Assembly (NCBI GenBank): GCA_050246755.1
Contig: JBFWVL010000001.1
Coordinates: 672,001-736,000 of the forward strand
DNA length: 64,000 bases
Direction: 5' to 3'
Source of the DNA: Bacteriovoracia bacterium
GTDB taxonomy: Bacteria > Bdellovibrionota > UBA1018 > CAIPTA01
A program made the translations under genes and the position numbers. The notes under the pieces were generated by a model. The model was not told where the DNA came from and did no database searches. It worked only from the letters and a program-made list of their open reading frames with translations. Position 1 is the first letter of the stretch. The number at the start of each line of letters is the position of its first letter. Positions 1-64,000 of the stretch are shown here, one piece after another.

Positions 1-346
1 CATACACGTGCGCCAAGCAAAGCGCCAAGGCGGCATCCAACTCTTCCCCCGAAAGGGTACGCACTAGGCCCTCGCTCAGCACCACATAGGCCGAACGCCC
101 CCTCCTCACCAATAAGGCATTTGGAGAAAACTCGGGCAAAACGCGCAGCTCGGGAACTCGCACGCGGTAGGCCGCCGCCACCGCCTCTAGCCTCTCCTGT
201 ACCTGTAACCAGATAGGCTCTTGGCGCTGGGCCGGATTGGCTTCTAAGTGCCGCAAAAGACGGGGTAAAGCTAGCCAGCCCAAATACCAGGCATAGAGTA
301 GACCCACAAATAGTAGAGCGCCAAAAACGGCGAAAAAGACATTCAT
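1..346 (-). CDS. HtpX/M48 peptidase-like membrane protein, truncated by the window edge, degenerate zinc motif
   Basis: Own translation from ATG at 346: MNVFFAVFGALLFVGLLYAW...PEFSPNALLV...VVLSEGLVRTLSGEELDAALALCLAH. Matches the M48 pattern PNA...GL...L..EEL.AVLAHELAH. Confidence 0.65.
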   Translation of the reverse strand, partial: MNVFFAVFGALLFVGLLYAWYLGWLALPRLLRHLEANPAQRQEPIWLQVQERLEAVAAAYRVRVPELRVLPEFSPNALLVRRGRSAYVVLSEGLVRTLSGEELDAALALCLAHVY

Positions 347-376
347 CTCCTTTCTTTTATATCCGATAAGTTGGGG

Positions 377-589
377 ATGAGCGACGACGATCTAATCTGT
401 ATCTGCATGAGCGTATCGCGGGGCGAAATTAGGGCCGCGGTGAAGAGTGGTAACGATAGCCTAGAGGGGCTAAAGGCCTCACTATTTTGCTGCACTGGCT
501 GCGGAACCTGTGAGGGCCGCGTGCGCAAGGTAATGGAAGAAACCCAGGCCGAAGCGCAAGCGCCTACTCTCGAAAAAACCGGAAGCTAA
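377..589 (+). CDS. BFD-like [2Fe-2S]-binding protein
   Basis: ICxC...GCGTC motif in a 70-aa protein. Confidence 0.85.
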   Translation: MSDDDLICICMSVSRGEIRAAVKSGNDSLEGLKASLFCCTGCGTCEGRVRKVMEETQAEAQAPTLEKTGS

Positions 590-626
590 TACGCCAATTT
601 AAAAAATTTCGAATCCCAAAATCCGC

Positions 627-1943
627 CTAAGCGGATTTTTTGCCTTTGCCCTTGGTGCTTACGCCCTCGAGCTGAATGCCGGACTGAGGCGCACCGGGTA
701 TGAGGGTTCTCTCCGATTGCTCATCGTCGGAACCGCCGTCGCGCACGGCAAATTGGGAAGTATTGCTCGCTTGTTGTAGAAGCTCATTGGCCTCTACGCC
801 GGCCTGGGTTCCGCCCACCATTCCCGAAAGCTTAAGCACGAGGTCTTCCTTCTTATCGCTGTTTAGGATCGCTTCTTCCTGCGTGATCAGCCCGTCGCGC
901 ACGAGCTGCTCGAGCGCCTGGTTCATGCTTTGCATTTTGTAATAAAGGTTCGAGCTTTCCATCACCACGTCGAGCTCGTTGATGCGGTTTTCCGCGATCA
1001 GCTTTTCCACCGTGGGGGACCGAGTGAGGATTTCGCAGGCCGCGATGCGCCCTTTGCCATCAGCCCGGCGCACGAGACGCTGCGTAACCACCCCGAGAAT
1101 GCAACTAGCGAGCTGGATGCGGAGCTGATTCTGCGCATCGGCCGGAAAACTATCGAGGATACGATCGATGCTCTGGGCGGCATCGTTGGTGTGCAGAGTG
1201 CTCACCACGAGGTGCCCGGTTTCGGCGGCGGTGATGGCCGTTTGGATCGTGGCGAAATCACGCATCTCCCCGATCATGATCACATCGGGATCCTGGCGGA
1301 GGGCGGCCCGGAGCGCCAACGGCATGCTCACGGCATCTACCCCAACTTCTCTCTGAGAAATGGTGCCGATCTTATCTTCGAAAATATATTCGATCGGATC
1401 TTCGATCGTGACCACGTGCACCCGCGCATTGCGGTTGATGTGCTCGATCACTCCGGCGAGGGTGGTGGATTTTCCGGAACCGGTAGCGCCCGTGAGCAGC
1501 AGCAGGCCCCGCGGCTTGAGCGCGAGCTCGCCCACTACCGGCGGCAAGCCCAGTGAACCGAGCAGCGGAACTTCGAGGGGCACCACGCGGATCACGAAGG
1601 CGAGGGTGCCCTTCTGCATGAACACATTGGCGCGAAAGCGCGAAAGGCCCGGCACTAAATAACCAAAATCTATTTGAAGGCCTTCTTCGAATTCCTTGAT
1701 CTGCTTCTGCGTCATGGTGCTATAGGCCAGGCGCTTCACTTCTTCGTGCGAAAGCGGGGGAAGCTTCGCGGGCAGCAGTTTTCCATTGATCCGGTAGAGA
1801 GGCGGCCGCCCGGCCTTCACGTGCAAGTCAGAAGCCTTATGTTTCACGAGGCCCTTGAGCAGGGAATAAATAGTGGTGGTCTTATCGCTGGATTCCGCGA
1901 CCGGCTCGGTTAAAATCTGTTCGGCGGCTACTTCGTCCGGCAT
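627..1943 (-). CDS. pilT: Type IV pilus retraction ATPase, PilT/PilU family
   Basis: ASDLH, GATGSGKSTT, TIEDPIE, ALRQDPDVIMIGEMRD, AETGHLVVSTLHTN. Confidence 0.93.
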   Translation of the reverse strand: MPDEVAAEQILTEPVAESSDKTTTIYSLLKGLVKHKASDLHVKAGRPPLYRINGKLLPAKLPPLSHEEVKRLAYSTMTQKQIKEFEEGLQIDFGYLVPGLSRFRANVFMQKGTLAFVIRVVPLEVPLLGSLGLPPVVGELALKPRGLLLLTGATGSGKSTTLAGVIEHINRNARVHVVTIEDPIEYIFEDKIGTISQREVGVDAVSMPLALRAALRQDPDVIMIGEMRDFATIQTAITAAETGHLVVSTLHTNDAAQSIDRILDSFPADAQNQLRIQLASCILGVVTQRLVRRADGKGRIAACEILTRSPTVEKLIAENRINELDVVMESSNLYYKMQSMNQALEQLVRDGLITQEEAILNSDKKEDLVLKLSGMVGGTQAGVEANELLQQASNTSQFAVRDGGSDDEQSERTLIPGAPQSGIQLEGVSTKGKGKKSA

Positions 1944-1944
1944 T

Positions 1945-2766
1945 TTAACCCGCCCTACGCGCCAACTCGGCGGTTAGAAAACGGACTTCGATGATTTTTA
2001 CGGCCATGCGAATGGCTTGCTCGAGGAATTCTACGTCTCGTTCGTGGAAGCTGCCGCCAGCGTGCCGATTGAAAAGCTCGATCACCCCATAGAGTTGGTT
2101 CGTGATCACGATCGGCGCGGCGAGGCAGGTGCGCGTATCGAATCCCGTGCCCGCGCTGATGGCCCGCAGCTGCATCTCATCGCTGGCGAGATCTTTCAGC
2201 AGCACCGTCTGGCGGCTCTCCGCCACGTGGCCCACGATGCCCTTGTTGGCCGGCACGCGGAAAGACTTCAGCTGTTCGGCGTCGCCGCCGCCCACGCTGG
2301 CGCGAAAAAAGAATTCTTTGGATTCGGAGTCGAACTCGAGAATGGACCCCGCTTCGGCGTTCAATCCGTCCACGATCGCCTTCAGCACGCCTTCCATCAT
2401 TTCAGAAAATGGGCGGTCACAAACCACGAGGTCAAAAAGCTTGGCGGCCATTTCCCAGCGGGCGTTCGCCTGCAAGCCGTCGAGGCTACCGTCTTCCACC
2501 GTTACCGGAACGTTCTCGGAGAGAGCCTGAAGCATGTCGAGATTTTCTTCGGGTACGCCAATCAGTTCGTGAATGGCGTCGGCCGCTTCGTTCAGCACGC
2601 TCGCGGGATTTCCGGGCTCGGAAAAATCCAATACGATGCCGTCGAGTCCGGGGTCCTCGAAATTCTGGGCGAGCCCTTCTTCACGATCTACCGGCAGATC
2701 CGGAATATCGCTGAATTCGGGTGGCTTTTTCTTAGCGGCGTTCGACAAAAGAATTCTCCCCTTCAC
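1945..2766 (-). CDS. Stand-alone GAF domain protein with acidic N-terminus
   Basis: GIVGHVA...TRTCLAAPI...LYGVIELFNR...F..RD. Confidence 0.85.
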   Translation of the reverse strand: MKGRILLSNAAKKKPPEFSDIPDLPVDREEGLAQNFEDPGLDGIVLDFSEPGNPASVLNEAADAIHELIGVPEENLDMLQALSENVPVTVEDGSLDGLQANARWEMAAKLFDLVVCDRPFSEMMEGVLKAIVDGLNAEAGSILEFDSESKEFFFRASVGGGDAEQLKSFRVPANKGIVGHVAESRQTVLLKDLASDEMQLRAISAGTGFDTRTCLAAPIVITNQLYGVIELFNRHAGGSFHERDVEFLEQAIRMAVKIIEVRFLTAELARRAG

Positions 2767-2783
2767 GCAATGCGCTTAAGGAC

Positions 2784-2811
2784 TAATCGGAACTCTAAGC
2801 CATTGACTTGA
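2784..2811 (-). promoter_or_regulatory. FliA/sigma28-type promoter
   Basis: TCAAG-N15-TCCGATTA upstream of the GAF-pilT operon. Confidence 0.6.
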
Positions 2812-2877
2812 GGGAAGTTTCCCGCCACACGCTATAATTTAATTATTAATTTCAACCACTTGGAGATGAACGCGCGG

Positions 2878-3684
2878 CTATTTTTTCTTTGCCACGAGGC
2901 TGGCGGTCGCGCTTTTGCCGTCGTTCTCTTCGGAATAGTGCAGGATCTCGAAATCGCCGAAGGCTTTCTTCAGCTCGCCCGCTTCCAATAAATAATCTTT
3001 GTCCATCGAGGATCCGCCGGGATTCTTCAGGTGAGCCGTGGTGTAGGTCTGAAATACCACCACCCCGCCGGATTTCAGCCCCGCTTTGATTTCCGGGATG
3101 AGCGAGCGCTGCAGGTAGAAGAAATTGATGATCGCGGTGTAGGATGCCGGCTTAATATGATATTTGTTTAGGTCCGCGTTCACCGTTTGGATCTTCACGC
3201 CGTTTTCGGCCGCAAGCTTCTTGGCTTTGCGCAATCCCACCACGGAAATATCCACGCCTTCCACGAGGAAGCCTTTTTTGGCGAGGAAAACGGCATTACG
3301 ACCCTCCCCCGTGGCGATGTCCAGCGCGCGGCCTTTAGGGAGGCTGTCCACGAAGCGCACGAGAAACTCGGCGGGGTCTTTTCCGAATACGTAGTCTTTA
3401 CGGGCGTAGGTTTTATCCCAGGCGGTACGGTCGTCGCCGAAATCGCTGTCGCCGGTGATGGCCATGAGGCGGGTGGTGCGATTCTTTTTCGAATCAGAGA
3501 CGGGCCCCTCGGGCTCTTCTTCCGCGCGGAGTGTGGAGGAGACTAAGAGGGAGAGCGAAAATACAAAAAAAATTGCCCTGCCGATACTTCCTCTCCGCGG
3601 GGTTTTGCTCTCTAGGGAGCTCGCACGGTTTACGAAAACACGGCGAAAACGGAAGGAAATAGGGTCAGGGCAAGTTGGGGTCAT
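2878..3684 (-). CDS. Class I SAM-dependent methyltransferase, TehB-like, with N-terminal hydrophobic segment; start uncertain
   Basis: ALDIATGEGRNAVFLA motif I, GVDIS. Confidence 0.85.
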   Translation of the reverse strand: MTPTCPDPISFRFRRVFVNRASSLESKTPRRGSIGRAIFFVFSLSLLVSSTLRAEEEPEGPVSDSKKNRTTRLMAITGDSDFGDDRTAWDKTYARKDYVFGKDPAEFLVRFVDSLPKGRALDIATGEGRNAVFLAKKGFLVEGVDISVVGLRKAKKLAAENGVKIQTVNADLNKYHIKPASYTAIINFFYLQRSLIPEIKAGLKSGGVVVFQTYTTAHLKNPGGSSMDKDYLLEAGELKKAFGDFEILHYSEENDGKSATASLVAKKK

Positions 3685-3691
3685 ATTCCAA

Positions 3692-4231
3692 TTAGAATAT
3701 GCGCTTCATCTTCCTCTGCAAAGTGCGGCGGTCGATTCCAAGCAATAAAGCGGCTTTGCTTACGTTGCCTTTAGTGGCCTTGAGGGCCTTTTCGATTCCA
3801 ACGCGCTCCAAGATATTGAGGTTGTAGGAACGGAACTCGGATTCGTCCATACCGGGAACGCGCTTTTTCTTCTTATCGATCAAGCGCTGGGCCTCGTTGA
3901 GGATCGCGTCCACGTCGCAGGGCTTCTGCAGCACGGAATCGGCGCCTTCCTTCATCGACTCCACGGCCATGGGGATACTGCCGTAGCCGGTGAGCAAAAT
4001 ATAAACGGGCTGAGGATTGAATACGTGCATCTCGCGAAGCACGGAAATTCCATCGAGGCCGGGCATGCGGTAGTCGAGGAGAACTAGATCCGGCGAATTC
4101 TCGCGGAAAATTCCCATGGCTTCTGGCTCGCTCTGGGCGGTCCAAGCGCGCATGCGGCGTTTTTCGAACGCGCCTTTTAGGCTATTACGGAAAGTCTCAT
4201 CATCATCCACGATCAATACGCTAGAAACCAT
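3692..4231 (-). CDS. Response regulator, RegA/PrrA-like (REC + Fis-type HTH)
   Basis: VDDD, LLDYRMP, LTGYGSI, QKP, GNVSKAALLLGIDRRTLQRK. Confidence 0.9.
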   Translation of the reverse strand: MVSSVLIVDDDETFRNSLKGAFEKRRMRAWTAQSEPEAMGIFRENSPDLVLLDYRMPGLDGISVLREMHVFNPQPVYILLTGYGSIPMAVESMKEGADSVLQKPCDVDAILNEAQRLIDKKKKRVPGMDESEFRSYNLNILERVGIEKALKATKGNVSKAALLLGIDRRTLQRKMKRIF

Positions 4232-4254
4232 TTTAGACCCCTTTTTTGTACCAT

Positions 4255-5550
4255 TTAGGCCGAGACAGCTTGGTCATCAAACGCCTCGAACCTAGGTAAA
4301 GTGACCCGTAGGATAGCACCGCGACCGGAATGATCGGCAACGACAATCCTGCCGCACACGTGTTCCAGCAGGTAGTAACTCATATACAGCCCTAAACCAG
4401 AGCTAAGTTCTTGAGTTTTCGTGGAAAAGAAGGCTTCAAATGCACGCTCTTTACCCTCTTCCGTGAAACCCGGACCATTATCGGCCACCTCAAAGACTAA
4501 GCTTCCTTCTATCAAATCCTGATAAGCTTGCACTACTATTCGGGCGTCGGGTTCATTTTTCACCGCATACAGCGCGTTTTTCAGCAAATTTTCAAAAACC
4601 TGCCGCAAAACTAGCTCGGGCACCCCAATTTTTTCGGGAAGATCGTGCACCCTCAGCTCGAACTCCACGCTTCTCTTTACTGGATGTTTTTTTGCGTCCT
4701 CCTGCCGAACTGATTCATAAATATCCCGCAGCCAATCGCGAATCTCCACGGCAGAGTAGCGAATATCGTCACTCGAGCGCACCAGAGTATGGGAGTAGCC
4801 CAGTAAAAGCGAAACGATGTCTCCGCATCGTTTGGCCTCGCCCGCGATCAAAGTGAGTTCCTTCTTTAGGGCCGCCGGAGCTTCCGCGATGCTTTCTCTC
4901 GCGAGCAGAAGGATGGAATTGAGCGGGGTTCCGATCTCGTGCGCTAGCCCCGCCACTAGGCGTCCCAGAGCCTCCATCTTCAGATGAAAGCGAGCTTCAT
5001 CCTGCGCGCGGCCCAGGCGATGAAGAAAAATCAAAATGAAAGCGGTGGTAACCACTATCATCAGAATCATTCCCAAGGGAAAAGCGAGCCATACGGGGGA
5101 AGCACGAAGTGCAAACGCTTTTCCCTGCACCACCAGCGGAGGGGCGAAAGCCAATAGCGCTACGCAGGCCGAAGCCACCGCCGCGGTAGTGAGGGTGAAC
5201 ACCGGGCTCAGTAAAAGGCCGGCGACCATCACGTGGAAAAGAAAAAATTCCACGAAAGGGTTCATGAGACCGCCGCTTTCCCACAATAGGAAGGTAAGCG
5301 CGCAAAAATCCACTACCACCTGCAAACAAAGAAAAGCCTGTAAGCTCAATGGAATCACTTGCTCGATTTTTGGCAGTAGCCCGTTCCATAATGCCAACGC
5401 GGCCAGCAAGGCCATGATGGGAATGATTCTCAGTACGATACCAGCTGCGTCGCCAGCTAGAACGGCCAGGGACAAACCGAAAATAGTTACCCAGCGCAAA
5501 TTGCGCAGCCAAGCGGGAGATTCGAGCTCGAAATGTATCGGTATCGCCAT
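4255..5550 (-). CDS. Sensor histidine kinase, RegB/PrrB-like
   Basis: About 6 TM segments with GGLMNPF (RegB GGxxNPF quinone motif); AHEIGTPL H-box; NLLKNA; DNGPG; GLGL. Confidence 0.9.
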   Translation of the reverse strand: MAIPIHFELESPAWLRNLRWVTIFGLSLAVLAGDAAGIVLRIIPIMALLAALALWNGLLPKIEQVIPLSLQAFLCLQVVVDFCALTFLLWESGGLMNPFVEFFLFHVMVAGLLLSPVFTLTTAAVASACVALLAFAPPLVVQGKAFALRASPVWLAFPLGMILMIVVTTAFILIFLHRLGRAQDEARFHLKMEALGRLVAGLAHEIGTPLNSILLLARESIAEAPAALKKELTLIAGEAKRCGDIVSLLLGYSHTLVRSSDDIRYSAVEIRDWLRDIYESVRQEDAKKHPVKRSVEFELRVHDLPEKIGVPELVLRQVFENLLKNALYAVKNEPDARIVVQAYQDLIEGSLVFEVADNGPGFTEEGKERAFEAFFSTKTQELSSGLGLYMSYYLLEHVCGRIVVADHSGRGAILRVTLPRFEAFDDQAVSA

Positions 5551-5589
5551 GCAGCCTCCTCGCGGCCGCTCCTGAGCTGGCGCGCCCCT

Positions 5590-6594
5590 CTAGTTTAACC
5601 CCGAGAGAACCAGATCGTGCACGCGCAAAACGCCCACACACCCGCCCTCGTCGTCTACCACGGGCAGGAAGCTAAGCTGCCCCGCCCGGTTCTCCATCAC
5701 GTCGAGAGCGTCGGCGGCCTTGGTCTTGGGCCCAACCGATTTCGGCTTCTTCGTCATGATGTCGCCAGCCTTTAGGCCAAAAAACGTCTCCTTTTTCAAG
5801 AGAGCGCGGCGAATATCCCCTTCCACCACCACACCCGCAAGCTTAGGGAGGCCGCCGGAGGTCTTTCCGTCGGCAATGCAGATTCCGCTGTGGCGAAATT
5901 TCGTGAGGGCGATCACCACTTCATCGATCGAAGCGTCGGGCGCAAGCACCGCGAACTCACCCGCTCCGTGCATCAAATCTTCCACGAGCGTGAGCAAGCG
6001 GCGGCCAAGCTTTCCGCCCGGATGAAACTTCGCGAACTTATCGGGACCAAAACCCGCGCGCAGCTTGAGGGCCATCGCCACCGCATCGCCCACCGCCATC
6101 GCGAGCGTGGAGGAAGCCGTGGGCGCAAGATTATCGGGGCAAGCCTCGGAAGAGATGCTCGAGGAAATCACCGCATGCGCGTGCTTGGCGATGGACCCAT
6201 TGGGATTTCCTAAAATCGCCACCACTCCCCGGCAAAGATCCTGGGCGGCCGCGAGCATCAACAAAACTTCTTGGGAGGATCCGCTATGCGAAAAAACCAC
6301 TAAGGCATCGTTGGGCGCCAGAACTCCGAGGTCGCCGTGCAGCGCCTCGGTGGGATGCAAAAAAACCGCCACGCTGCCGGTGCTGGTGAGCGTGGCCGCA
6401 ACTTTCTGGGCCACATTTCCGGATTTTCCCACTCCCGAAACCACCACTTTGCCGCCCTTCGCGAGCGTCTCGTGGAGAAAATCCACCGCCTGCACGAAAG
6501 ATTCTCCGAGAGCGCCGGCGGCGCTAGCTAACGCTTCCGCCTCTACGCGTAATACGCGGCGGCCTTCTTCGAGGGTATTGTTTTGTTGCGGCAC
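5590..6594 (-). CDS. kdsD: Arabinose-5-phosphate isomerase, KpsF/GutQ family (SIS + CBS)
   Basis: GVGKSG, HPTEALHGDLG, APTASST, HPGGKLG, CBS pair. Confidence 0.93.
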   Translation of the reverse strand: MPQQNNTLEEGRRVLRVEAEALASAAGALGESFVQAVDFLHETLAKGGKVVVSGVGKSGNVAQKVAATLTSTGSVAVFLHPTEALHGDLGVLAPNDALVVFSHSGSSQEVLLMLAAAQDLCRGVVAILGNPNGSIAKHAHAVISSSISSEACPDNLAPTASSTLAMAVGDAVAMALKLRAGFGPDKFAKFHPGGKLGRRLLTLVEDLMHGAGEFAVLAPDASIDEVVIALTKFRHSGICIADGKTSGGLPKLAGVVVEGDIRRALLKKETFFGLKAGDIMTKKPKSVGPKTKAADALDVMENRAGQLSFLPVVDDEGGCVGVLRVHDLVLSGLN

Positions 6595-6711
6595 GGTGGA
6601 TTTATACTATTTCAGAAAGGAATTGGCAGCAAATAGCGGAAAAAATCTGCGTTTACAGTTACGCTATTTGCTGTCAGCGAATTTAACGCAATCTCTAATG
6701 GAGGGAAAGTC

Positions 6712-8313
6712 ATGCGCGTCATCAATCCATTCCTGGTAATTTCTCTGGCCCTGCTTTCCGGTTCCGCCTGGGCGGTTCCTTCGGACTCTTACCTTTTCAA
6801 CGTAAAATCACAGACCGCGGCCGCGAAATCGCCGCCCGCCTTCTGGGACGTTCTTTTCGGCCGCGCAAAACTCGATGCCGATCTCACCGTGAAAGTTACC
6901 GATGCCGCCACCGGGCTGCCGATGGCCGGGGCCGCCGTGATGGTGGGAACGAAAAATGGCGATCCCTTCACCGAAAACGTGGTGCGCACCGATGAGGCCG
7001 GCCTCGCCGCCTTCACCCACGAAAGCCTGCGTTCCGGTACCCCGCGCCCCATCACGGTGGGCAAAGCGGGCTTCACGGTGGTATCGCTCTTACAGAACAC
7101 CAACAACGTGGTGGACGTGGCTCTCCAGAAAATCCAGGGCGAGCGCGACTACGGCTTTATGCGCGGAAAATTGACGGGCTTTCCGCCCGGTTTCGACAGC
7201 GGAACGCTGGAGCTTGGCCTCTTCGTGCCGGCCACCCGCCCCGCCGATCTTCTGAGCTTCGATCTCGGCCTCTTCGTGTCGAGCTACAAAGTAAAGATCG
7301 ACGTCTACGGCGAGCGCGAAGTGCCCGGCAATGCCGTGCTTCCGAACCAAAGCAAACGCTGGGGGCTCATCCCGCTCAGCTTCAATAAACCCGACTACAT
7401 CATGCCGCTCCCGAACGGGCTCGAAACCCATATGGCGGGAATGGTGGGCTCAGTGGCGATCAGCCCGGCCGTGACCGCGATCCGCAATAAAGATTTTATC
7501 TCGGTGCTGAACATCACTTCCTTCAACCACGTGGGCTGGACCAGCCGCCGCGTGAAAGTGAACGGCGACGATAACTTCGACATCAACGCCCGCCACGAAG
7601 TTACTCCGGCAATGCTCACTTCGAAAGTAAGCGGCGTGCCCGAGAAGCTCGATGTGGTTTCGATCTCGCTGGTGGACCCCGAAGGCGATGGCGGCGATTT
7701 CGTGGCGATGGACATCAAGGCACAGAAAGCCGAAGAAGTGAAAAACGGGAATACCCAGTTCAAGCTCGGCCTGCTGAAGAATCGCGTGCAAGGCGCCGCT
7801 TACTATATCTTCACGGGAATCTTCGACCGCAAGCAACTCAGCTCGAGCCCGCTGAACATTGCTGCCACCCCAGACTACCGCTGGATCGTGGGCTCCACGA
7901 AACCCGTGGGCAGCGCCCGCGCGGCCGAAACCCGTTTCTCCTCATTCCTCAAGCAGATGAAGCCGCAGGGCGTGAGCCAGGGCAACCGAGAATACCGCTT
8001 CAGCACGGCCAGCAACTCGAAGGTGGAACCCGACTTCACGATGGTGAACATCGTTTCCGAAAAACAGAATCAGCGCACCCAAGGTATCACGCGCGCGATC
8101 CTTTGGTCGTCGATCGTGCAGGGCGGGATAACCCAGTTGAACCTTCCCGACCTCGGCCGCCCCGTGCTGCCGAATCCAGACAGCTCCAAAGGCGAGCGTT
8201 TCTTCTGGGAAGTGGTGGCGATAAAAACCCGTCAGCCGGCGAAATCCGAGCTCGACCTGCAGTCGGCCCTAAGGAATGTGGAGCATGTTTCGAGCTTTAC
8301 GAAAGCGTTCTAA
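6712..8313 (+). CDS. Secreted hypothetical protein with an N-terminal prealbumin/carboxypeptidase-regulatory-like fold
   Basis: Signal peptide ending AWA; VKVTDAATGLPMAGAAV...TDEAG; coding-like codon bias. Confidence 0.65.
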   Translation: MRVINPFLVISLALLSGSAWAVPSDSYLFNVKSQTAAAKSPPAFWDVLFGRAKLDADLTVKVTDAATGLPMAGAAVMVGTKNGDPFTENVVRTDEAGLAAFTHESLRSGTPRPITVGKAGFTVVSLLQNTNNVVDVALQKIQGERDYGFMRGKLTGFPPGFDSGTLELGLFVPATRPADLLSFDLGLFVSSYKVKIDVYGEREVPGNAVLPNQSKRWGLIPLSFNKPDYIMPLPNGLETHMAGMVGSVAISPAVTAIRNKDFISVLNITSFNHVGWTSRRVKVNGDDNFDINARHEVTPAMLTSKVSGVPEKLDVVSISLVDPEGDGGDFVAMDIKAQKAEEVKNGNTQFKLGLLKNRVQGAAYYIFTGIFDRKQLSSSPLNIAATPDYRWIVGSTKPVGSARAAETRFSSFLKQMKPQGVSQGNREYRFSTASNSKVEPDFTMVNIVSEKQNQRTQGITRAILWSSIVQGGITQLNLPDLGRPVLPNPDSSKGERFFWEVVAIKTRQPAKSELDLQSALRNVEHVSSFTKAF

Positions 8314-8827
8314 ACACTGGCTAGCGCTGGGATGCATCGTGGGCGCCGGCCTCGGCTGCTCCAACCTGCCCTTCGTGCCGATCAACCACGCGCCGAGCCG
8401 TATCTTTCTCACGGATTTTTCCACCGCGTGGACCGCGGCCCTCGAGGCCGTTTCCGCTGGTCGCGATGTAGTGCGCGTGAACAACCGCGAGTCCGGAATC
8501 ATCGAGACGAACTGGATCAATAATACCGAATCTCGCAACTTTCTCGACGTTTTCTCCAACGAAGATTTCTTCCTGCAGATGCGCTACAAGCTGCAAGTGC
8601 AGGTGCGTGAGGGCAAGAAAAACGACCAGCAAGCGGTGATGGTGCGCGTGCTAAAACAGCAGCAGCGGCAAAATACTTTCCTCGGCGGCTGGATGGACGT
8701 GGAATCCGACGGGCTGGAAGAATCCGTTTACCTCTACCGGATCGGGCGCCTGGTGGCTATCCAGCAGTTCACCGAAGACCAGCAAGAAAAGCAAAAAGAA
8801 ATCGACGACGGCGATACGTTGTTCTAG
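8276..8827 (+). CDS. Outer-membrane lipoprotein, BamC/NlpB-like; start uncertain
   Basis: Lipobox-like GLGC; NRESGIIETNW motif. Confidence 0.55.
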   Translation: MWSMFRALRKRSKHWLALGCIVGAGLGCSNLPFVPINHAPSRIFLTDFSTAWTAALEAVSAGRDVVRVNNRESGIIETNWINNTESRNFLDVFSNEDFFLQMRYKLQVQVREGKKNDQQAVMVRVLKQQQRQNTFLGGWMDVESDGLEESVYLYRIGRLVAIQQFTEDQQEKQKEIDDGDTLF

Positions 8828-8881
8828 CCGCTTCCTCCGCGGAACCCCCATAGAATCAGCTAATTTCAGCAGCCTCTTTTT

Positions 8882-10249
8882 TCAAAACTTTGCCTGCAAG
8901 GGGCGAGGATCGCCGGCGCCCCTATACCGCCGCCACAACTCGCGGACCAAAAAAAGAATAAATACGAAAAGACAAACGCGAAACGGCGTTTGGTAATATC
9001 CGTAGGAAGAAAATACGATCACTCCCGAAAGAGAAAGCGGCGCCACGAATCCAGCGGCAAACAAAGTTTGCCGCCATCCCACGAAAAACAGTGCCAGCAG
9101 GAATACGCCCAAGAAAATTGCCCGGGCGATTAAACCCAGCCAAAAATTCGGATTGACGTTATGGTCATAAAGACGCCAGCTCCAAATATCCCAGTCCACG
9201 ATATTCCAAATTCGTTTTGCATGAAGTCTCAGCATATCCCAGGGATAATTTCTCCAAAATCGCAGGTAATCTTGGCGCAAAATCTTTCCGTATTCCGGGG
9301 AATAAAGGTTTACCTTCGGGGCCACCGCCCTGGCGAACCGATACTCGAAATAATCATTCCAGGTATTCTCGGCAACCGCTCCCGGCGGAATCTCGGCGGC
9401 CGGCACGAAACCAGGATAAATCCGCTGATCAGGCCCAATATGCCCACCGAACTCCAATAACCCGGCATGAATACTATGCCATATAGGGTGGCCCGTTCCC
9501 GGATGAAGGATCTTATCCTTCCACATCAGCGCCGTTAAAACCAGCATGCCCGTGAGAACCCTCCGGCGAAACTTTTCCGGAGAAACATCGCTCTTAAAGA
9601 ACCGGGCCGAAAATACCGGGAATACCAAAACCGGAAGCAGCGAGACGACCACCAGCCAGGATGAGGAGCGCGTAAAATTACACAGGTAAATCCCAAACGC
9701 ACCGGCAATGCCGACGGCCACCGCTCTCTTTCCCCGCAATTTGGCCGAAGCGAAAACAAGGATGCCCAAAAAGCATGCCGCATACAGGGGTATCGAATAT
9801 ACATCGAGGGAATACAAGTTCTGAGATACCTGCGGCGCGAGGTAAATCACTCCCTGAATGACTCCGCCCCATATATTTCCGAAAACTTTACTCAACAGGA
9901 AATAAAGGAGCATGGACATAAAAATAAAAATACCATTTACCAATAGTGGCAGCGCGGGCGGAATTTTTTCCCTGGGATGAATTCCGATGTACTTCGGTTG
10001 AAGTAGATAGGCAGCCTTCGCTAGATGAGCCAAGCCCAAATCGTCGAAATTTGCATCGAGATCAGGAAGATGCGGAATATCTTTTTTCACCCATCGGTTG
10101 GCGCGACGCTGCCCGGCCAAGCAGGAATTGCCCACGCGAGTGCCCTGCGAAAGCTCGGGGTATTTAGGATAGTAAAAATATCCCGCCGTCATCACGAGCA
10201 GAGGCAATAGAATTGGCCAGTTTTTAGGAAGTTTTTTCCAGCGCAGCAT
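8882..10249 (-). CDS. Polytopic membrane protein, possible GT-C glycosyltransferase
   Basis: About 10-11 hydrophobic segments, DD pair in first extracytoplasmic loop, more AT-rich than neighbours. Confidence 0.5.
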   Translation of the reverse strand: MLRWKKLPKNWPILLPLLVMTAGYFYYPKYPELSQGTRVGNSCLAGQRRANRWVKKDIPHLPDLDANFDDLGLAHLAKAAYLLQPKYIGIHPREKIPPALPLLVNGIFIFMSMLLYFLLSKVFGNIWGGVIQGVIYLAPQVSQNLYSLDVYSIPLYAACFLGILVFASAKLRGKRAVAVGIAGAFGIYLCNFTRSSSWLVVVSLLPVLVFPVFSARFFKSDVSPEKFRRRVLTGMLVLTALMWKDKILHPGTGHPIWHSIHAGLLEFGGHIGPDQRIYPGFVPAAEIPPGAVAENTWNDYFEYRFARAVAPKVNLYSPEYGKILRQDYLRFWRNYPWDMLRLHAKRIWNIVDWDIWSWRLYDHNVNPNFWLGLIARAIFLGVFLLALFFVGWRQTLFAAGFVAPLSLSGVIVFSSYGYYQTPFRVCLFVFILFLVRELWRRYRGAGDPRPLQAKF

Positions 10250-10295
10250 ACCTAAATACCTACCAGCCGGGATAGACAGCAGGAAAGAAAAACGC

Positions 10296-11177
10296 TTAGG
10301 ACGCGAGCATTTTCTCGAATTCGGAAAGAAGCTCGGCTTCTTTTTCTTTGGGAGATTTTTCGGCGGCAGGAGCTTCTGCGGTAGGAGTTACGGGCGCAAG
10401 CACGTTCGTATTCGTTTCGGCGGCTTTCACCGGTTCAGCGGCGGGAGCTGGAGCGGCGGCCACTACCGGTGCTGGTGCCGGCTCGGGAGCGGCGGGGGCA
10501 GGCTCCGCCGGAACCACTTTCAGTTCGGGCTGCTGAGGAGCCCCACCGGAAATCGTTACCTCAACGGGCGCAGCCGGAGCGGCCGCGGCTACCGTAGTAG
10601 CTCCGCCTTTCTCGTACTGCTCTACCTTAGTGCGGAGAACTTCGTTCTCCTTCTGGAATTTTTTCAGGTTGGCCAAGTCGTCTTCGATCACTTCGTATTC
10701 TTGGAGCTTGGCTTTAAGGTCTTCTAGTTCTTTCACGGCGGCCGGATTCGGCGCGGCGGCCCCACCAGCTGCAGGTGCGGCGGCGAGTTTTTGCTCCAAC
10801 GCGGTTTTTTCGGCGCGGAGTCCGTTCAGCATGCGATCGAAATCTAGGGCGCGCTGGTCGGCGAGCGAAAGCTGGGCGCGGAGGGCTTCGAGCTCACGGC
10901 CGAGAGCAGGATCATTTCCTGCCACCACGGTCGTAACCGATCCGGTAACCGGGGGAGCCTCACCAAATAAACGATAACGAAGTTCGGCTTCGTCGGAACG
11001 GGCCTTGTCCAAATATGCACGCACTAGGGCGGCGGGAACCCATTCGGCGGTCTCCCGCTTCTTCTTGCGAATAAGCGTCCAGTAAACCGTAATGGCCGCT
11101 ACCGCACAAATAAGTGCGATTTCAGCTCCTACGAGCTCCTCGGAAAACTTACTAAAGAATAGCGCTATGGCGTCCAA
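10296..11177 (-). CDS. Hypothetical protein: one TM, coiled coil, Pro/Ala-rich tail
   Basis: ORF composition. Confidence 0.7.
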   Translation of the reverse strand: MDAIALFFSKFSEELVGAEIALICAVAAITVYWTLIRKKKRETAEWVPAALVRAYLDKARSDEAELRYRLFGEAPPVTGSVTTVVAGNDPALGRELEALRAQLSLADQRALDFDRMLNGLRAEKTALEQKLAAAPAAGGAAAPNPAAVKELEDLKAKLQEYEVIEDDLANLKKFQKENEVLRTKVEQYEKGGATTVAAAAPAAPVEVTISGGAPQQPELKVVPAEPAPAAPEPAPAPVVAAAPAPAAEPVKAAETNTNVLAPVTPTAEAPAAEKSPKEKEAELLSEFEKMLAS

Positions 11178-11203
11178 GAGAACCTCTTGCTACACTTCGG
11201 CTT

Positions 11204-12001
11204 ATGCCTAGTGGGAAGACCTTCACTCCACTTTTCGGTACTTTCGTGATTCTCCTTAGCCCTTTTTTCCCTATTAGTGAAAATGCGGCATTGGCCGCGA
11301 AACCCCCTTATATCGTGGTCCTAGACCCGGGGCATGGCGGCGTGGATACAGGTACGCTCGCGGGAACCGGTAAAAAACGCATACTCGAAAAAGACATTAC
11401 TCTCGCCATCACCATCCGCACCGAGAAGATCCTAAATGATCCTAAATACGCAAAAACCTTGGGCCGCAAGATCAAGGTACTCGTAACCCGCCGTTCCGAT
11501 GTGGAGGTGCCCCTCGAAGCCCGCGCCGAGCTCGCCAAAAGCAACCACGCGGATCTCTTCGTGTCCATCCACGTGAACTCCGACACTACCCACACCGTGC
11601 AGGGCCTCGAGACGTATTTCCTGAACAATACCGACTCCGAGAGCAGCTCCAAGCTCGAGCAAATCGAGAACCGCACGAGCAAAAAATACGGGAGCGGAAA
11701 ATCCCTCCTGATGCGTACCGTAGCCGCCGACGCCGTAACCGAAGTATCCCGGGAAGCCGCCAAAACCATCCATTCGAGCCTCGCCGACCACTTGCGCAGC
11801 GAAGACGTGCCTTTCCACGACCGGGGCGTGAAACAAGCCATGCTCTACGTATTATTGGACTCCCAGGTGCCCGCCGTTTTGATCGAGGCTTTTTACCTGA
11901 GCCATAAGAAGGACTTGATCCTGATCACGGACCCGGAGAACCGACAGAAAATTGCCGAGGGGATCGCCAAGGGCGTACTGAGATTTTTGGCCCTACAATA
12001 G
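11204..12001 (+). CDS. N-acetylmuramoyl-L-alanine amidase (Amidase_3)
   Basis: LDPGHGG, EKDITL, FVSIHVN, PAVLIE zinc/catalytic motifs. Confidence 0.93.
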   Translation: MPSGKTFTPLFGTFVILLSPFFPISENAALAAKPPYIVVLDPGHGGVDTGTLAGTGKKRILEKDITLAITIRTEKILNDPKYAKTLGRKIKVLVTRRSDVEVPLEARAELAKSNHADLFVSIHVNSDTTHTVQGLETYFLNNTDSESSSKLEQIENRTSKKYGSGKSLLMRTVAADAVTEVSREAAKTIHSSLADHLRSEDVPFHDRGVKQAMLYVLLDSQVPAVLIEAFYLSHKKDLILITDPENRQKIAEGIAKGVLRFLALQ

Positions 12002-12177
12002 CTTAGTCCACCGCTGATTACATTCCATACACCCCTGCCCAATGTGTAGACAGCTAACACCTGCCCAAAACATATACACAGATTATATGCGTTCCCATAA
12101 TGGGGTTCTATAATCCTAGTTTATGCTTCCTCCGAAAAATCAGGGGCTTAGGTGTCCTGTCTCGCTCCCGACACCCC

Positions 12178-12193
12178 TTGGCACAACGCTTGC
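12178..12193 (+). promoter_or_regulatory. Sigma54 promoter
   Basis: TTGGCACAACGCTTGC; IHF-like AATCAGGGGCTTA at 12138-12150; enhancer-like 17-mers at 12036 and 12062. Confidence 0.8.
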
Positions 12194-12298
12194 GATTACC
12201 TGATCAGAAGTAGATGTATCTGTTCTGAGACAGGCCCCGGCCCAACCAGTAACAAGTGCAATGCAGAATTAGTTAAACGCGATTTGTTGGAGGTCCCT

Positions 12299-12796
12299 AT
12301 GAAAATCACTAAGCAAGCAAGAGCAGCTTTGTTTGTGATGCTGTTAGCAATCAGTATCCTGCCAGGCTGTGGTAAAAATAAAAACCAAGGCGACGTTGGA
12401 ATCGGTGTAGCACCGATCGGACTGTTCCCGGGCGCACCCGCCGGAAGCACGTCTTTCGCATTCTACGGAAATGGCCAAGTAGGCGCCGGCAGCGGTCTCT
12501 ACGGAAATTTCTCGGCAGGTGGTAGCGGCCAAGTTTTGGGCCCTCAATACCGCCGCACCAACGGCTCCGGCGACCAGATCCTAGTATCCGTAAGCGGAGC
12601 TACTGGTTACGGAACGAGCCAAGTAACCGTATCGGGCATCGTATCCCTCGCGCCCTCTACCGTAGCTTGGTACCAAGTTAACTGTGGTGGCATGCCCAAC
12701 ATGGTTGTCTTCCAAGGACAAGTTCTCAACGCAACCGGTGTGATCCAATCTTCGATCCCCGTAGGCTTGGGCTACTCCTGCGGACTCAGCCTCTAA
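12299..12796 (+). CDS. Gly-rich lipoprotein, hypothetical
   Basis: GGAGG RBS, lipobox LPGC. Confidence 0.75.
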   Translation: MKITKQARAALFVMLLAISILPGCGKNKNQGDVGIGVAPIGLFPGAPAGSTSFAFYGNGQVGAGSGLYGNFSAGGSGQVLGPQYRRTNGSGDQILVSVSGATGYGTSQVTVSGIVSLAPSTVAWYQVNCGGMPNMVVFQGQVLNATGVIQSSIPVGLGYSCGLSL

Positions 12797-12814
12797 TCTT
12801 TCACGGTGTCCAAA

Positions 12815-12982
12815 TCTCGTAGCTTCGAAACACCCACATCGCGTGTGTCAAAGCTAAAGTAGAAGTGAATAGTTAGAGTTCCCCGCTGTACGTATGCTCC
12901 TCGCTAAAGTTGAAGTTGTAGTTCATGTTGTAAAAAGTTTCTGAACTACGAGAAGAAACGATATTCCTGCTCTCTCGTTTCT
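12815..12982 (+). ncRNA. Candidate structured RNA or long 3' UTR
   Basis: 12815-12831 pairs with 12937-12953; a further hairpin at 12954-12982; followed by a terminator. Confidence 0.45.
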
Positions 12983-12992
12983 AGGACATTGG

Positions 12993-13018
12993 GCCCCGCT
13001 TAATAGCGGGGCTTTTTT
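12993..13018 (+). terminator. Rho-independent terminator
   Basis: GCCCCGCT-TAAT-AGCGGGGC-TTTTTT. Confidence 0.9.
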
Positions 13019-13192
13019 ATTTGTATCAAGCGAAGCAGAAATCCTCGCCGCTACCTAAGAAAAGCCTCAAATCCTCCTAAAAGCCCTACTTAGAATGGGG
13101 CTTCTTCATTTACGCCTTGGCACTCCTCCTCCCCCAGGATAAATTTAGGGGAAGCGCCTCACCCCTTTTGGTGAAGCCGGAGGAATTTAGTC

Positions 13193-13726
13193 ATGAAGAC
13201 CCTTCTATTGATTGCCTTTTTTTTTACCGTAAGTTCCGCCAAAGCCGCGACCCTGATGGATCTCCGGTGCAGCGAAAAGGGCTTCGACAAAAACTTCTAC
13301 GTCACCAATAAGAACGGCGAGAAACACCTCAAGGAAGATATCCGTTTCGAAAACAAGGCCAGCTGCGAAGCCGCCCTGGAAAAAGCCCGTAAAAATCCCG
13401 CCAATGTAAGCTGCGTTCCCGCCGAGCTTGGCCTCTCGCGCATGTTCACGCTGTATAGCTTCCAGAGCGGAAAACAAATCGGCCGCTCGGTTTTCGGCAA
13501 AGAACGCTGCGACCAGCAGGCCGACTCCGCTAAACCCGATTTCGTTTGCGCGCTCGAAGCCGGCATCGCCTCCGTGAAATTCCTGCGCTTCAATCAGTCC
13601 GGCGCCCCCTTGGACCAGCAGACTTATACCACCTTGGCTGATTGCACCAAAGAGAAGGCGAAGTCATCCCCTTCCGCCACCGAAGACGCCGCTCCCGCCG
13701 GCGACTCGAATACTTCCGCGAATTAA
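13193..13726 (+). CDS. Secreted Cys-containing hypothetical protein
   Basis: GGAGG RBS, signal peptide AKA, 6 Cys, C-terminal tail ending NTSAN. Confidence 0.75.
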   Translation: MKTLLLIAFFFTVSSAKAATLMDLRCSEKGFDKNFYVTNKNGEKHLKEDIRFENKASCEAALEKARKNPANVSCVPAELGLSRMFTLYSFQSGKQIGRSVFGKERCDQQADSAKPDFVCALEAGIASVKFLRFNQSGAPLDQQTYTTLADCTKEKAKSSPSATEDAAPAGDSNTSAN

Positions 13727-13770
13727 TCCGCCGGTTTGTCTCCCGCGGGGGTTTACGCTATAGTTTTGCG

Positions 13771-14811
13771 ATGTCCCTCGAGAATAAAACCCCTTTTCTC
13801 CTCCCGAAAAACGGCAAAAAAAATACCCTGAGCGGAGCCGCGCCCAGCGGAAATCTCACGCTCGGAAATTATATCGGGGCGATCACGAACTGGGGCGCTC
13901 TCCAGGAAGAATTCAATTGCTACTACATGGTGGTGGACCTGCACTCGATCACCACGAAGCAGGATCCGAAAATCCTGCGCGAGCGCAGCCTGAGCTTTTA
14001 TGCCCAGTACCTCGCCTGCGGCCTGGACCCCGAAAAGAACGTGATCTTCCTGCAGAGCCACGTGAGCGAGCACGCGGAGCTCGCCTGGGCATTGAATTGC
14101 TTCACTCCCTTCGGCGATCTTTCGCGGATGACGCAGTTTAAGGACAAGAGCCTCAAGCACGCCAAGAATATCAACGCCGGGCTCTTCACCTACCCCGTGC
14201 TGATGGCCGCCGATATCCTTCTTTACGATGCGCACGTGGTGCCCGTGGGCGAAGACCAAAAGCAGCACCTCGAACTCACGCGCGACGTGGCAATGCGGTT
14301 CAATAATGAGTTCGGCGAAACCTTCGCGGTGCCCGATCCGATGATTCCCAAAGTAGGTGCACGCATCATGGCGCTGCTCGAGCCCACGAGAAAAATGGAT
14401 AAGTCGGATCCGAATCCGAACAATACGGTTTTCCTGCTGGATGAACCGAAGGTGCTCGAGAAGAAGTTCAAGAGCGCCACCACGGATTCGGGCAGCGAGA
14501 TCAAATTCGACGAAGAGAATAAACCCGGCGTCTCGAATCTAATGCAGATTCATTCCGTGCTGAGCGGAAAATCCATCCCTGAATTGGAACAGCATTTCAC
14601 GGGTAAAATGTACGGCCACCTCAAGGTGGAAACCGCGGCGGTGGCGATCGAAAAATTCACCCCGGTGCAGGAGCGCTACAAACAGCTCATGGGCGATAAA
14701 GCTTACCTCGCCGAGGTGATGAAAAAGAACGCCCTCCGCGCCAAAGAGCACGCGGCCAAAACTCTGGCCCGGGCCTACGAAAAAATCGGATTTATTCCCA
14801 AAGGCTTCTAG
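13771..14811 (+). CDS. trpS: Tryptophan--tRNA ligase
   Basis: TLGNYIGA, YPVLMAADIL, VPVGEDQKQHLE, KMDKS. Confidence 0.96.
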   Translation: MSLENKTPFLLPKNGKKNTLSGAAPSGNLTLGNYIGAITNWGALQEEFNCYYMVVDLHSITTKQDPKILRERSLSFYAQYLACGLDPEKNVIFLQSHVSEHAELAWALNCFTPFGDLSRMTQFKDKSLKHAKNINAGLFTYPVLMAADILLYDAHVVPVGEDQKQHLELTRDVAMRFNNEFGETFAVPDPMIPKVGARIMALLEPTRKMDKSDPNPNNTVFLLDEPKVLEKKFKSATTDSGSEIKFDEENKPGVSNLMQIHSVLSGKSIPELEQHFTGKMYGHLKVETAAVAIEKFTPVQERYKQLMGDKAYLAEVMKKNALRAKEHAAKTLARAYEKIGFIPKGF

Positions 14812-14904
14812 GCATCGGCTCTCGCCTATCCGACTGGGCGAGTCCGCTATTATTCCCCTCCCTTCACCTGGGATTCGCCACCAGGAATCTGCGATACTAA
14901 GAAA

Positions 14905-15777
14905 ATGAACGCCTCCTTCGGAGAATTCGCCGCCTACCTCCGGCTCGATAAAGGGCTCTCGGAAAAAACCGTGGCGAGCTACCTCTCCGACCTCCACCTT
15001 ATCGGCAAGGAAACGGAATTGCTCGCCATGAGCGAGGCCCAGGTGGAAAGCCAGCTCAGTGCCTGGAGAAAAGCAGGCCTCGCGGCTTCTTCGGTACAAA
15101 GAAAAGTTGCGAGCCTGCGTGCGTTTTTCGCATTCCACCAACGCAATGATTCGGATCTCCAGGATCCCACGAGCAAAATCGAATTGAAGTGCGCGCGCAG
15201 GCCCTTGCCCAAAGCGCTTTCAGCCGAAAATATTCGAAAAATATTGAGTGCGCCCAACCTAGAGACCCCGGAAGGCTTTCGCGATCGTGCCTGGATCGAA
15301 TTGCTCTACGCTTGCGGCCTGCGCGTTTCGGAACTCGTGGGCCTCAAACCGGGAAACTTGCAGTTAGGCTCTTCACAATTGCGCGTGATGGGCAAAGGCT
15401 CGAAGGAACGCATCATTCCCATAGGGAAATCCGCGATCGCCTGGCTGGAGCGCTACCTGAAAGAGGCGTATCCTAAGCTCAATCAGGGATTGGCCTGCGA
15501 GTTTCTTTTTATCGAGCCCAAGGGGCCGCGCCCTCTCACCCGCCAGGAAATTTGGCAGCTGCTGAAGAACTATGCAAAAAAAGGCGGCGTGAAAGAACAC
15601 GTGAGCCCGCATCAGCTGCGCCATAGCTTTGCCACGCATTTGCTGGAAGGCGGGATGAACCTGCGCTCCGTGCAAACATTGCTGGGGCATAGCGATATCT
15701 CTACCACCCAAATCTATACCCAAGTGGAAGCGGCCCGCCTGGTGGATGCGCACCGGAAGTTTCACCCTCGAAAGTAG
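14905..15777 (+). CDS. xerD: Tyrosine recombinase XerD
   Basis: LYACGLRVSEL, GKGSKER, HQLRHSFATHLL, LGHSDISTTQIY, HPR end. Confidence 0.92.
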   Translation: MNASFGEFAAYLRLDKGLSEKTVASYLSDLHLIGKETELLAMSEAQVESQLSAWRKAGLAASSVQRKVASLRAFFAFHQRNDSDLQDPTSKIELKCARRPLPKALSAENIRKILSAPNLETPEGFRDRAWIELLYACGLRVSELVGLKPGNLQLGSSQLRVMGKGSKERIIPIGKSAIAWLERYLKEAYPKLNQGLACEFLFIEPKGPRPLTRQEIWQLLKNYAKKGGVKEHVSPHQLRHSFATHLLEGGMNLRSVQTLLGHSDISTTQIYTQVEAARLVDAHRKFHPRK

Positions 15778-15810
15778 TGCAGGGACGAAGGTTAGTGATA
15801 TAACCCTCCT

Positions 15811-16503
15811 ATGAACTTCGACCCAGTAGAGATCTTCCGCAATATCCTGATCTTCATGCCGGCCTTTCTGTTCGCGCTCGTGGTGCACGAATATGCGCAC
15901 GCCTGGATGGCAACCAAGTTCGGCGATAATACTTCCGAATGGAGCGGCCGTCTCACGATGAACCCCACGGCGCATATCGATCCCCTGGGCACCCTGATTT
16001 TTCCCATCGCCAGCATTGCCATGGGCTCGCATATCTTCTTCGGCTGGGCCAAGCCCGTGCCGATCAATCCCAGCCTCTTCTCCAGCTACCGAAAGGGCTT
16101 ATTCTGGGTCGCCTTTGCGGGCCCTCTCTCGAATATCATCACCGGATTTCTATCGGCCTTTCTGCTCGTGGGTTTCCTTGCCTACGTTCCCCGCGATTTC
16201 GCCTTTTATGCCGGCGCTCAGGGAATTCTCGAGAGCTTCCTCATGCTGAACTTCTCTTTGGCGATTTTTAATCTGCTACCGGTGCCTCCGCTGGATGGGT
16301 CCAACATAGTTTTGAGCTTTCTTAGCTATAATGCGTCGCAAAAATTTATGGCCATCCAGCAGTATGCCAATATCTTATTGATATTCATGCTCTTTACCGG
16401 AGCCCTCTCCTTCATCCGCATCCCCATCATCCTGCTCGTAAACCTTTCGCTAAACCTCGCAACCAGTGTGTTTGGCTTTGCGTTACCTGGTTATTCTGGT
16501 TAA
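15811..16503 (+). CDS. Site-2 protease family (M50)
   Basis: HEYAH, AGPLSN, FNLLPVPPLDG. Confidence 0.92.
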   Translation: MNFDPVEIFRNILIFMPAFLFALVVHEYAHAWMATKFGDNTSEWSGRLTMNPTAHIDPLGTLIFPIASIAMGSHIFFGWAKPVPINPSLFSSYRKGLFWVAFAGPLSNIITGFLSAFLLVGFLAYVPRDFAFYAGAQGILESFLMLNFSLAIFNLLPVPPLDGSNIVLSFLSYNASQKFMAIQQYANILLIFMLFTGALSFIRIPIILLVNLSLNLATSVFGFALPGYSG

Positions 16504-16515
16504 ATTCTTCCGGTA

Positions 16516-17322
16516 ATGAATACAGAACTCCGTGTAAAACTGGCCAGCTTTGAAGGGCCCTTGGATCTCCTTTTGTACCTTATCCAAAAGGACGAGATCG
16601 ATATCCGTAATATCAAAATTGCGGAAATCACCCATCAGTACCTTCGCACCCTCGATTTGATGCGCGAGCATAACCTCGATATCGCCGGTGATTTCTTGCT
16701 GATGGCAAGTACTCTTATTTATATCAAGAGCCGCACCATGCTGCCCAACCAAGACGAAGCCACGGCCCTGGACGGCGACGAGATCCAGACACAGGAAGAG
16801 CTCATGCGCCGCCTGCTGGAACACCAGCGCTACCGCGCGATGGCCCTCGATTTCAAACAGATGCCCGTGCTCGGCGCGGACTTCTTCAAGCGCCCGCCGC
16901 CGAACGAAAAAGAGAAGAAAGAGCAGCTCCTGAAAGAAATGAATCTTTCGGATCTCACGCTCGCGTTCCAAGATTTGCTGATGCGCTCGCGCCGCCCAAC
17001 GGCAAAGGTGAAAAAAGATAAGCTCTCGATCGCCGACGCCGCCAAGCGGATCGCCGATAAGCTGGGCTCCCAGGAAATCACCGACTTCCAAACCCTTTTC
17101 GCCGAAACCGCCGATCGCAACGAAGTGGTAGTTACCTTCCTCGCCATTCTCGAGCTCGGCCGCCTGCAGAAAATCCGCGTGCTCCAGCACAGCGTTTACG
17201 GAACCATTTATATCGTGCTCCGCGAGCGTCTCAACCTTGAGACGATGGAGAAACTTTTCGAATCAGGAGACTCGTATGCCTACCAACAACGACCAGCACC
17301 AGCTCCCGCCGCAACCCTCTGA
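16516..17322 (+). CDS. scpA: Segregation and condensation protein A
   Basis: FEGPLDLLLYLI, VTFLAILEL. Confidence 0.95.
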   Translation: MNTELRVKLASFEGPLDLLLYLIQKDEIDIRNIKIAEITHQYLRTLDLMREHNLDIAGDFLLMASTLIYIKSRTMLPNQDEATALDGDEIQTQEELMRRLLEHQRYRAMALDFKQMPVLGADFFKRPPPNEKEKKEQLLKEMNLSDLTLAFQDLLMRSRRPTAKVKKDKLSIADAAKRIADKLGSQEITDFQTLFAETADRNEVVVTFLAILELGRLQKIRVLQHSVYGTIYIVLRERLNLETMEKLFESGDSYAYQQRPAPAPAATL

Positions 17323-18310
17323 TATGCAGCCTGACGAAATCCACAATCTCGGCGCGGAATCCGAAGAGTCAGCGGCTCCGTTCGCTGGCTTTGAATCCGA
17401 TCCCGGCCTGGAAAATCCCGCGGAAGCGGCTCCCACTGAAGGCGAAACCACGGCCGCTCCCGCCGAACCTATTTTCTACCGCGATCTCTCGAGCGCCGAA
17501 CTGCAAAGTGCCGTGGAAACGATCCTTTTCCTCCAGCACAAACCGATTTCGATCAATAAGCTCCGCGAACTGATTCATCCCGAGATCGCCGAAGACGAAT
17601 TCCGCACCGCCGTTTCCAATATTATGGCCTCCTATTTCGACGAGAGCCGTGGCATCGAGCTCGTGGAAGTAGCCGGCGGCTTCCAATTCCGCACTAAGGC
17701 TGAGAACAAAGAATTCGTGCGCCGCCTCTACCAAATCGCCCCGATGAAGCTCACTAATGCCATGCTCGAAGTATTGGCGATTGCGGCCTATAACCAGCCA
17801 CTTACCCGGGAAACCATCGATAAAATCCGGGGCGTGGATTCCAGCCACCTCGTAAGGGCGCTCCTGGACAAAAAAATGCTGCGGATCGCCGGAAAGAGCG
17901 ACGAACTTGGCCGCCCTATGATATATGCCACTACGAAAGAATTCCTCGAGCTCTTTGGTCTGCGCGATTTGAGCGCATTGCCCTCGCTCCGCGAACTGGA
18001 AGAAATGCTCCCCGCGAACGAAGTGGGTGGCGAAGTTTCCGAAGAAGAGCTGCTAGCCAAAGAAATGGAAGGCATCGTAGAGGAATCGCATCCGCTCGAG
18101 TTCAACGACCTCGAGCTCGAAGATTTGGAAGCCCATGAAACGCAGAAAATCGTATCGGCCGAACCAGCCGTTCAAGCACAAACGGACAGCGACGGACGCG
18201 CGACGCGCTACGGAAGCTCCACGGACCTCAACGAAGCCCAACCAGGAGATCTCGATCTCTCGCCAGAAGCTTCTCGACGTATCACGCCTGGACAAGAAGG
18301 CAACGCTTAG
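17276..18310 (+). CDS. scpB: Segregation and condensation protein B with acidic tails
   Basis: EVAGGFQFRT, IAYNQP-like motif, IRGVDS, GRPMIYATTKEFL; AGGAG before ATG 17276. Confidence 0.93.
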   Translation: MPTNNDQHQLPPQPSDMQPDEIHNLGAESEESAAPFAGFESDPGLENPAEAAPTEGETTAAPAEPIFYRDLSSAELQSAVETILFLQHKPISINKLRELIHPEIAEDEFRTAVSNIMASYFDESRGIELVEVAGGFQFRTKAENKEFVRRLYQIAPMKLTNAMLEVLAIAAYNQPLTRETIDKIRGVDSSHLVRALLDKKMLRIAGKSDELGRPMIYATTKEFLELFGLRDLSALPSLRELEEMLPANEVGGEVSEEELLAKEMEGIVEESHPLEFNDLELEDLEAHETQKIVSAEPAVQAQTDSDGRATRYGSSTDLNEAQPGDLDLSPEASRRITPGQEGNA

Positions 18311-19151
18311 GGCGAAGAGCCCTTCGTTCAAAAAGCTCCCCAGGCTGCGCGAAGCCCCCGGAGAGAGCGCCGGCAAAAAATCTAAAACCGCCACCGATGG
18401 CAAAGAGCGCTTGCAAAAAATCATCGCCGAGGCCGGCATTTGCTCCCGCCGCAAAGCTGAAGAGCTTATTTTGCTCGGCGAAGTGAAGGTAAATGGCGTG
18501 GTGGTAAATACCCTCGGCGCCAAGGCCGACCCGCGGGAAGACGCCATATCCGTGGAAGGAAAAGTGATCGAGCCTGATCGCGAGGATCGCCAATACTACC
18601 TGCTCAATAAACCTCGCGGTTATATCACCTCCACCAGCGATCCCCAGGGCCGCCCCACCGTAATGGAACTCATGCGCGGAATCGCTTCCCGCATCTATCC
18701 CGTAGGCCGCCTGGATTTTGCGAGCGAAGGCCTGCTTCTCCTCACCAACGATGGCGACGTGGCCCATAAGCTCATGCACCCCTCTTCGGGAATCAAGCGC
18801 ACTTACGCCGTGAAGGTAAAGGGCGAGGTTACGGACGAACAAATCAAGCTCCTGCGCAAAGGCATTCACCTTAGCGACGGCTTTGTGAAGCCCATTCGAG
18901 TGGCCCGCATCAAAGGCGAGCGCCTGATGAATAAAGAGTGGATCGAGATCGCGATCACCGAAGGCAAGAACCTGGAGATCCGCCGTCTTTTCGCGGTACT
19001 TGACCTCGAGGTGGAGCGCTTGCGCCGCATCGCGATCGGGCCGATCGAAATCGGGTCTATTCCGGTCGGGAAATTCGTGCGTTTGGCCAAATACCAGGTG
19101 GAAGAAATTTTCGCGGCGGCGCAAAAAGACCGCGAAGAGCGGGAAGAGTAA
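18135..19151 (+). CDS. rluB: 23S rRNA pseudouridine synthase, RluB-like; start uncertain
   Basis: ERLQKIIA...SRRKAE S4 domain, NKPRG, VGRLD, EGLLLLTNDG. Confidence 0.9.
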   Translation: MKRRKSYRPNQPFKHKRTATDARRATEAPRTSTKPNQEISISRQKLLDVSRLDKKATLRAKSPSFKKLPRLREAPGESAGKKSKTATDGKERLQKIIAEAGICSRRKAEELILLGEVKVNGVVVNTLGAKADPREDAISVEGKVIEPDREDRQYYLLNKPRGYITSTSDPQGRPTVMELMRGIASRIYPVGRLDFASEGLLLLTNDGDVAHKLMHPSSGIKRTYAVKVKGEVTDEQIKLLRKGIHLSDGFVKPIRVARIKGERLMNKEWIEIAITEGKNLEIRRLFAVLDLEVERLRRIAIGPIEIGSIPVGKFVRLAKYQVEEIFAAAQKDREEREE

Positions 19152-19202
19152 ACTTTTCTACGCTGGGCATATAGTTTAAGATCCAAAGCAGAGGAAACCA
19201 CG

Positions 19203-19763
19203 ATGAATAAAAATCTAAAGAGCGATCGCAATACCTTGGCCGTAGTTTGGGTAATCTTCGGAACCCTGGCCCGCCTCATCCCCCATGCTCCTAATATGAC
19301 ACCCACCACTAGCATCGCGCTTTTCAGCGGATCTCAGCTCGGGCGTGTTCTTTCTTTCGTGGTGAGCTTTCTCACGCTGATCGCTTCCGATCTTTTGCTC
19401 GCTAAAATCACGGGCTACCCGGCCTTCGGCGTCTGGTCTTTCTTCACTTATTCCGGCTTTGCCGCGATCATCGTGGCCGGCTTCTGGTTAAAAGCAAATC
19501 CATCCGCGCTCCGCACTGGCTCTTACCTCGTGGCTTCTTCTTTGGGTTTCTGGCTCTGGACAAACTTCGGTATCTGGATCACCGGCGACCACGGACTGTA
19601 CGCGCGCACCTTCGAAGGCCTAGTGGCGTGCTACGTAGCGGCGCTTCCCTTCCTCGGCAATGCCCTGGCTGGAGATTTAATTTGGGGAAGTGTATTCTTC
19701 TTGAGCTTCTACGGGGTGCGCCGCCTGGCTCCCCGTTTCGGTATTTCGGTTCAGAACACCTAA
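19203..19763 (+). CDS. Putative vitamin-uptake membrane protein (DUF6580 / ECF S-component-like)
   Basis: RLIPHAPNMTP, SDL, TNFGIW, GLVACYVAALPF. Confidence 0.7.
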   Translation: MNKNLKSDRNTLAVVWVIFGTLARLIPHAPNMTPTTSIALFSGSQLGRVLSFVVSFLTLIASDLLLAKITGYPAFGVWSFFTYSGFAAIIVAGFWLKANPSALRTGSYLVASSLGFWLWTNFGIWITGDHGLYARTFEGLVACYVAALPFLGNALAGDLIWGSVFFLSFYGVRRLAPRFGISVQNT

Positions 19764-21028
19764 GGTTTCAGCTTAATCAGATAAAGCGCGGATTTTTCGT
19801 CTTTCATTTCCACTTTACCCGCGCTTTTGTCCCAACTTCCTTCTAGGCCAAAATCATTGTCCACAATGATGGCGATCGTATCGTTGTCCACCAAATCGAT
19901 CCCTTCGGCCTTGGATTCTTTCACGCCGAGGGCGGCGAGATCGCAAACTTCCTCTTTTTCGAGAACGATCACGCCTTCTCCCAGGAGCGCCCCGGCCTTC
20001 GTGGTCTCGAGCGTTCCGCCCGGCCCCGCTAACTTCTCGGGAAGCAGCTGCAGGTTCGTGGCCTTGCCGATACGGAAGCGATAAATTTTCTTCACGCTTT
20101 TCTTACCCACTTTTCCGTTTTGCTCGATCACCAGAAACTGGCCAGGGGCTTCGTAGGCGATATCGCCGATTTTATCGGATTTTCCTGGGCCCTGAACATA
20201 TCCGTACTGGGCCAAGGTTTTTCTACCGGCGGGATCTACTTCCACCATGCGCACGAATTTCGATTTGTCCGAATTCTTCTGCTTGGGGCTGCGAGGGTTA
20301 TCTAGGGGACTCTGGAGCATTCCGTAAAGCTTGCCGTCTCCGAGAGTCACGCCTTCGAAACCACGGTTCAGGCGGATTTGTTCGAAAACTTTCGGTAGTC
20401 CTTGTCCCGGCTTCATCCTTTCGAGAAGTTTTCCTTCCGCCGAAAAAAGAGCGAGCGAGGGGCCGTATTCTTCTCCGATCCAAAAAGAACCATCGGGGTT
20501 AAGCGCGATTCCTTCGGGATCCATTCCGTAGGGATCGTAGGGCAGAGGAACGCCCTTGAGATCAACGGGCATTTCACCGCCTTCGCGATTCGGGAGTCCG
20601 CTCAAAGGCTTGCCATCGGGGCGCAACAGCGAAATAACTTTTTCCACCTCGAAGGTTCCCGCCGCTGGATCGGCCACCAGAAAAATGATCCTGGGCTGAA
20701 AGGCCGGCAATACGAAGGGCCGGGTGGTGATTCCATTTTTAACTTCCTCCGTGGCGTTGGGCCCACGATCAGAAAGCGAAAGAAAACGGAGCTTACCGTC
20801 GGGATTTTTTCCCAGAAATTTCAGGCCGGAGAATCCTCCCAGTTCGATGGCCTGGCCGGCTTCGGATACTCCTATCGAGCCGGACACTTTCAGCTCTAGC
20901 CGCTGCATCTGGTGTGGTTTCATGGCGGATGACTCCGATTTGCCCGCAGGTAACGGCCGAGGTGAAGTAACCTGATGAGCGCAGCCCGCCAGTAACACTC
21001 CAAGAATCGATAGGGGCAAATATTTCAT
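19760..21028 (-). CDS. Lipoprotein, esterase-like activity of phytase family
   Basis: LAGC, SDRGPN, DPEGI, EEYGP, NRGFEG, DNDFG. Confidence 0.88.
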   Translation of the reverse strand: MKYLPLSILGVLLAGCAHQVTSPRPLPAGKSESSAMKPHQMQRLELKVSGSIGVSEAGQAIELGGFSGLKFLGKNPDGKLRFLSLSDRGPNATEEVKNGITTRPFVLPAFQPRIIFLVADPAAGTFEVEKVISLLRPDGKPLSGLPNREGGEMPVDLKGVPLPYDPYGMDPEGIALNPDGSFWIGEEYGPSLALFSAEGKLLERMKPGQGLPKVFEQIRLNRGFEGVTLGDGKLYGMLQSPLDNPRSPKQKNSDKSKFVRMVEVDPAGRKTLAQYGYVQGPGKSDKIGDIAYEAPGQFLVIEQNGKVGKKSVKKIYRFRIGKATNLQLLPEKLAGPGGTLETTKAGALLGEGVIVLEKEEVCDLAALGVKESKAEGIDLVDNDTIAIIVDNDFGLEGSWDKSAGKVEMKDEKSALYLIKLKP

Positions 21029-21029
21029 T

Positions 21030-22955
21030 TTATTCCGTCCGGTTTCGCACGAGATCCTGCACCACCGAAGGATCGGCGAGCGTGGAGGTATCTCCTAAGT
21101 TTTCAAACTGATTTTCGGCAATCTTGCGCAGAATTCTCCGCATGATTTTTCCGGAACGGGTTTTTGGCAGCCCCGGCGCCCATTGAATTTTTTCCGGAGC
21201 GGCGATCGCGCCGATCTCTTTCCTCACCCACAGCCCCAGCTCCTTCTTCAGCTCTTCGCTGGGAGTGGCGTCCGCCTTGAGCGTAACGTAGGCGTAGATG
21301 CCTTGGCCTTTGATGTCGTGGGGGAAGCCCACCACGGCGGCTTCCGCCACCTTGGGATGCGCTACGAGGGCGCTCTCGATCTCGGCCGTACCGAGGCGAT
21401 GGCCGGAAACGTTGAGCACGTCATCTACGCGGCCAGTGATCCAGTAGTAACCGTCGGCGTCCCGGCGGCATCCGTCGCCCGAGAAATACTTGCCAGGAAA
21501 GGCGGAGAAATAGGTTTGCACGAACCGGTCGTGATCCCCATGTACGGTGCGCATCTGCCCGGGCCAGGAATCAAGAATGCAAAGATTGCCCTCGGCCTCT
21601 CCCTCGAGAATTTTTCCCTTATCATCCACGAGGGCGGGTTTTACGCCGAAGAATGGTAAGGTAGCCGATCCGGGCTTGAGCGGCATCGCCCCGGGCAACG
21701 GGGAAATCATGATGCCGCCGGTTTCGGTTTGCCACCAAGTGTCCACTACGGGGCAGCGTTTCTCGCCTACCACGCGATGGTACCAAAGCCAGGCCTCGGG
21801 ATTAATGGGCTCGCCCACCGATCCCAGCAGGCGGAGGCTCTTGCGGGAAGTTTTTTGCACTGGCGCATCGCCTTCGCGCATGAGCGCGCGGATCGCGGTG
21901 GGCGCCGTATAAAATATATTTACTTTATGCTTGTCGATCACCTCCCAGAAGCGGGAGGCGCTTGGGTAATTCGGCACCCCTTCGAACATCAGCGTGGTGG
22001 CGCCGTTGGCGAGTGGTCCGTAGACGATATAACTATGGCCGGTAACCCAGCCCACGTCGGCCGTGCACCAATAGACTTCCCCTTCGCGGTAGTCGAACAC
22101 GTAGCGATGGGTGAGCGAGGTATAGAGCAGGTAGCCCGCGGTGGTATGAAGCACGCCCTTGGGCTTATTGGTGGAACCGGAAGTGTAGAGGATAAAGAGC
22201 GGGTCCTCGGCATCCATGATCTCCGCCGGGCAGTCTTTGCTCGCCTTCCTCATTTCATCGAGAAGCCAAACATCTCGGCCTTTTTCGAAAGGCACTTCGG
22301 ATCCGGTATGCTTCACCAGAAAAACCTTTTCGATGAGCCCGCTCTTCTCAATGGCGGCGTCCACGTTCGTTTTCAGGGCGATTTTCTTGCCGGCGCGCAA
22401 GCCTTCGTCGGCGGTGATCACGAAACGGCTTTTGGAATCGGTAATCCGATCGGCCACCGATTCCGCGCTGAAACCACCAAATACCACGCAGTGAGGAGCA
22501 CCGATCCGTGCGCACGCCAGCATAGCGAAGGCCGCCTCGGGAATCATCGGCAGGTAGATAGTAACGAAATCACCTTTTTTTACGCCGGAAGCCTTCAGCA
22601 CGTTCGCCATGCGGCATACTTGCTCATGCAACTCTCCGTACGAAATCTTACGTACCGCAGCCGAAGGGGAATCCGGCTCCCACAGAATCGCCGTCTGGCC
22701 GGACCGCTTCGGCAGGTGGCGATCAATGCAATTGTAGGTAACGTTGAGCTTACCGCCCTCGAACCAACGGATTTTTACCGGGGGCTCGAAGCTCGTATTT
22801 TTCACCTTCGCCCACTTTTGGGCCCAATCGAGGGTGGAGGCCTGCTTGGCCCAAAAACCTTCGGGATCACGCATTGATTCGTCGTAGAGTTTTTTATAGT
22901 CGCCGGGGCCGCAAAGGGCTTCGAAGTTTTCCGGAATAGGTATGATTTCACTCAT
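21030..22955 (-). CDS. acs: Acetyl-CoA synthetase
   Basis: [27 protein letters not shown]. Confidence 0.97.
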
Positions 22956-23040
22956 CCTTCCATCCAAACAGGCGGAGCGCTTTCCGTCAAATCCCCCGGC
23001 AATTATTGAGTCGCTCCGGCATTCACACTACACTGTCGGA

Positions 23041-23811
23041 ATGCGCATCCTCGCCTTATGCCTATTGACCCTCTGCGTTGCCCCCTATGCAACTGGCAAG
23101 AAGCTTGCGCCGCGCCCCATTCCTGTTCCCGTTCCCGAAGACAAAATTCTAGGAAGAATTTTCGAAACTCCGGTCAAGGGAGCTATTCCCGCTTTTTTCT
23201 ATGAAGCCAAACGGACTAAAGAAGGCGCCAAAACTCTCTCCACCACCACTTACCGCGATCCCACCGGCAAAGTTTTGGTGGAAGAAACCACCACCTACGA
23301 AAATGGAAAATTGCTTCGCTATACTTATCAGCAAAAGCAGGTGAACGAATCGGGCGAGATTGATTTCCGCGACGGAAAAGTATTTTACAAATTCCGCACT
23401 CCGCACCGGGAAGACACGGACTCCGAAAGCATCGAGCCGAATATGATCGTGCCCGATATGGTGGTGGGCGTGGTGCAGGATCACTGGCAAGAACTAATGA
23501 ACGACGACACGGTGAAGACCCGCTTCCTCGTGCTCGAGCGACAGGACAGCTTCGGCTTCAAGTTCTACAAAGACCAAGAGCGAGTACTCGACGGAATACC
23601 GGTGGTAGACTTCATCCTCAAGCCGTCAAGCTTCCTGATCGCCGCCATCGCGCCCAAGATCCGGATCACGATGGAGAAGGCCGCCCCCCACCGCGCGGTG
23701 GAGATGGAAGGCGTATTGCCGATTCGCATTCCCGAGATTTCGCCGCCGCGGCAACGCTCCGACTACCGCGCCCTGGATGGCTTGCTGAAATTCGATCTGC
23801 CGAAAAAATAA
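23041..23811 (+). CDS. Secreted hypothetical protein
   Basis: Signal peptide; TTGAGT-17-TACACT promoter directly upstream. Confidence 0.7.
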   Translation: MRILALCLLTLCVAPYATGKKLAPRPIPVPVPEDKILGRIFETPVKGAIPAFFYEAKRTKEGAKTLSTTTYRDPTGKVLVEETTTYENGKLLRYTYQQKQVNESGEIDFRDGKVFYKFRTPHREDTDSESIEPNMIVPDMVVGVVQDHWQELMNDDTVKTRFLVLERQDSFGFKFYKDQERVLDGIPVVDFILKPSSFLIAAIAPKIRITMEKAAPHRAVEMEGVLPIRIPEISPPRQRSDYRALDGLLKFDLPKK

Positions 23812-24666
23812 TTACGCGTCGGGATTGAGGTCCGGCGGAATCTGGGTACTATCGTCGTCGCCCGTTTCGCTATCCTCTACGGTTTCTTCTTCCACCACCG
23901 CCGAATCCGGCGCCGTTTCCGGGACCGCTTCAAAAGAAAATGGGGTAGCTACCAGCTGTTCGTAGTCCGCCTGGCTTACGCGTCCGGTGGCCACCAGCTT
24001 GCCGAGGATAGCCCGCACAGTGGAGCGCGCGTAAGGCGTGAGCGTTTGCTTACGAAAGGAAACGCTGTATTTCTTCGGGCTGGGAAGCAGCATCGCTAGA
24101 AAAGCTCCCTCTTTGGCGCTGAGCTCGGAAGGAGATTTATGAAAGTAATATTGGCTGGCGGGGCCGATGCCATATACGCCCGGCCCGAACTCCACCACGT
24201 TCAGGTAAATTTCAAGGATGCGTTTCTTCCCCACGTGGCGTTCCACGCGGATCGCGAGCACGGCCTCCTGAATTTTTCTCCATATCGTCTTTTCCCCGGT
24301 GAGGTACACGTTCTTCACCATTTGCTGCGTGATCGTGGAGCCTCCGCGCGCGAACTTTCCTTTTTTCAGATTCGTGGTGAAGGAATCCCAGATTTGCTGG
24401 AAGTCGAAACCGTTATGCTGGTAGAACGCCCAGTCCTCGCTAAGCACGATCGCAGAAACAGCGAGCGGACTGATGGCGCCGAGGCTAGTCCAGCCGGCGG
24501 GGCGGGCCTTTTGGATCTCCGCCGTGGCCGTCTTTTCCTTCGGATCGTAGTTTACGCGCACGAAGGAAGTGCGCAGCTCCCCCACGTCGGTGAGAACGCG
24601 GAACATATGAAAGGCCAACAAGTAAAAGCCGCCGAAGCAAATTAGGAGTAGCGCAAACCGCCGCAT
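23812..24666 (-). CDS. mtgA: Monofunctional peptidoglycan transglycosylase (GT51)
   Basis: SED.AFYQHNG, GGSTITQQ, RKIQE, YLNVVEFG. Confidence 0.9.
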   Translation of the reverse strand: MRRFALLLICFGGFYLLAFHMFRVLTDVGELRTSFVRVNYDPKEKTATAEIQKARPAGWTSLGAISPLAVSAIVLSEDWAFYQHNGFDFQQIWDSFTTNLKKGKFARGGSTITQQMVKNVYLTGEKTIWRKIQEAVLAIRVERHVGKKRILEIYLNVVEFGPGVYGIGPASQYYFHKSPSELSAKEGAFLAMLLPSPKKYSVSFRKQTLTPYARSTVRAILGKLVATGRVSQADYEQLVATPFSFEAVPETAPDSAVVEEETVEDSETGDDDSTQIPPDLNPDA

Positions 24667-24748
24667 CTTAAACGGGTAACACGAATCTGGGCTTAGTCTC
24701 ACGCGAAAAATCGAAGCGGCAATCCGGAATCAGCGGTATCCTGTAGCG

Positions 24749-25918
24749 ATGGATAATATCACCCACTCCCTGATCGGTTTGGCGGCGGGCGAGGCCTGGA
24801 GCAGCGCACGCAAAAAGAAACAGGCGCCCCTCTGGATCGCCTCGATGCTGGCCAATAATATTCCGGACATCGACGTGCCACTCGGTTCCGTTTTCCTGCA
24901 GGACTCTCTCTCACGACTGCTCTCCCATCGCGGGTATTCCCATACGTTACTCTTGGCTCCCATTCAGGGACTTATCGTTTTTTTCCTGCTCTGGCTCTGC
25001 TACCGCAAACGCTCCGACTTTCCCGCGCGCGACGTGCTCGCCATTTCCCTGCTTGGGCCCTTCCTGCATATTTTCGCCGACTCCTGGAACTCCTACGGCG
25101 TCCACCCCTTCTGGCCCTTTCACAACGAATGGTTCTACGGCGATTTCGTGTTCATCCTCGAGCCTTGGGTGTGGGTGATCGTGCTGCCCGCGCTGTTCTT
25201 CGCCACCTCCTCAAAAATTCTACGCTCGGTATTTGCGGTGATCGGCGGAGGCATAGTGGCGGTCGCCTGGATCAATGATTTAGTGCCACCGCTGGTGGCG
25301 GGAATGCTTTCCATTTTCCTCGTGGGATTTTTGCTGCTTTTGCGGAAAGTGCCCTCTCCCGGAAAAAGAATCTCCTGCGCCATTTCCGCCATCGCAATTT
25401 TCCTCGGCACCTTTTCCTTCACGAGCCGGAGTCTAGCCCAACGATTCGCCCAACCGGGATTTGAACTCGCCCTCTCCCCTTACCCCGGCAATCCCTTCTG
25501 CTGGACGGCGCATTCCGCCGGCTTCATGGGCGACGAGTACCAGGCCACCGTGATGCGGTTGGCGCCCTGGCCGAAGCTCTTTCCGGTGCAGAAATGCCCA
25601 CTGTTTTTCTCTTCGGGCACTTCCGCTCCTCTCGAAAAGGTGGACCAAACGCAGTCGCCCGAGCGGATCGTGCTGGGCTTATTCCGTGCGAAGAAATCGG
25701 AGCTTGAAGCCTTAGGTAAAGATTGCCAAGGCGATGCTTTCCTCCGCTTCGCGCGCATTCCCTTCTGGAAACCCGAGGGGAGTCACTTCGTGATGGGCGA
25801 TTTACGCTTCGATCGCGGAGGAGGAAGAGGTTTTGCCACCGCGAAGGTGGACGGAGGGCCTTGCCCGGATTTCACCGGCCCGTGGATCGGGCGCTTCTCT
25901 CCCGAGCATTCGCACTAA
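24749..25918 (+). CDS. Membrane-bound metal-dependent hydrolase (YdjM/DUF457)
   Basis: MDNITH, PDID, HRGYSHT, HIFAD..NSYG. Confidence 0.88.
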   Translation: MDNITHSLIGLAAGEAWSSARKKKQAPLWIASMLANNIPDIDVPLGSVFLQDSLSRLLSHRGYSHTLLLAPIQGLIVFFLLWLCYRKRSDFPARDVLAISLLGPFLHIFADSWNSYGVHPFWPFHNEWFYGDFVFILEPWVWVIVLPALFFATSSKILRSVFAVIGGGIVAVAWINDLVPPLVAGMLSIFLVGFLLLLRKVPSPGKRISCAISAIAIFLGTFSFTSRSLAQRFAQPGFELALSPYPGNPFCWTAHSAGFMGDEYQATVMRLAPWPKLFPVQKCPLFFSSGTSAPLEKVDQTQSPERIVLGLFRAKKSELEALGKDCQGDAFLRFARIPFWKPEGSHFVMGDLRFDRGGGRGFATAKVDGGPCPDFTGPWIGRFSPEHSH

Positions 25919-26769
25919 CGCACTTTTTTGGGCTGGCAGTTCAAGCAGAAATGCGTGGAGCGCCCGGCCAACTGGATTCTTTGGATCTTCTTCCCGCAAG
26001 TGGAGCAGGCTTCGCCGGTTTTTCCGTAGACCAATAGATTCTGGGCGTATGCGCCCTTTTCGCCTTCGGCATTCACGTAGTCATTGATCGTACTACCGCC
26101 AGCAGCGATGGATTTATGAAGAAGTGTAAGGATTGCGTCCCAGAGCGCTTTCGGATCTTTCACCTTCGGAGAAGATCTCGTCGGATGCACGCCCACGGCG
26201 TGGAGCGCCTCGTCGGCATAGATATTTCCCACGCCGGCGACCGCACTTTGGTCGAGAAGAAGAGCCTTAATGGGTTTTTTCTTGGTGCGCATTGCCTGCA
26301 GAAAAACATCCAGGGCACGCTCCGGATCGAGAATGGGATCCGGCGCGATTTTCTTTTTCGCAAAATAATTCTCTTCGCTTCTCACCGCCGTAAGCGTGCC
26401 GAAGCGGCGGGTATCGATGAAAAGTACGCGGTGATTTTCGAAAATGAAACGTGATCGCACCTGCAGGCCCTTGCCTTTTTTCTGGCCGATCACTTGGCGA
26501 ACATGGGGAGCGATCGTGGGCGAGGACTGCTCGAGGAATTTCCCGGTCATTCGTAAATGCCCCACGAGAGAAAGGCCTTTTTCGAAACGGAAGATGAGGT
26601 ATTTCCCTCTCCGGGCCGTCTCGGTGAGACGGAGGTTTCGAAAGGAGACGGGCTTTACTTCCGATTCAAACCAAACGCGGGCGTCGAAAATCTCGATTGT
26701 GGAGAGCTTCTGGCCGGCCAGATATTTCAAGCCTCGCACTACGGTTTCGACTTCGGGAAGCTCGGGCAT
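25915..26769 (-). CDS. mutM: Formamidopyrimidine-DNA glycosylase
   Basis: MPELPEVE, RRGKY, HLRMTG, GVGNIYADE, C4 zinc finger. Confidence 0.96.
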   Translation of the reverse strand: MPELPEVETVVRGLKYLAGQKLSTIEIFDARVWFESEVKPVSFRNLRLTETARRGKYLIFRFEKGLSLVGHLRMTGKFLEQSSPTIAPHVRQVIGQKKGKGLQVRSRFIFENHRVLFIDTRRFGTLTAVRSEENYFAKKKIAPDPILDPERALDVFLQAMRTKKKPIKALLLDQSAVAGVGNIYADEALHAVGVHPTRSSPKVKDPKALWDAILTLLHKSIAAGGSTINDYVNAEGEKGAYAQNLLVYGKTGEACSTCGKKIQRIQLAGRSTHFCLNCQPKKVR

Positions 26770-27040
26770 GAGAAGAACCTACCTAAACGCAGATTCTCCC
26801 GCAAGGACGCATCCAGTCTCGCTGCGCGCCTCTTTTGTTAATGAAACGTAAGGAAAGAAACGCGTACCCTAACCGCTTTCGCCAGTACGATCGGGGAAAA
26901 CATCTTCACGGCTTTTTGCCACTATAAAACGCGCTAAAAAGCATAACCTGACGGCTAGACCCCAAGCCCAACAGTAACCATTTAATTTTAATGATCTTTT
27001 CAGTGAACCTGGAAACGAGCCAGTACTTAAAAATGCTTCA

Positions 27041-27090
27041 TATTGTGACAATTTGTGACGATATGTTATAAAATGCGACAGTGTGTTATA
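27041..27090 (+). repeat. Five tandem 10-bp imperfect repeats, probable operator
   Basis: tattgtgaca/atttgtgacg/atatgttata/aaatgcgaca/gtgtgttata, directly before TATAAT at 27092. Confidence 0.75.
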
Positions 27091-27116
27091 CTATAATAAG
27101 CATCTAGGAGAGACCT

Positions 27117-27530
27117 ATGCAGAAGCAAATCAGGTTCGACGACGAAGACTTTCTTCAATTAGCAGAGACGCGGGCAAATGGCGCCTACCGTAAGCCCAGT
27201 AAACAAATTCAATATTGGGCGGAGATCGGACGCAAGGTGGAAGAGAACCTTACTTTTCGCGACCTCCAGGCTCTTGCCAACGAGGAAGTAGAAGTTTTCG
27301 TGAGACCTAAACTATCCCCTCGAGTGGAACTTAATGAAGTAAGAGCCAACCTGGAAGCCGCCCGTGACTCAGGCACCCTATTAGAAAGTATCGGTATCGG
27401 CAAAGCATCCTTCGAAGCCAGCCCGGATCATCCGGATATGGTGATTCGGTTACAAAATGGGAAACGTGAGCTTGGCACCTTCGAGAACGGCGTCTTTAAG
27501 ATCGCTCGTCCCTCTAAGAAAAGTAAATGA
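27117..27530 (+). CDS. ParD-like ribbon-helix-helix antitoxin-type protein
   Basis: R.P..QIQYWAEIGRKVEEN motif; AGGAG RBS. Confidence 0.7.
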   Translation: MQKQIRFDDEDFLQLAETRANGAYRKPSKQIQYWAEIGRKVEENLTFRDLQALANEEVEVFVRPKLSPRVELNEVRANLEAARDSGTLLESIGIGKASFEASPDHPDMVIRLQNGKRELGTFENGVFKIARPSKKSK

Positions 27531-28114
27531 AGCAGCTCTGGATTTTAACCGGCGGAAATGGCTCGGGAAAATCCACCTTCTTCAAAATCATGCTTAAGCC
27601 TCTCGGCGTATCTTTCGTGAACGCCGATATGCTCGCCCTCACGCTAGGCGAGCCCATTACCGATGAGAAAAGCCGCCAGGCCCAAAAAATGGCGCTCGCG
27701 CTATTCCACGAGAAAATTTCCAAAGGCGACAACTTTTGCTTCGAAACCGTTTTCTCTCATCCCTCAAAGTTGGAGCTAATCCGGGAGGCACAGGAATCTG
27801 GATACGAAGTAACGCTCGTCTATATCCACCTCGCCAACGACTCCCTCAATCAAGCGCGGGTATACCAAAGGGTGGCCGAAGGCGGCCATAATGTGCCGGC
27901 CGACAAGATCAAATCTCGTATTCCCCGCACGATGGAAAACGTGCACCTCGCCTTGCCCATGGTTAGAGATGCCGTTCTCTACGACAATTCTTATTCGGAA
28001 TCTAACGGCGGAGCTTTTCAGGAAATCGCGCAAGTCCACCAAGGCACGGTGGTCTCGAGCATAGATCCTCTACCCGCCTGGGCCACAGAAATGCTGGCCG
28101 GGCTTTCTCATTAA
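27527..28114 (+). CDS. Zeta-toxin-like P-loop kinase (COG4185 type)
   Basis: GGNGSGKST, VNAD, ETVFS, RV..GGHNVP, DNS; 4-bp overlap with upstream gene. Confidence 0.85.
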   Translation: MKQLWILTGGNGSGKSTFFKIMLKPLGVSFVNADMLALTLGEPITDEKSRQAQKMALALFHEKISKGDNFCFETVFSHPSKLELIREAQESGYEVTLVYIHLANDSLNQARVYQRVAEGGHNVPADKIKSRIPRTMENVHLALPMVRDAVLYDNSYSESNGGAFQEIAQVHQGTVVSSIDPLPAWATEMLAGLSH

Positions 28115-28120
28115 ATAGTT

Positions 28121-28801
28121 TTATTTCGCGGGCTGCTTGGCGCGCTTCTGGGCGTCTTCTTTGATGCCGGTCACGTCGGAATCGCGGTTTCCGGGATTTC
28201 CCGTCTTAGGCATGGCAGGCGCGCCCTTAGGCGCCTGTTTCAGCGGCGGCGCGGTACCGGGAACTGACTTCGCGCCATCGAAGCCCACCGAGGCTTTATC
28301 GGTAGCGTCGCGTAGGGAGAGCGCCTGCTGGTAGACGGCTTTCGCCTGAATGATTTCTTTATCCAAGCCGTTCACGATCGGCTGCAGCTGAGGGAAATTT
28401 TCGGTGAAGCAATCGGCGCTAGGCTCTTCCTCATTCACCTCGGCAAAATCCATCATCGCTTCGCCGTAGCTGGCGATTAGCGCCGAGTTCTTCTGCATCT
28501 GGGTGATTTCCCGGTAAAGATCCTCGGCCACACTTTGGTAGGAGCTCTCGCTCGTGGACATCTGGTGCTGCTGGCGATCCTTCATGCCCTGCTGCAATTC
28601 AGCCAAGCGTTTCACGGTTTGCTCGCTCGCGCGTTTCCAGCTCTCGTGCACGGACTGGGCGCAGGCCTTGGCATGTACCACGGCCAAGGCATTTTGCGAG
28701 CATTGCCGGATTTGCGCGGATACCGCGGCTAAGGGCACGCAATCATCGGCGGCTAGGGCAGAGAAAGGAAGAATCAAGGCGGCGAAGGCAAGTTTCAACA
28801 T
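28121..28801 (-). CDS. Secreted helical hypothetical protein
   Basis: Signal peptide ALA, 4 Cys, low-complexity tail. Confidence 0.7.
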   Translation of the reverse strand: MLKLAFAALILPFSALAADDCVPLAAVSAQIRQCSQNALAVVHAKACAQSVHESWKRASEQTVKRLAELQQGMKDRQQHQMSTSESSYQSVAEDLYREITQMQKNSALIASYGEAMMDFAEVNEEEPSADCFTENFPQLQPIVNGLDKEIIQAKAVYQQALSLRDATDKASVGFDGAKSVPGTAPPLKQAPKGAPAMPKTGNPGNRDSDVTGIKEDAQKRAKQPAK

Positions 28802-28809
28802 ACTCTATC

Positions 28810-29460
28810 CTATGAAGTTACGTTTTCGCTGTCGATAACTTTATGCTGGGCCGTGGCCTTCTCGCTCCTGCGCTTAGGCGTGGGCCGTACGAGAGGAACC
28901 ATGGCATCGAGCAGGCGCTCGATCTTAAAACGCTTGTTCTTCACGGTTTGTACGCCCGAAACCACGAATACCTGTGCGTTCTGGAGATTATTGAAGAGCA
29001 TGGCGTTCCTATAGGGAGGCTCATGCACCATGTCCATTTTGCCGAACTCCCCGGCCCAGTTAGAGCTCTTTGCGTAGTGGTCACCGGCGAAAAATAAAAT
29101 ACATTTACCTAAACCGGCGGCCTTCTCGATGGCGGGAACCCGCACCATGCTCTTAAAGAAGCGGCTGCGTTCGCCGCCATGCTTGGTTTTGATTTCCCCG
29201 CGCTGCGGAACGGCCACCATCACGAAATCACTCTTGCCGGCCTTAAAACTCTCGAAGGAATGCTTTGAGGCGTCCACTCCACTAGCGGATTTGCCCACGC
29301 CGCCGTTAATACCGCCGAGCTTTGGAATATAGCCGGTTATTCTTTTCAGCTTGAAGTTAGCGGGGTATTCCACCGGATTTTCGCCGGGGCGGCAGTCGTA
29401 GGCCAGGGCAGGAAAAGCGGCGAAAGACAAAAAAAGCAGGGTAATCAGGGGAGTGCGCAT
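28810..29460 (-). CDS. Secreted protein, putative 3D/double-psi beta-barrel domain
   Basis: Signal peptide; ITGY.P..GG, VMVAV, VRVPAIE, FAGDH, KMDM. Confidence 0.5.
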   Translation of the reverse strand: MRTPLITLLFLSFAAFPALAYDCRPGENPVEYPANFKLKRITGYIPKLGGINGGVGKSASGVDASKHSFESFKAGKSDFVMVAVPQRGEIKTKHGGERSRFFKSMVRVPAIEKAAGLGKCILFFAGDHYAKSSNWAGEFGKMDMVHEPPYRNAMLFNNLQNAQVFVVSGVQTVKNKRFKIERLLDAMVPLVRPTPKRRSEKATAQHKVIDSENVTS

Positions 29461-29525
29461 AGAGTATTCCTTTCGGAAAGAGTTCACTTACCCCTCTATC
29501 GTCGCATGAATCGAAAAAATTCAAC

Positions 29526-30662
29526 TCAGGAAATTCCCTGTCTCTCGCCGGAGACATCCCCTAAATCGTGTACGGCCAGCAGCCATCCGAGGGCGAGAGG
29601 AGCGATATGTAGGGTGAAATTGCCGAAAGCATTTACGGAGAGAGCGGTAAATGCCAATAAAGCCGAAAGGCGCGCTGGATCCTTCCACGATCGCTGGATA
29701 CCAGTGAACACCCGCGCCAGTAATGGGCTTAAAATGGCCAATCCGAAGAATCCCGTCTCGTATACCCACTGCAAAAGCTCATTATGTGCCTGGAGAAAAC
29801 GTCCTCCCGCGAAGCCTTGGTGATAGCGTGAAAAAAGGGAGCTGAAGGAGAGCAGCCCATAGCCGAGGACGGGCCTTTCGCTGATGGCCGAAAGCGTTTG
29901 CCCCCAAATGAAAAATCGCCCGTTTTCGAAGAAAAAACTTTCGGGCGAGGCCGTGCTTACCGCAAATAGCAACGCGGCCGCACCCAGCGCATAGGCCAGA
30001 AAAAGCGAGCGCCGCCAAGATGTTTTAACGAACGCCCACACTGCCAACACGGCGCAGAGGGATGCGAAGGAAAAAGCGGAAGAGGAAATACATACACAAA
30101 CTGCGGCCACGAAAAAAAGTTTCCACTCGCGGCGCCCGAGGTGCCAGGCCGCCATCATCGCCATCCAGGCGCCGAAAATCGTGTGGTGGCCGAGAAAACC
30201 AGACGGAGAGCCGATATAGGCTGGGTCTTTCAGGCCGAAGACGGGGTCGAGCTGGGCCACCTGCAGGAAGGCGAAGGCGGCGTTGAGGAGGGTGAGCGAA
30301 GCCCCCAGCCAAAGCAGGGATTGCTTCCCCTCCCCTCGCATCCAAGCCCGGAGGCTCCGCGTGGCGATCCAGAGAAGAAGAAAACCAAAAACAAAAGCCA
30401 TCGCGGCCCATCCATTGGGGCGCAAACAGGCATGCAGGAAAATTCCGCAGAAAAAAATCAGGGCGAGATAATCGTGAGCGAGAGAGCGAACGCTTGCCGC
30501 AGCGAGGCGGAAATTGGCTAGTAATAGAACCGCGCTCGAGGCCAATAGCCAAATCCACTTGGGCTCACGGATCTCATCGCCCACGCCGGGAAAAACCGCA
30601 AAGCTAGCGCCCAACAGAAGGCCAATGGCGGCAATAGAAAAAAATGAAATTCTTTGGCTCAA
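29526..30662 (-). CDS. O-antigen ligase / O-oligosaccharyltransferase family (Wzy_C)
   Basis: Polytopic; GRFFIW, PVLGYG, AHNELLQWVYETGFFG. Confidence 0.85.
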   Translation of the reverse strand: MSQRISFFSIAAIGLLLGASFAVFPGVGDEIREPKWIWLLASSAVLLLANFRLAAASVRSLAHDYLALIFFCGIFLHACLRPNGWAAMAFVFGFLLLWIATRSLRAWMRGEGKQSLLWLGASLTLLNAAFAFLQVAQLDPVFGLKDPAYIGSPSGFLGHHTIFGAWMAMMAAWHLGRREWKLFFVAAVCVCISSSAFSFASLCAVLAVWAFVKTSWRRSLFLAYALGAAALLFAVSTASPESFFFENGRFFIWGQTLSAISERPVLGYGLLSFSSLFSRYHQGFAGGRFLQAHNELLQWVYETGFFGLAILSPLLARVFTGIQRSWKDPARLSALLAFTALSVNAFGNFTLHIAPLALGWLLAVHDLGDVSGERQGIS

Positions 30663-31561
30663 AAGTTTTTAAATAATTTTAGGTAGGTTTTCGTGTCCGT
30701 ACCGGGCGAGCTCACGTAAACATTGGAGGAGGTCGCCACGTTATAGTATTGGCTCAGCCCATCGGTGAGATCATATTGCGCCACCGGGGCGCCGCTGCAG
30801 GAGGGACTTCCATAGATAACGATTCCGATGGGAGGGCTCACTCCCAGGCCATTATTTGCGGGGCCCACGGGAATCCTAATCGAAGTATCCGCGCTGGCTC
30901 CGCTTAGGCTCGCGCAGCTGGTAGTGAGGGATTGGTTGGCGATGAACATGGGTAATCCAGGCTGCTTTTCGCCCGCGAATACCCGGATCTTCACGCCGTA
31001 GCTGCTGCTTGTGACGGGCGTGCAGGAGGAAGGATTATTCTCGCAGATCGAAACATGCAGCGTGTCGAAGTCGGTTGCGCTACCGGACTGGTAGCGCGAA
31101 GCCTCCACATTGGAGAACGCGCTGTCGTTACCGAAACTGCAATTCGCTTCGGTAAGGTCCAGCATCACGGTTACATTCGTTCCCGTTAAATTTACGTCGG
31201 CGCCGCCATTGCCAAAGGCGCATCTCGTTTGCCCATTCATCACTCCGCTCGAGCCATCGTTGCTGAACGCGTATACTTTGAAGCTACCGTTCGGCACCAC
31301 AAGGGTCTGCCCCATCGCCTCCGCTTCGCTGGGAAAAGCGAAGGCATTGCCACCACTATTAGAGATACCGTTGCGGGCAAAATAAACCATCAATCCGCCA
31401 TTTTGCGATGCGGACATCTGCATTCCAGGATGGCTGGATTTGAATTGTACGCGGGTATAGTCGTTTTTTAGGCGGCCGAACCTATCGTTCATGCGGCCGC
31501 AAGCCATCACCAGCAGAAATAGCGATAAAAAGACGGCGATCGAAGCGGCGCTTTGTTTCAT
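30659..31561 (-). CDS. Ser/Thr/Gly-rich surface lipoprotein
   Basis: Lipobox VMAC, several Cys, GAGG RBS. Confidence 0.75.
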   Translation of the reverse strand: MKQSAASIAVFLSLFLLVMACGRMNDRFGRLKNDYTRVQFKSSHPGMQMSASQNGGLMVYFARNGISNSGGNAFAFPSEAEAMGQTLVVPNGSFKVYAFSNDGSSGVMNGQTRCAFGNGGADVNLTGTNVTVMLDLTEANCSFGNDSAFSNVEASRYQSGSATDFDTLHVSICENNPSSCTPVTSSSYGVKIRVFAGEKQPGLPMFIANQSLTTSCASLSGASADTSIRIPVGPANNGLGVSPPIGIVIYGSPSCSGAPVAQYDLTDGLSQYYNVATSSNVYVSSPGTDTKTYLKLFKNF

Positions 31562-31624
31562 AACCTCAATAGGCTAAACGAAATCGCCGTTTTTCGGTAA
31601 CGGTTTTCCTGCCTCAGAAGCGAT

Positions 31625-34156
31625 CTATAGCAGGCTAAGCGTATTGCTAAGCGGCAGATCCCGTGAGGAAGAGCCTACGCGCACTTCGAACTGGCCGGCA
31701 TCCACGCGCCAGTCGTGCGTGCCTACGTCGTAGTACGCGAAGGAACGGGCCTCAAGCTTGAGCTTGATACGGCGGGTCTCCCCTGGCTGCAGCTCCACGC
31801 GCTCGAAGCCCTTCAGTTCCTGGAAGGGCCGATCGATACGGGGATTCAGCGCCCGCACGAAGAGCTGGGCCACTTCAGCGCCGGCCCGCTTACCACTATT
31901 GGTCAGATCGAATTCTACTTCCACTTGCGGGCTGGACGCCTTCGCGTCAAGCAGGTTCACGGAGAGGTTCGAGTAACTAAAAGTGGTATAGGAAAGACCG
32001 AACCCGAAGGGAAACAAGGGCTCCACTTTATGCGTATCGAAGTGGCGGTAGCCCACGTAAATGCCTTCCCCGTAGGTAACTTGGTCGGGGTTGCCGTGGT
32101 CTTCGGGATAGTGCCCGAACGCCGAAGCGTCTTCCCAACGCTTGGGAAAGGAAACGGGAAGCTTTCCGGAGAAATTTGTTTTGCCGCGGAGGGCGTCCAC
32201 GATGGCTTGCGAACCTTCTTGGCCGGGGTACCAGGCATGCACCACGGCCTTTACTTCGCCAAGCCAAGGCATCAGCACGGGATTTCCGCCGGTGATTACC
32301 ACGATGGTATTCGGATTAGCTTTAGCCACGGCGCGGATGAGATCATCCTGGCCTTCCGGCAGGCTCATGCTTTCCAGGTCGATAGTTTCACCTTCGTAGT
32401 GGCGCGAGAGGCCGGCGAAGAAAATGGCTACGTCGGAATCCTTGGCGAGACGCACGGCTTCGCGAGGCCCATCGTGATTTTCGGGAGCAAAACCCAACCC
32501 CACGATCGCGGAGTCACGGTTGTCGTAGTACTCAAGGCGGATTTTATAGCTTTTTCCCGCTTCGAGGCGGTAGGGCACGTAATCATTTTGGGCGCCGTGA
32601 TCGGTCCAGTTATCGAGCACCAGCTTATCGTTGATGAAAAGGCGTACGCCGTCGTCGGAACGAACTACGAAGCGGAAGTTTCCGCTATCTTTGGCATTAA
32701 GGTAACCGGTCCATCGCACGGCGAATTTATCGAGCGGCATTCCGTTTCCGGCCGGGTTCCAGCCCCAGTCGAAATTGATGGTGGAATCAACGCGGGTGAA
32801 AACAGGTTTCCCCTTAAATTCCAAGTTGTCGAAATATTCGCCCTTCACGCCGCGCTGGCGCGAATGCGGAGCGAGGCTCCAGAGTTCGCGGGGAACAGCA
32901 TCAAAATCTCCCCGCATGCTTACGCCGCTCTCTTGACGGATTTGCACGTCGGGCATGGCGGCCCGGAAAGCATCCAGCGGCGATAGCTCCTGCGTAGGAT
33001 TCACCATCGAGGAACCGCCCCCGGCGATCCGCGAATGAATAGAACCGGGACCGAGCAAAGCGATTTTCTTCACGCGGCCGGGCTGAAGCGGAAGCACGGG
33101 AATACCGCGTGAACTGGGCTCGTTCTTCAGAAGGACTAAGCTCTGCGCGGCGGCTCTGCGCGCCACGGCCAGATGTTCGGCGCTGCCCACCATTTTGGGA
33201 TCCGGGCGGCCGCGCGTGCCGTCGAATAAACCAGAGGCAAAGATCCCGCGCAAAATGCGGGCCACTTTATCGTTGATCAGCGTTTCGCTTACTTCCCCGT
33301 TCTGCACCGCCTCGAGCAATTTTCCGTCGAAGAAAAGCGCCGTAGGCATTTCGAGATCAAGGCCCGCATTGGCCGCTTTAGCGGTGCTATAAACGGATTC
33401 CCAGTCGGAAACCACGAAGCCCTTGAATCCCCATTTTTCTTTGAGAAGATCGGTGAGCAATTCCTTGTTCTCGGAAGCGTGATGGCCATTCACGAGGTTA
33501 TACGAAGACATCACCGAATACGTGCCGGCATCCACCGCGGTCTGGAACGCGGGCAGATGGATCTCCTGCATGGTGCGCTCGTCGGCGATCACATTGATCG
33601 AATAACGCTTGTGCTCCTGATCGTTGAGCGCGAAGTGTTTGGTGCTAGCCATCACGCCTTCGGCTTGGAGACGGCGCACGTACGTATCCGCGAAACGGGA
33701 AGTTAAGTAAGGATCTTCGCCAAAACTTTCGAAATTGCGTCCGCCGAAAGGATTGCGGCTGATATTGATGCAGGGGCCGAGCAGCATGTCGCGGTTCAAT
33801 GCCCTGGTCTCCACGCCCATAGCCTGCGCCATATCGCCCATCAACGTAGGATTAAAAGTAGCGGCGAGGGAAATAGCGGACGGGAACGCCGTGGCCTGCC
33901 CCATGCGCACCCCGAGCGGCCCGTCGGTCATCTGAATCGAAGGAATGCCGAGACGAGGAATCGGATGCGTTGCGAAGGCACTTTGGTCCCCACCCAGCAT
34001 GGTTACTTTTTCTTCCAGCGTCATCCGGGCAATCAAATCTTGGATTCTGGACTCAATTGGAGCCTGCGTTCTCTTATATAGAGGCGACGAGTGCGCGGCG
34101 TTAGAGGCCGCAAAAAGCATGAAACAAGCGCAACCGATAGCGATCATAGTTCGCAT
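31625..34156 (-). CDS. Secreted GH3 beta-glucosidase with PA14 insert and FnIII domain
   Basis: DGP.G, GRNFESFGEDP, KHF, SDW nucleophile, PA14 SDDG motif, WYPGQEG, PFGFGLSYT. Confidence 0.93.
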   Translation of the reverse strand: MRTMIAIGCACFMLFAASNAAHSSPLYKRTQAPIESRIQDLIARMTLEEKVTMLGGDQSAFATHPIPRLGIPSIQMTDGPLGVRMGQATAFPSAISLAATFNPTLMGDMAQAMGVETRALNRDMLLGPCINISRNPFGGRNFESFGEDPYLTSRFADTYVRRLQAEGVMASTKHFALNDQEHKRYSINVIADERTMQEIHLPAFQTAVDAGTYSVMSSYNLVNGHHASENKELLTDLLKEKWGFKGFVVSDWESVYSTAKAANAGLDLEMPTALFFDGKLLEAVQNGEVSETLINDKVARILRGIFASGLFDGTRGRPDPKMVGSAEHLAVARRAAAQSLVLLKNEPSSRGIPVLPLQPGRVKKIALLGPGSIHSRIAGGGSSMVNPTQELSPLDAFRAAMPDVQIRQESGVSMRGDFDAVPRELWSLAPHSRQRGVKGEYFDNLEFKGKPVFTRVDSTINFDWGWNPAGNGMPLDKFAVRWTGYLNAKDSGNFRFVVRSDDGVRLFINDKLVLDNWTDHGAQNDYVPYRLEAGKSYKIRLEYYDNRDSAIVGLGFAPENHDGPREAVRLAKDSDVAIFFAGLSRHYEGETIDLESMSLPEGQDDLIRAVAKANPNTIVVITGGNPVLMPWLGEVKAVVHAWYPGQEGSQAIVDALRGKTNFSGKLPVSFPKRWEDASAFGHYPEDHGNPDQVTYGEGIYVGYRHFDTHKVEPLFPFGFGLSYTTFSYSNLSVNLLDAKASSPQVEVEFDLTNSGKRAGAEVAQLFVRALNPRIDRPFQELKGFERVELQPGETRRIKLKLEARSFAYYDVGTHDWRVDAGQFEVRVGSSSRDLPLSNTLSLL

Positions 34157-34323
34157 TATAATTCCCCTCAGAATCTTAAGCGAACTGAGTAGACCGAATC
34201 TTATTCGCACTGACAAGGCAAAAGTGACACAAGGGGAATGCCATGGCGCGTTGCACGCGGTCGCAAGCCTTGACCCTCACTCTCTTCCTCGATAGATAGA
34301 TGGCTACTATTGGGAGATCTCAT

Positions 34324-35307
34324 ATGAAAAATTTAGCCATCATTCTCGCTCTTTGCCTCCTTTCGGCACCGGCGCTCGCCGCGGATAAAATCAAGATAGG
34401 CTTCGTACTCTCCACGATGCAGGAAGAGCGCTACCAAAAAGACCAAAAGTTTTTCTCCGAAGAAGCGAAAAAACTGGGTTTCGAGCCCGTGATGGTTTCG
34501 GCCGACAATAATTCCCAGACCCAAACCGCCAAGGTGGAAAACCTTCTTTCGATGGGCGTAAAAGCACTCGTGATTCAGCCGGTGAATTCCCAGGCTGCCG
34601 CCAACCTCGTGAAGCTCGCGCATGAAGATAAAGTTCCGGTGGTGGCCTACGACCGTATGATCACGGATTCTCCGGTGGACTTCTACGTAACCCAGGATTC
34701 CTTCCAGGTGGGCGTACTGCAGGCCGAAGCCGCCGTGAAAGCCACGGGCGGAAAAGGAAATTACGTGATCCTCATGGGCCAGGCCGGGCATTCGGTGGCC
34801 AATGAAATCACCCGCGGGGTGAAATCGGTGCTCGCGAAATACCCGGGCATAAAAATCGTGGTGGAGCGCAGCCACGAAAATTGGAGTTCGGCCCTCGCGA
34901 TGACCACCGTGGAAAACGCCCTCACCCAATATAAAAATAAAATCGACGCCGTAATCGCCAATAATTCGGGGATGGCACAAGGCGCGGTGCAGGCCGTGGC
35001 GGAGCAAGGCCTCTCCGGCAAAGTATTCATCGCCGGCGCCGACGCCGATCTCGTATCGATTAAGAATATCATCGCCGGCAAGCAGCAGTTCGAGGTGCTC
35101 AAAGATATCGCCCCCCTCGCGAAAACCTCCGCGCAGGTGGCCTTCGATCTCGCCACCGGCAAAAAGCCGAAAGCCACCACCACCACGAAGAGCGGAAAAT
35201 ACGAGGTGCCCACCGCGGCCACTCCCGTGTACGCGATCCAAAAAGATAATCTGGAAGAGCGTATTTTCAAGACGGGCTTCCATTCCAAAAAATCCGTAGC
35301 GAACTAG
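34324..35307 (+). CDS. xylF: Sugar ABC transporter substrate-binding protein, XylF-like
   Basis: EERYQKD, VVAYDR, GADAD; signal peptide. Confidence 0.8.
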   Translation: MKNLAIILALCLLSAPALAADKIKIGFVLSTMQEERYQKDQKFFSEEAKKLGFEPVMVSADNNSQTQTAKVENLLSMGVKALVIQPVNSQAAANLVKLAHEDKVPVVAYDRMITDSPVDFYVTQDSFQVGVLQAEAAVKATGGKGNYVILMGQAGHSVANEITRGVKSVLAKYPGIKIVVERSHENWSSALAMTTVENALTQYKNKIDAVIANNSGMAQGAVQAVAEQGLSGKVFIAGADADLVSIKNIIAGKQQFEVLKDIAPLAKTSAQVAFDLATGKKPKATTTTKSGKYEVPTAATPVYAIQKDNLEERIFKTGFHSKKSVAN

Positions 35308-35314
35308 ACGAACC

Positions 35315-36844
35315 GTGGAACTAATCCGGCTCGAAAAAATCACCAAGACATTCCCGGGCGTGCGTGCGCTCGAGGATGTTTCGCTTTCCATCAACGGCGG
35401 CGAAGTGCTGGCGCTCGTGGGGGAAAACGGAGCCGGTAAATCCACGCTGATGAAAGTGCTGAGCGGAAACTACCCGCAGGGAACCTTCACCGGAAAAATA
35501 TTACTCGAAGGAAAGGAAGTTTCCTTCCACTCCCCCGCCGATGCCGAAAAATGCGGGATCGCCATCATTCATCAGGAACTTTCGTCCTTTCTTCACCTCA
35601 CGGTGGCCGAAAATCTTTTCGTGGGACACTGGCCCAGCAAAATGGGCGTGGTCGATTGGGACTCGCTCCGGGAACAGGCGCAAAAATGGCTCGATCTCGT
35701 GGGCGTTCCCTGCCACGTAGACGACCGCATGTGGGATCTCAGCGTGGGCACCCAGCAGATGATCGAGATCGCCAAGGCCCTCGCCCGTAATTCCCGCGTG
35801 CTCATTCTCGACGAGCCCACTTCCGCGCTCAGCACCCAGGAAGTAGAAAGGCTCTTCAATCTACTCAAGCGCCTGCGCTCCGAAGGCAAAGGCCTCGTGT
35901 ATATCAGCCATAAGATGGAAGAGATTTACCAGCTCTGTGACCGCATCACCGTTCTGCGCGACGGGCAAACCGTGCATACCGCCTCCACCAAAGAACTGCC
36001 CGAAGAACAGCTCGTTTCGAAAATGGTGGGCCGCCCCCTGAACCGGCTTTTCCCCGAGGCACCCGAGAGAACTTTGGGCGAGGAAGTGCTGAAGCTGGAA
36101 GATTTCTCCGGCTTCAATTCCATGGGAAAGCATTTATTCGGTCCTGTTTCGCTTTCCCTGCGCAAAGGCGAGATCGTGGGTTTTGCCGGCCTCCTCGGCG
36201 CGGGCCGCACCGAATTGCTTCAGGCCATCTACGGCGATTCCAATACTCATACCACCGGGAGCCTCACCGTCAACGGATCCGCCGTAGCCCTCGGCAGCCC
36301 CCGCGAAGCTCTTTGGCGCAAGCTCGCCTTCGTGGCCGAGGATCGCAAGCGCGACAGCATCTTGCCCGCCCGCTCCCTCGAAGAAAACGTTTCGCTGGCC
36401 CGCCTAGCTTCCGGATCGCTGGCTCGCTGGCTCGATAATTCCGCCGAAGAAAAACGCGCCGATGAATCCCTCAAGCGTTTTGCCACCAAAACCACCGACG
36501 CCCACCAGCTCATCCAGAATCTTTCGGGCGGGAATCAGCAAAAAGTGATCCTCGGCCGCGCCCTGCAAACCTCTCCGGGCATCATCCTGCTCGACGAGCC
36601 TACCCGCGGCGTAGACGTGGGCGCGAAATTTGAAATTTACGAAATTCTCTTCAAGCTCGCCGCCGCCGGCCACGCCCTACTCGTGGTGAGCTCCGATTTG
36701 CTGGAGCTTATGGCCCTCTCCGACCGCATCGTGGTGCTCAGCCAAGGCATCCCGACCGGTGAATTACCTAGAGCCGAATTTTCCCAGACCGAAATCATGA
36801 GACGCGCTATCCAAAAAGTGCCCGCGAAGGAAGTTTCCGCATGA
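35315..36844 (+). CDS. xylG: Sugar ABC transporter ATPase, XylG-like
   Basis: GENGAGKST, LDEPT x2, LSGGNQQKV. Confidence 0.85.
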   Translation: MELIRLEKITKTFPGVRALEDVSLSINGGEVLALVGENGAGKSTLMKVLSGNYPQGTFTGKILLEGKEVSFHSPADAEKCGIAIIHQELSSFLHLTVAENLFVGHWPSKMGVVDWDSLREQAQKWLDLVGVPCHVDDRMWDLSVGTQQMIEIAKALARNSRVLILDEPTSALSTQEVERLFNLLKRLRSEGKGLVYISHKMEEIYQLCDRITVLRDGQTVHTASTKELPEEQLVSKMVGRPLNRLFPEAPERTLGEEVLKLEDFSGFNSMGKHLFGPVSLSLRKGEIVGFAGLLGAGRTELLQAIYGDSNTHTTGSLTVNGSAVALGSPREALWRKLAFVAEDRKRDSILPARSLEENVSLARLASGSLARWLDNSAEEKRADESLKRFATKTTDAHQLIQNLSGGNQQKVILGRALQTSPGIILLDEPTRGVDVGAKFEIYEILFKLAAAGHALLVVSSDLLELMALSDRIVVLSQGIPTGELPRAEFSQTEIMRRAIQKVPAKEVSA

Positions 36845-37926
36845 AGATCAAAGATTTTTTCAGCCGCAACGGAGTATGGATCGGCTTCTTCCTGCTCGTG
36901 ATCGTAATCTCCGCGCTTACCGGCGGCGGCTTTCTCCAGCCGCGTAACCTTACCAACCTTCTCCGCCAAACCTCCATCAACGGTATCCTCGCCGCGGGCA
37001 TGACCCTCGTGATTCTGCTCGGCGGAATCGACCTCTCGATCGGCAGCCTCGTGGCCCTCGCCGGCGTGGCCGTGGGCGTTTCGCAAATCAACTGGGGCTG
37101 GAACGAAGGCCTGAACGGCGCGCTCTTTTCCTTTTTGCTTTCCCTCGGCGTGGGCCTTTCCGCCGGCGTGATCACCGGCGGCCTCGTTTCTATCCTCCGC
37201 ATCGCCCCCTTCGTGATCACCCTCGGCATGATGGTGATCGCCCGTGGCCTCGCGCTCATCTTCTCCAACGGCGCCAGCATCTCGCCCATGGGGGAAAATC
37301 TCGCCCCCCTCGCCGATGCCTACCTCTCGATTCCGCTCACGGGAGCCGCCGTCGCTATTTTTATGGCCGTATTCCTCTACCGCCAGCGCCGCAATCTGGT
37401 GAACGCGATCTTCCCCATCCTCACCTTCTGCTTCCTCGCCTATTCTTTTATTTCCTACAAAGGCCTACCGATGCTCGTGGTTTTCCTCGGGCTCGTACTA
37501 GGCGCGATCTCCTTCGTACTCGGCCAGACCACCTTTGGCCGCTCCGTGTACGCCATTGGTTCCAGCGAGCGTGCCGCCTACTGGGCCGGCGTACCGGTGC
37601 GCCGGGTGATTTGGATCGTGTACGCGATCATGGGATTGCTCGCGGGCCTCGCGGGCATGCTGCTCACTGTGCGCCTGAACGGCGCAGATCCGAACGCGGG
37701 TCAGTTATTTGAGTTGGATGCGATTGCGGCCGTGGTGATCGGCGGCACCAGCCTCAAGGGCGGCGTGGGCACGATCATGGGTAGCTTCATCGGCGCCCTC
37801 ACGATCGCGACTCTCAATAATGGAATGGATTTGCTCGGCGTGCCGAGCTTCTACCAGATGGTATTCAAGGGCTTGATCATCGTGATCGCCGTGGCGCTCG
37901 ATCGCACGCAGCGCCAGACGGCGTAG
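36841..37926 (+). CDS. xylH: Sugar ABC transporter permease, XylH-like
   Basis: GGIDLSIGS, ELDAIAAVVIGGTSL.GG. Confidence 0.85.
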   Translation: MKIKDFFSRNGVWIGFFLLVIVISALTGGGFLQPRNLTNLLRQTSINGILAAGMTLVILLGGIDLSIGSLVALAGVAVGVSQINWGWNEGLNGALFSFLLSLGVGLSAGVITGGLVSILRIAPFVITLGMMVIARGLALIFSNGASISPMGENLAPLADAYLSIPLTGAAVAIFMAVFLYRQRRNLVNAIFPILTFCFLAYSFISYKGLPMLVVFLGLVLGAISFVLGQTTFGRSVYAIGSSERAAYWAGVPVRRVIWIVYAIMGLLAGLAGMLLTVRLNGADPNAGQLFELDAIAAVVIGGTSLKGGVGTIMGSFIGALTIATLNNGMDLLGVPSFYQMVFKGLIIVIAVALDRTQRQTA

Positions 37927-37934
37927 TCTAAAAC

Positions 37935-38258
37935 TTACTCGCTGATGGGAGGATGCACGCGAGATTTCTCGGCGTCGATCGCTTCGCGCTCTCGGGCGAT
38001 TCTGCCCTCTTCGATCAGCGCGTCGCGTTTCACGGCGTATTCTTCTTCGTCGCGCTCCATCTTCTCGGGCAGGTTGGAAACCAATTCATCGGCCAAAGTT
38101 TCCCGAACGTCTTCGGCCACCACTTTTCCATCGCATACCACCTGGTAGAGGCCGCGGCCGGCATGGTAACCGGCGGCGTATTTAACGCAGTCGGCGGCGT
38201 GCGCCTGGGAAATAAATCCGGTGAGGAAGAGAGCGGAAAGCATGATTACATTTTTCAT
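37935..38258 (-). CDS. Small secreted hypothetical protein
   Basis: Signal peptide AHA, GGAG RBS. Confidence 0.65.
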   Translation of the reverse strand: MKNVIMLSALFLTGFISQAHAADCVKYAAGYHAGRGLYQVVCDGKVVAEDVRETLADELVSNLPEKMERDEEEYAVKRDALIEEGRIAREREAIDAEKSRVHPPISE

Positions 38259-38278
38259 GGAGTACTCCGTTTTAAAAA

Positions 38279-38557
38279 TTAGAGCGGGGAATCGATGGAA
38301 TCGTCGTTAGCTGTATTTTCGGAAGGCGATACGTAACCGACTACGGGCTCTTTGGCGGTGGGCTTTTCCTCGGCATTGGCCGGAGCTTCTTTCTGCCACC
38401 AACTAAAATTATAGAGCTGAGGGGCGCTTGCGCTTTCGGTGCAGTAGACGCCGCTATAGCCGAATCCCGAGCCACCCGCGGAAACGCATTCGGCGTGGGC
38501 GCTGGTAACGAAAAAAAATGGGGCCAAAATCAACAGGGCGAAAATTGGAGTTTTCAT
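38279..38557 (-). CDS. Small secreted hypothetical protein
   Basis: Signal peptide AHA, Cys pair. Confidence 0.65.
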   Translation of the reverse strand: MKTPIFALLILAPFFFVTSAHAECVSAGGSGFGYSGVYCTESASAPQLYNFSWWQKEAPANAEEKPTAKEPVVGYVSPSENTANDDSIDSPL

Positions 38558-38568
38558 GCCTAGACGGA

Positions 38569-38585
38569 TGCTAGGCCTATGCCCG
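38569..38585 (-). promoter_or_regulatory. Sigma54-like promoter
   Basis: GG-CATAGGCCTA-GC spacing; IHF-like GATCAAGCACTTA at 38589-38601; enhancer-like sites at 38609 and 38628. Confidence 0.6.
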
Positions 38586-38664
38586 GGCTAAGTGCTTGAT
38601 CGGATGAATGTCTTGGCGGAGACAGGGTGCCCAGGGTTTAGACGGAAAAGGTCAGAATCTACAG

Positions 38665-40149
38665 CTATCTCTTCCACACGAAAGTAACCGCAAATTTTCC
38701 CGGCAGCTCGTAGTCGAAATATTCTTTGCCGATCGCCACGCGGAACCTCTTCGCATCATCGGTGGAATTATGGGCCACGAAAGCGATCGTTCCATCTTTG
38801 TTGAGAAAGCCGGTGGCGATCAGGCCCTCGGGATCTCCTTCCACTTCTAGGCGGTAGGATTCGGGAGTGATGAAGCGGCTCACCTGCGCGAGAGCATAGA
38901 ATTCACCGTTATAGGTTACCTCGGGCATTTCCCCAGAGAAATCCATCTTCACCATCCCGCGGCAGGTGGTGCAGCCCCCATTGGGAATCGTCGGATCATC
39001 CTTGATTCCATTCTGCGGGCCATTTTTTTCGTCGAGGCAGAGGTTCCAGCCGAGGGCGCCGGTGGTGCCGGTGGGGCCCATGCGTGCGGCGCCGAGGGAC
39101 TGGTTATCCAGCCACCACCCGAAATCGTTGATGGGATGGGATTTAGTTCCATCGAGGTAGCTCTCGGTACCAGTACACTCGGTTTGCACAAGAGCCATCT
39201 CCGGATAGGCATTGAACGTATCGAACATATTATACTTCGAGCCCCAGTAGCAGTGGTAGGCCACGCCGGCGGTATACTTGCGGGCGGCGTCGTACTCAAG
39301 AATCTTGTTGGAGTCTTCGCTCAGGCTCCAGTTGTGATCGTGGGAAAAAATCCGCAGCGGAAGCTTCGCTTGCTCGAGGATGGGGCCGAGGTAATCGCCG
39401 ATGAAGCGACTCTGGTCTTTGGGCGACATATACATCGAGGGATAGCCCTTGGTGGCGTAGAGCGGCTCGTTTTGAATGGTGAGGCTGTCTACCGGCATTC
39501 CCTTTTTTTGCAGCTCGCGGATCACGCGCACGAAATATTTGGCGTAATCCTCATACCTTTCGGGGTCCAGCCAGCCGTCGTGGAGGCTCTTGTTGGGCTT
39601 CATCCAGGCCGGCGCGGTCCAGGGAGAAATCATTAGGTGCAAATGGGGATTGATCCGGATGGCTTCCCGGAGCAGGGAAAAACTTTTATCGTCGCGCGAG
39701 AGATCGAGGTGCTTGAATTCAGGATCGGGCTCGGCGTTCGGGGAGTCGTTGTAAGTATAGCTGCCTTTTTTCCCATCGGCGAAATCGGAGGCCCCGAGCG
39801 GAAGACGCAGGTAATCGAAGCCCGCACCGTTTTTTTTGCTGAATATTTTCTCCATCACCTCACGGCGCTGCTTGCGGGGAAGCTTGAGGAGGTTGATCGC
39901 GCAGCTCTCGGTGAAGTTGGCGCCGTAGCCATCCATTTTCTGGTGGAGCATCTCGGGAATTAATTTGAAGGTGGCCGCGGCGCCACCTTCTTTGAGCCGA
40001 GAAAATTTCAGGGTTCTTTTTTCCACGAGCGGCACGAGCTTGCCGTCGATCACTTCCGTCTGAAAAACTTTGATTTTGGCACTCTTGGCGAGCGCGGGCG
40101 AGCCGAAGCAAAGAAGAGCCAAAAAAGTGAGAAAAGCCGCGTTACGCAT
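38665..40149 (-). CDS. Secreted GH30 glycoside hydrolase (beta-1,6-glucanase-like)
   Basis: GASDF, SPWTAPAWMK, QNEP acid/base, DHNW, YHCY, QTEC nucleophile. Confidence 0.9.
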   Translation of the reverse strand: MRNAAFLTFLALLCFGSPALAKSAKIKVFQTEVIDGKLVPLVEKRTLKFSRLKEGGAAATFKLIPEMLHQKMDGYGANFTESCAINLLKLPRKQRREVMEKIFSKKNGAGFDYLRLPLGASDFADGKKGSYTYNDSPNAEPDPEFKHLDLSRDDKSFSLLREAIRINPHLHLMISPWTAPAWMKPNKSLHDGWLDPERYEDYAKYFVRVIRELQKKGMPVDSLTIQNEPLYATKGYPSMYMSPKDQSRFIGDYLGPILEQAKLPLRIFSHDHNWSLSEDSNKILEYDAARKYTAGVAYHCYWGSKYNMFDTFNAYPEMALVQTECTGTESYLDGTKSHPINDFGWWLDNQSLGAARMGPTGTTGALGWNLCLDEKNGPQNGIKDDPTIPNGGCTTCRGMVKMDFSGEMPEVTYNGEFYALAQVSRFITPESYRLEVEGDPEGLIATGFLNKDGTIAFVAHNSTDDAKRFRVAIGKEYFDYELPGKFAVTFVWKR

Positions 40150-40153
40150 GGAG

Positions 40154-40603
40154 CTAGTGAGGAAGGCCCAGCATCTTCTCTTTCGGAAGTATCACGCTGC
40201 AGGCGGCCTCCCCTTTAGGCAAGCCGATCGAGGCGAGAACCTCCTCGTTCCCGGCATTTTCTCCATCCACGGCTTTCACTTTCCCCGCCGCGCAACGCAT
40301 CTTGCCTGTGGGTTGTTTCTCGTAAATATGCGCGTAAGGACCTTCGCATTTTTTTAGGTCAATTCCGGTCATCCGGGTGAAGGTGGCGCGATCGAGGCCC
40401 ATCGCGGGCTTAGCAGACACGGCGAAAGTAAAGTTGATCGCGACTTCCCTGGTAATCTTTTCCGAAATCGGCGCTGCATCCGTGCCGAGATAGCCCTGGA
40501 AGATTTCGTGGCCGGTGGCATCTTTGCAAGTGAGGAGCGCATCGGCGCGGGCGCCGGCGGAAACTATGAACAGGAGAGCCGCTAATCCGGTGATCATTTT
40601 CAT
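40154..40603 (-). CDS. Secreted hypothetical protein (4 Cys)
   Basis: Signal peptide ARA, GAGG RBS. Confidence 0.7.
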   Translation of the reverse strand: MKMITGLAALLFIVSAGARADALLTCKDATGHEIFQGYLGTDAAPISEKITREVAINFTFAVSAKPAMGLDRATFTRMTGIDLKKCEGPYAHIYEKQPTGKMRCAAGKVKAVDGENAGNEEVLASIGLPKGEAACSVILPKEKMLGLPH

Positions 40604-40642
40604 TTCTTTTCCTCTTTCGCCTTCTCTTGATTCTAGGTTTTC

Positions 40643-42316
40643 TTATTGCTTATCGGCTGGCTGCAATTCGGAGACTTCCGTCTCGTCCGACGAATCCTCG
40701 TCTGCGGCTTGGCCGGGCACGCCCCACACGAACGTGGTGGCGCCGCGAGCGGGTACCTCGTAAACAAGTGCACGGCAATCCGGCGTTTTCGCACGGAACT
40801 TTATAGGTTCCTTCTTGAGGTTTTCTACCACCATCACGATGCTGCCATCAGGACGCTGAAAGGCCGTGGATTGGATTTCGCCGTCCGTTTTTCCTGCCAG
40901 CTCGATGCGTTTGGTACCGGGCACGAGGAAACGGCTCACTTGCGCGAGCGCGTAGAATTCCGGATTGTATTTTACTTTGGCGTCTTTTTCCGAAAAATCC
41001 ATTTCCACGAGGCCACGGCAATTGGTGCAGCCGGAATATCCTTTGCCCCAGTTCACCGGGCCATGCTTATCGTCGAGGCACAAATTCCAGGCAATAGAGC
41101 CGGTAGTTCCCATGTTCACGGCGCCCACCGATTGGGTATCAAGCCACCAGTGAAAATCCCCGGCCTTCGCGTAGCCAGCGTCGGATCCCGAGCACTCGGT
41201 TTGGAAAAGCTCGAGGTCGGGATGGTGGTTCACCGTATCCCACATGCCCCATTTTTCGCCCCCGTAGCAATGGTACGCGATTCCTTTTAGGTATTTCTTC
41301 ACGCCCTTTACGGCGGCGATCGGATCCGCGTCGCGCTCGCTTTGGCTCCAGTTATGATCGTGGCCGAAGATGCGCTTGCTGATGCCGTGCTTCTCGAGCG
41401 TAGGCCCGAGAAAATCTCGAATAAACTCTCCCTGCTCTTCCGGCTTCATCCCCATTGAGGGCACGCCGTAGCTATCGTAGGCGGGCTCGTTCTGGATCGT
41501 GAGGCTGTCCACGGGTATCCCGCGCTTTTGGTATTCCTTAATCACCTTCACGAAATAGTTCGCGTAGGTCTGGCGGTACTGCGGCAGTAGTTTTCCGCCG
41601 TTGATCTGGCCGGAATCTTTCATCCAGGACGGTGCTGACCAAGGAGTGATCATCACCTTCAAGTTGGGATTAATCTTGCGGGCCTCGCGGATGAGCTCGA
41701 AAGATTTTTCGTCGCGGCTCATATCGAAATTCTTGAAGGTGGGATCCGGTTTATTATTCTTGGTTTCGTTATAGGTATAATTGCCCTTTTTTGCGTCGGC
41801 GAAATCGGTGCCGCCCATGGGCAAGCGAATGAGATTGAAATTGGCGCCGTTAGGCCCGAACGTTTTCTGCATGAAATCGTTCTTAAGCTTTTTCGGCAAT
41901 CGCTTGATATGCATCGTGCAGGCTTCGGTGAGGGCGGCGCCGAACCCGTACATCGTTTGAAACTTTTTGTCGGGATTGATCTCCACGGTAGGGAAATCTC
42001 CCACGGCGGCGGCCTCGGGACCGAATTTCACGTGACCCTTGCTCACGAGCGGCTGCACTTCGTCGCCGTGAATTTCGGTTTCGAATACTTGCACGTTACT
42101 GCTGGCGGCTTTACTGAGCGTGGTGGAAATGATTTTTTCCATGGTGCTCAAATGCTTGCCGGCGAGCGTGACGCCGTGGCAGCCCGGACCGGGGCAGACC
42201 ACCTGTTCTCCTGCATTTTTATTTTGCGAACAGGTATCGGCCGCCGCGATTTGGGCGCCGAGCGAAAGAAGAGTAAATAAAGGGAACGACAGAATTAGTG
42301 GCTTTGCTCTCATCAT
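40643..42316 (-). CDS. Secreted GH30 glycoside hydrolase, paralog with Cys-rich N-terminal extension
   Basis: GTDF, PWSAPSWMK, QNEP, DHNW, YHCY, QTEC. Confidence 0.9.
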   Translation of the reverse strand: MMRAKPLILSFPLFTLLSLGAQIAAADTCSQNKNAGEQVVCPGPGCHGVTLAGKHLSTMEKIISTTLSKAASSNVQVFETEIHGDEVQPLVSKGHVKFGPEAAAVGDFPTVEINPDKKFQTMYGFGAALTEACTMHIKRLPKKLKNDFMQKTFGPNGANFNLIRLPMGGTDFADAKKGNYTYNETKNNKPDPTFKNFDMSRDEKSFELIREARKINPNLKVMITPWSAPSWMKDSGQINGGKLLPQYRQTYANYFVKVIKEYQKRGIPVDSLTIQNEPAYDSYGVPSMGMKPEEQGEFIRDFLGPTLEKHGISKRIFGHDHNWSQSERDADPIAAVKGVKKYLKGIAYHCYGGEKWGMWDTVNHHPDLELFQTECSGSDAGYAKAGDFHWWLDTQSVGAVNMGTTGSIAWNLCLDDKHGPVNWGKGYSGCTNCRGLVEMDFSEKDAKVKYNPEFYALAQVSRFLVPGTKRIELAGKTDGEIQSTAFQRPDGSIVMVVENLKKEPIKFRAKTPDCRALVYEVPARGATTFVWGVPGQAADEDSSDETEVSELQPADKQ

Positions 42317-42530
42317 GAAAGTCCATCCGTGAGGCCTTCACTGGCCTAGGTTTCTACCAACTAAGATTGTAGGATTGGAGCGCCTACCCAGCAACGATTT
42401 TTCTCAGGGCAAACCTGTGAAATCTATCGGCTCTTTAGATTATACCGGACCGCCCTATTCCTGTTGGCGAGTGTCCATTCTTCCAATAGAATCTAGAAAG
42501 CGCGGAAACGTGTTTGAAATTGAGGTTTTC

Positions 42531-45398
42531 ATGAGGAAAAACGCTGTGACCCTTCTTCCCTGGCTGCTCGGAACGGCCTTTCTCCTAGGCCCGTTTGGAG
42601 GGGCAAAAGCCGAAAGCACCCTGCCTATCTACAAAGACCGTAGCGCGGGAACCGAAGCGAGAATCGATGACTTGATCTCCCGCCTGACGCTCGACGAAAA
42701 GCTCGACCTCCTCGGCGGAACCGGATTCGGCTCTAAGGAAAACAAGCGCCTCGGTATCCCTTCTATTTTGATGATCGATGGTCCTCAAGGCATACGCGGG
42801 CCACGAGCCACCGCTTTTCCCTCTTCGATCACGATGGTATCTACCTGGAATCCAGAGCTGATGCGCAAGGTTTCCCGCGGAATCGGCCGCGAAGTGCGGG
42901 CCTACGGGAAAAACATGATTCTCGGCCCCTGCGTTACGCTCTACCGTGTGCCCCAAAGCGGAAGGAATTATGAGTGCTTCGGCGAAGATCCCTACCTCAA
43001 CTCGCGTTTTTCCTCGGCCTATGTAAAAGGGACCGCCGATGTAAAAGTGCTGAGCTCCACGAAGCATTTTCTGCTCAATAATCAGGAAATAAACCGAAAC
43101 TGGGTGGACATGCACGCCGACGAACGCTCGATCCACGAACTCGAGCTCCCGGCCTTTGAGGCCGCGGTGAAAGCGGGCACGGAGTCCATTATGTCTTCCT
43201 ATAATTTGGTCGACGGAGTGCACGCCGCCGAAAATAAAGAATTGCTCACCGGCCTGATCAAAGAAGGCCTCGGCTTCAAGGGATTCATCGTTTCCGACTG
43301 GGAATCCACCTACGATGGGGTGAAATCCGCGAACGCGGGCCTCGACCTCGAGATGCCCTACGGACTGCACATGGGAGCTCCGATCAAAGAAGCCGTGGAA
43401 AAAGGCGCGGTGCCGATTTCACTCGTGAACGACAAGATCCGCCGAATGATGCGCGCGCTCTACAAAATCGGCGCGATGGACGAGAAGCCAGTCGCGAATA
43501 AAACCGACCTCAACAGCAAAGAGAATCAGCAGGTTGCGCTCGAGGGCGCCCGCGAAGCGATCGTGCTCTTGAAAAACGAAAAATCGGCGCTGCCGGTGCG
43601 GCCGGCGGAAATCAAGACCATCGCGGTGATCGGGCCGAACGCCGACACGATCCGCCACCATGCTGGCGGCAGCGGGCAAGTGAGTCCCTATAAAAACGTG
43701 AGCGTGCTCGACGGGATCAAAAAGCAATTCGGCCCGAACGTGAAGGTGGTGTACGCGCAAGGCGTGAAGGTTCCCGATCACTGGGAGCTGATCAACGAGA
43801 AACTCGTGAGCTCGCGCAACGCCAAGGGACAAACGGTGGGCGGATTTCAAGTAGAATACTTCGATAACGAAGAACTTAAAGGCAAGCCCATTATCAAACG
43901 CACCGAGCCCGATATCCAGATATGGAATACCGCCACCCCCGATCCGAAACTGCAGATGGGAAAATATTCCGCCCGCTGGACCGGAAGACTGCGAGTGGAA
44001 AAAGCCGGCCCGGTAACGTTCGACATGGGCGTAACCTGGCGGGCCTACCGCGTGATCGTGGATGGCAAAGTGGTGCAGGACTATTTCGATCTACGCGGCG
44101 ATGGCGGCGATAACCGCGTGAAGATCGAGCACCTCGATGCCGGCCTGCACGATATCAAGATCGAGTACCGCAACGAAGCCGACAATTTTAAATTCTCTCT
44201 CGCCTGGGCCCAGCCTGAGGCCGACATCGCTGAAGCCGTGGCGCTTGCCAAAAAGGCCGATGCCGCCGTGGTGGTGGTGGGCACCTCCAATGATTCCGAA
44301 GGCGAGTCTATCGACCGCAAAAGTCTTTATCTTCCCGGCGATCAGGACCAGCTGATCCTCGAAGTAGCCAAAGCCAATCCTCGCACCACCGTGATCGTGA
44401 ATACCGGCGGCCCCGTGTTGATGGATAAGTGGAAAGACAAAGTTCCCGCCATCCTGCAGGCCTGGTTTCCAGGCCAAGAAGGGGGAACGGCGCTGGCTGA
44501 AATCGTGAGCGGGAAGGTGAATCCTTCCGGAAAGCTTCCCGTAACGCTGCCGAAAAAACTCGAAGATTCGCCCTCCGCCACCTACTACCACGGCCAAAGC
44601 GACAAAATCGACTACGGCAAAGTAGGGGTACTCGAAGGTTATCGAGGTTACGACGCGAAAAATATCGAGCCCGAGTTCGCGTTCGGCCACGGTCTTTCCT
44701 ATACCACTTTTCAGTATTCCGACCTGAAAGTAGATGCCGTGAGCGACAATCAAAAGGACCCTAAAGTAAAAGTGACGATGAAGCTCACCAATAGCGGAAA
44801 AGTAGCGGGGGCCGAGGCGGTGCAGCTCTACGTGGGCGAGCAAAGTCCGGAGGTGGAGCGCGCGCCCAAAGAGCTCAAGGGCTTCGAAAAAATCTCTCTG
44901 CGCCCCGGCGAATCGCGCATGGTCTCCTTCACGCTCGACGCGGAAGCCTTCCGCTATTGGAACGACAAAACCCACGCTTGGACCATCAAGCCCGGAAACT
45001 TCTCTATCTTGGTGGGCTCTTCCTCGCGCGATATCCGCCTGAAATCAGCGGTGACCATTAAACCTCCGCAGGCCGGGACGAAATCGGCCGAGCTGGGAAG
45101 CTGCAAAGAAGAACTACGCGCGTTGCTGAAGCAAAAAGAAAAGGTCACGCAGCGGCTACGGGATTTTTCCGATGCTTCCTGGTTCGCCGAGATCCGCTCC
45201 AAGCTTCACCTGGAAAGCGACTCGCTAGATCCCGCGGCTCCGCAAAGCCTAGCCGCCTGCAAAACGCAGCTAGCGCAGGCCGCCGACGCGCTGGCGAATA
45301 TGCAGAATGTAACGAAAGAATTCGCGAAGAAATTCGACTCGCGCCTTTATAAAGTGAATGCCGAAGCCGGCGCCGGCCAATCCCAAAGCGCCAACTAG
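42531..45398 (+). CDS. Secreted GH3 beta-glucosidase with PA14-like insert and C-terminal coiled-coil extension
   Basis: GRNYECFGEDP, KHF, SDW, WFPGQEG, FGHGLSYT; about 110 extra residues ending QSAN. Confidence 0.92.
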   Translation: MRKNAVTLLPWLLGTAFLLGPFGGAKAESTLPIYKDRSAGTEARIDDLISRLTLDEKLDLLGGTGFGSKENKRLGIPSILMIDGPQGIRGPRATAFPSSITMVSTWNPELMRKVSRGIGREVRAYGKNMILGPCVTLYRVPQSGRNYECFGEDPYLNSRFSSAYVKGTADVKVLSSTKHFLLNNQEINRNWVDMHADERSIHELELPAFEAAVKAGTESIMSSYNLVDGVHAAENKELLTGLIKEGLGFKGFIVSDWESTYDGVKSANAGLDLEMPYGLHMGAPIKEAVEKGAVPISLVNDKIRRMMRALYKIGAMDEKPVANKTDLNSKENQQVALEGAREAIVLLKNEKSALPVRPAEIKTIAVIGPNADTIRHHAGGSGQVSPYKNVSVLDGIKKQFGPNVKVVYAQGVKVPDHWELINEKLVSSRNAKGQTVGGFQVEYFDNEELKGKPIIKRTEPDIQIWNTATPDPKLQMGKYSARWTGRLRVEKAGPVTFDMGVTWRAYRVIVDGKVVQDYFDLRGDGGDNRVKIEHLDAGLHDIKIEYRNEADNFKFSLAWAQPEADIAEAVALAKKADAAVVVVGTSNDSEGESIDRKSLYLPGDQDQLILEVAKANPRTTVIVNTGGPVLMDKWKDKVPAILQAWFPGQEGGTALAEIVSGKVNPSGKLPVTLPKKLEDSPSATYYHGQSDKIDYGKVGVLEGYRGYDAKNIEPEFAFGHGLSYTTFQYSDLKVDAVSDNQKDPKVKVTMKLTNSGKVAGAEAVQLYVGEQSPEVERAPKELKGFEKISLRPGESRMVSFTLDAEAFRYWNDKTHAWTIKPGNFSILVGSSSRDIRLKSAVTIKPPQAGTKSAELGSCKEELRALLKQKEKVTQRLRDFSDASWFAEIRSKLHLESDSLDPAAPQSLAACKTQLAQAADALANMQNVTKEFAKKFDSRLYKVNAEAGAGQSQSAN

Positions 45399-45402
45399 CG
45401 CT

Positions 45403-46059
45403 TCAAAGGCCTTTTTTGATTTCCTTTAGCTCCAACTGAAATTCTTCGTCGGCCAGCAAGTGCGCGCAAATACTTTTGCCGAGCGCTTTGCCCGCTTCTA
45501 CGTCGCTCGGATGATGAACTCCCACGATCGCACGCAAATCGCCTAAATAATTTCCGTAATCCAGAATTTTTTTCGCGCGAAGGGGAAATAACTCCGCCAG
45601 CACACAGGCATCCGCCGCGGCGATCGCGGTATGCGAGCTGGGGTAAGACAGCGCGCCTTCCGGCTTATCGGCACAGGGAACGATCCGTCTATCCACGGCG
45701 AAGGGCCGCGGCCGTTCGAACTTGTGCTTGAAATAGTCGGTGATACGATCGGACAGTTTCGTTACTTTGGTGAAAAGCGGCGTGAGCGCGGTGATTTCCG
45801 GTTCAGAAAAAATTCCCGCCGATTCTCCGAATAGAGCGGCAAAGAATGGGAATCTTTGCTTCCTGGCCAAAGCGCAGTCCATTTCGCTTCGAGTACTCTG
45901 CAGCTGAAGGAGCGTGTCATAGTCTCGCTTATACGCCGCCGAGCCTTCCGCCGGGTAATCTGGAACGGAAAATTCCCGCGAAGGTAGTTTCGACCAATCC
46001 GCCAAAACTACGCCGGGAATAAAAAAAACGAGCAATACATAGGCACGATTGATTTTCAT
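45403..46059 (-). CDS. Class A acid phosphatase (PAP2 family)
   Basis: K...RPRP, SYPSSH, R...GVHHPSD. Confidence 0.9.
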   Translation of the reverse strand: MKINRAYVLLVFFIPGVVLADWSKLPSREFSVPDYPAEGSAAYKRDYDTLLQLQSTRSEMDCALARKQRFPFFAALFGESAGIFSEPEITALTPLFTKVTKLSDRITDYFKHKFERPRPFAVDRRIVPCADKPEGALSYPSSHTAIAAADACVLAELFPLRAKKILDYGNYLGDLRAIVGVHHPSDVEAGKALGKSICAHLLADEEFQLELKEIKKGL

Positions 46060-46190
46060 GGGGAAATCCTACCCTGGGCGGCAAATTTCCGCCATTCGTT
46101 TACCTGCGGCAGTCTGCTGTCCTGACAAGGCGCATAGAAACCGCTACATATACTAGAGGCTTTATATACCGTTTGTTTGAAAGGAAATAT

Positions 46191-47273
46191 ATGCGGATCG
46201 CTTTGGTATCGCCTCTCTTCGAAAGCGTGCCCCCCCAATTCTACGGCGGAACCGAAAGAGTCGTAGCCTACTTGTCGGACGCGCTGATGAACTTAGGACA
46301 CGAGGTGACTTTATTCGCCAGCGGAGATTCTCGCACCGGGGCCCGGCTGCGTGCACCCTGCCGCCGCGCTCTACGCCTCGACAAAAGCTGCCGGGATCCA
46401 ATTCCGCATCATGTGCTCGAGCTGGCCATGGTGGAAGCCGAAGCGGGCGATTTCGATATCATTCATTTTCATACCGATCTACTGCACCTGCCGCTAGCGC
46501 GGAGATTAAATATTCCTAGCGTAACCACACTGCACGGGCGACTCGACCTTCCCGACATTAAGAATCTTTACTACGAGTTCGACGACTTACCGCTGGTTTC
46601 TATCTCCGACCACCAGCGCTTGCCGCTGGCTTTCGCGAACTGGATAAGAACCGTTCATCACGGCTTGCCGCTGGAACTGCTGAATTTTCACCCCCGGGCG
46701 GGAAACTACCTCGCGTTTCTGGGCCGAATATCCAAGGAAAAGCGCGTAGACCGGGCCATCGAAATTGCCCGGATCGCCGGAAAGAAAATCAAGATCGCCG
46801 CTAAGATCGATAAGGCCGACGAATCCTACTACCAAGGCGTGGCGCACTTTCTCCGGCAACCCCACGTGGAATTTATCGGTGAAATCAACGAGGGCCAAAA
46901 AAGCGAATTCCTCGGCAATGCCGAAGCGCTACTTTTCCCGATTGACTGGCCGGAACCATTTGGGCTCGTGATGATCGAGGCCATGGCCACGGGCACGCCG
47001 GTGATCGCCTACGGAGAAGGCTCGGTTCCCGAGATCGTTCGCGAGAGGGAAAATGGATTTATCGTGCGCTCCGTGGAAGAGGCGGCGGCGGCGGTGCATA
47101 CCTTAAAGGGAATCGATCGCGCCGGCTGCCGCGCTTCCTTCGAAAAACATTTTTCCGCCGAGAGAATGGCTCGCGATTATCTTTCGGTTTACGAAAGCCT
47201 CATCGAACAACGCGGCGGCCAGGTGATCCCGCTTACGGCCCCATCACAGCCAGCGGGCTGGAGAGCGGGATGA
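46191..47273 (+). CDS. Glycosyltransferase family 4
   Basis: VPPQFYGGTER, GRISKEK, EPFGLVMIE. Confidence 0.93.
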   Translation: MRIALVSPLFESVPPQFYGGTERVVAYLSDALMNLGHEVTLFASGDSRTGARLRAPCRRALRLDKSCRDPIPHHVLELAMVEAEAGDFDIIHFHTDLLHLPLARRLNIPSVTTLHGRLDLPDIKNLYYEFDDLPLVSISDHQRLPLAFANWIRTVHHGLPLELLNFHPRAGNYLAFLGRISKEKRVDRAIEIARIAGKKIKIAAKIDKADESYYQGVAHFLRQPHVEFIGEINEGQKSEFLGNAEALLFPIDWPEPFGLVMIEAMATGTPVIAYGEGSVPEIVRERENGFIVRSVEEAAAAVHTLKGIDRAGCRASFEKHFSAERMARDYLSVYESLIEQRGGQVIPLTAPSQPAGWRAG

Positions 47274-49441
47274 GCCAAGAGCAGAAAAACCCCGATCAAT
47301 ACTACGTTTCGGCCAGCGCCACCCTCGCGGAAACCGAAACACGCATCCTGAAGCAGGGGGAAACCTTCGGGATCTTCGATCGCCACGGAGATCTCTATCC
47401 GATCAGCAATGACGAGCTAGGCATATATCACCGCGGCACCCGATACTTATCAGAATTCGAATTTACCATCGGCAATAGTGCCCGGCCCCTGCTGCTAAAC
47501 TCCACACTCCGCAACGACAATGGCCTCATGAAGGTGGAGATGACGAACCCCGACATGCATACCAAGGCGCAAAGAAAAATCGACAAGGGCAGCCTATACA
47601 TCCAGCGGGATAAATTTATCCTCGGGGCTTGTAGCTACGAGCAGTTTACCATTTCCAACTACTGCGCGGAGGCGATCGAGCTCGAGGCCTGCGTCCGCTT
47701 CAACTCCGACTACCGCGACATCTTCGAAATCCGCGGAATGAAACGGCCGCGCCGGGGCGAGAAACTCGAGACCATCGTGACCGGAAATCAAATTCTACTT
47801 TCTTACCGCGGCCTCGACGGCGTGGTGCGGAGCACGAGGGTAGAGCTCAGCTTCACTCCTGGGCAAATCACGAGCGACCGCGTCCATTTTACTCTCCGCG
47901 TGCCCGCGCAGGGAGTTCATTCGTTCGAGATTTCCTGCCATTTTTTCTCCGCGGGAAAACCCGGCAAAGTAATGCCTTGTTCCGAGGGCCAGGGCGCCGT
48001 GCGCGATACCCACGCGGTGGGAAAAGCCCAGTATTGCCAGATATTAACCCAGAACGAGCCTTTCAATCTCTGGCTCGAACGATCCCGCGACGATCTCGTG
48101 ATGATGACCACCGATACCGACTTCGGCGCTCCTTATCCCTATGCCGGGATTCCCTGGTACTGCTGCCCTTTCGGGCGCGACGGTATCATCACCGCCCTGC
48201 AGTGCCTCTGGGCGAACCCGGAGATGTCGCGCGGAGTGCTAGAGTTTCTCGCGCGCACCCAGGCTACCGAGAATATTCCCGAGGCCGACGCGAACCCGGG
48301 CAAAATCGTACACGAAGTGCGCGAGGGCGAAATGGCCGCTTTGAAAGAAATTCCCTTCGGCCGCTACTACGGAAGCGTGGACGCCACTCCGCTTTTTCTC
48401 GTGCTCGCCGGTGAATACTACGAGCGCACCGGCGACTTTGAGCTCATCCGGCGCCTCTGGCCAAGCCTCGAGCGCGCGCTGCACTGGATAGAAACCTACG
48501 GCGATCTCGATGGCGATGGATTCGTGGAATATAGTTCCAGTGCCGAATGCGGGCTTAAACACCAAGGCTGGAAAGATTCGCAGGATTGCGTGTTCCACGC
48601 CGACGGAACCGACGCCGAAGGGCCGATCGCGCTTTCCGAGGTGCAGGGCTATGTGTACAGCGCTAAATTGCACATGGCGAAACTTGCACGGAAAATGAAT
48701 ATGGTGGAACTCGGCGATCGCCTGGAAAAGGAATCGTTGCGCCTGCGCGAAAAATTCGATGCCGTCTTCTGGCTGCCGGAGCTCGGCACCTACGCGCTCG
48801 CCCTCGACGGCGCGAAAAAGCCTTGCCGGGTAGTGAGCTCGAACCCCGGCCACGGCCTGTTTTCCGGCATCGTGAAACCGGAACGCATGCGGCCACTCGT
48901 GGAAACTCTCATGAGCGAAAAAATGTATTCCGGCTGGGGGATCCGCACGCTGGCCACCGACGCTAGCCGCTATAATCCGATGTCGTACCACAACGGAACG
49001 GTGTGGCCCCACGATACCGCGCTGATCACCCTGGGCCTCGCGAGAGCCGGATTTAAGGCCGAAGTGGAAAAGATATTCAATGGTCTCTTCAGGGCGAGTA
49101 CTTATATGGAGCTCGCACGGCTGCCAGAGGTTTACTGTGGATTTCCGGCCCGCGACGGTGATCCGCCCACGCTCTATCCCGTAGCCTGCTCGCCACAAGC
49201 CTGGGCTTCGGCGGGAATCTACGCGCTGGTGCAATCTCTGCTGGGAATTCGCATCAACGCGCAGGAAAACAAAATTACTTTTTTCAAACCGCGGCTCCCC
49301 GCCGAACTCCGTGAGCTCCGTCTCGTGGGGCTGCAGCTCGGAGACACCTGTGTGGATGTGATCGTAAAGCACTACGAAGAAGACGTAGGGGTGCGGATCG
49401 AGCGGCGCTCCGGCAACGCCGTGGTAACCATAGAAAAGTAA
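47270..49441 (+). CDS. Amylo-alpha-1,6-glucosidase / glycogen-debranching-like hydrolase
   Basis: AGIPW...FGRD, PGKIVHE, YYGSVDATPL, QGWKDS, YHNGTVWPHD, ACSPQAW. Confidence 0.9.
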   Translation: MSQEQKNPDQYYVSASATLAETETRILKQGETFGIFDRHGDLYPISNDELGIYHRGTRYLSEFEFTIGNSARPLLLNSTLRNDNGLMKVEMTNPDMHTKAQRKIDKGSLYIQRDKFILGACSYEQFTISNYCAEAIELEACVRFNSDYRDIFEIRGMKRPRRGEKLETIVTGNQILLSYRGLDGVVRSTRVELSFTPGQITSDRVHFTLRVPAQGVHSFEISCHFFSAGKPGKVMPCSEGQGAVRDTHAVGKAQYCQILTQNEPFNLWLERSRDDLVMMTTDTDFGAPYPYAGIPWYCCPFGRDGIITALQCLWANPEMSRGVLEFLARTQATENIPEADANPGKIVHEVREGEMAALKEIPFGRYYGSVDATPLFLVLAGEYYERTGDFELIRRLWPSLERALHWIETYGDLDGDGFVEYSSSAECGLKHQGWKDSQDCVFHADGTDAEGPIALSEVQGYVYSAKLHMAKLARKMNMVELGDRLEKESLRLREKFDAVFWLPELGTYALALDGAKKPCRVVSSNPGHGLFSGIVKPERMRPLVETLMSEKMYSGWGIRTLATDASRYNPMSYHNGTVWPHDTALITLGLARAGFKAEVEKIFNGLFRASTYMELARLPEVYCGFPARDGDPPTLYPVACSPQAWASAGIYALVQSLLGIRINAQENKITFFKPRLPAELRELRLVGLQLGDTCVDVIVKHYEEDVGVRIERRSGNAVVTIEK

Positions 49442-49538
49442 GCAATCTCAGCAAATTAGACTCGATTTTCCACCCTTCCGCCAAGCGCCTCACGGTTCCG
49501 CACATTTCCCAAATTCACCCCTGTTTTCGCGATTTTAG

Positions 49539-49566
49539 TAAGGAAATCACTTTCCTCAGCCGAATA
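49539..49566 (+). promoter_or_regulatory. FliA/sigma28-type promoter
   Basis: TAAGG-N15-GCCGAATA. Confidence 0.6.
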
Positions 49567-49583
49567 GCAATTGAGGAAAACAC

Positions 49584-50381
49584 GTGGAACGCTCCCAGGA
49601 CCTCCGGAAAAAATATCCTCTCATCGCCGCGGGCGATCTACCGTTTCCCGCGCTCGAGGGAGAACAGAGCGCAAGCCTGCGGGCGTTGAACCCTGAAGAC
49701 TGGCAGGGATATTTCGTTTGTCTCTCGGCTACCGAGACCAAGCTTCGCGAACTGATCGACGAAGCTCACGCCCTGGAAATTCCCTTCACGCACATCATTA
49801 TCTACTGCGATTCGTTTCCTGCCTCTTTTCTACCACCGGCCGGCTGTGCGCTGCTCGAAGCGCATGCGGAGGAAAGCGTAGAGGATTTTCGCCATCGCCT
49901 TATGCTGAAGATCGAAGGGCAGCGCCAGCACATCATCAATCACGAACTCGAGCGCGCCGAAAAATTAGCCGCGCCGGAAGGCCTCTCCGAAGGTGAAAAA
50001 ACCTGCGCGCAAGAACGGGCCCGCTTCGCTCACGCCCTCGCCTACCTCTACGATCTTCCCCCTTCCCGCCACGCGCTCTCGATCCGCTTAGCCTACTGTG
50101 TGGGTAAGCCAGCGCTCCGCGAGAGGGTGCTCGCGGGCTGCAAGTTTGCCGTGCATCAGTATCCTGAATCCGAGGAGACGGCTTGGTCTCCCACGCTGCC
50201 GTTCGAATTCATTCTCGCCCTGTGCGCGGCGCTCACCCTGAACAGCTGTGGAAATCCCGCGCAGTTCCGGGAAGCCTTCCGCAACGGTTCCGCGTCCCTC
50301 CCCTTCAAAGTACGCAATGAACTGAAAACCCAGGTAGAAAAAATCCTCGAACCCCTCTGGGGAGGTAAGCATGCGGCTTAG
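49584..50381 (+). CDS. Hypothetical protein, possible degenerate HD-fold
   Basis: GAGG RBS + GTG start; ARFAHALAYLYDL...IRLAYCVGKP. Confidence 0.55.
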   Translation: MERSQDLRKKYPLIAAGDLPFPALEGEQSASLRALNPEDWQGYFVCLSATETKLRELIDEAHALEIPFTHIIIYCDSFPASFLPPAGCALLEAHAEESVEDFRHRLMLKIEGQRQHIINHELERAEKLAAPEGLSEGEKTCAQERARFAHALAYLYDLPPSRHALSIRLAYCVGKPALRERVLAGCKFAVHQYPESEETAWSPTLPFEFILALCAALTLNSCGNPAQFREAFRNGSASLPFKVRNELKTQVEKILEPLWGGKHAA

Positions 50382-52680
50382 TCTGCTTTTGCTTCTTTTC
50401 CCTCTTCCGCTTTTTGCCAGCACGGTTTCCGACGTGCGTTGCCAGCAAACGGCGGAGCGGGCAAGCCTCTGCCAAATTCAGCTACAGGGCGAAGTGCAGG
50501 AAGGCGAGCGCCTCTTCATCACGAACGTTAGGGAGAGCGATCAGCTCTTCTGGGAAAACACGCGCCTCGGCGGTACCGGTGTGCTATTCGATCAGCATTT
50601 TTTTGCCGGCTTCCTGCCCCGCCTCTATTCTCTGCAGCCGATTCAGGGAAAAATTTCGCCCATCCTTTCTGTGCGCGCTACCGCCATTTTCGACCGAGAA
50701 GCCTCTATTCCCGTGGGCGCCAAGGTGCGGGTGGTGGACGCCCGTTATCCTGTTACGAAAGTGCTCGCGCCGCTATACTGGCCTCTAGCTTCCTTTCTTT
50801 TTCTCGTATTCGCCTGGGTCTACCTAGTTAGCTACCTACGCCAGCAGACCATCGACGGCTGGATCTACCCTCGCCAAGAACTGCGCTGGTTCTTCGGAGG
50901 GCTTTCCGCTTATCTCTTGCTCAGCCATGAAGTTTCCCGCCTATTCGTGCCCCTCACCTGGTCAGTAGACCTACACCTCTTTGCGCAACGCCTAGCCCTC
51001 TTCGTCTGCGCGTGGTCCCACGCGGCGCTCGTGATGGGTGGACGCTTCAGCGACCGCTCCTGCGTGGAACGCGGACTAACGCGCGCCGAAGCGCCCTGGC
51101 TCAATCGTATTTTCACCGGCTGCTTCCTGGTTTCGCTCGGCGCCCTCGCTTATGCCCCCGATATCCGCTATGCACACTTCTACTTCCTTCTCGCATTCCA
51201 GGCCTCGCTTCTGGCCTACAGCACTTTCGTGGCCATTGCCGGCACGGAATGGAAGCGGATCCTGAAACGCTCCGGCACCAGCCCCCTGCTCTTTCACTTT
51301 TCCCTTCTTCTATTTCCTTTCGCCCTGCTCGCCTTCTCCACCGGCCGCTACCTTTCTCTTTTCGACGGCCAGCGTATCTTCGTAGCGGCTGCCAGCTTCG
51401 TGCTCGCGGCGGGCGTTTGGCGCCTCCATCGTTTTCACTACGTGCGCCAGCGCAGCCTACAGCTCGCCGCGGAGTGCCGCGAGGTGCTGCAGGGATTCGT
51501 GCACGGGGAACGCCGTCTCCACGCGCTCTGCGAATTTATCGAATCGGAGTGGGGAGCGGCGCGGGTTAGCGTGATTTCGGTGGAGAACTCTCAGGGACTC
51601 GTGCTCGCCTCGGCTGGCCCCGACGCTATTTCTCCCGAAAATCGTGCCGAACCCCGCAAGCTTGGCCCTTTCCTTCGCCGCGTGTGCAAAGAAGGGCATA
51701 TCCTCTACGCTCCCGTGGCGGAAGAGCTCGGTAAAGACCTGCAGGAAAAAGGGCTCCGCCACAGCAGCTTGGCTTTGCCGCTCACCCAGGAGGGCCGCGT
51801 GCGCGTGGTGCTTTGTATCATGGCCGACGAAGGAGAGCGGATTCACCCCCTCGATGCCACCCTCATGGAGCTGCTCACCGAATCTCTCGGCCTGGAAATC
51901 CTTTCGGCCGTGGGCCAGCATATCGCCGAGGAAAAAAACGAGCGCCTGATGGCGATCTCTCGCAATAGCGGCGGCCTCGCCGTAGAGCATATGGACGGAT
52001 GGGGACATTTACATTTCAATAAATCGGAAGAGGTTCGTTACCTCGTGGGCGCCGAGGCCCTCGCTGAGCCGAAATTTTCGCGGCAGGTGCAGCGCTCTTC
52101 ATCGCTGAATAAGCTACTGCGTGGATTCGAACTGGAGTTACGCTCCATCTGGACCGGACTCGCCGAATCCTGCGAATTTTTGCCCAAAGACGTGAACGGA
52201 GATTTTTGGGTGCTATCTCCGCGGGAATTCCGCCAGCCATTCCTGCAAAAATTGGGCGCCGAAAGGGTGGCGCTCCTGCTCGCCCACGCCCTCGAGCGCG
52301 CGGCGCGCACACTCGCCGCCAAGCCCGGCTATCTTCCGCTCGGAATCACTAGCCCCAAGGTGATCGTGGGCGGCACGAAGCTGCGATTCGTTTCCTACGG
52401 CACTGCCGAAACGGGCAACGTGGAAACCGACGCCGCCGACTTCTCGCTTCTCCAGCGGCTGCGGGAAGAGGCGCCTCGCGGCTCCCTGCTTTTCTGGGGA
52501 GATAACCCGGCCAAGCGCCTCACCGACGAGCGCTTCGACTGCAAAACTCAAATTACCCGCGCATTCGAGCTCGATCGCCTCTTCAGCGTGATCGGCGTTC
52601 ACTCCGATAAAAAAGAACTGCGTAAGCTCGAGGCCAGGGCGCTGGAGCAGGCTCGACTCTATCTGAAACGCGCGGCATAG
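50371..52680 (+). CDS. Membrane receptor: extracytoplasmic domain + about 7 TM + GAF + degenerate class III cyclase-like domain
   Basis: Signal peptide, about 7 hydrophobic helices, GAF (LGPFLRRV...SLALPL), KDVNGD and LQRL..EAPRGSLL. Confidence 0.6.
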   Translation: MRLSLLLLLFPLPLFASTVSDVRCQQTAERASLCQIQLQGEVQEGERLFITNVRESDQLFWENTRLGGTGVLFDQHFFAGFLPRLYSLQPIQGKISPILSVRATAIFDREASIPVGAKVRVVDARYPVTKVLAPLYWPLASFLFLVFAWVYLVSYLRQQTIDGWIYPRQELRWFFGGLSAYLLLSHEVSRLFVPLTWSVDLHLFAQRLALFVCAWSHAALVMGGRFSDRSCVERGLTRAEAPWLNRIFTGCFLVSLGALAYAPDIRYAHFYFLLAFQASLLAYSTFVAIAGTEWKRILKRSGTSPLLFHFSLLLFPFALLAFSTGRYLSLFDGQRIFVAAASFVLAAGVWRLHRFHYVRQRSLQLAAECREVLQGFVHGERRLHALCEFIESEWGAARVSVISVENSQGLVLASAGPDAISPENRAEPRKLGPFLRRVCKEGHILYAPVAEELGKDLQEKGLRHSSLALPLTQEGRVRVVLCIMADEGERIHPLDATLMELLTESLGLEILSAVGQHIAEEKNERLMAISRNSGGLAVEHMDGWGHLHFNKSEEVRYLVGAEALAEPKFSRQVQRSSSLNKLLRGFELELRSIWTGLAESCEFLPKDVNGDFWVLSPREFRQPFLQKLGAERVALLLAHALERAARTLAAKPGYLPLGITSPKVIVGGTKLRFVSYGTAETGNVETDAADFSLLQRLREEAPRGSLLFWGDNPAKRLTDERFDCKTQITRAFELDRLFSVIGVHSDKKELRKLEARALEQARLYLKRAA

Positions 52681-52744
52681 AATAATTTAGTTGGGCCTCA
52701 TCTAAATCCAAAGCATACTATCTCCCAATACCCGGAGGTTGCCC

Positions 52745-53425
52745 ATGCCCACCCGCCAGTTCCGCTACTATGATTTCGTGATGGCCGCGTTCGTTTGCGT
52801 GCTTCTCTGCTCGAATTTAATCGGCGCATCGAAAATAGCGACGGTGGGCGGATTTAGCTTCGGCGCCGGGGTGCTATTTTTCCCCATCTCCTATATTTTC
52901 GGCGACGTGCTCACCGAAGTATACGGTTACGCCCAGGCGAGGCGCGTCGTTTGGGCGGGGTTCGCCGCTATGATCTTCGCCTCCTTCATGACCTGGTTCG
53001 TGCTCGCGCTGCCGCCGGCTGAAGGTTGGGCCCACCAGGAGGCCTTCGTTACCGTATTCGCTTCCACGCCGAGAATCGTGATCGGCTCCCTCGTGGCTTT
53101 TTTCTGCGGGGAGTTTTGCAATTCCTTCGTGCTCGCGAAGATGAAGATCGCCACCAAGGGCAAGCTTCTTTGGCTGCGCACTATCGGTTCCACGATCGCC
53201 GGAGAAGCCGTGGATACCCTGATCTTCTACCCAATCGCCTTTTACGGAACTTGGCCCAATGATTTGCTCATCAAGGTGATGATCGGCAACTATTGCATTA
53301 AAGTGGGATGGGAAGCCTTGGTGACGCCGGTAACCTACCTGGTGGTGAATTTCCTCAAGCGCGCCGAGAGTGAAGACCACTTCGACTACCGCACCGACTT
53401 CAATCCATTTACGCTGAAAGTTTAG
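52745..53425 (+). CDS. yhhQ: Queuosine precursor transporter (VUT/YhhQ family)
   Basis: SN...K, FP..YIFGDVLTEVYG, PRIVIGS, RTIGST. Confidence 0.9.
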   Translation: MPTRQFRYYDFVMAAFVCVLLCSNLIGASKIATVGGFSFGAGVLFFPISYIFGDVLTEVYGYAQARRVVWAGFAAMIFASFMTWFVLALPPAEGWAHQEAFVTVFASTPRIVIGSLVAFFCGEFCNSFVLAKMKIATKGKLLWLRTIGSTIAGEAVDTLIFYPIAFYGTWPNDLLIKVMIGNYCIKVGWEALVTPVTYLVVNFLKRAESEDHFDYRTDFNPFTLKV

Positions 53426-54018
53426 GAAGCAAAGCGCGCCGCGCCGGCGGAAGCGGGCCGTTTGCGCCGCTCGTTCTTATTCGCCTTGCGGGTTTGATCT
53501 TCCGCGGTAGTTTCATTTTCCGCGCAGAGCGCGTTTTTTCCGCTGGACTCAAAACAACGTTTTACCTGCACCTCGGTTACGGAAAACTTCTTTCCTTTAC
53601 CTGGGGCGGAAAAAGCGAGCACGCCTTCCTCGTTCGCCACGAAGCTTCCATTCGCAGGTATCTCCGGGGTCTCGTTTAGGCCCACCAAAATCTTGGGGGA
53701 ACCGCTCGAAGTAACGCTAACCGTATCGTTAGTGGTAACCTTCACGGGGCTGCTCCATAATTCGCGGTGGGGAGCCTTGCTAAAGCGGTAGCTCAATTGG
53801 GTAACGCACTGAGCTTGATCCGGGCTAAGGCGGCCTAGGCGCGCCTGGCACCAGTTGGCAAAAGCCAGCGAAGGATCCACGGCCTGGGCCGCCACGTTAG
53901 CGCCCAGCGCATTTACTAAACCAGAAGGCAGTAAGGGATCTTGCTGTTTTTTTCCACCCATCGCCATTGCGTTGGAGGCCATGGCTACGATGGTGATCAA
54001 ATAGATAAATGGTTTCAT
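53422..54018 (-). CDS. Secreted hypothetical protein
   Basis: Signal peptide AMA, 4 Cys. Confidence 0.7.
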   Translation of the reverse strand: MKPFIYLITIVAMASNAMAMGGKKQQDPLLPSGLVNALGANVAAQAVDPSLAFANWCQARLGRLSPDQAQCVTQLSYRFSKAPHRELWSSPVKVTTNDTVSVTSSGSPKILVGLNETPEIPANGSFVANEEGVLAFSAPGKGKKFSVTEVQVKRCFESSGKNALCAENETTAEDQTRKANKNERRKRPASAGAARFAS

Positions 54019-54029
54019 ATGGCTGAAAA

Positions 54030-54045
54030 AGCAGGTTCCATGCCA
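54030..54045 (-). promoter_or_regulatory. Sigma54 promoter
   Basis: TGGCATGGAACCTGCT; enhancer-like TGCCTAACTTTTAGACA at 54096-54112. Confidence 0.7.
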
Positions 54046-54125
54046 CGAGGAACCGGCCTGAACTACCAGGGAATAGCCCTTAGGGCTTCCCGGAGTGCCT
54101 AACTTTTAGACACCCGACCAAGGCG

Positions 54126-54156
54126 AAAAAAAGGGCGCTACCGAGGTAGCGCCCTT
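54126..54156 (-). terminator. Rho-independent terminator
   Basis: AAGGGCGCTACC/GGTAGCGCCCTT stem with T-run on the minus strand. Confidence 0.88.
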
Positions 54157-54176
54157 CCCCACCTACGAAAGTCGAA

Positions 54177-54710
54177 CTAAGCCGCCCGGCGGTAAGTTTC
54201 CGAATGCGTTTCACTCACCAGTATCTGCTGAGTGAGTTCTGGGGTTAAACCCAATACCGCTCCGTAAAGCAAGTGCGAGGTGAACCACCAGCCGCTGTAA
54301 AGGGCCACGCGATCACTCATCACGGGATCAAAAATAGGCAAAGCCACAAAGGTCATTACCAGCCATACTCCCACTCCATAGACTGCTCCCCACCCCGCAG
54401 CCGAGGAAGAAGAGGTAACCGGAGGAATCATCAGGCCGAAACCGGTGCCCCACGCCGCGGCCACCGCAAAGTGAATCGCCGCGCCGAGGAGAATCGTTCC
54501 CACCCCGCCGATCAAGGCTTCTACTCCCAGGAAAGTAGCGGCAATTTGCTGAAGGGGAAAAAAGAAACCCTCCCCAAGCGCGGCCGTATACACCATTAAC
54601 GCTAGCATCATCACCAGCCCGCTGATCAGGCCGGCTTCAGCGCCGGCAATGGCCGAATCGCGTTTATAGTCGGAAACCGTTCCCCAGCTTCTCTCACTTT
54701 GATACATCAT
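54177..54710 (-). CDS. Four-TM membrane protein (DUF1440/DUF6789-like)
   Basis: IHF...WG, G..YG...W, HLLYG. Confidence 0.7.
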   Translation of the reverse strand: MMYQSERSWGTVSDYKRDSAIAGAEAGLISGLVMMLALMVYTAALGEGFFFPLQQIAATFLGVEALIGGVGTILLGAAIHFAVAAAWGTGFGLMIPPVTSSSSAAGWGAVYGVGVWLVMTFVALPIFDPVMSDRVALYSGWWFTSHLLYGAVLGLTPELTQQILVSETHSETYRRAA

Positions 54711-54735
54711 AAAATTTCTCCTCTATATAAAATAT

Positions 54736-55377
54736 TTAACCAGACTGTTTCTCGAGCAAAATGGTGGCTAGCTTTTCGTGCTGGCTGATGATCGGCCTTA
54801 CCTTCGCTAAATAAGAACGCGGAGCGCCGCTGGGCATTCCTTCGATGGCGCCGGAAAGCTCCTGCACCGCCTTGGCGTGCCCTTCCACCATTTTCGCGAG
54901 GAATAAGCGGTCAAAGTCTTCCAGCATCGCGCTCCGCAGGCTGTCGGAGCTAGCCCGCTCCTTGGCGGTTTCTTCCGCGCTGAGCACTGAACTGCGATCT
55001 ACCGGAATATTTTTATCCTCCGCGAACGCCATGAGCTTGCGGTCGTTCACCTGGTGATCCCGCATCAGGCGTTCCCCGTAGTCCCTTACGATTTTACTTT
55101 GCCCTTTTTCCATGGCCAATTTGCCCATTTCGATTTCCATCATATTTACGTGATGAACCCTCGAGAAAGCGGCCGCCACCACGTTCGTAGCTTCCACGTT
55201 GGCGTGGAGATCTTCGGAGACGGGACTATTCGGTACGGGAATTACTCCATTATCCATCATCGCCGGCCCAGTAGCCGGACTCACCATCGCGGTGGCTTCC
55301 ACCGCTGCGTGGCTTGCCATTGGTAGCAGACCCAATAACGCAGCCGATAAAAAATACTTTTTGCCTTTATTTTTCAT
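54736..55377 (-). CDS. DUF4142 secreted ferritin-like protein
   Basis: EIEMGKLA, VRDYGERLMRDH, FDRLFLAKMVEGH. Confidence 0.88.
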   Translation of the reverse strand: MKNKGKKYFLSAALLGLLPMASHAAVEATAMVSPATGPAMMDNGVIPVPNSPVSEDLHANVEATNVVAAAFSRVHHVNMMEIEMGKLAMEKGQSKIVRDYGERLMRDHQVNDRKLMAFAEDKNIPVDRSSVLSAEETAKERASSDSLRSAMLEDFDRLFLAKMVEGHAKAVQELSGAIEGMPSGAPRSYLAKVRPIISQHEKLATILLEKQSG

Positions 55378-55426
55378 TTCTCCCCCTAAAAATCAGCGGG
55401 CCGCCAGGGCCACGCGGGAGACAAAT

Positions 55427-55442
55427 AGCAAAGCTCGTGCCG
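55427..55442 (-). promoter_or_regulatory. Sigma54 promoter
   Basis: CGGCACGAGCTTTGCT. Confidence 0.75.
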
Positions 55443-55485
55443 CTTGAAATAAACTCAACTAGTTTAGTATTGGGAGCCGCGGCAA

Positions 55486-56553
55486 TTACGTGAGGAGCTT
55501 ACCGAGCGTATTCCGTACCGCCGGATTGCGCATACGGTACATACGCGATTCGATATAGAAATGCAGCAGCGAAGTGGTCAGGGAAATGGCCACCACCACG
55601 TTCAAAAACAAGTTCACGCGGGCGGGCTCCCAATAGCCTGCGAGCGGCGCAAAATCCAGGCGCGAAGAATCACCGAATACCACCGGGATGCCCATGAGGC
55701 TCACCACGAGCACACCCAGCACCCAGGCCCAACCGCTTACCTTGGCTTCCGTTTTTTTCTGCAGGCGGCGAAAGAAAAAAATCGACTCCAATCCATGCGT
55801 GGCCTGCCCGGCGAAAACCGCGAGCGGAGTAATGATATAAAAAGGCAAAATAAACAGGCGCAGAAGAAAGAGACTCTTATTCCAGTTTTTCGTTTCGCCG
55901 CGGGAATTATTCCACACGATCACTCCCGCCATGCCGATCGCGGCGCCCACAAAGATCGCACGCACTTTTTCTTCAGCCGACTCCAGCAAAAACTCCCGGT
56001 TGGTAAGATGAAAGAAAGGCAACGCCGCGCCAAAGAGAACACAGCAAAATATCCCGAAGAACATTTTTCGATCCAAATCCGGCCGCCCCGTGTTCGCGCC
56101 CTGCCCGTAGACCAGCATAATCCCCCTTACCTGGAAGATCAGGTGCCAAGTGGCAAAAAGCTTCAGTAAAAAAATGGCCAGGGTCCCCGGCCCCACTCCA
56201 CTAGCCCGCAGGCCCGCCAGGTTCTCCAGCGAGCCGGTGGCCAAAAATATTCCGAGCCCCCCTAGCCCGCACGTTAGCAAACCAGTCCATTCCTTCCAGG
56301 AGATTTGCCGTAAAAATTCCTGCCCTTCAGGGAAACGCAGCACATAAAAAGAAAGCACCGTGTGCCCGATATTCAGCAGTAAAATATTGGAGAGGAAAAC
56401 GAAGTAAAAATAGTAACCACCCACCCAGCCATGGCCAAAAATCGCAGTCAAAGCCACGAGCGGAAGCAGGCAGATCGGAAAAAAGAGATTGAAGAGCTCT
56501 TCCGGCCAGGAAAACAATTTGTTCTGCTGCAGAGCCTGGAACATGAGCTCCAT
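55486..56553 (-). CDS. Polytopic membrane protein with four intramembrane His motifs
   Basis: GHT, WHLIFQ..G, THG.E, LHFYIE. Confidence 0.65.
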   Translation of the reverse strand: MELMFQALQQNKLFSWPEELFNLFFPICLLPLVALTAIFGHGWVGGYYFYFVFLSNILLLNIGHTVLSFYVLRFPEGQEFLRQISWKEWTGLLTCGLGGLGIFLATGSLENLAGLRASGVGPGTLAIFLLKLFATWHLIFQVRGIMLVYGQGANTGRPDLDRKMFFGIFCCVLFGAALPFFHLTNREFLLESAEEKVRAIFVGAAIGMAGVIVWNNSRGETKNWNKSLFLLRLFILPFYIITPLAVFAGQATHGLESIFFFRRLQKKTEAKVSGWAWVLGVLVVSLMGIPVVFGDSSRLDFAPLAGYWEPARVNLFLNVVVAISLTTSLLHFYIESRMYRMRNPAVRNTLGKLLT

Positions 56554-56610
56554 ACTAATCGGAAAAACCTTTGGCGCGGCGAAAATTTAGGACTGAAAAA
56601 TAGACTGAAT

Positions 56611-56685
56611 TGGTTCAGGCACGCGGGATTGAACCGCGGACCCCTTCCATGTCAAGGAAGTGCTCTGCCACTGAGCTATGCCTGA
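56611..56685 (-). tRNA. tRNA-Val(GAC)
   Basis: Cloverleaf TCAGGCA...CTTCC-TTGACAT-GGAAG...CGCGG-TTCAATC-CCGCG-TGCCTGA-A-CCA. Confidence 0.96.
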
Positions 56686-56742
56686 ACTGCAGCTTTGCTT
56701 ATAGCGAATCTCGGCGGGAAGCTCAAGGCACGGCCACCGGGC

Positions 56743-56778
56743 AAAAAAAGGGGAGAAAGCGTTAGCCTTCTCCCCTTT
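56743..56778 (-). terminator. Rho-independent terminator
   Basis: AAAGGGGAGAA/TTCTCCCCTTT stem with T-run on the minus strand. Confidence 0.85.
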
Positions 56779-56800
56779 CAACGTAGCTTGCGAGGGAAAC

Positions 56801-58048
56801 CTAGAAACTAATAGCGCTATACAACTCGATCCGGCGCTGCTTCTGCAGGCGCTTCTCGTTCGGAGTGGCGAGGGCCACGCCTTCGCCGCCCACGCGGCCT
56901 TTCTCTTTGTGGTACTGCAACTTTCCGCCGAGCGCCAAGTTATCGGCCAGCATGTACTTGCCTTCGAACATGTGGGAGCGGTTATCGGCCGGCGCATCGC
57001 CGTTGGTGAAGGTATTGATCACCGAAGCGATTCCCCGGTCAGCGAAGGTATAGGTAACAGTCCACTCGTTGGCTTTCTTCGCCACGCCATAGATCAACGA
57101 AAGGCTATAACCATCGCGGCTAGCTTTTCTCGCCGTGATATTCACGGGAGCAATGCCGCCGTAGTAAACGGTCTTATTGCGGATATATTCGCCCACGAAG
57201 CGTAGCGAGTACGGAAGAGTCCAGTCGGTGAGCAGCTGCCATTGGCGGGTATTGTTCATGATTACGTTCACGTCAGTGGCCAACGCCGCGCCGGTAGAAG
57301 GAGCTGCCACACCGCCGTGCACTTGGTTGCTATACCAGTTACTGGTGGAGGATCCGCCGGTGCCAGACCAGTTATGGTAACCGAGCGCAAATACCGCTTT
57401 AACGTCGTCGCTCACTTTCCAGTCGAAGGTGGGCTGCAAGCTATAGAGCACGCCGAAGTGCGAGCGCGTATCGGCCACTGCCTGGGTGGCTTCGGTAGAA
57501 GTATAAGTAGAGGGTTGCGCGGGGGTTCCGCGATTAGTGGCACCGAGCACGTACTGGGCAGCGTTGAATCCGAAAGCACCGTGCTTCCAATTCCAGCCGA
57601 GGCCATCCCAGCGATTGTCGCGGTCGAGAAAACCCTGGCCCACGCTGTCGTAGAGGAAAGCGGCCTTCTGGCGTCCGATCACCACGGCCCATTCGCTCGC
57701 GAGCCACTCGTTGGTATGCAAACGCACGTTCGCCTGCTCGAGGCCGAAGGTTAGGTCTGCACTATTAGAAAATTGCACCCATTCGCTGATCTGACTGCTT
57801 TGGGTACGCATGCCCACAGTCCAGTCGAGGTGCTCGCTACCTTCGGACACGCCAAGCGCCGCACGAAGCTCGTAACGCTTATTGGTGGCCTTGGAGGTAT
57901 CTTTTCCGGCGGCGTTCTTGGCCTCTAAACCGTCGTTCAGCTCGCGGTTCAGGTAGCGCAGGCCGGAGCCTCCGCTCCACTTCATTTCGGCTTGGGCATA
58001 GGGGGCGGCTAGGGACAAAAGTAAAAGAGCGGCAAAAATCTTTCGCAT
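56801..58048 (-). CDS. Putative outer-membrane porin
   Basis: Signal peptide, alternating beta-strands, D.D.RWDG, C-terminal Phe. Confidence 0.8.
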   Translation of the reverse strand: MRKIFAALLLLSLAAPYAQAEMKWSGGSGLRYLNRELNDGLEAKNAAGKDTSKATNKRYELRAALGVSEGSEHLDWTVGMRTQSSQISEWVQFSNSADLTFGLEQANVRLHTNEWLASEWAVVIGRQKAAFLYDSVGQGFLDRDNRWDGLGWNWKHGAFGFNAAQYVLGATNRGTPAQPSTYTSTEATQAVADTRSHFGVLYSLQPTFDWKVSDDVKAVFALGYHNWSGTGGSSTSNWYSNQVHGGVAAPSTGAALATDVNVIMNNTRQWQLLTDWTLPYSLRFVGEYIRNKTVYYGGIAPVNITARKASRDGYSLSLIYGVAKKANEWTVTYTFADRGIASVINTFTNGDAPADNRSHMFEGKYMLADNLALGGKLQYHKEKGRVGGEGVALATPNEKRLQKQRRIELYSAISF

Positions 58049-58135
58049 GCGTTTCTCCGGAGGTTGGTGTCTGGGATAACGATAGAGCAAAATATTGCGC
58101 GCGCAAAGAAGCTAAATAGATCCTAATGAAACCCT

Positions 58136-58177
58136 AAAAAAGAAAAACGGGAAGAATCCTTTCGGACTCTCCCCGTT
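58136..58177 (-). terminator. Rho-independent terminator between the porin genes
   Basis: AACGGGAAGA..TCTCCCCGTT imperfect stem with T-run on the minus strand. Confidence 0.75.
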
Positions 58178-58218
58178 CCTTTGTATTGGCTAAGAAGTTA
58201 AGTGCTTCTTACGTTTAG

Positions 58219-59484
58219 TTAGAACGAAACGCCAGCAGTCAACTCGAGGTAACGAGTCTTCTGAGCTTGGGCACTGTTCGCACCGGCATAGGCGGCACCA
58301 GTGGTGGTAACTTTCTTCTCGATCTCTTTCATGAGCATGGCAGCTGCGCCGAGAGTGAAGTTATCAGCAATGTTGTAGCCAACAGTGATGATGTGACCTT
58401 TGTTGTCCGGGAGGAAGGTCTCGTTGGAGTAAGCGCCGATTACGGAAGCAATGCCTTTGCGAGCAAAGGTATAGCTAGCCGAGAAATCGTGGGCTTTGCG
58501 GAGCTTGCCGTAGGTCAAACCGAGAGCATAAGCAGTTTTGCTCACGCCGGTTTTAGCCAAGGCTGCGCCGTAACCAGTAACGGTTCCAACGTCGTAGTTA
58601 GCTTTGTTCTTTGCGTTCATGATCAACTCGCCAGTGAAAGCCAAGTTGTAAGGCAAGGTCCAGCTGGTGAGGAACTGCCATTGACGGGGGTTGTGGATGT
58701 TGAACGCTGCAGGAGCTTGAACAGCAGGGGTACCAGTGTTCAATGCAGTGTTCGTGTTACCGCCACCAGAAAGGTTGTTGTTGGTAGCGTCATTCCAGAA
58801 GTAGTAACCAACGGCGAACATAGCTTCGATCTCGTCAGCGAACTTCCAGTTCATGGTAGGTTGAACGCCCATCATGGTGTTGAAGTGCGAGCGAGTGTTA
58901 GCTACAGCTTCCGTGGCTTCCGTCTTGATGTAAGCAGAAGAAGAGTTGATGGTTGCACGGTCTTTCGCGCCAGTGATGTACTGAGCGGCGTTGAGGCCGA
59001 ACATACCGAATTTGAAATTCCAGCCGAAGCCGTCGAAACGAACGTCGTTATCGAACAAGGACTGTGCGCCCATGTCGTAAGCGAATACGTTCTTTTGGCG
59101 GCCGATGGTGAGAGCGGCGTTCACAGAACCGAAATCTTTGAGGTAACGGAACCAAGCTTGCTCGAGACCGAAGGTACGGTCGGTAGCGTTCTGAACGCCG
59201 ATATAATCGTCGTTACGAGCGTTGGTGGTGCGAAGACCCATTCCCCACTCAACTTGCTCCCAACCACCGGTAACACCGAGGTTAGCGCGCACGTCGTAGG
59301 CTTTTCTGGTAATGGTCGAAGTGTCTTTGCCGGCAGTGGTGCCCGCAGCAACTTTCGAACCCAAGCTGTCATCATACTTGGTGTGGCTGAAGCGCCAACC
59401 AGCAGAACCGTTCCATTTCATTTCAGCTGCCGAGGCAGAGGTTGCAATCAAGCTTGCAACTGCCAATACAAATAGATTTCTCAT
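58219..59484 (-). CDS. Putative major outer-membrane porin, paralog
   Basis: Signal peptide, DNDVRFDG, C-terminal Phe; GCT/ACT/GGT/AAC high-expression codon bias. Confidence 0.82.
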   Translation of the reverse strand: MRNLFVLAVASLIATSASAAEMKWNGSAGWRFSHTKYDDSLGSKVAAGTTAGKDTSTITRKAYDVRANLGVTGGWEQVEWGMGLRTTNARNDDYIGVQNATDRTFGLEQAWFRYLKDFGSVNAALTIGRQKNVFAYDMGAQSLFDNDVRFDGFGWNFKFGMFGLNAAQYITGAKDRATINSSSAYIKTEATEAVANTRSHFNTMMGVQPTMNWKFADEIEAMFAVGYYFWNDATNNNLSGGGNTNTALNTGTPAVQAPAAFNIHNPRQWQFLTSWTLPYNLAFTGELIMNAKNKANYDVGTVTGYGAALAKTGVSKTAYALGLTYGKLRKAHDFSASYTFARKGIASVIGAYSNETFLPDNKGHIITVGYNIADNFTLGAAAMLMKEIEKKVTTTGAAYAGANSAQAQKTRYLELTAGVSF

Positions 59485-59489
59485 CACTT

Positions 59490-59720
59490 AACTCCTGTTT
59501 TAGTTCGCTTCCTTCTAGCGGAAGCAGCTTTTCGCAAACGTACTACGTTAAACTTCTCAACCCGAGTTACCGATCTTGTCGCCTAATCTCACTGCGAAAA
59601 ACTTTTCGCAGCTCTTATTTTGGCATCAGGATCTTCTCGGGGTGGAGGTCGCCGAATTTCCGAAAAATTAATTTTCCAGCGTTTTCAGCGAACTTCACCC
59701 AAAGATGTAACTTCACTAAC
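59490..59720 (-). promoter_or_regulatory. Long structured 5' leader of the porin gene
   Basis: Nested stems; TTGACA at 59744-59749. Confidence 0.5.
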
Positions 59721-59874
59721 AGATTTAAGCAGGGCGCTCTTTGTGTCAATACCAACAAAAAGAATTTTATCAATTTACCTGACACCAGGCACAAATTCTA
59801 CACGGTAACGTGCTTCCGCCAGGTAGGCGGAAATTAGCATTGGGTTCGCGAATTTTTTTTCCTACCATATACAT

Positions 59875-62433
59875 ATGGCTTCCAGCGCGGGTTCTAAAAA
59901 GAGTTCTTCCACCTCCACGTCCACTTTACTGCAAGACCTTCTGGGCTTGTTCTTTCTCTTCTTAGCGGTGTTTACTCTGCTAGCGCTCTGCTCGTATTCG
60001 AATCATGATCCCTCTTTCTTTACCTCTTCGCGCGCGCCGGCAAAAAATCTCGCGGGTATCTTGGGCAGCCACTGGGCCTCGTTTCTCTGGCAGGCTTTGG
60101 GCGCCGCCGCATTTATGCAGGCCACCATTTTCTTTTTGGCCGGCATCGCGCTTTTTCGCCGCATCTCTCGCCAGACGTGGGCACTTGCCACAGCGAATTA
60201 CCTTTTGCTCTTGGTGGCCACCGCCGCGAGCTTCGGCCTCGTGCGTAAGCCGCTCTTCGTGGGCGGCACGTATTTCTCGCTCGGCGGAATCGTGGGCGAC
60301 CTTCTCGGCGGTTTCTTCCAATCGTACTTGAATACCGCGGGCGCCGCGCTTTTCACGGCCTGCGTGTTTCTGTTTGCGATCAGCCTTTCCACGAAAATTT
60401 CCGTGCGCGATCTTGGTCTGTACGTATGGCTAGGCTTTTCCAAAGCCGGTGTGGCGGTGGTAGGAATTCTTCTCTACTTGGGCATGCAGGTGTGGGCGAT
60501 GATGGAAAAAGCCTACGGCGAAATCCGCCCGGCCTTGGTAAGGGCCTTCGGCAACGCGTTTCTAGCGGTGGGCGAAAAGATCCAGGCGTTCCGCGCCAGC
60601 CGCGCCGAAAAGAAAGCCGCGGCGGTACTGGCGAAATCTTTGGAACCTAAGATTGTGGTGGCCCCCGTTCTGGCCGAACCCATCGTGGAGCGCGCCGGGA
60701 ACGTGATTCCGATCCGTGCCCAGCCCCTAGCGGTGGCTCCCTCCGCGGAAGTGATGAGCAGCGATCAGGCTCCCGCGGCGGAAGATGATGGTCCCGAAAT
60801 TATTTTCGATCAGGCCGAAGGCACCCAGGAAATTTTCGACAATCCCGGCGAGATGGCCGGCTCGCAGGGAGAGAAATCCACGTTCTCGCCGTTGATGAAT
60901 TTCGTGAAGAACAAGGTGAGCCAGAACGAGAAAGCGGTGAAAACGGCCCTCGGCAAGAAAGTCCGCTACGAGATGCCGCCCCTTTCCTTCCTGCACACTC
61001 CGATCGCCGAAGAAAATAAGCTCGACCGCGAAGAGCTGCTCCGCAATTCCAAGATGCTCGAAGAAAAGCTCGGCGACTTCAACGTGAAGGGCCAAGTTAC
61101 GGCCGTGAAGCCCGGCCCCGTGGTCACGATGTACGAGTTCAAACCCGCCGCCGGCGTGAAAGTGAATTCGATCTCCAATTTGAGCGATGATTTGGCTCTG
61201 GCATTGTCCGCCAAGAGCATCCGCATCGTGGCACCCATTCCCGGCCGCGACGTGGTGGGCATCGAGGTTCCAAATAAACACCGCGAATCCGTGCTACTGA
61301 AGGAAATCATCGGTTCCGATACCTTCAACTCCAAGAACCACTCGATCCCGATCGCGATCGGCAAAGACATTCTCGGCGCGCCCGTGGTGGCCGATCTCAA
61401 AAAGATGCCCCACTTGCTCGTGGCCGGAACCACCGGCTCGGGTAAATCCGTTTTCATCAATACCTTGATCTGCTCGGCGCTCTATAAATTCAGCCCGCAG
61501 GACCTGCAGCTGATCCTCGTGGATCCTAAGCAGCTCGAGCTCGCCCCCTACAACGATATTCCCCACCTGCTCTTGCCGGTGGTTACCGAGCCCCGCAAGG
61601 CTTCGCTGGCGTTGAACTGGGCCGTGCAGGAAATGGAGCGCCGTTACCGGGTGATCGCCGCCTCCGTTACCCGCGACCAAGAAGGCTACAATAAAAAACT
61701 CGACGAAGTGGGCGAAGAGAAGATGGGCCAGCTCATCAATAAGAACAAAACCGACCTCGACGAAAAATTCTCCGCCGAGCGCATGCCCAAGCTCGTGATC
61801 GTGATCGACGAGCTCGCCGACCTCATGATGACCGCCAAGGCCGACGTGGAGAATAATATCTGCCGCCTCGCCCAGAAAGCCCGCGCCGCCGGCATTCACT
61901 TGGTGCTCGCCACGCAACGCCCTTCCACCGATGTGATCACCGGCTTGATCAAGGCCAACCTTCCTTCCCGCATCTGCTTCAAGGTGAGTTCCAAGATCGA
62001 TTCCCGCGTGATGTTCGATGCGATGGGCGCCGAAAAGCTCATCGGCATGGGCGATATGCTCTTCATGCCTCCCGGCGATTCCGCGTTAGTGCGCATGCAC
62101 GGGGCTTACCTTTCGGTGGAGGAAGTGGATCAGATCACGAATTTCTGGCGCGCCCAGGGCAAGCCCATTTACCGCACGGATATCTTGGTGGATCCGGAAG
62201 AGGAAGGCGACGGCGAAGGAGCCTTTTCTTCGGAAGATGCGAACGATCCCATTTACAAGCAGGCCCTGGAGATCGCCTACAGCTCCAACGGGATTAGCGC
62301 TTCTTACCTCCAGCGTCGCTTGCGCATCGGCTATAATAAGGCCGCGCGCTTCGTGGAGATGATGGAAGCGCAAGGCATCGTGGGCCCGGCTGATGGCTCG
62401 AAGCCTCGGCCGCTGATCGGCCCGCGGCCTTAA
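59875..62433 (+). CDS. ftsK: DNA translocase FtsK
   Basis: N-terminal TMs, PHLLVAGTTGSGKS, IDELADLMM, LATQRPS, gamma domain LQRRLRIGYNKA. Confidence 0.97.
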   Translation: MASSAGSKKSSSTSTSTLLQDLLGLFFLFLAVFTLLALCSYSNHDPSFFTSSRAPAKNLAGILGSHWASFLWQALGAAAFMQATIFFLAGIALFRRISRQTWALATANYLLLLVATAASFGLVRKPLFVGGTYFSLGGIVGDLLGGFFQSYLNTAGAALFTACVFLFAISLSTKISVRDLGLYVWLGFSKAGVAVVGILLYLGMQVWAMMEKAYGEIRPALVRAFGNAFLAVGEKIQAFRASRAEKKAAAVLAKSLEPKIVVAPVLAEPIVERAGNVIPIRAQPLAVAPSAEVMSSDQAPAAEDDGPEIIFDQAEGTQEIFDNPGEMAGSQGEKSTFSPLMNFVKNKVSQNEKAVKTALGKKVRYEMPPLSFLHTPIAEENKLDREELLRNSKMLEEKLGDFNVKGQVTAVKPGPVVTMYEFKPAAGVKVNSISNLSDDLALALSAKSIRIVAPIPGRDVVGIEVPNKHRESVLLKEIIGSDTFNSKNHSIPIAIGKDILGAPVVADLKKMPHLLVAGTTGSGKSVFINTLICSALYKFSPQDLQLILVDPKQLELAPYNDIPHLLLPVVTEPRKASLALNWAVQEMERRYRVIAASVTRDQEGYNKKLDEVGEEKMGQLINKNKTDLDEKFSAERMPKLVIVIDELADLMMTAKADVENNICRLAQKARAAGIHLVLATQRPSTDVITGLIKANLPSRICFKVSSKIDSRVMFDAMGAEKLIGMGDMLFMPPGDSALVRMHGAYLSVEEVDQITNFWRAQGKPIYRTDILVDPEEEGDGEGAFSSEDANDPIYKQALEIAYSSNGISASYLQRRLRIGYNKAARFVEMMEAQGIVGPADGSKPRPLIGPRP

Positions 62434-62539
62434 AATTCCGCAGCGGCAATCCAATCGGCTTAGGCAAGACCGCCACCGAATGCCGCGCGCAGGGCGGGCA
62501 TTCGCTCTTCGCCCGCAACGTGAACCGCTGTTTTAGTTT

Positions 62540-63079
62540 TTAAGCTTTGCGAACGAAGGTTGCGCTGAAATTATCCTGCGGCAGCGCGCTTTTGCGGCTG
62601 CGCAAGCTCGAGAGCAGCAAAGAACCGCCGCTCACGTACACGAGGGTAAACCCAAGCAGGCGCCGCGCGAGCGCTTCCACCGAGGGCACTCGTCCTTCCC
62701 GGTCTACGATCTTCAAGCCAAACAGGCCCATCCCGAAAGTTCTGCCTAGCCAAGCCGGTAGCGCCACGAAATAAAGAATCGAGAAGAATCCGGCGCAGGC
62801 GCCAACGAGCTGGCCGTTCGCGTAGTCAAACGCCTCGAAAAAAACAGCCGCCGAGGAGGCCGTCTGAAATTCCGTTCTATAAATTGCCACGAAAACCACC
62901 GCGAAAAACTTCGCGGCGTAGGCACTCGCACCGAGCACGACCGCCAGGTCCAAGGCATGCGCCATCAGGCGCGCGGTGATATGCAAAGAAGCCCGTTCCG
63001 GCGCCGGCGCGGGAGGCGCCAGCAAGCGCAGGCCGGTCTCGGGGGCGGAGGCTTCCGGAATATAGTAAGGAATCGGCAT
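62540..63079 (-). CDS. RDD family membrane protein
   Basis: RLMAHALD, GRTFGMGLFGLKIV, PQD. Confidence 0.85.
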   Translation of the reverse strand: MPIPYYIPEASAPETGLRLLAPPAPAPERASLHITARLMAHALDLAVVLGASAYAAKFFAVVFVAIYRTEFQTASSAAVFFEAFDYANGQLVGACAGFFSILYFVALPAWLGRTFGMGLFGLKIVDREGRVPSVEALARRLLGFTLVYVSGGSLLLSSLRSRKSALPQDNFSATFVRKA

Positions 63080-63086
63080 CGTTTAC

Positions 63087-63114
63087 TGATCGGGAAATTT
63101 GCCCTTCGCCTTGA
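63087..63114 (-). promoter_or_regulatory. FliA/sigma28-type promoter
   Basis: TCAAG-N15-CCCGATCA, 7 nt before the ATG. Confidence 0.6.
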
Positions 63115-63258
63115 ATCTGGAAGGCGCAGGGCGGACAAAAATTCACCTATAATTTTCAGCACTTACAGATCATTCAGCGCTCCGCCCCATAACGCACCTA
63201 AGCTCCCGTAAAACTTAGCTTTTCCGCTTTGTGGGTCTAAAAGCCCGTGCTATCACTT

Positions 63259-63360
63259 CCCACACTACTCACGGCTCCCTTGCACCTACCCCCGTAGGTG
63301 CCTGCTGTTTAAGTGCTGGATATTAGCCAATATCCGGATTTGGGGCCGGCGGATGGAGAA
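63259..63360 (+). promoter_or_regulatory. rpsB 5' leader (S2 autoregulatory / t44-like)
   Basis: Begins CACAC after an extended -10; hairpins GCACCTAC/GTAGGTGC and GGATATT/AATATCC; position upstream of rpsB. Confidence 0.6.
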
Positions 63361-63411
63361 CGTAATCACTATCGATTGCATCTCCTAAACTTAAACCTGG
63401 AAAGGGGATCT

Positions 63412-64000
63412 ATGCCTACTGTTGTCATGAAAGACCTGCTCGAAGCAGGCGTTCACTTCGGCCACCAAACCAAACGCTGGAATCCAAAAATGAAGCCTTA
63501 CGTGTACGGCGCACGTAACGGGATCTACATCATCGATCTCCAAAAAACCCTCGGCCTCGCCCGCGATGCCGTTGAGTTCGCGAAGAAAACCACGAGCGAA
63601 GGAAAGAAAATTCTTTTCGTAGCCACCAAGAAACAAGCCCGCGACATCGTGGCCCAAGAAGCGAAACGCGCCGATCAATTCTGCGTGAACAACCGCTGGC
63701 TCGGTGGAACGCTCACCAACTACCAAACCGTAAAAGCTTCGATCGATCAACTGAAGAAGTACAACGCCATGGAAGAATCCGGTGAACTTCAGGCGATGAA
63801 CAAAAAACACGTAGCCCGCATCAATAAGCACCGCGAGAAGCTGCATAAAAACCTCGGTGGCATCACCGAAATGCGCAAACTTCCCGGCGCTCTCTTCATC
63901 ATCGACCCCTCCAAGGAACACACTGCCGTGCTCGAAGCGAACCGCCTCGGTATCCCCGTGATCTCCGTGGTGGACACGAACTGCGATCCTACCGGCATCG
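63412..64000 (+). CDS. rpsB: 30S ribosomal protein S2, truncated by the window edge
   Basis: Own translation: [27 protein letters not shown]...RWLGGTLTN...DTNCDP. Confidence 0.98.

Follow-up and report, generated by a model that had tools for sequence, protein, structure and literature searches.

Here we report a ten-gene locus in a Bdellovibrionota genome that, on a modest balance of probability, we read as a system for the TonB-independent catabolism of beta-1,6-linked glucan or gentio-oligosaccharides. It consists of two exported GH3 enzymes with PA14 domains and two exported enzymes of family GH30, together with a CUT2 ABC importer of three genes and three small ORFs with signal peptides (Table 1), and it lies in a stretch of 64,000 nucleotides referred to below as the window. 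In the proposed pathway, the glucan chain would be cut by two Sec-exported GH30_3-like endo-glucanases, the resulting pieces would be trimmed to glucose by two Sec-exported GH3-PA14 exo-beta-glucosidases, and the monosaccharide, most likely glucose, would enter the cell through the importer, a CUT2 ABC system whose XylF-like subfamily is spread across the phylum. Glycolysis would then be fed by way of a ROK-type kinase, PGI, and PFK. The sequences show the gene content, export signals, catalytic and subsite residues, absence of xylose genes, and distribution of the components; the substrate linkage, glucose as the cargo, the compartment of the enzymes, and the source of the glucan, which most simply would be environmental fungal or oomycete debris, are inferred. 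The components themselves are familiar, and what is unusual is their combination and the host in which they are found.

Table 1. Genes of the locus, with positions in the window and the basis of each assignment
Feature	Positions	Strand	Basis
GH3a, exported GH3 exo-beta-glucosidase candidate, PA14 insert, Fn3-like tail	31625-34216	-	Pfam
XylF-like periplasmic binding protein, CUT2 ABC importer, changed pocket	34300-35307	+	Peripla_BP_4
Importer ATPase, fused double ABC	35315-36844	+	two ABC_tran stretches
Importer permease	36841-37926	+	BPD_transp_2
orfA, secreted orphan, 107 aa, 2 Cys	37935-38258	-	without family; codon score
orfB, secreted orphan, 92 aa, 2 Cys, low-complexity tail	38279-38557	-	without family; codon score
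GH30a, exported GH30_3-like endo-beta-1,6-glucanase candidate	38665-40149	-	Glyco_hydro_30 + GH30C
orfC, secreted, 149 aa, small family, 4 Cys, between both GH30 genes	40154-40603	-	homologues
GH30b, exported GH30_3-like paralogue, Cys-rich N-terminal extension	40643-42316	-	Glyco_hydro_30 + GH30C
GH3b, exported GH3-PA14 paralogue	42375-45398	+	same four domains as GH3a

The gene inventory of an earlier note on this DNA was reproduced in full, with the domains now assigned by Pfam. Three translation starts were revised, probably to ATG 34156 for GH3a and ATG 42531 for GH3b, and perhaps to ATG 34324 for the binding protein; in each case, a GAGG/GGGAG-type site lies upstream of the new start and a signal peptide follows directly. 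Six long genes, and likewise all three orphans, have a codon use typical of the genome, and the GH30 proteins group with others of the lineage, so that a recent transfer of the locus is not favoured. Promoter-like and terminator-like sites do not occur above chance in number (6 found versus 9.1 expected, and 34 found versus 27.8 expected, respectively). Parts of the stretch are present in four sequencing runs from three studies, among them a landfill metagenome that may be its source, and no RNA run is among the listed sequencing runs that carry it.

The two GH30 proteins are 48% identical to each other (Glyco_hydro_30, 3.9e-34 for GH30a and 3.9e-49 for GH30b), and their catalytic NEP (E228) and TEC (E324) glutamates, already read as intact in the earlier note, are invariant in seven of seven aligned GH30 sequences and align to Glu238 and Glu339 of BT3312. 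The top family model for both is the BT3312 endo-1,6-beta-glucanase, NF053856, with 280 bits for GH30a and 272 bits for GH30b, both far under its curated equivalog cut-off of 700 bits, versus 29 and 27 bits with the XynC model. BT3312 is also the best solved chain (5ngk; 221 bits for GH30a and 207 bits for GH30b), with SrfJ at 139 and 149 bits and human GBA at 98 and 148 bits. BT3312 residues Asp131, Trp179, Asn237, Glu238, His281, Asn282, Glu339, and Trp377 have identical counterparts that are invariant in all seven relatives; those outside the catalytic pair correspond in GH30a to D122, W177, N227, H272, N273, and W368. The roles of the subsite residues are those given in excerpts of PMC5481569 and of a 2026 preprint, the former describing His281 and Asn282 as positive-subsite residues. 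The loop-2 CxxC of GH30a (C393 and C396), likewise invariant in seven of seven, aligns at the sequence level to the Cys393-Cys396 pair of BT3312, and the preprint excerpt describes this Cys-x-x-Cys disulfide as stiffening loop 2 and closing the U-shaped cleft in both BT3312 and fungal GH30_3 enzymes. In the alignment, BT3312 Asn244 and the -2 platform residue Trp345 lack counterparts (K234 and E329 in GH30a). The Asn244 mismatch has low weight, since by the same preprint excerpt fungal GH30_3 enzymes also lack an equivalent. Taken as sequence evidence, these comparisons support the assignment of GH30a and GH30b to the beta-1,6-glucanase (GH30_3, BT3312) type rather than to the xylanases, in agreement with the earlier typing.

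The same matches could be taken to mean that the GH30 enzymes are not glucanases but glucosylceramidase-like beta-glucosidases with glycolipids or small glucosides as substrates, and that glucose comes from lipids or from plant or microbial glucosides. Its depositors named 5ngk a 'glucosylceramidase', it is followed among the solved relatives by SrfJ and human GBA, BT3312 Asn244 is unmatched, and GH30a reads GYP after the NEP motif, as does GBA. We consider this quite improbable, however, because the invariant loop-2 CxxC is the feature that closes the glucan cleft both of BT3312 and of the fungal members of GH30_3, BT3312 scores 60 to 120 bits above the GBA-type chains, and the locus also encodes two GH3 exo-glucosidases, with which an endo-glucanase is usually paired. 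GH30a and GH30b share about 35% identity with the closest sequences from outside the lineage. The eight GH30 proteins of the lineage form their own clade on a fully supported branch away from 77 relatives in other phyla; this tree of 8 lineage and 77 other-phylum sequences includes no characterised enzyme, and the activity of such a separate clade could therefore differ.

In both GH3 proteins, a PA14 domain is inserted in the C-terminal GH3 domain, and an Fn3-like tail comes after it (GH3a: Glyco_hydro_3, 4e-50; GH3_C, 3.5e-55; PA14, 7.3e-32; Fn3-like; GH3b: the same four domains, with PA14 at 8e-11). GH3b is 43.5% identical to GH3a and has about 115 additional C-terminal residues without an assigned family. 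GH3a contains the motifs GFVVSDW and KHF, and thus the SDW nucleophile motif. Among solved structures, beta-glucosidases rank first for GH3a (7ms2, 506 bits; first xylosidase, 329 bits), and for each GH3 the ten best relatives are named beta-glucosidase or plain GH3, which fits the glucosidase function proposed earlier; an arabinopyranosidase and xylosidases are among the top NCBIfam models, all of which score under cut-off. The PA14 position, the Fn3-like tail, and the SDW motif are shared with the PA14-insert beta-glucosidases KmBglI (3abz) and that of Streptomyces (4i3g), whereas the present proteins are exported bacterial GH3 enzymes at a glucanase locus, one of them with the extra C-terminus. 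The pairing of GH3-PA14 with GH30 recurs in a sister species (G003), where an orthologue with 58% identity to GH3a adjoins a GH30 gene.

The importer operon encodes a binding protein, a double ATPase, and a permease, the architecture of E. coli XylFGH (PDB 3m9w, 3ma0), and its scores fall under the curated cut-offs. The binding protein, 41% identical to E. coli XylF, reaches 256 bits with the NCBIfam XylF model, against a cut-off of 504 bits, and 232 bits with 3m9w; a second importer score is 570 bits against a curated cut-off of 699 bits. The best NCBIfam models of the ATPase are XylG, AraG, and GguA, all under cut-off, and the permease has no paralogue in the genome. Six of the eight xylose-bonding residues are kept (XylF Arg16, Asp90, Arg91, Asn196, Asp222, and Lys242), whereas Asp135 is replaced with His164 and Asn137 with Val166. 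Both replacements are fixed in 15 of 15 aligned relatives, in all of which XylF Trp17 is also changed to Tyr. The Asp-x-Asn motif lost in this way is kept by XylF, 4ywh, 4wwh, 4rxu, and the multi-sugar protein ChvE. Searches of the genome, whose completeness is 95.7%, found neither xylA, by profile and with E. coli XylA, nor xylB, and the only FGGY kinase is GlpK (643 bits), so that the absence of a xylose isomerase and kinase, first stated for the window, extends genome-wide; xylR is also missing here, in a further difference from E. coli XylFGH. The genome contains a ROK glucokinase-like gene, PGI, and PFK. Since xylA and xylB are absent and the pocket is changed, these sequence data support the importer being XylF-like and not a xylose system, and the xylose-specific importer with xylAB elsewhere, named earlier as the alternative to look for, was not found. 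A xylan or xylose locus, consisting of GH30 xylanases, GH3 xylosidases, and a xylose importer, is accordingly close to refuted: it agrees with XylF and XylG being the best named importer models and with xylosidase models among the GH3 matches, but the XynC model gives only 27 to 29 bits, two pocket residues and both catabolic genes are gone, and xylosidases rank beneath ten glucosidases among the solved GH3 relatives.

The importer was found in 66 of the 401 phylum genomes sampled, mostly alone, which weakens the notion of a lineage that makes little use of sugars. In three of 27 contexts of relatives it adjoins a gene for a glucose-releasing enzyme, either GH15 (G076, G014) or GH1 (G102), in a further distinction from E. 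coli XylFGH. GH30 is present in four of the 401 genomes, and the present genome is the only one of them all in which importer and GH30 genes lie side by side.

No TonB_dep_Rec domain was detected among the 56 window ORFs scanned, 45 of them flank ORFs, and the two TonB-dependent receptors of the genome are both encoded away from the locus, which bears out the reported lack of a SusCD or TonB receptor. The access of a polymer to Sec-exported enzymes in the absence of an outer-membrane importer counts against beta-1,6-glucan catabolism as proposed here. Also against it, neither GH18 nor GH16 was found in the genome, so that the organism lacks the tools to breach intact fungal walls; the search for GH17 gave no match in any genome, controls included, and is therefore uninformative. 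A further point against it is that no regulator is encoded at or near the locus. The earlier statement that the window has none holds for these surroundings, but not for the window as a whole, in which a response regulator and a histidine kinase (3692-5550) as well as GAF proteins are encoded elsewhere.

The flanks bring a different function into view, in which the glycosidases would trim or recycle the cell's own envelope glycan or exopolysaccharide, like the hydrolases found in polysaccharide-synthesis clusters. A Wzy_C (O-antigen-ligase-like) gene at 29526-30662 and a lipoprotein gene lie on one side of the locus, and GH3a has the same direction as both and is separated from them by small gaps; PAP2, GT4, and debranching-enzyme-like genes lie on the other side. 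Sugar-nucleotide and glycosyltransferase genes are also near the GH30 gene of G030 and the third GH30 copy of the present genome, and the GH30 gene of G036 is surrounded by NTP-transferase, epimerase, GT2, pyruvyl-transferase, and NeuB genes. In the tree, however, the G036 protein and the third copy fall outside the clade formed by GH30a, GH30b, and the G003 protein, and the GH3-GH30 pair of G003 has no Wzy_C or glycosyltransferase neighbour, its Wzy_C homologue being on another contig. The sugar importer between the enzymes also points to product uptake, and the locus contains no candidate beta-glucan synthase, so that a role in the cell's own glycans appears unlikely. In the synteny comparison, Wzy_C is only 32-36% identical between the assemblies of the genus, which are divergent and fragmented.

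By homologue names, the host phylum is supported as Bdellovibrionota, which matches the Bdellovibrio-type host suspected earlier and invites a predatory explanation of the locus. In that case, the same enzymes would be secreted into or onto prey, degrade its periplasmic osmoregulated or cyclic beta-1,3;1,6-glucans, and supply glucose for import. Besides the phylum itself, enzymes with Sec signals alone and as few as two TonB receptors would suit a prey compartment, and the genome encodes an HMG-CoA reductase, a genomic trait of predators. However, the named relatives with TrpRS identity of at least 71% are all uncultured bins, and the cultured predators (Bacteriovorax, Halobacteriovoraceae) reach 63%; since no cultured predator is closely related, predation is not established for the lineage. 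The rarity of GH30 in the phylum is also not expected for a core predation tool. Common enterobacterial periplasmic glucans are not known to have more than single beta-1,6 branches. According to the excerpts of PMC5481569, enzymes of the BT3312 type need the sugars in subsites -2, -1, and +1 to be joined by beta-1,6 linkages, and this requirement also speaks against prey glucans. We regard the predatory explanation as doubtful.

The three small ORFs have signal-peptide-like N-termini and contain two (orfA), two (orfB), and four (orfC) Cys residues, and none has a Pfam or NCBIfam family. The single homologue of orfA is identical at 100 of 107 residues; an ORF on the plus strand, 37953-38282, which mirrors orfA, was rejected because codon use favours the minus frame (0.78 versus 0.51). 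Among 1.84 billion representatives, orfB matched itself and, weakly, three long repetitive proteins, and its codon score of 0.32 is the best of the six frames. The X1 and X2 contigs are from the same strain, with long pieces showing 0 differing letters, and so offer no variation in which selection on orfA or orfB could be seen. For orfC, six homologues with 52-91% identity were identified, and Cys residues C26, C86, C104, and C135 are invariant in the 7-row alignment; it is present in one of 127 class genomes, and a scan of metagenome contigs with the alignment gave no relatives. By these sequences, orfC represents a real but narrow family. AlphaFold2 gave no confident fold for orfC from the 7-row alignment (mean pLDDT 39.5), and the ESM Atlas returned only sub-threshold matches (best 0.81; own model pLDDT 0.39). 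Thus, while the gene-level description of the earlier note and its glucanase and importer typing were upheld, its suggestion that the orphans are glucan-binding proteins found no support, given the poor orfC model and the near uniqueness of orfA and orfB.

The closest functional parallel to the proposed glucan pathway is the 1,6-beta-glucan PUL of Bacteroides thetaiotaomicron (BT3309-BT3314), for which the excerpts of PMC5481569 likewise describe an endo-acting GH30_3-type enzyme and a GH3 enzyme that finishes degradation to glucose. At the level of aligned residues, the GH30 enzymes of the two loci share both catalytic glutamates, the -1 subsite, and the Cys pair that forms the loop-2 disulfide in BT3312. 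In contrast to that PUL, the present locus lacks a SusC/SusD pair, a surface glycan-binding protein, and a SusR regulator, takes up sugar via a monosaccharide-type CUT2 ABC importer, has both enzymes duplicated, with PA14 on both GH3 proteins, contains three secreted orphans, and encodes GH30 enzymes that form their own clade. By its description, Flavobacterium FlGlu30 is also a secreted bacterial GH30 acting on fungal beta-1,6-glucan, presented in the excerpts of PMC11319602 as a single antifungal enzyme, with no importer-linked locus described there. No such locus was described in the literature found on glycoside hydrolases, glucanases, sugar transport, or glycolysis in Bdellovibrio and Bdellovibrionota, and the available portions of PMC8067016, PMC10094526, and PMC7529429 contain nothing relevant to one.

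Bdellovibrionota are usually regarded as obligate predators that feed on the protein and nucleic acid of their prey. The presence of the importer in about one-sixth of the sampled genomes questions this view for the uncultured majority of the phylum, as does a glucan-to-glucose locus in one lineage. The locus also shows how a Gram-negative bacterium outside Bacteroidota may use beta-1,6-glucan without SusCD, and the exchange of the usual Asp and Asn for His and Val makes the XylF-like subfamily a ready case for studying specificity shifts in binding proteins. As a broader and more speculative proposal, which we advance tentatively, a phylum-wide rebuilt XylF-type importer would here have been joined to secreted beta-1,6-glucanases of a lineage-specific clade, beta-glucosidases, and a new secreted four-Cys protein in a Sus-free and TonB-free way of living on beta-glucan. 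If so, fungal, oomycete, or bacterial beta-glucan would be the food, and the lineage would have shifted from hunting bacteria to glycan scavenging or fungus feeding. Because many uncultured families carry the rebuilt-pocket importer, sugar uptake may then be an ordinary and overlooked trait of this 'predator' phylum.

The ten genes of the locus are arranged in four units (table) encoding two GH3-PA14 enzymes (GH3a and GH3b), two GH30 enzymes (GH30a and GH30b), three small secreted orphans (orfA, orfB and orfC) and a CUT2 ABC importer with a XylF-like binding protein, a double ATPase and a permease. The window corresponds to G000:C1:672001-736000 in a genome, G000, of 3.55 Mb in 10 contigs (95.7% complete). 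Only 8 bases lie between the end of the GH30b-orfC-GH30a-orfB-orfA unit and the permease stop. Signal-peptide-like N-termini were found on all nine non-cytoplasmic products, and the true starts of GH3a and GH3b are probably internal to the listed ORFs, with the signal peptide following immediately. Codon-use scores indicated that all ten genes are coding in their own frames; the minus frame of orfA was favoured over its mirror ORF (0.78 vs 0.51), and orfB had the lowest score (0.32), yet the top one of its six frames. A 19-nt direct repeat, TCAGAATCTTAAGCGAACT, and its variants (74-79% identity) occur three times: two copies lie 25 nt apart shortly before the point where GH3a likely starts, and the third is at the stop codon of GH30a, preceding orfB; the repeat may be an operator common to two units, or chance. 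Four co-directional, closely spaced genes downstream of GH3a may be co-transcribed with it.

Features of the locus, its flanks and a third GH30 gene (window positions unless a contig is named)
Feature	Position	Strand	Description
Locus	31625-45398		Four units
Unit 1		minus	GH3a
Unit 2		plus	Binding protein, double ATPase, permease; divergent from GH3a
Unit 3		minus	GH30b, orfC, GH30a, orfB, orfA; gaps of 39, 4, 107 and 20 bases
Unit 4		plus	GH3b; divergent from GH30b
Likely GH3a start	34156		ATG
Likely GH3b start	42531		ATG
19-nt repeat, copy 1	34168-34186
19-nt repeat, copy 2	34193-34211
19-nt repeat, copy 3	38652-38670
GH3b C-terminal extension	45030-45398		Residues ~890-1007
Flank	27527-28114		195-aa protein with Zeta-toxin and AAA_33 kinase-like domains
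Genes downstream of GH3a	28121-31561		300-aa lipoprotein-like protein and, sharing 4 bases with it, a Wzy_C O-antigen-ligase-like protein; two secreted proteins (225 and 226 aa) without family
Genes beyond GH3b	46173-49441		GT4 glycosyltransferase overlapping the start of a 723-aa GDE_N_bis and MGH1-like glycoside-hydrolase protein without NCBIfam match
Third GH30 gene	G000:C1:955945-957150		Locus L089

GH30a and GH30b each combine a TIM barrel with a beta-sandwich (Pfam), and their top NCBIfam model is the equivalog of BT3312, the Bacteroides endo-1,6-beta-glucanase that serves as GH30_3 reference; it was covered over nearly its whole length at 280 and 272 bits, well below its 700-bit cut-off. 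The xylanase XynC model reached 29 and 27 bits. Their top solved chain is 5ngk/5ngl (221 and 207 bits), cited as the BT3312 structure in a 2026 preprint, followed by SrfJ (139 and 149 bits) and human glucosylceramidase (98 and 148 bits); a glycolipid-related role is possible, at lower odds. The residues discussed by Temple et al. (PMC5481569) were mapped via the alignment with the BT3312 chain, whose numbering runs 2 below that of the paper. Identical counterparts were found for Asp131, Trp179, Asn237, Glu238, His281, Asn282, Glu339 and Trp377 and for the Cys393-Cys396 pair, all of them invariant in the seven GH30 proteins of the lineage, and Asn244, Trp345 and Asp286 were without match in that alignment. 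According to the 2026 preprint, fungal and bacterial GH30_3 enzymes share two loops, the disulfide of loop 2 and Asp131, and the fungal ones lack a counterpart of Asn244.

A quick tree (SH-aLRT support only, midpoint root) was built from 85 uncharacterised sequences, 7 from lineage genomes and 78 from a scan of genome contigs limited to the 80 best among 594 confirmed relatives. The seven lineage proteins and one Bdellovibrionales-labelled bin were separated by a 100% branch from 77 sequences of ten other phyla, drawn from the same best 80 of 594. GH30a is sister to the GH30 of the sister species, G003 (support 91), with GH30b outside (98), so that the GH30a/GH30b duplication predates the split of the two species. 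Judged by sequence, GH30a and GH30b are thus GH30_3-like by every testable feature except the curated score, but make up a separate, divergent clade. The third GH30 of G000 is more distant (36-39% identical) and falls outside the GH30a/GH30b clade; its gene adjoins a type I phosphodiesterase and lies near M23 and SLT-LysM wall hydrolases. Elsewhere in the lineage, a GH30 gene (L087) sits within a polysaccharide-synthesis cluster of nucleotidyl transferase, epimerase, GT2, pyruvyl transferase and NeuB genes in G036, and in G030 two tandem GH30 genes (L088) come after genes for a histidine kinase and a cyclic-nucleotide-binding protein.

In Pfam, GH3a and GH3b, 43.5% identical to each other, both show an Fn3-like tail and an inserted PA14 domain besides the two GH3 domains (N and C), and both contain GFVVSDW or GFIVSDW and KHF motifs. 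Their ten best solved relatives (339-507 bits for GH3a, 353-467 bits for GH3b), among them the PA14-bearing 3abz and 4i3g, carry the name beta-glucosidase or simply GH3; the top-scoring xylosidase reaches 329 and 370 bits, respectively. The C-terminal extension of GH3b, of about 115 residues, has a high content of Lys, Glu and Ala, contains two Cys and has no family match.

The binding protein is closest to XylF (256 bits in NCBIfam, where the cut-off is 504; 232 bits for PDB 3m9w), with 41% identity to the E. coli protein. Eight XylF residues hydrogen-bond xylose, as quoted from the structure paper in PMC8753852, and an alignment with E. coli XylF and 15 lineage sequences showed that six of these eight are kept in the window protein. 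Asp135 and Asn137 are replaced by His164 and Val166 in the window protein and in all 15 lineage sequences, Trp17 is Tyr in 15 of 15, and Lys242 is kept in three. XylF, 4ywh, 4wwh, 4rxu and ChvE, a multi-sugar receptor, all keep an Asp-Asn-Asn motif that the window protein has lost, and it thus represents a distinct subfamily. The earlier note had reported no xylose isomerase or kinase in the window, and this holds genome-wide: neither a xylose isomerase profile nor E. coli XylA had a match in G000, and its sole FGGY kinase is GlpK (643 bits, over the cut-off). A xylan-degrading role is nearly excluded. G000 also encodes PGI, PFK and a ROK protein whose top model is ROK glucokinase (163 bits, cut-off 260). 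Neither the binding protein nor the permease has a paralogue within G000. Between relatives, the importer ATPase is 40-61% identical and the binding protein 57-78%, the reverse of the usual pattern.

No Pfam or NCBIfam match was obtained for orfA, orfB, orfC or the mirror ORF of orfA, and the three products share no similarity among themselves or with neighbouring secreted proteins. Six database homologues of orfC (52-91% identity; one named Bdellovibrionota bacterium) define a family in which four cysteines and several motifs are invariant, and whose profile matched, among 127 class genomes, only that of the window; neither structure prediction nor the Atlas gave a usable fold. The single orfA homologue is identical at 100 of 107 residues, with four of the seven changes in the signal peptide, and for orfB a search of 1.84 billion representatives gave no homologue outside its own cluster. 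These results favour neither side of the earlier note's idea that the orphans may be glucan-binding proteins.

The binding protein was found in 36 of 127 class genomes (E up to 1e-20) and, at 53-75% identity, in 66 of 401 genomes sampled evenly across the phylum (E up to 1e-60); it is common in some families (23/34 and 10/14) and near-absent from the two largest (1/100 and 1/53). GH30 was detected in 4 of the 401 phylum genomes and in 4 of 41 close relatives, all inside the class. In 27 contexts from relatives, the importer stands mostly alone amid housekeeping genes, with a glycoside hydrolase within 6 kb in six: GH15 immediately downstream in G076 (554 bits to a glucan 1,4-alpha-glucosidase model) and in G014, whose binding protein shows only 36-38% identity, GH1 in G102, and a GH113-deacetylase protein in three genomes from a single genus. 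In nine contexts (L112, L113, L119, L120, L123, L124, L127, L128 and L130) the importer neighbours a small Crp/Fnr-like gene with a cyclic-nucleotide-binding domain, a candidate importer regulator; there is none at the window's own locus. Split transketolase-like genes stand next to the importer in all four of L121, L123, L124 and L127; a zinc alcohol dehydrogenase joins them in L121 and L127, as does an MFS transporter in L121 and L124, which hints that the importer may serve a sugar other than glucose in these genomes.

In G003, the importer lies between Lon and two CNNM genes, and a GH3-PA14 gene (58% identical to GH3a) forms a convergent pair with a GH30 gene on another contig. On contig 7 of G000, the DksA, Lon and CNNM genes are adjacent with about 160 bases between and the importer absent; the G000 importer is slightly nearer that of G035, from a different family, than that of G003 (ATPase 61% vs 52% identical). 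Among 78 GH30 loci of other phyla, taken from the best 80 of 594 relatives and many of them bounded by contig ends, 19 contained GH3, one a CUT2 ATPase and permease, and none a homologue of the window binding protein. Only the window's locus has so far shown GH30/GH3 enzymes joined to this importer.

The named homologues of the window TrpRS are labelled Bdellovibrionota bacterium (84, 81 and 81%) and Oligoflexia bacterium (71%), with Halobacteriovoraceae and Bacteriovorax at 63% and one partial homologue labelled Proteobacteria. Since cultured predators are not close by this measure, predation by the host is an assumption. G000 encodes HMG-CoA reductase, and the mevalonate route is a feature of predatory bacteria. 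Searches of G000 for GH18 and GH16 found neither, and two TonB-dependent receptors are present in the whole genome. The window DNA occurs in landfill-metagenome runs. A role in the use of prey glucans is conceivable, with lower odds.

The Bacteroides 1,6-beta-glucan locus is built like the endo-glucanase and exo-glucosidase cascade proposed here, but its outer-membrane import step is absent from the window's locus. The weak points of reading the locus as a glucanase cascade are the divergence of the GH30 clade, the ligand of the importer and the site where the enzymes would act, and action on the cell's own envelope glycans is a further possibility of lower odds. In the simplest mechanism for such a cascade, a putative endo-glucanase would cut the glucan, a putative exo-glucosidase would trim the fragments, and the monosaccharide product, as candidate substrate of the importer, would then be taken up.
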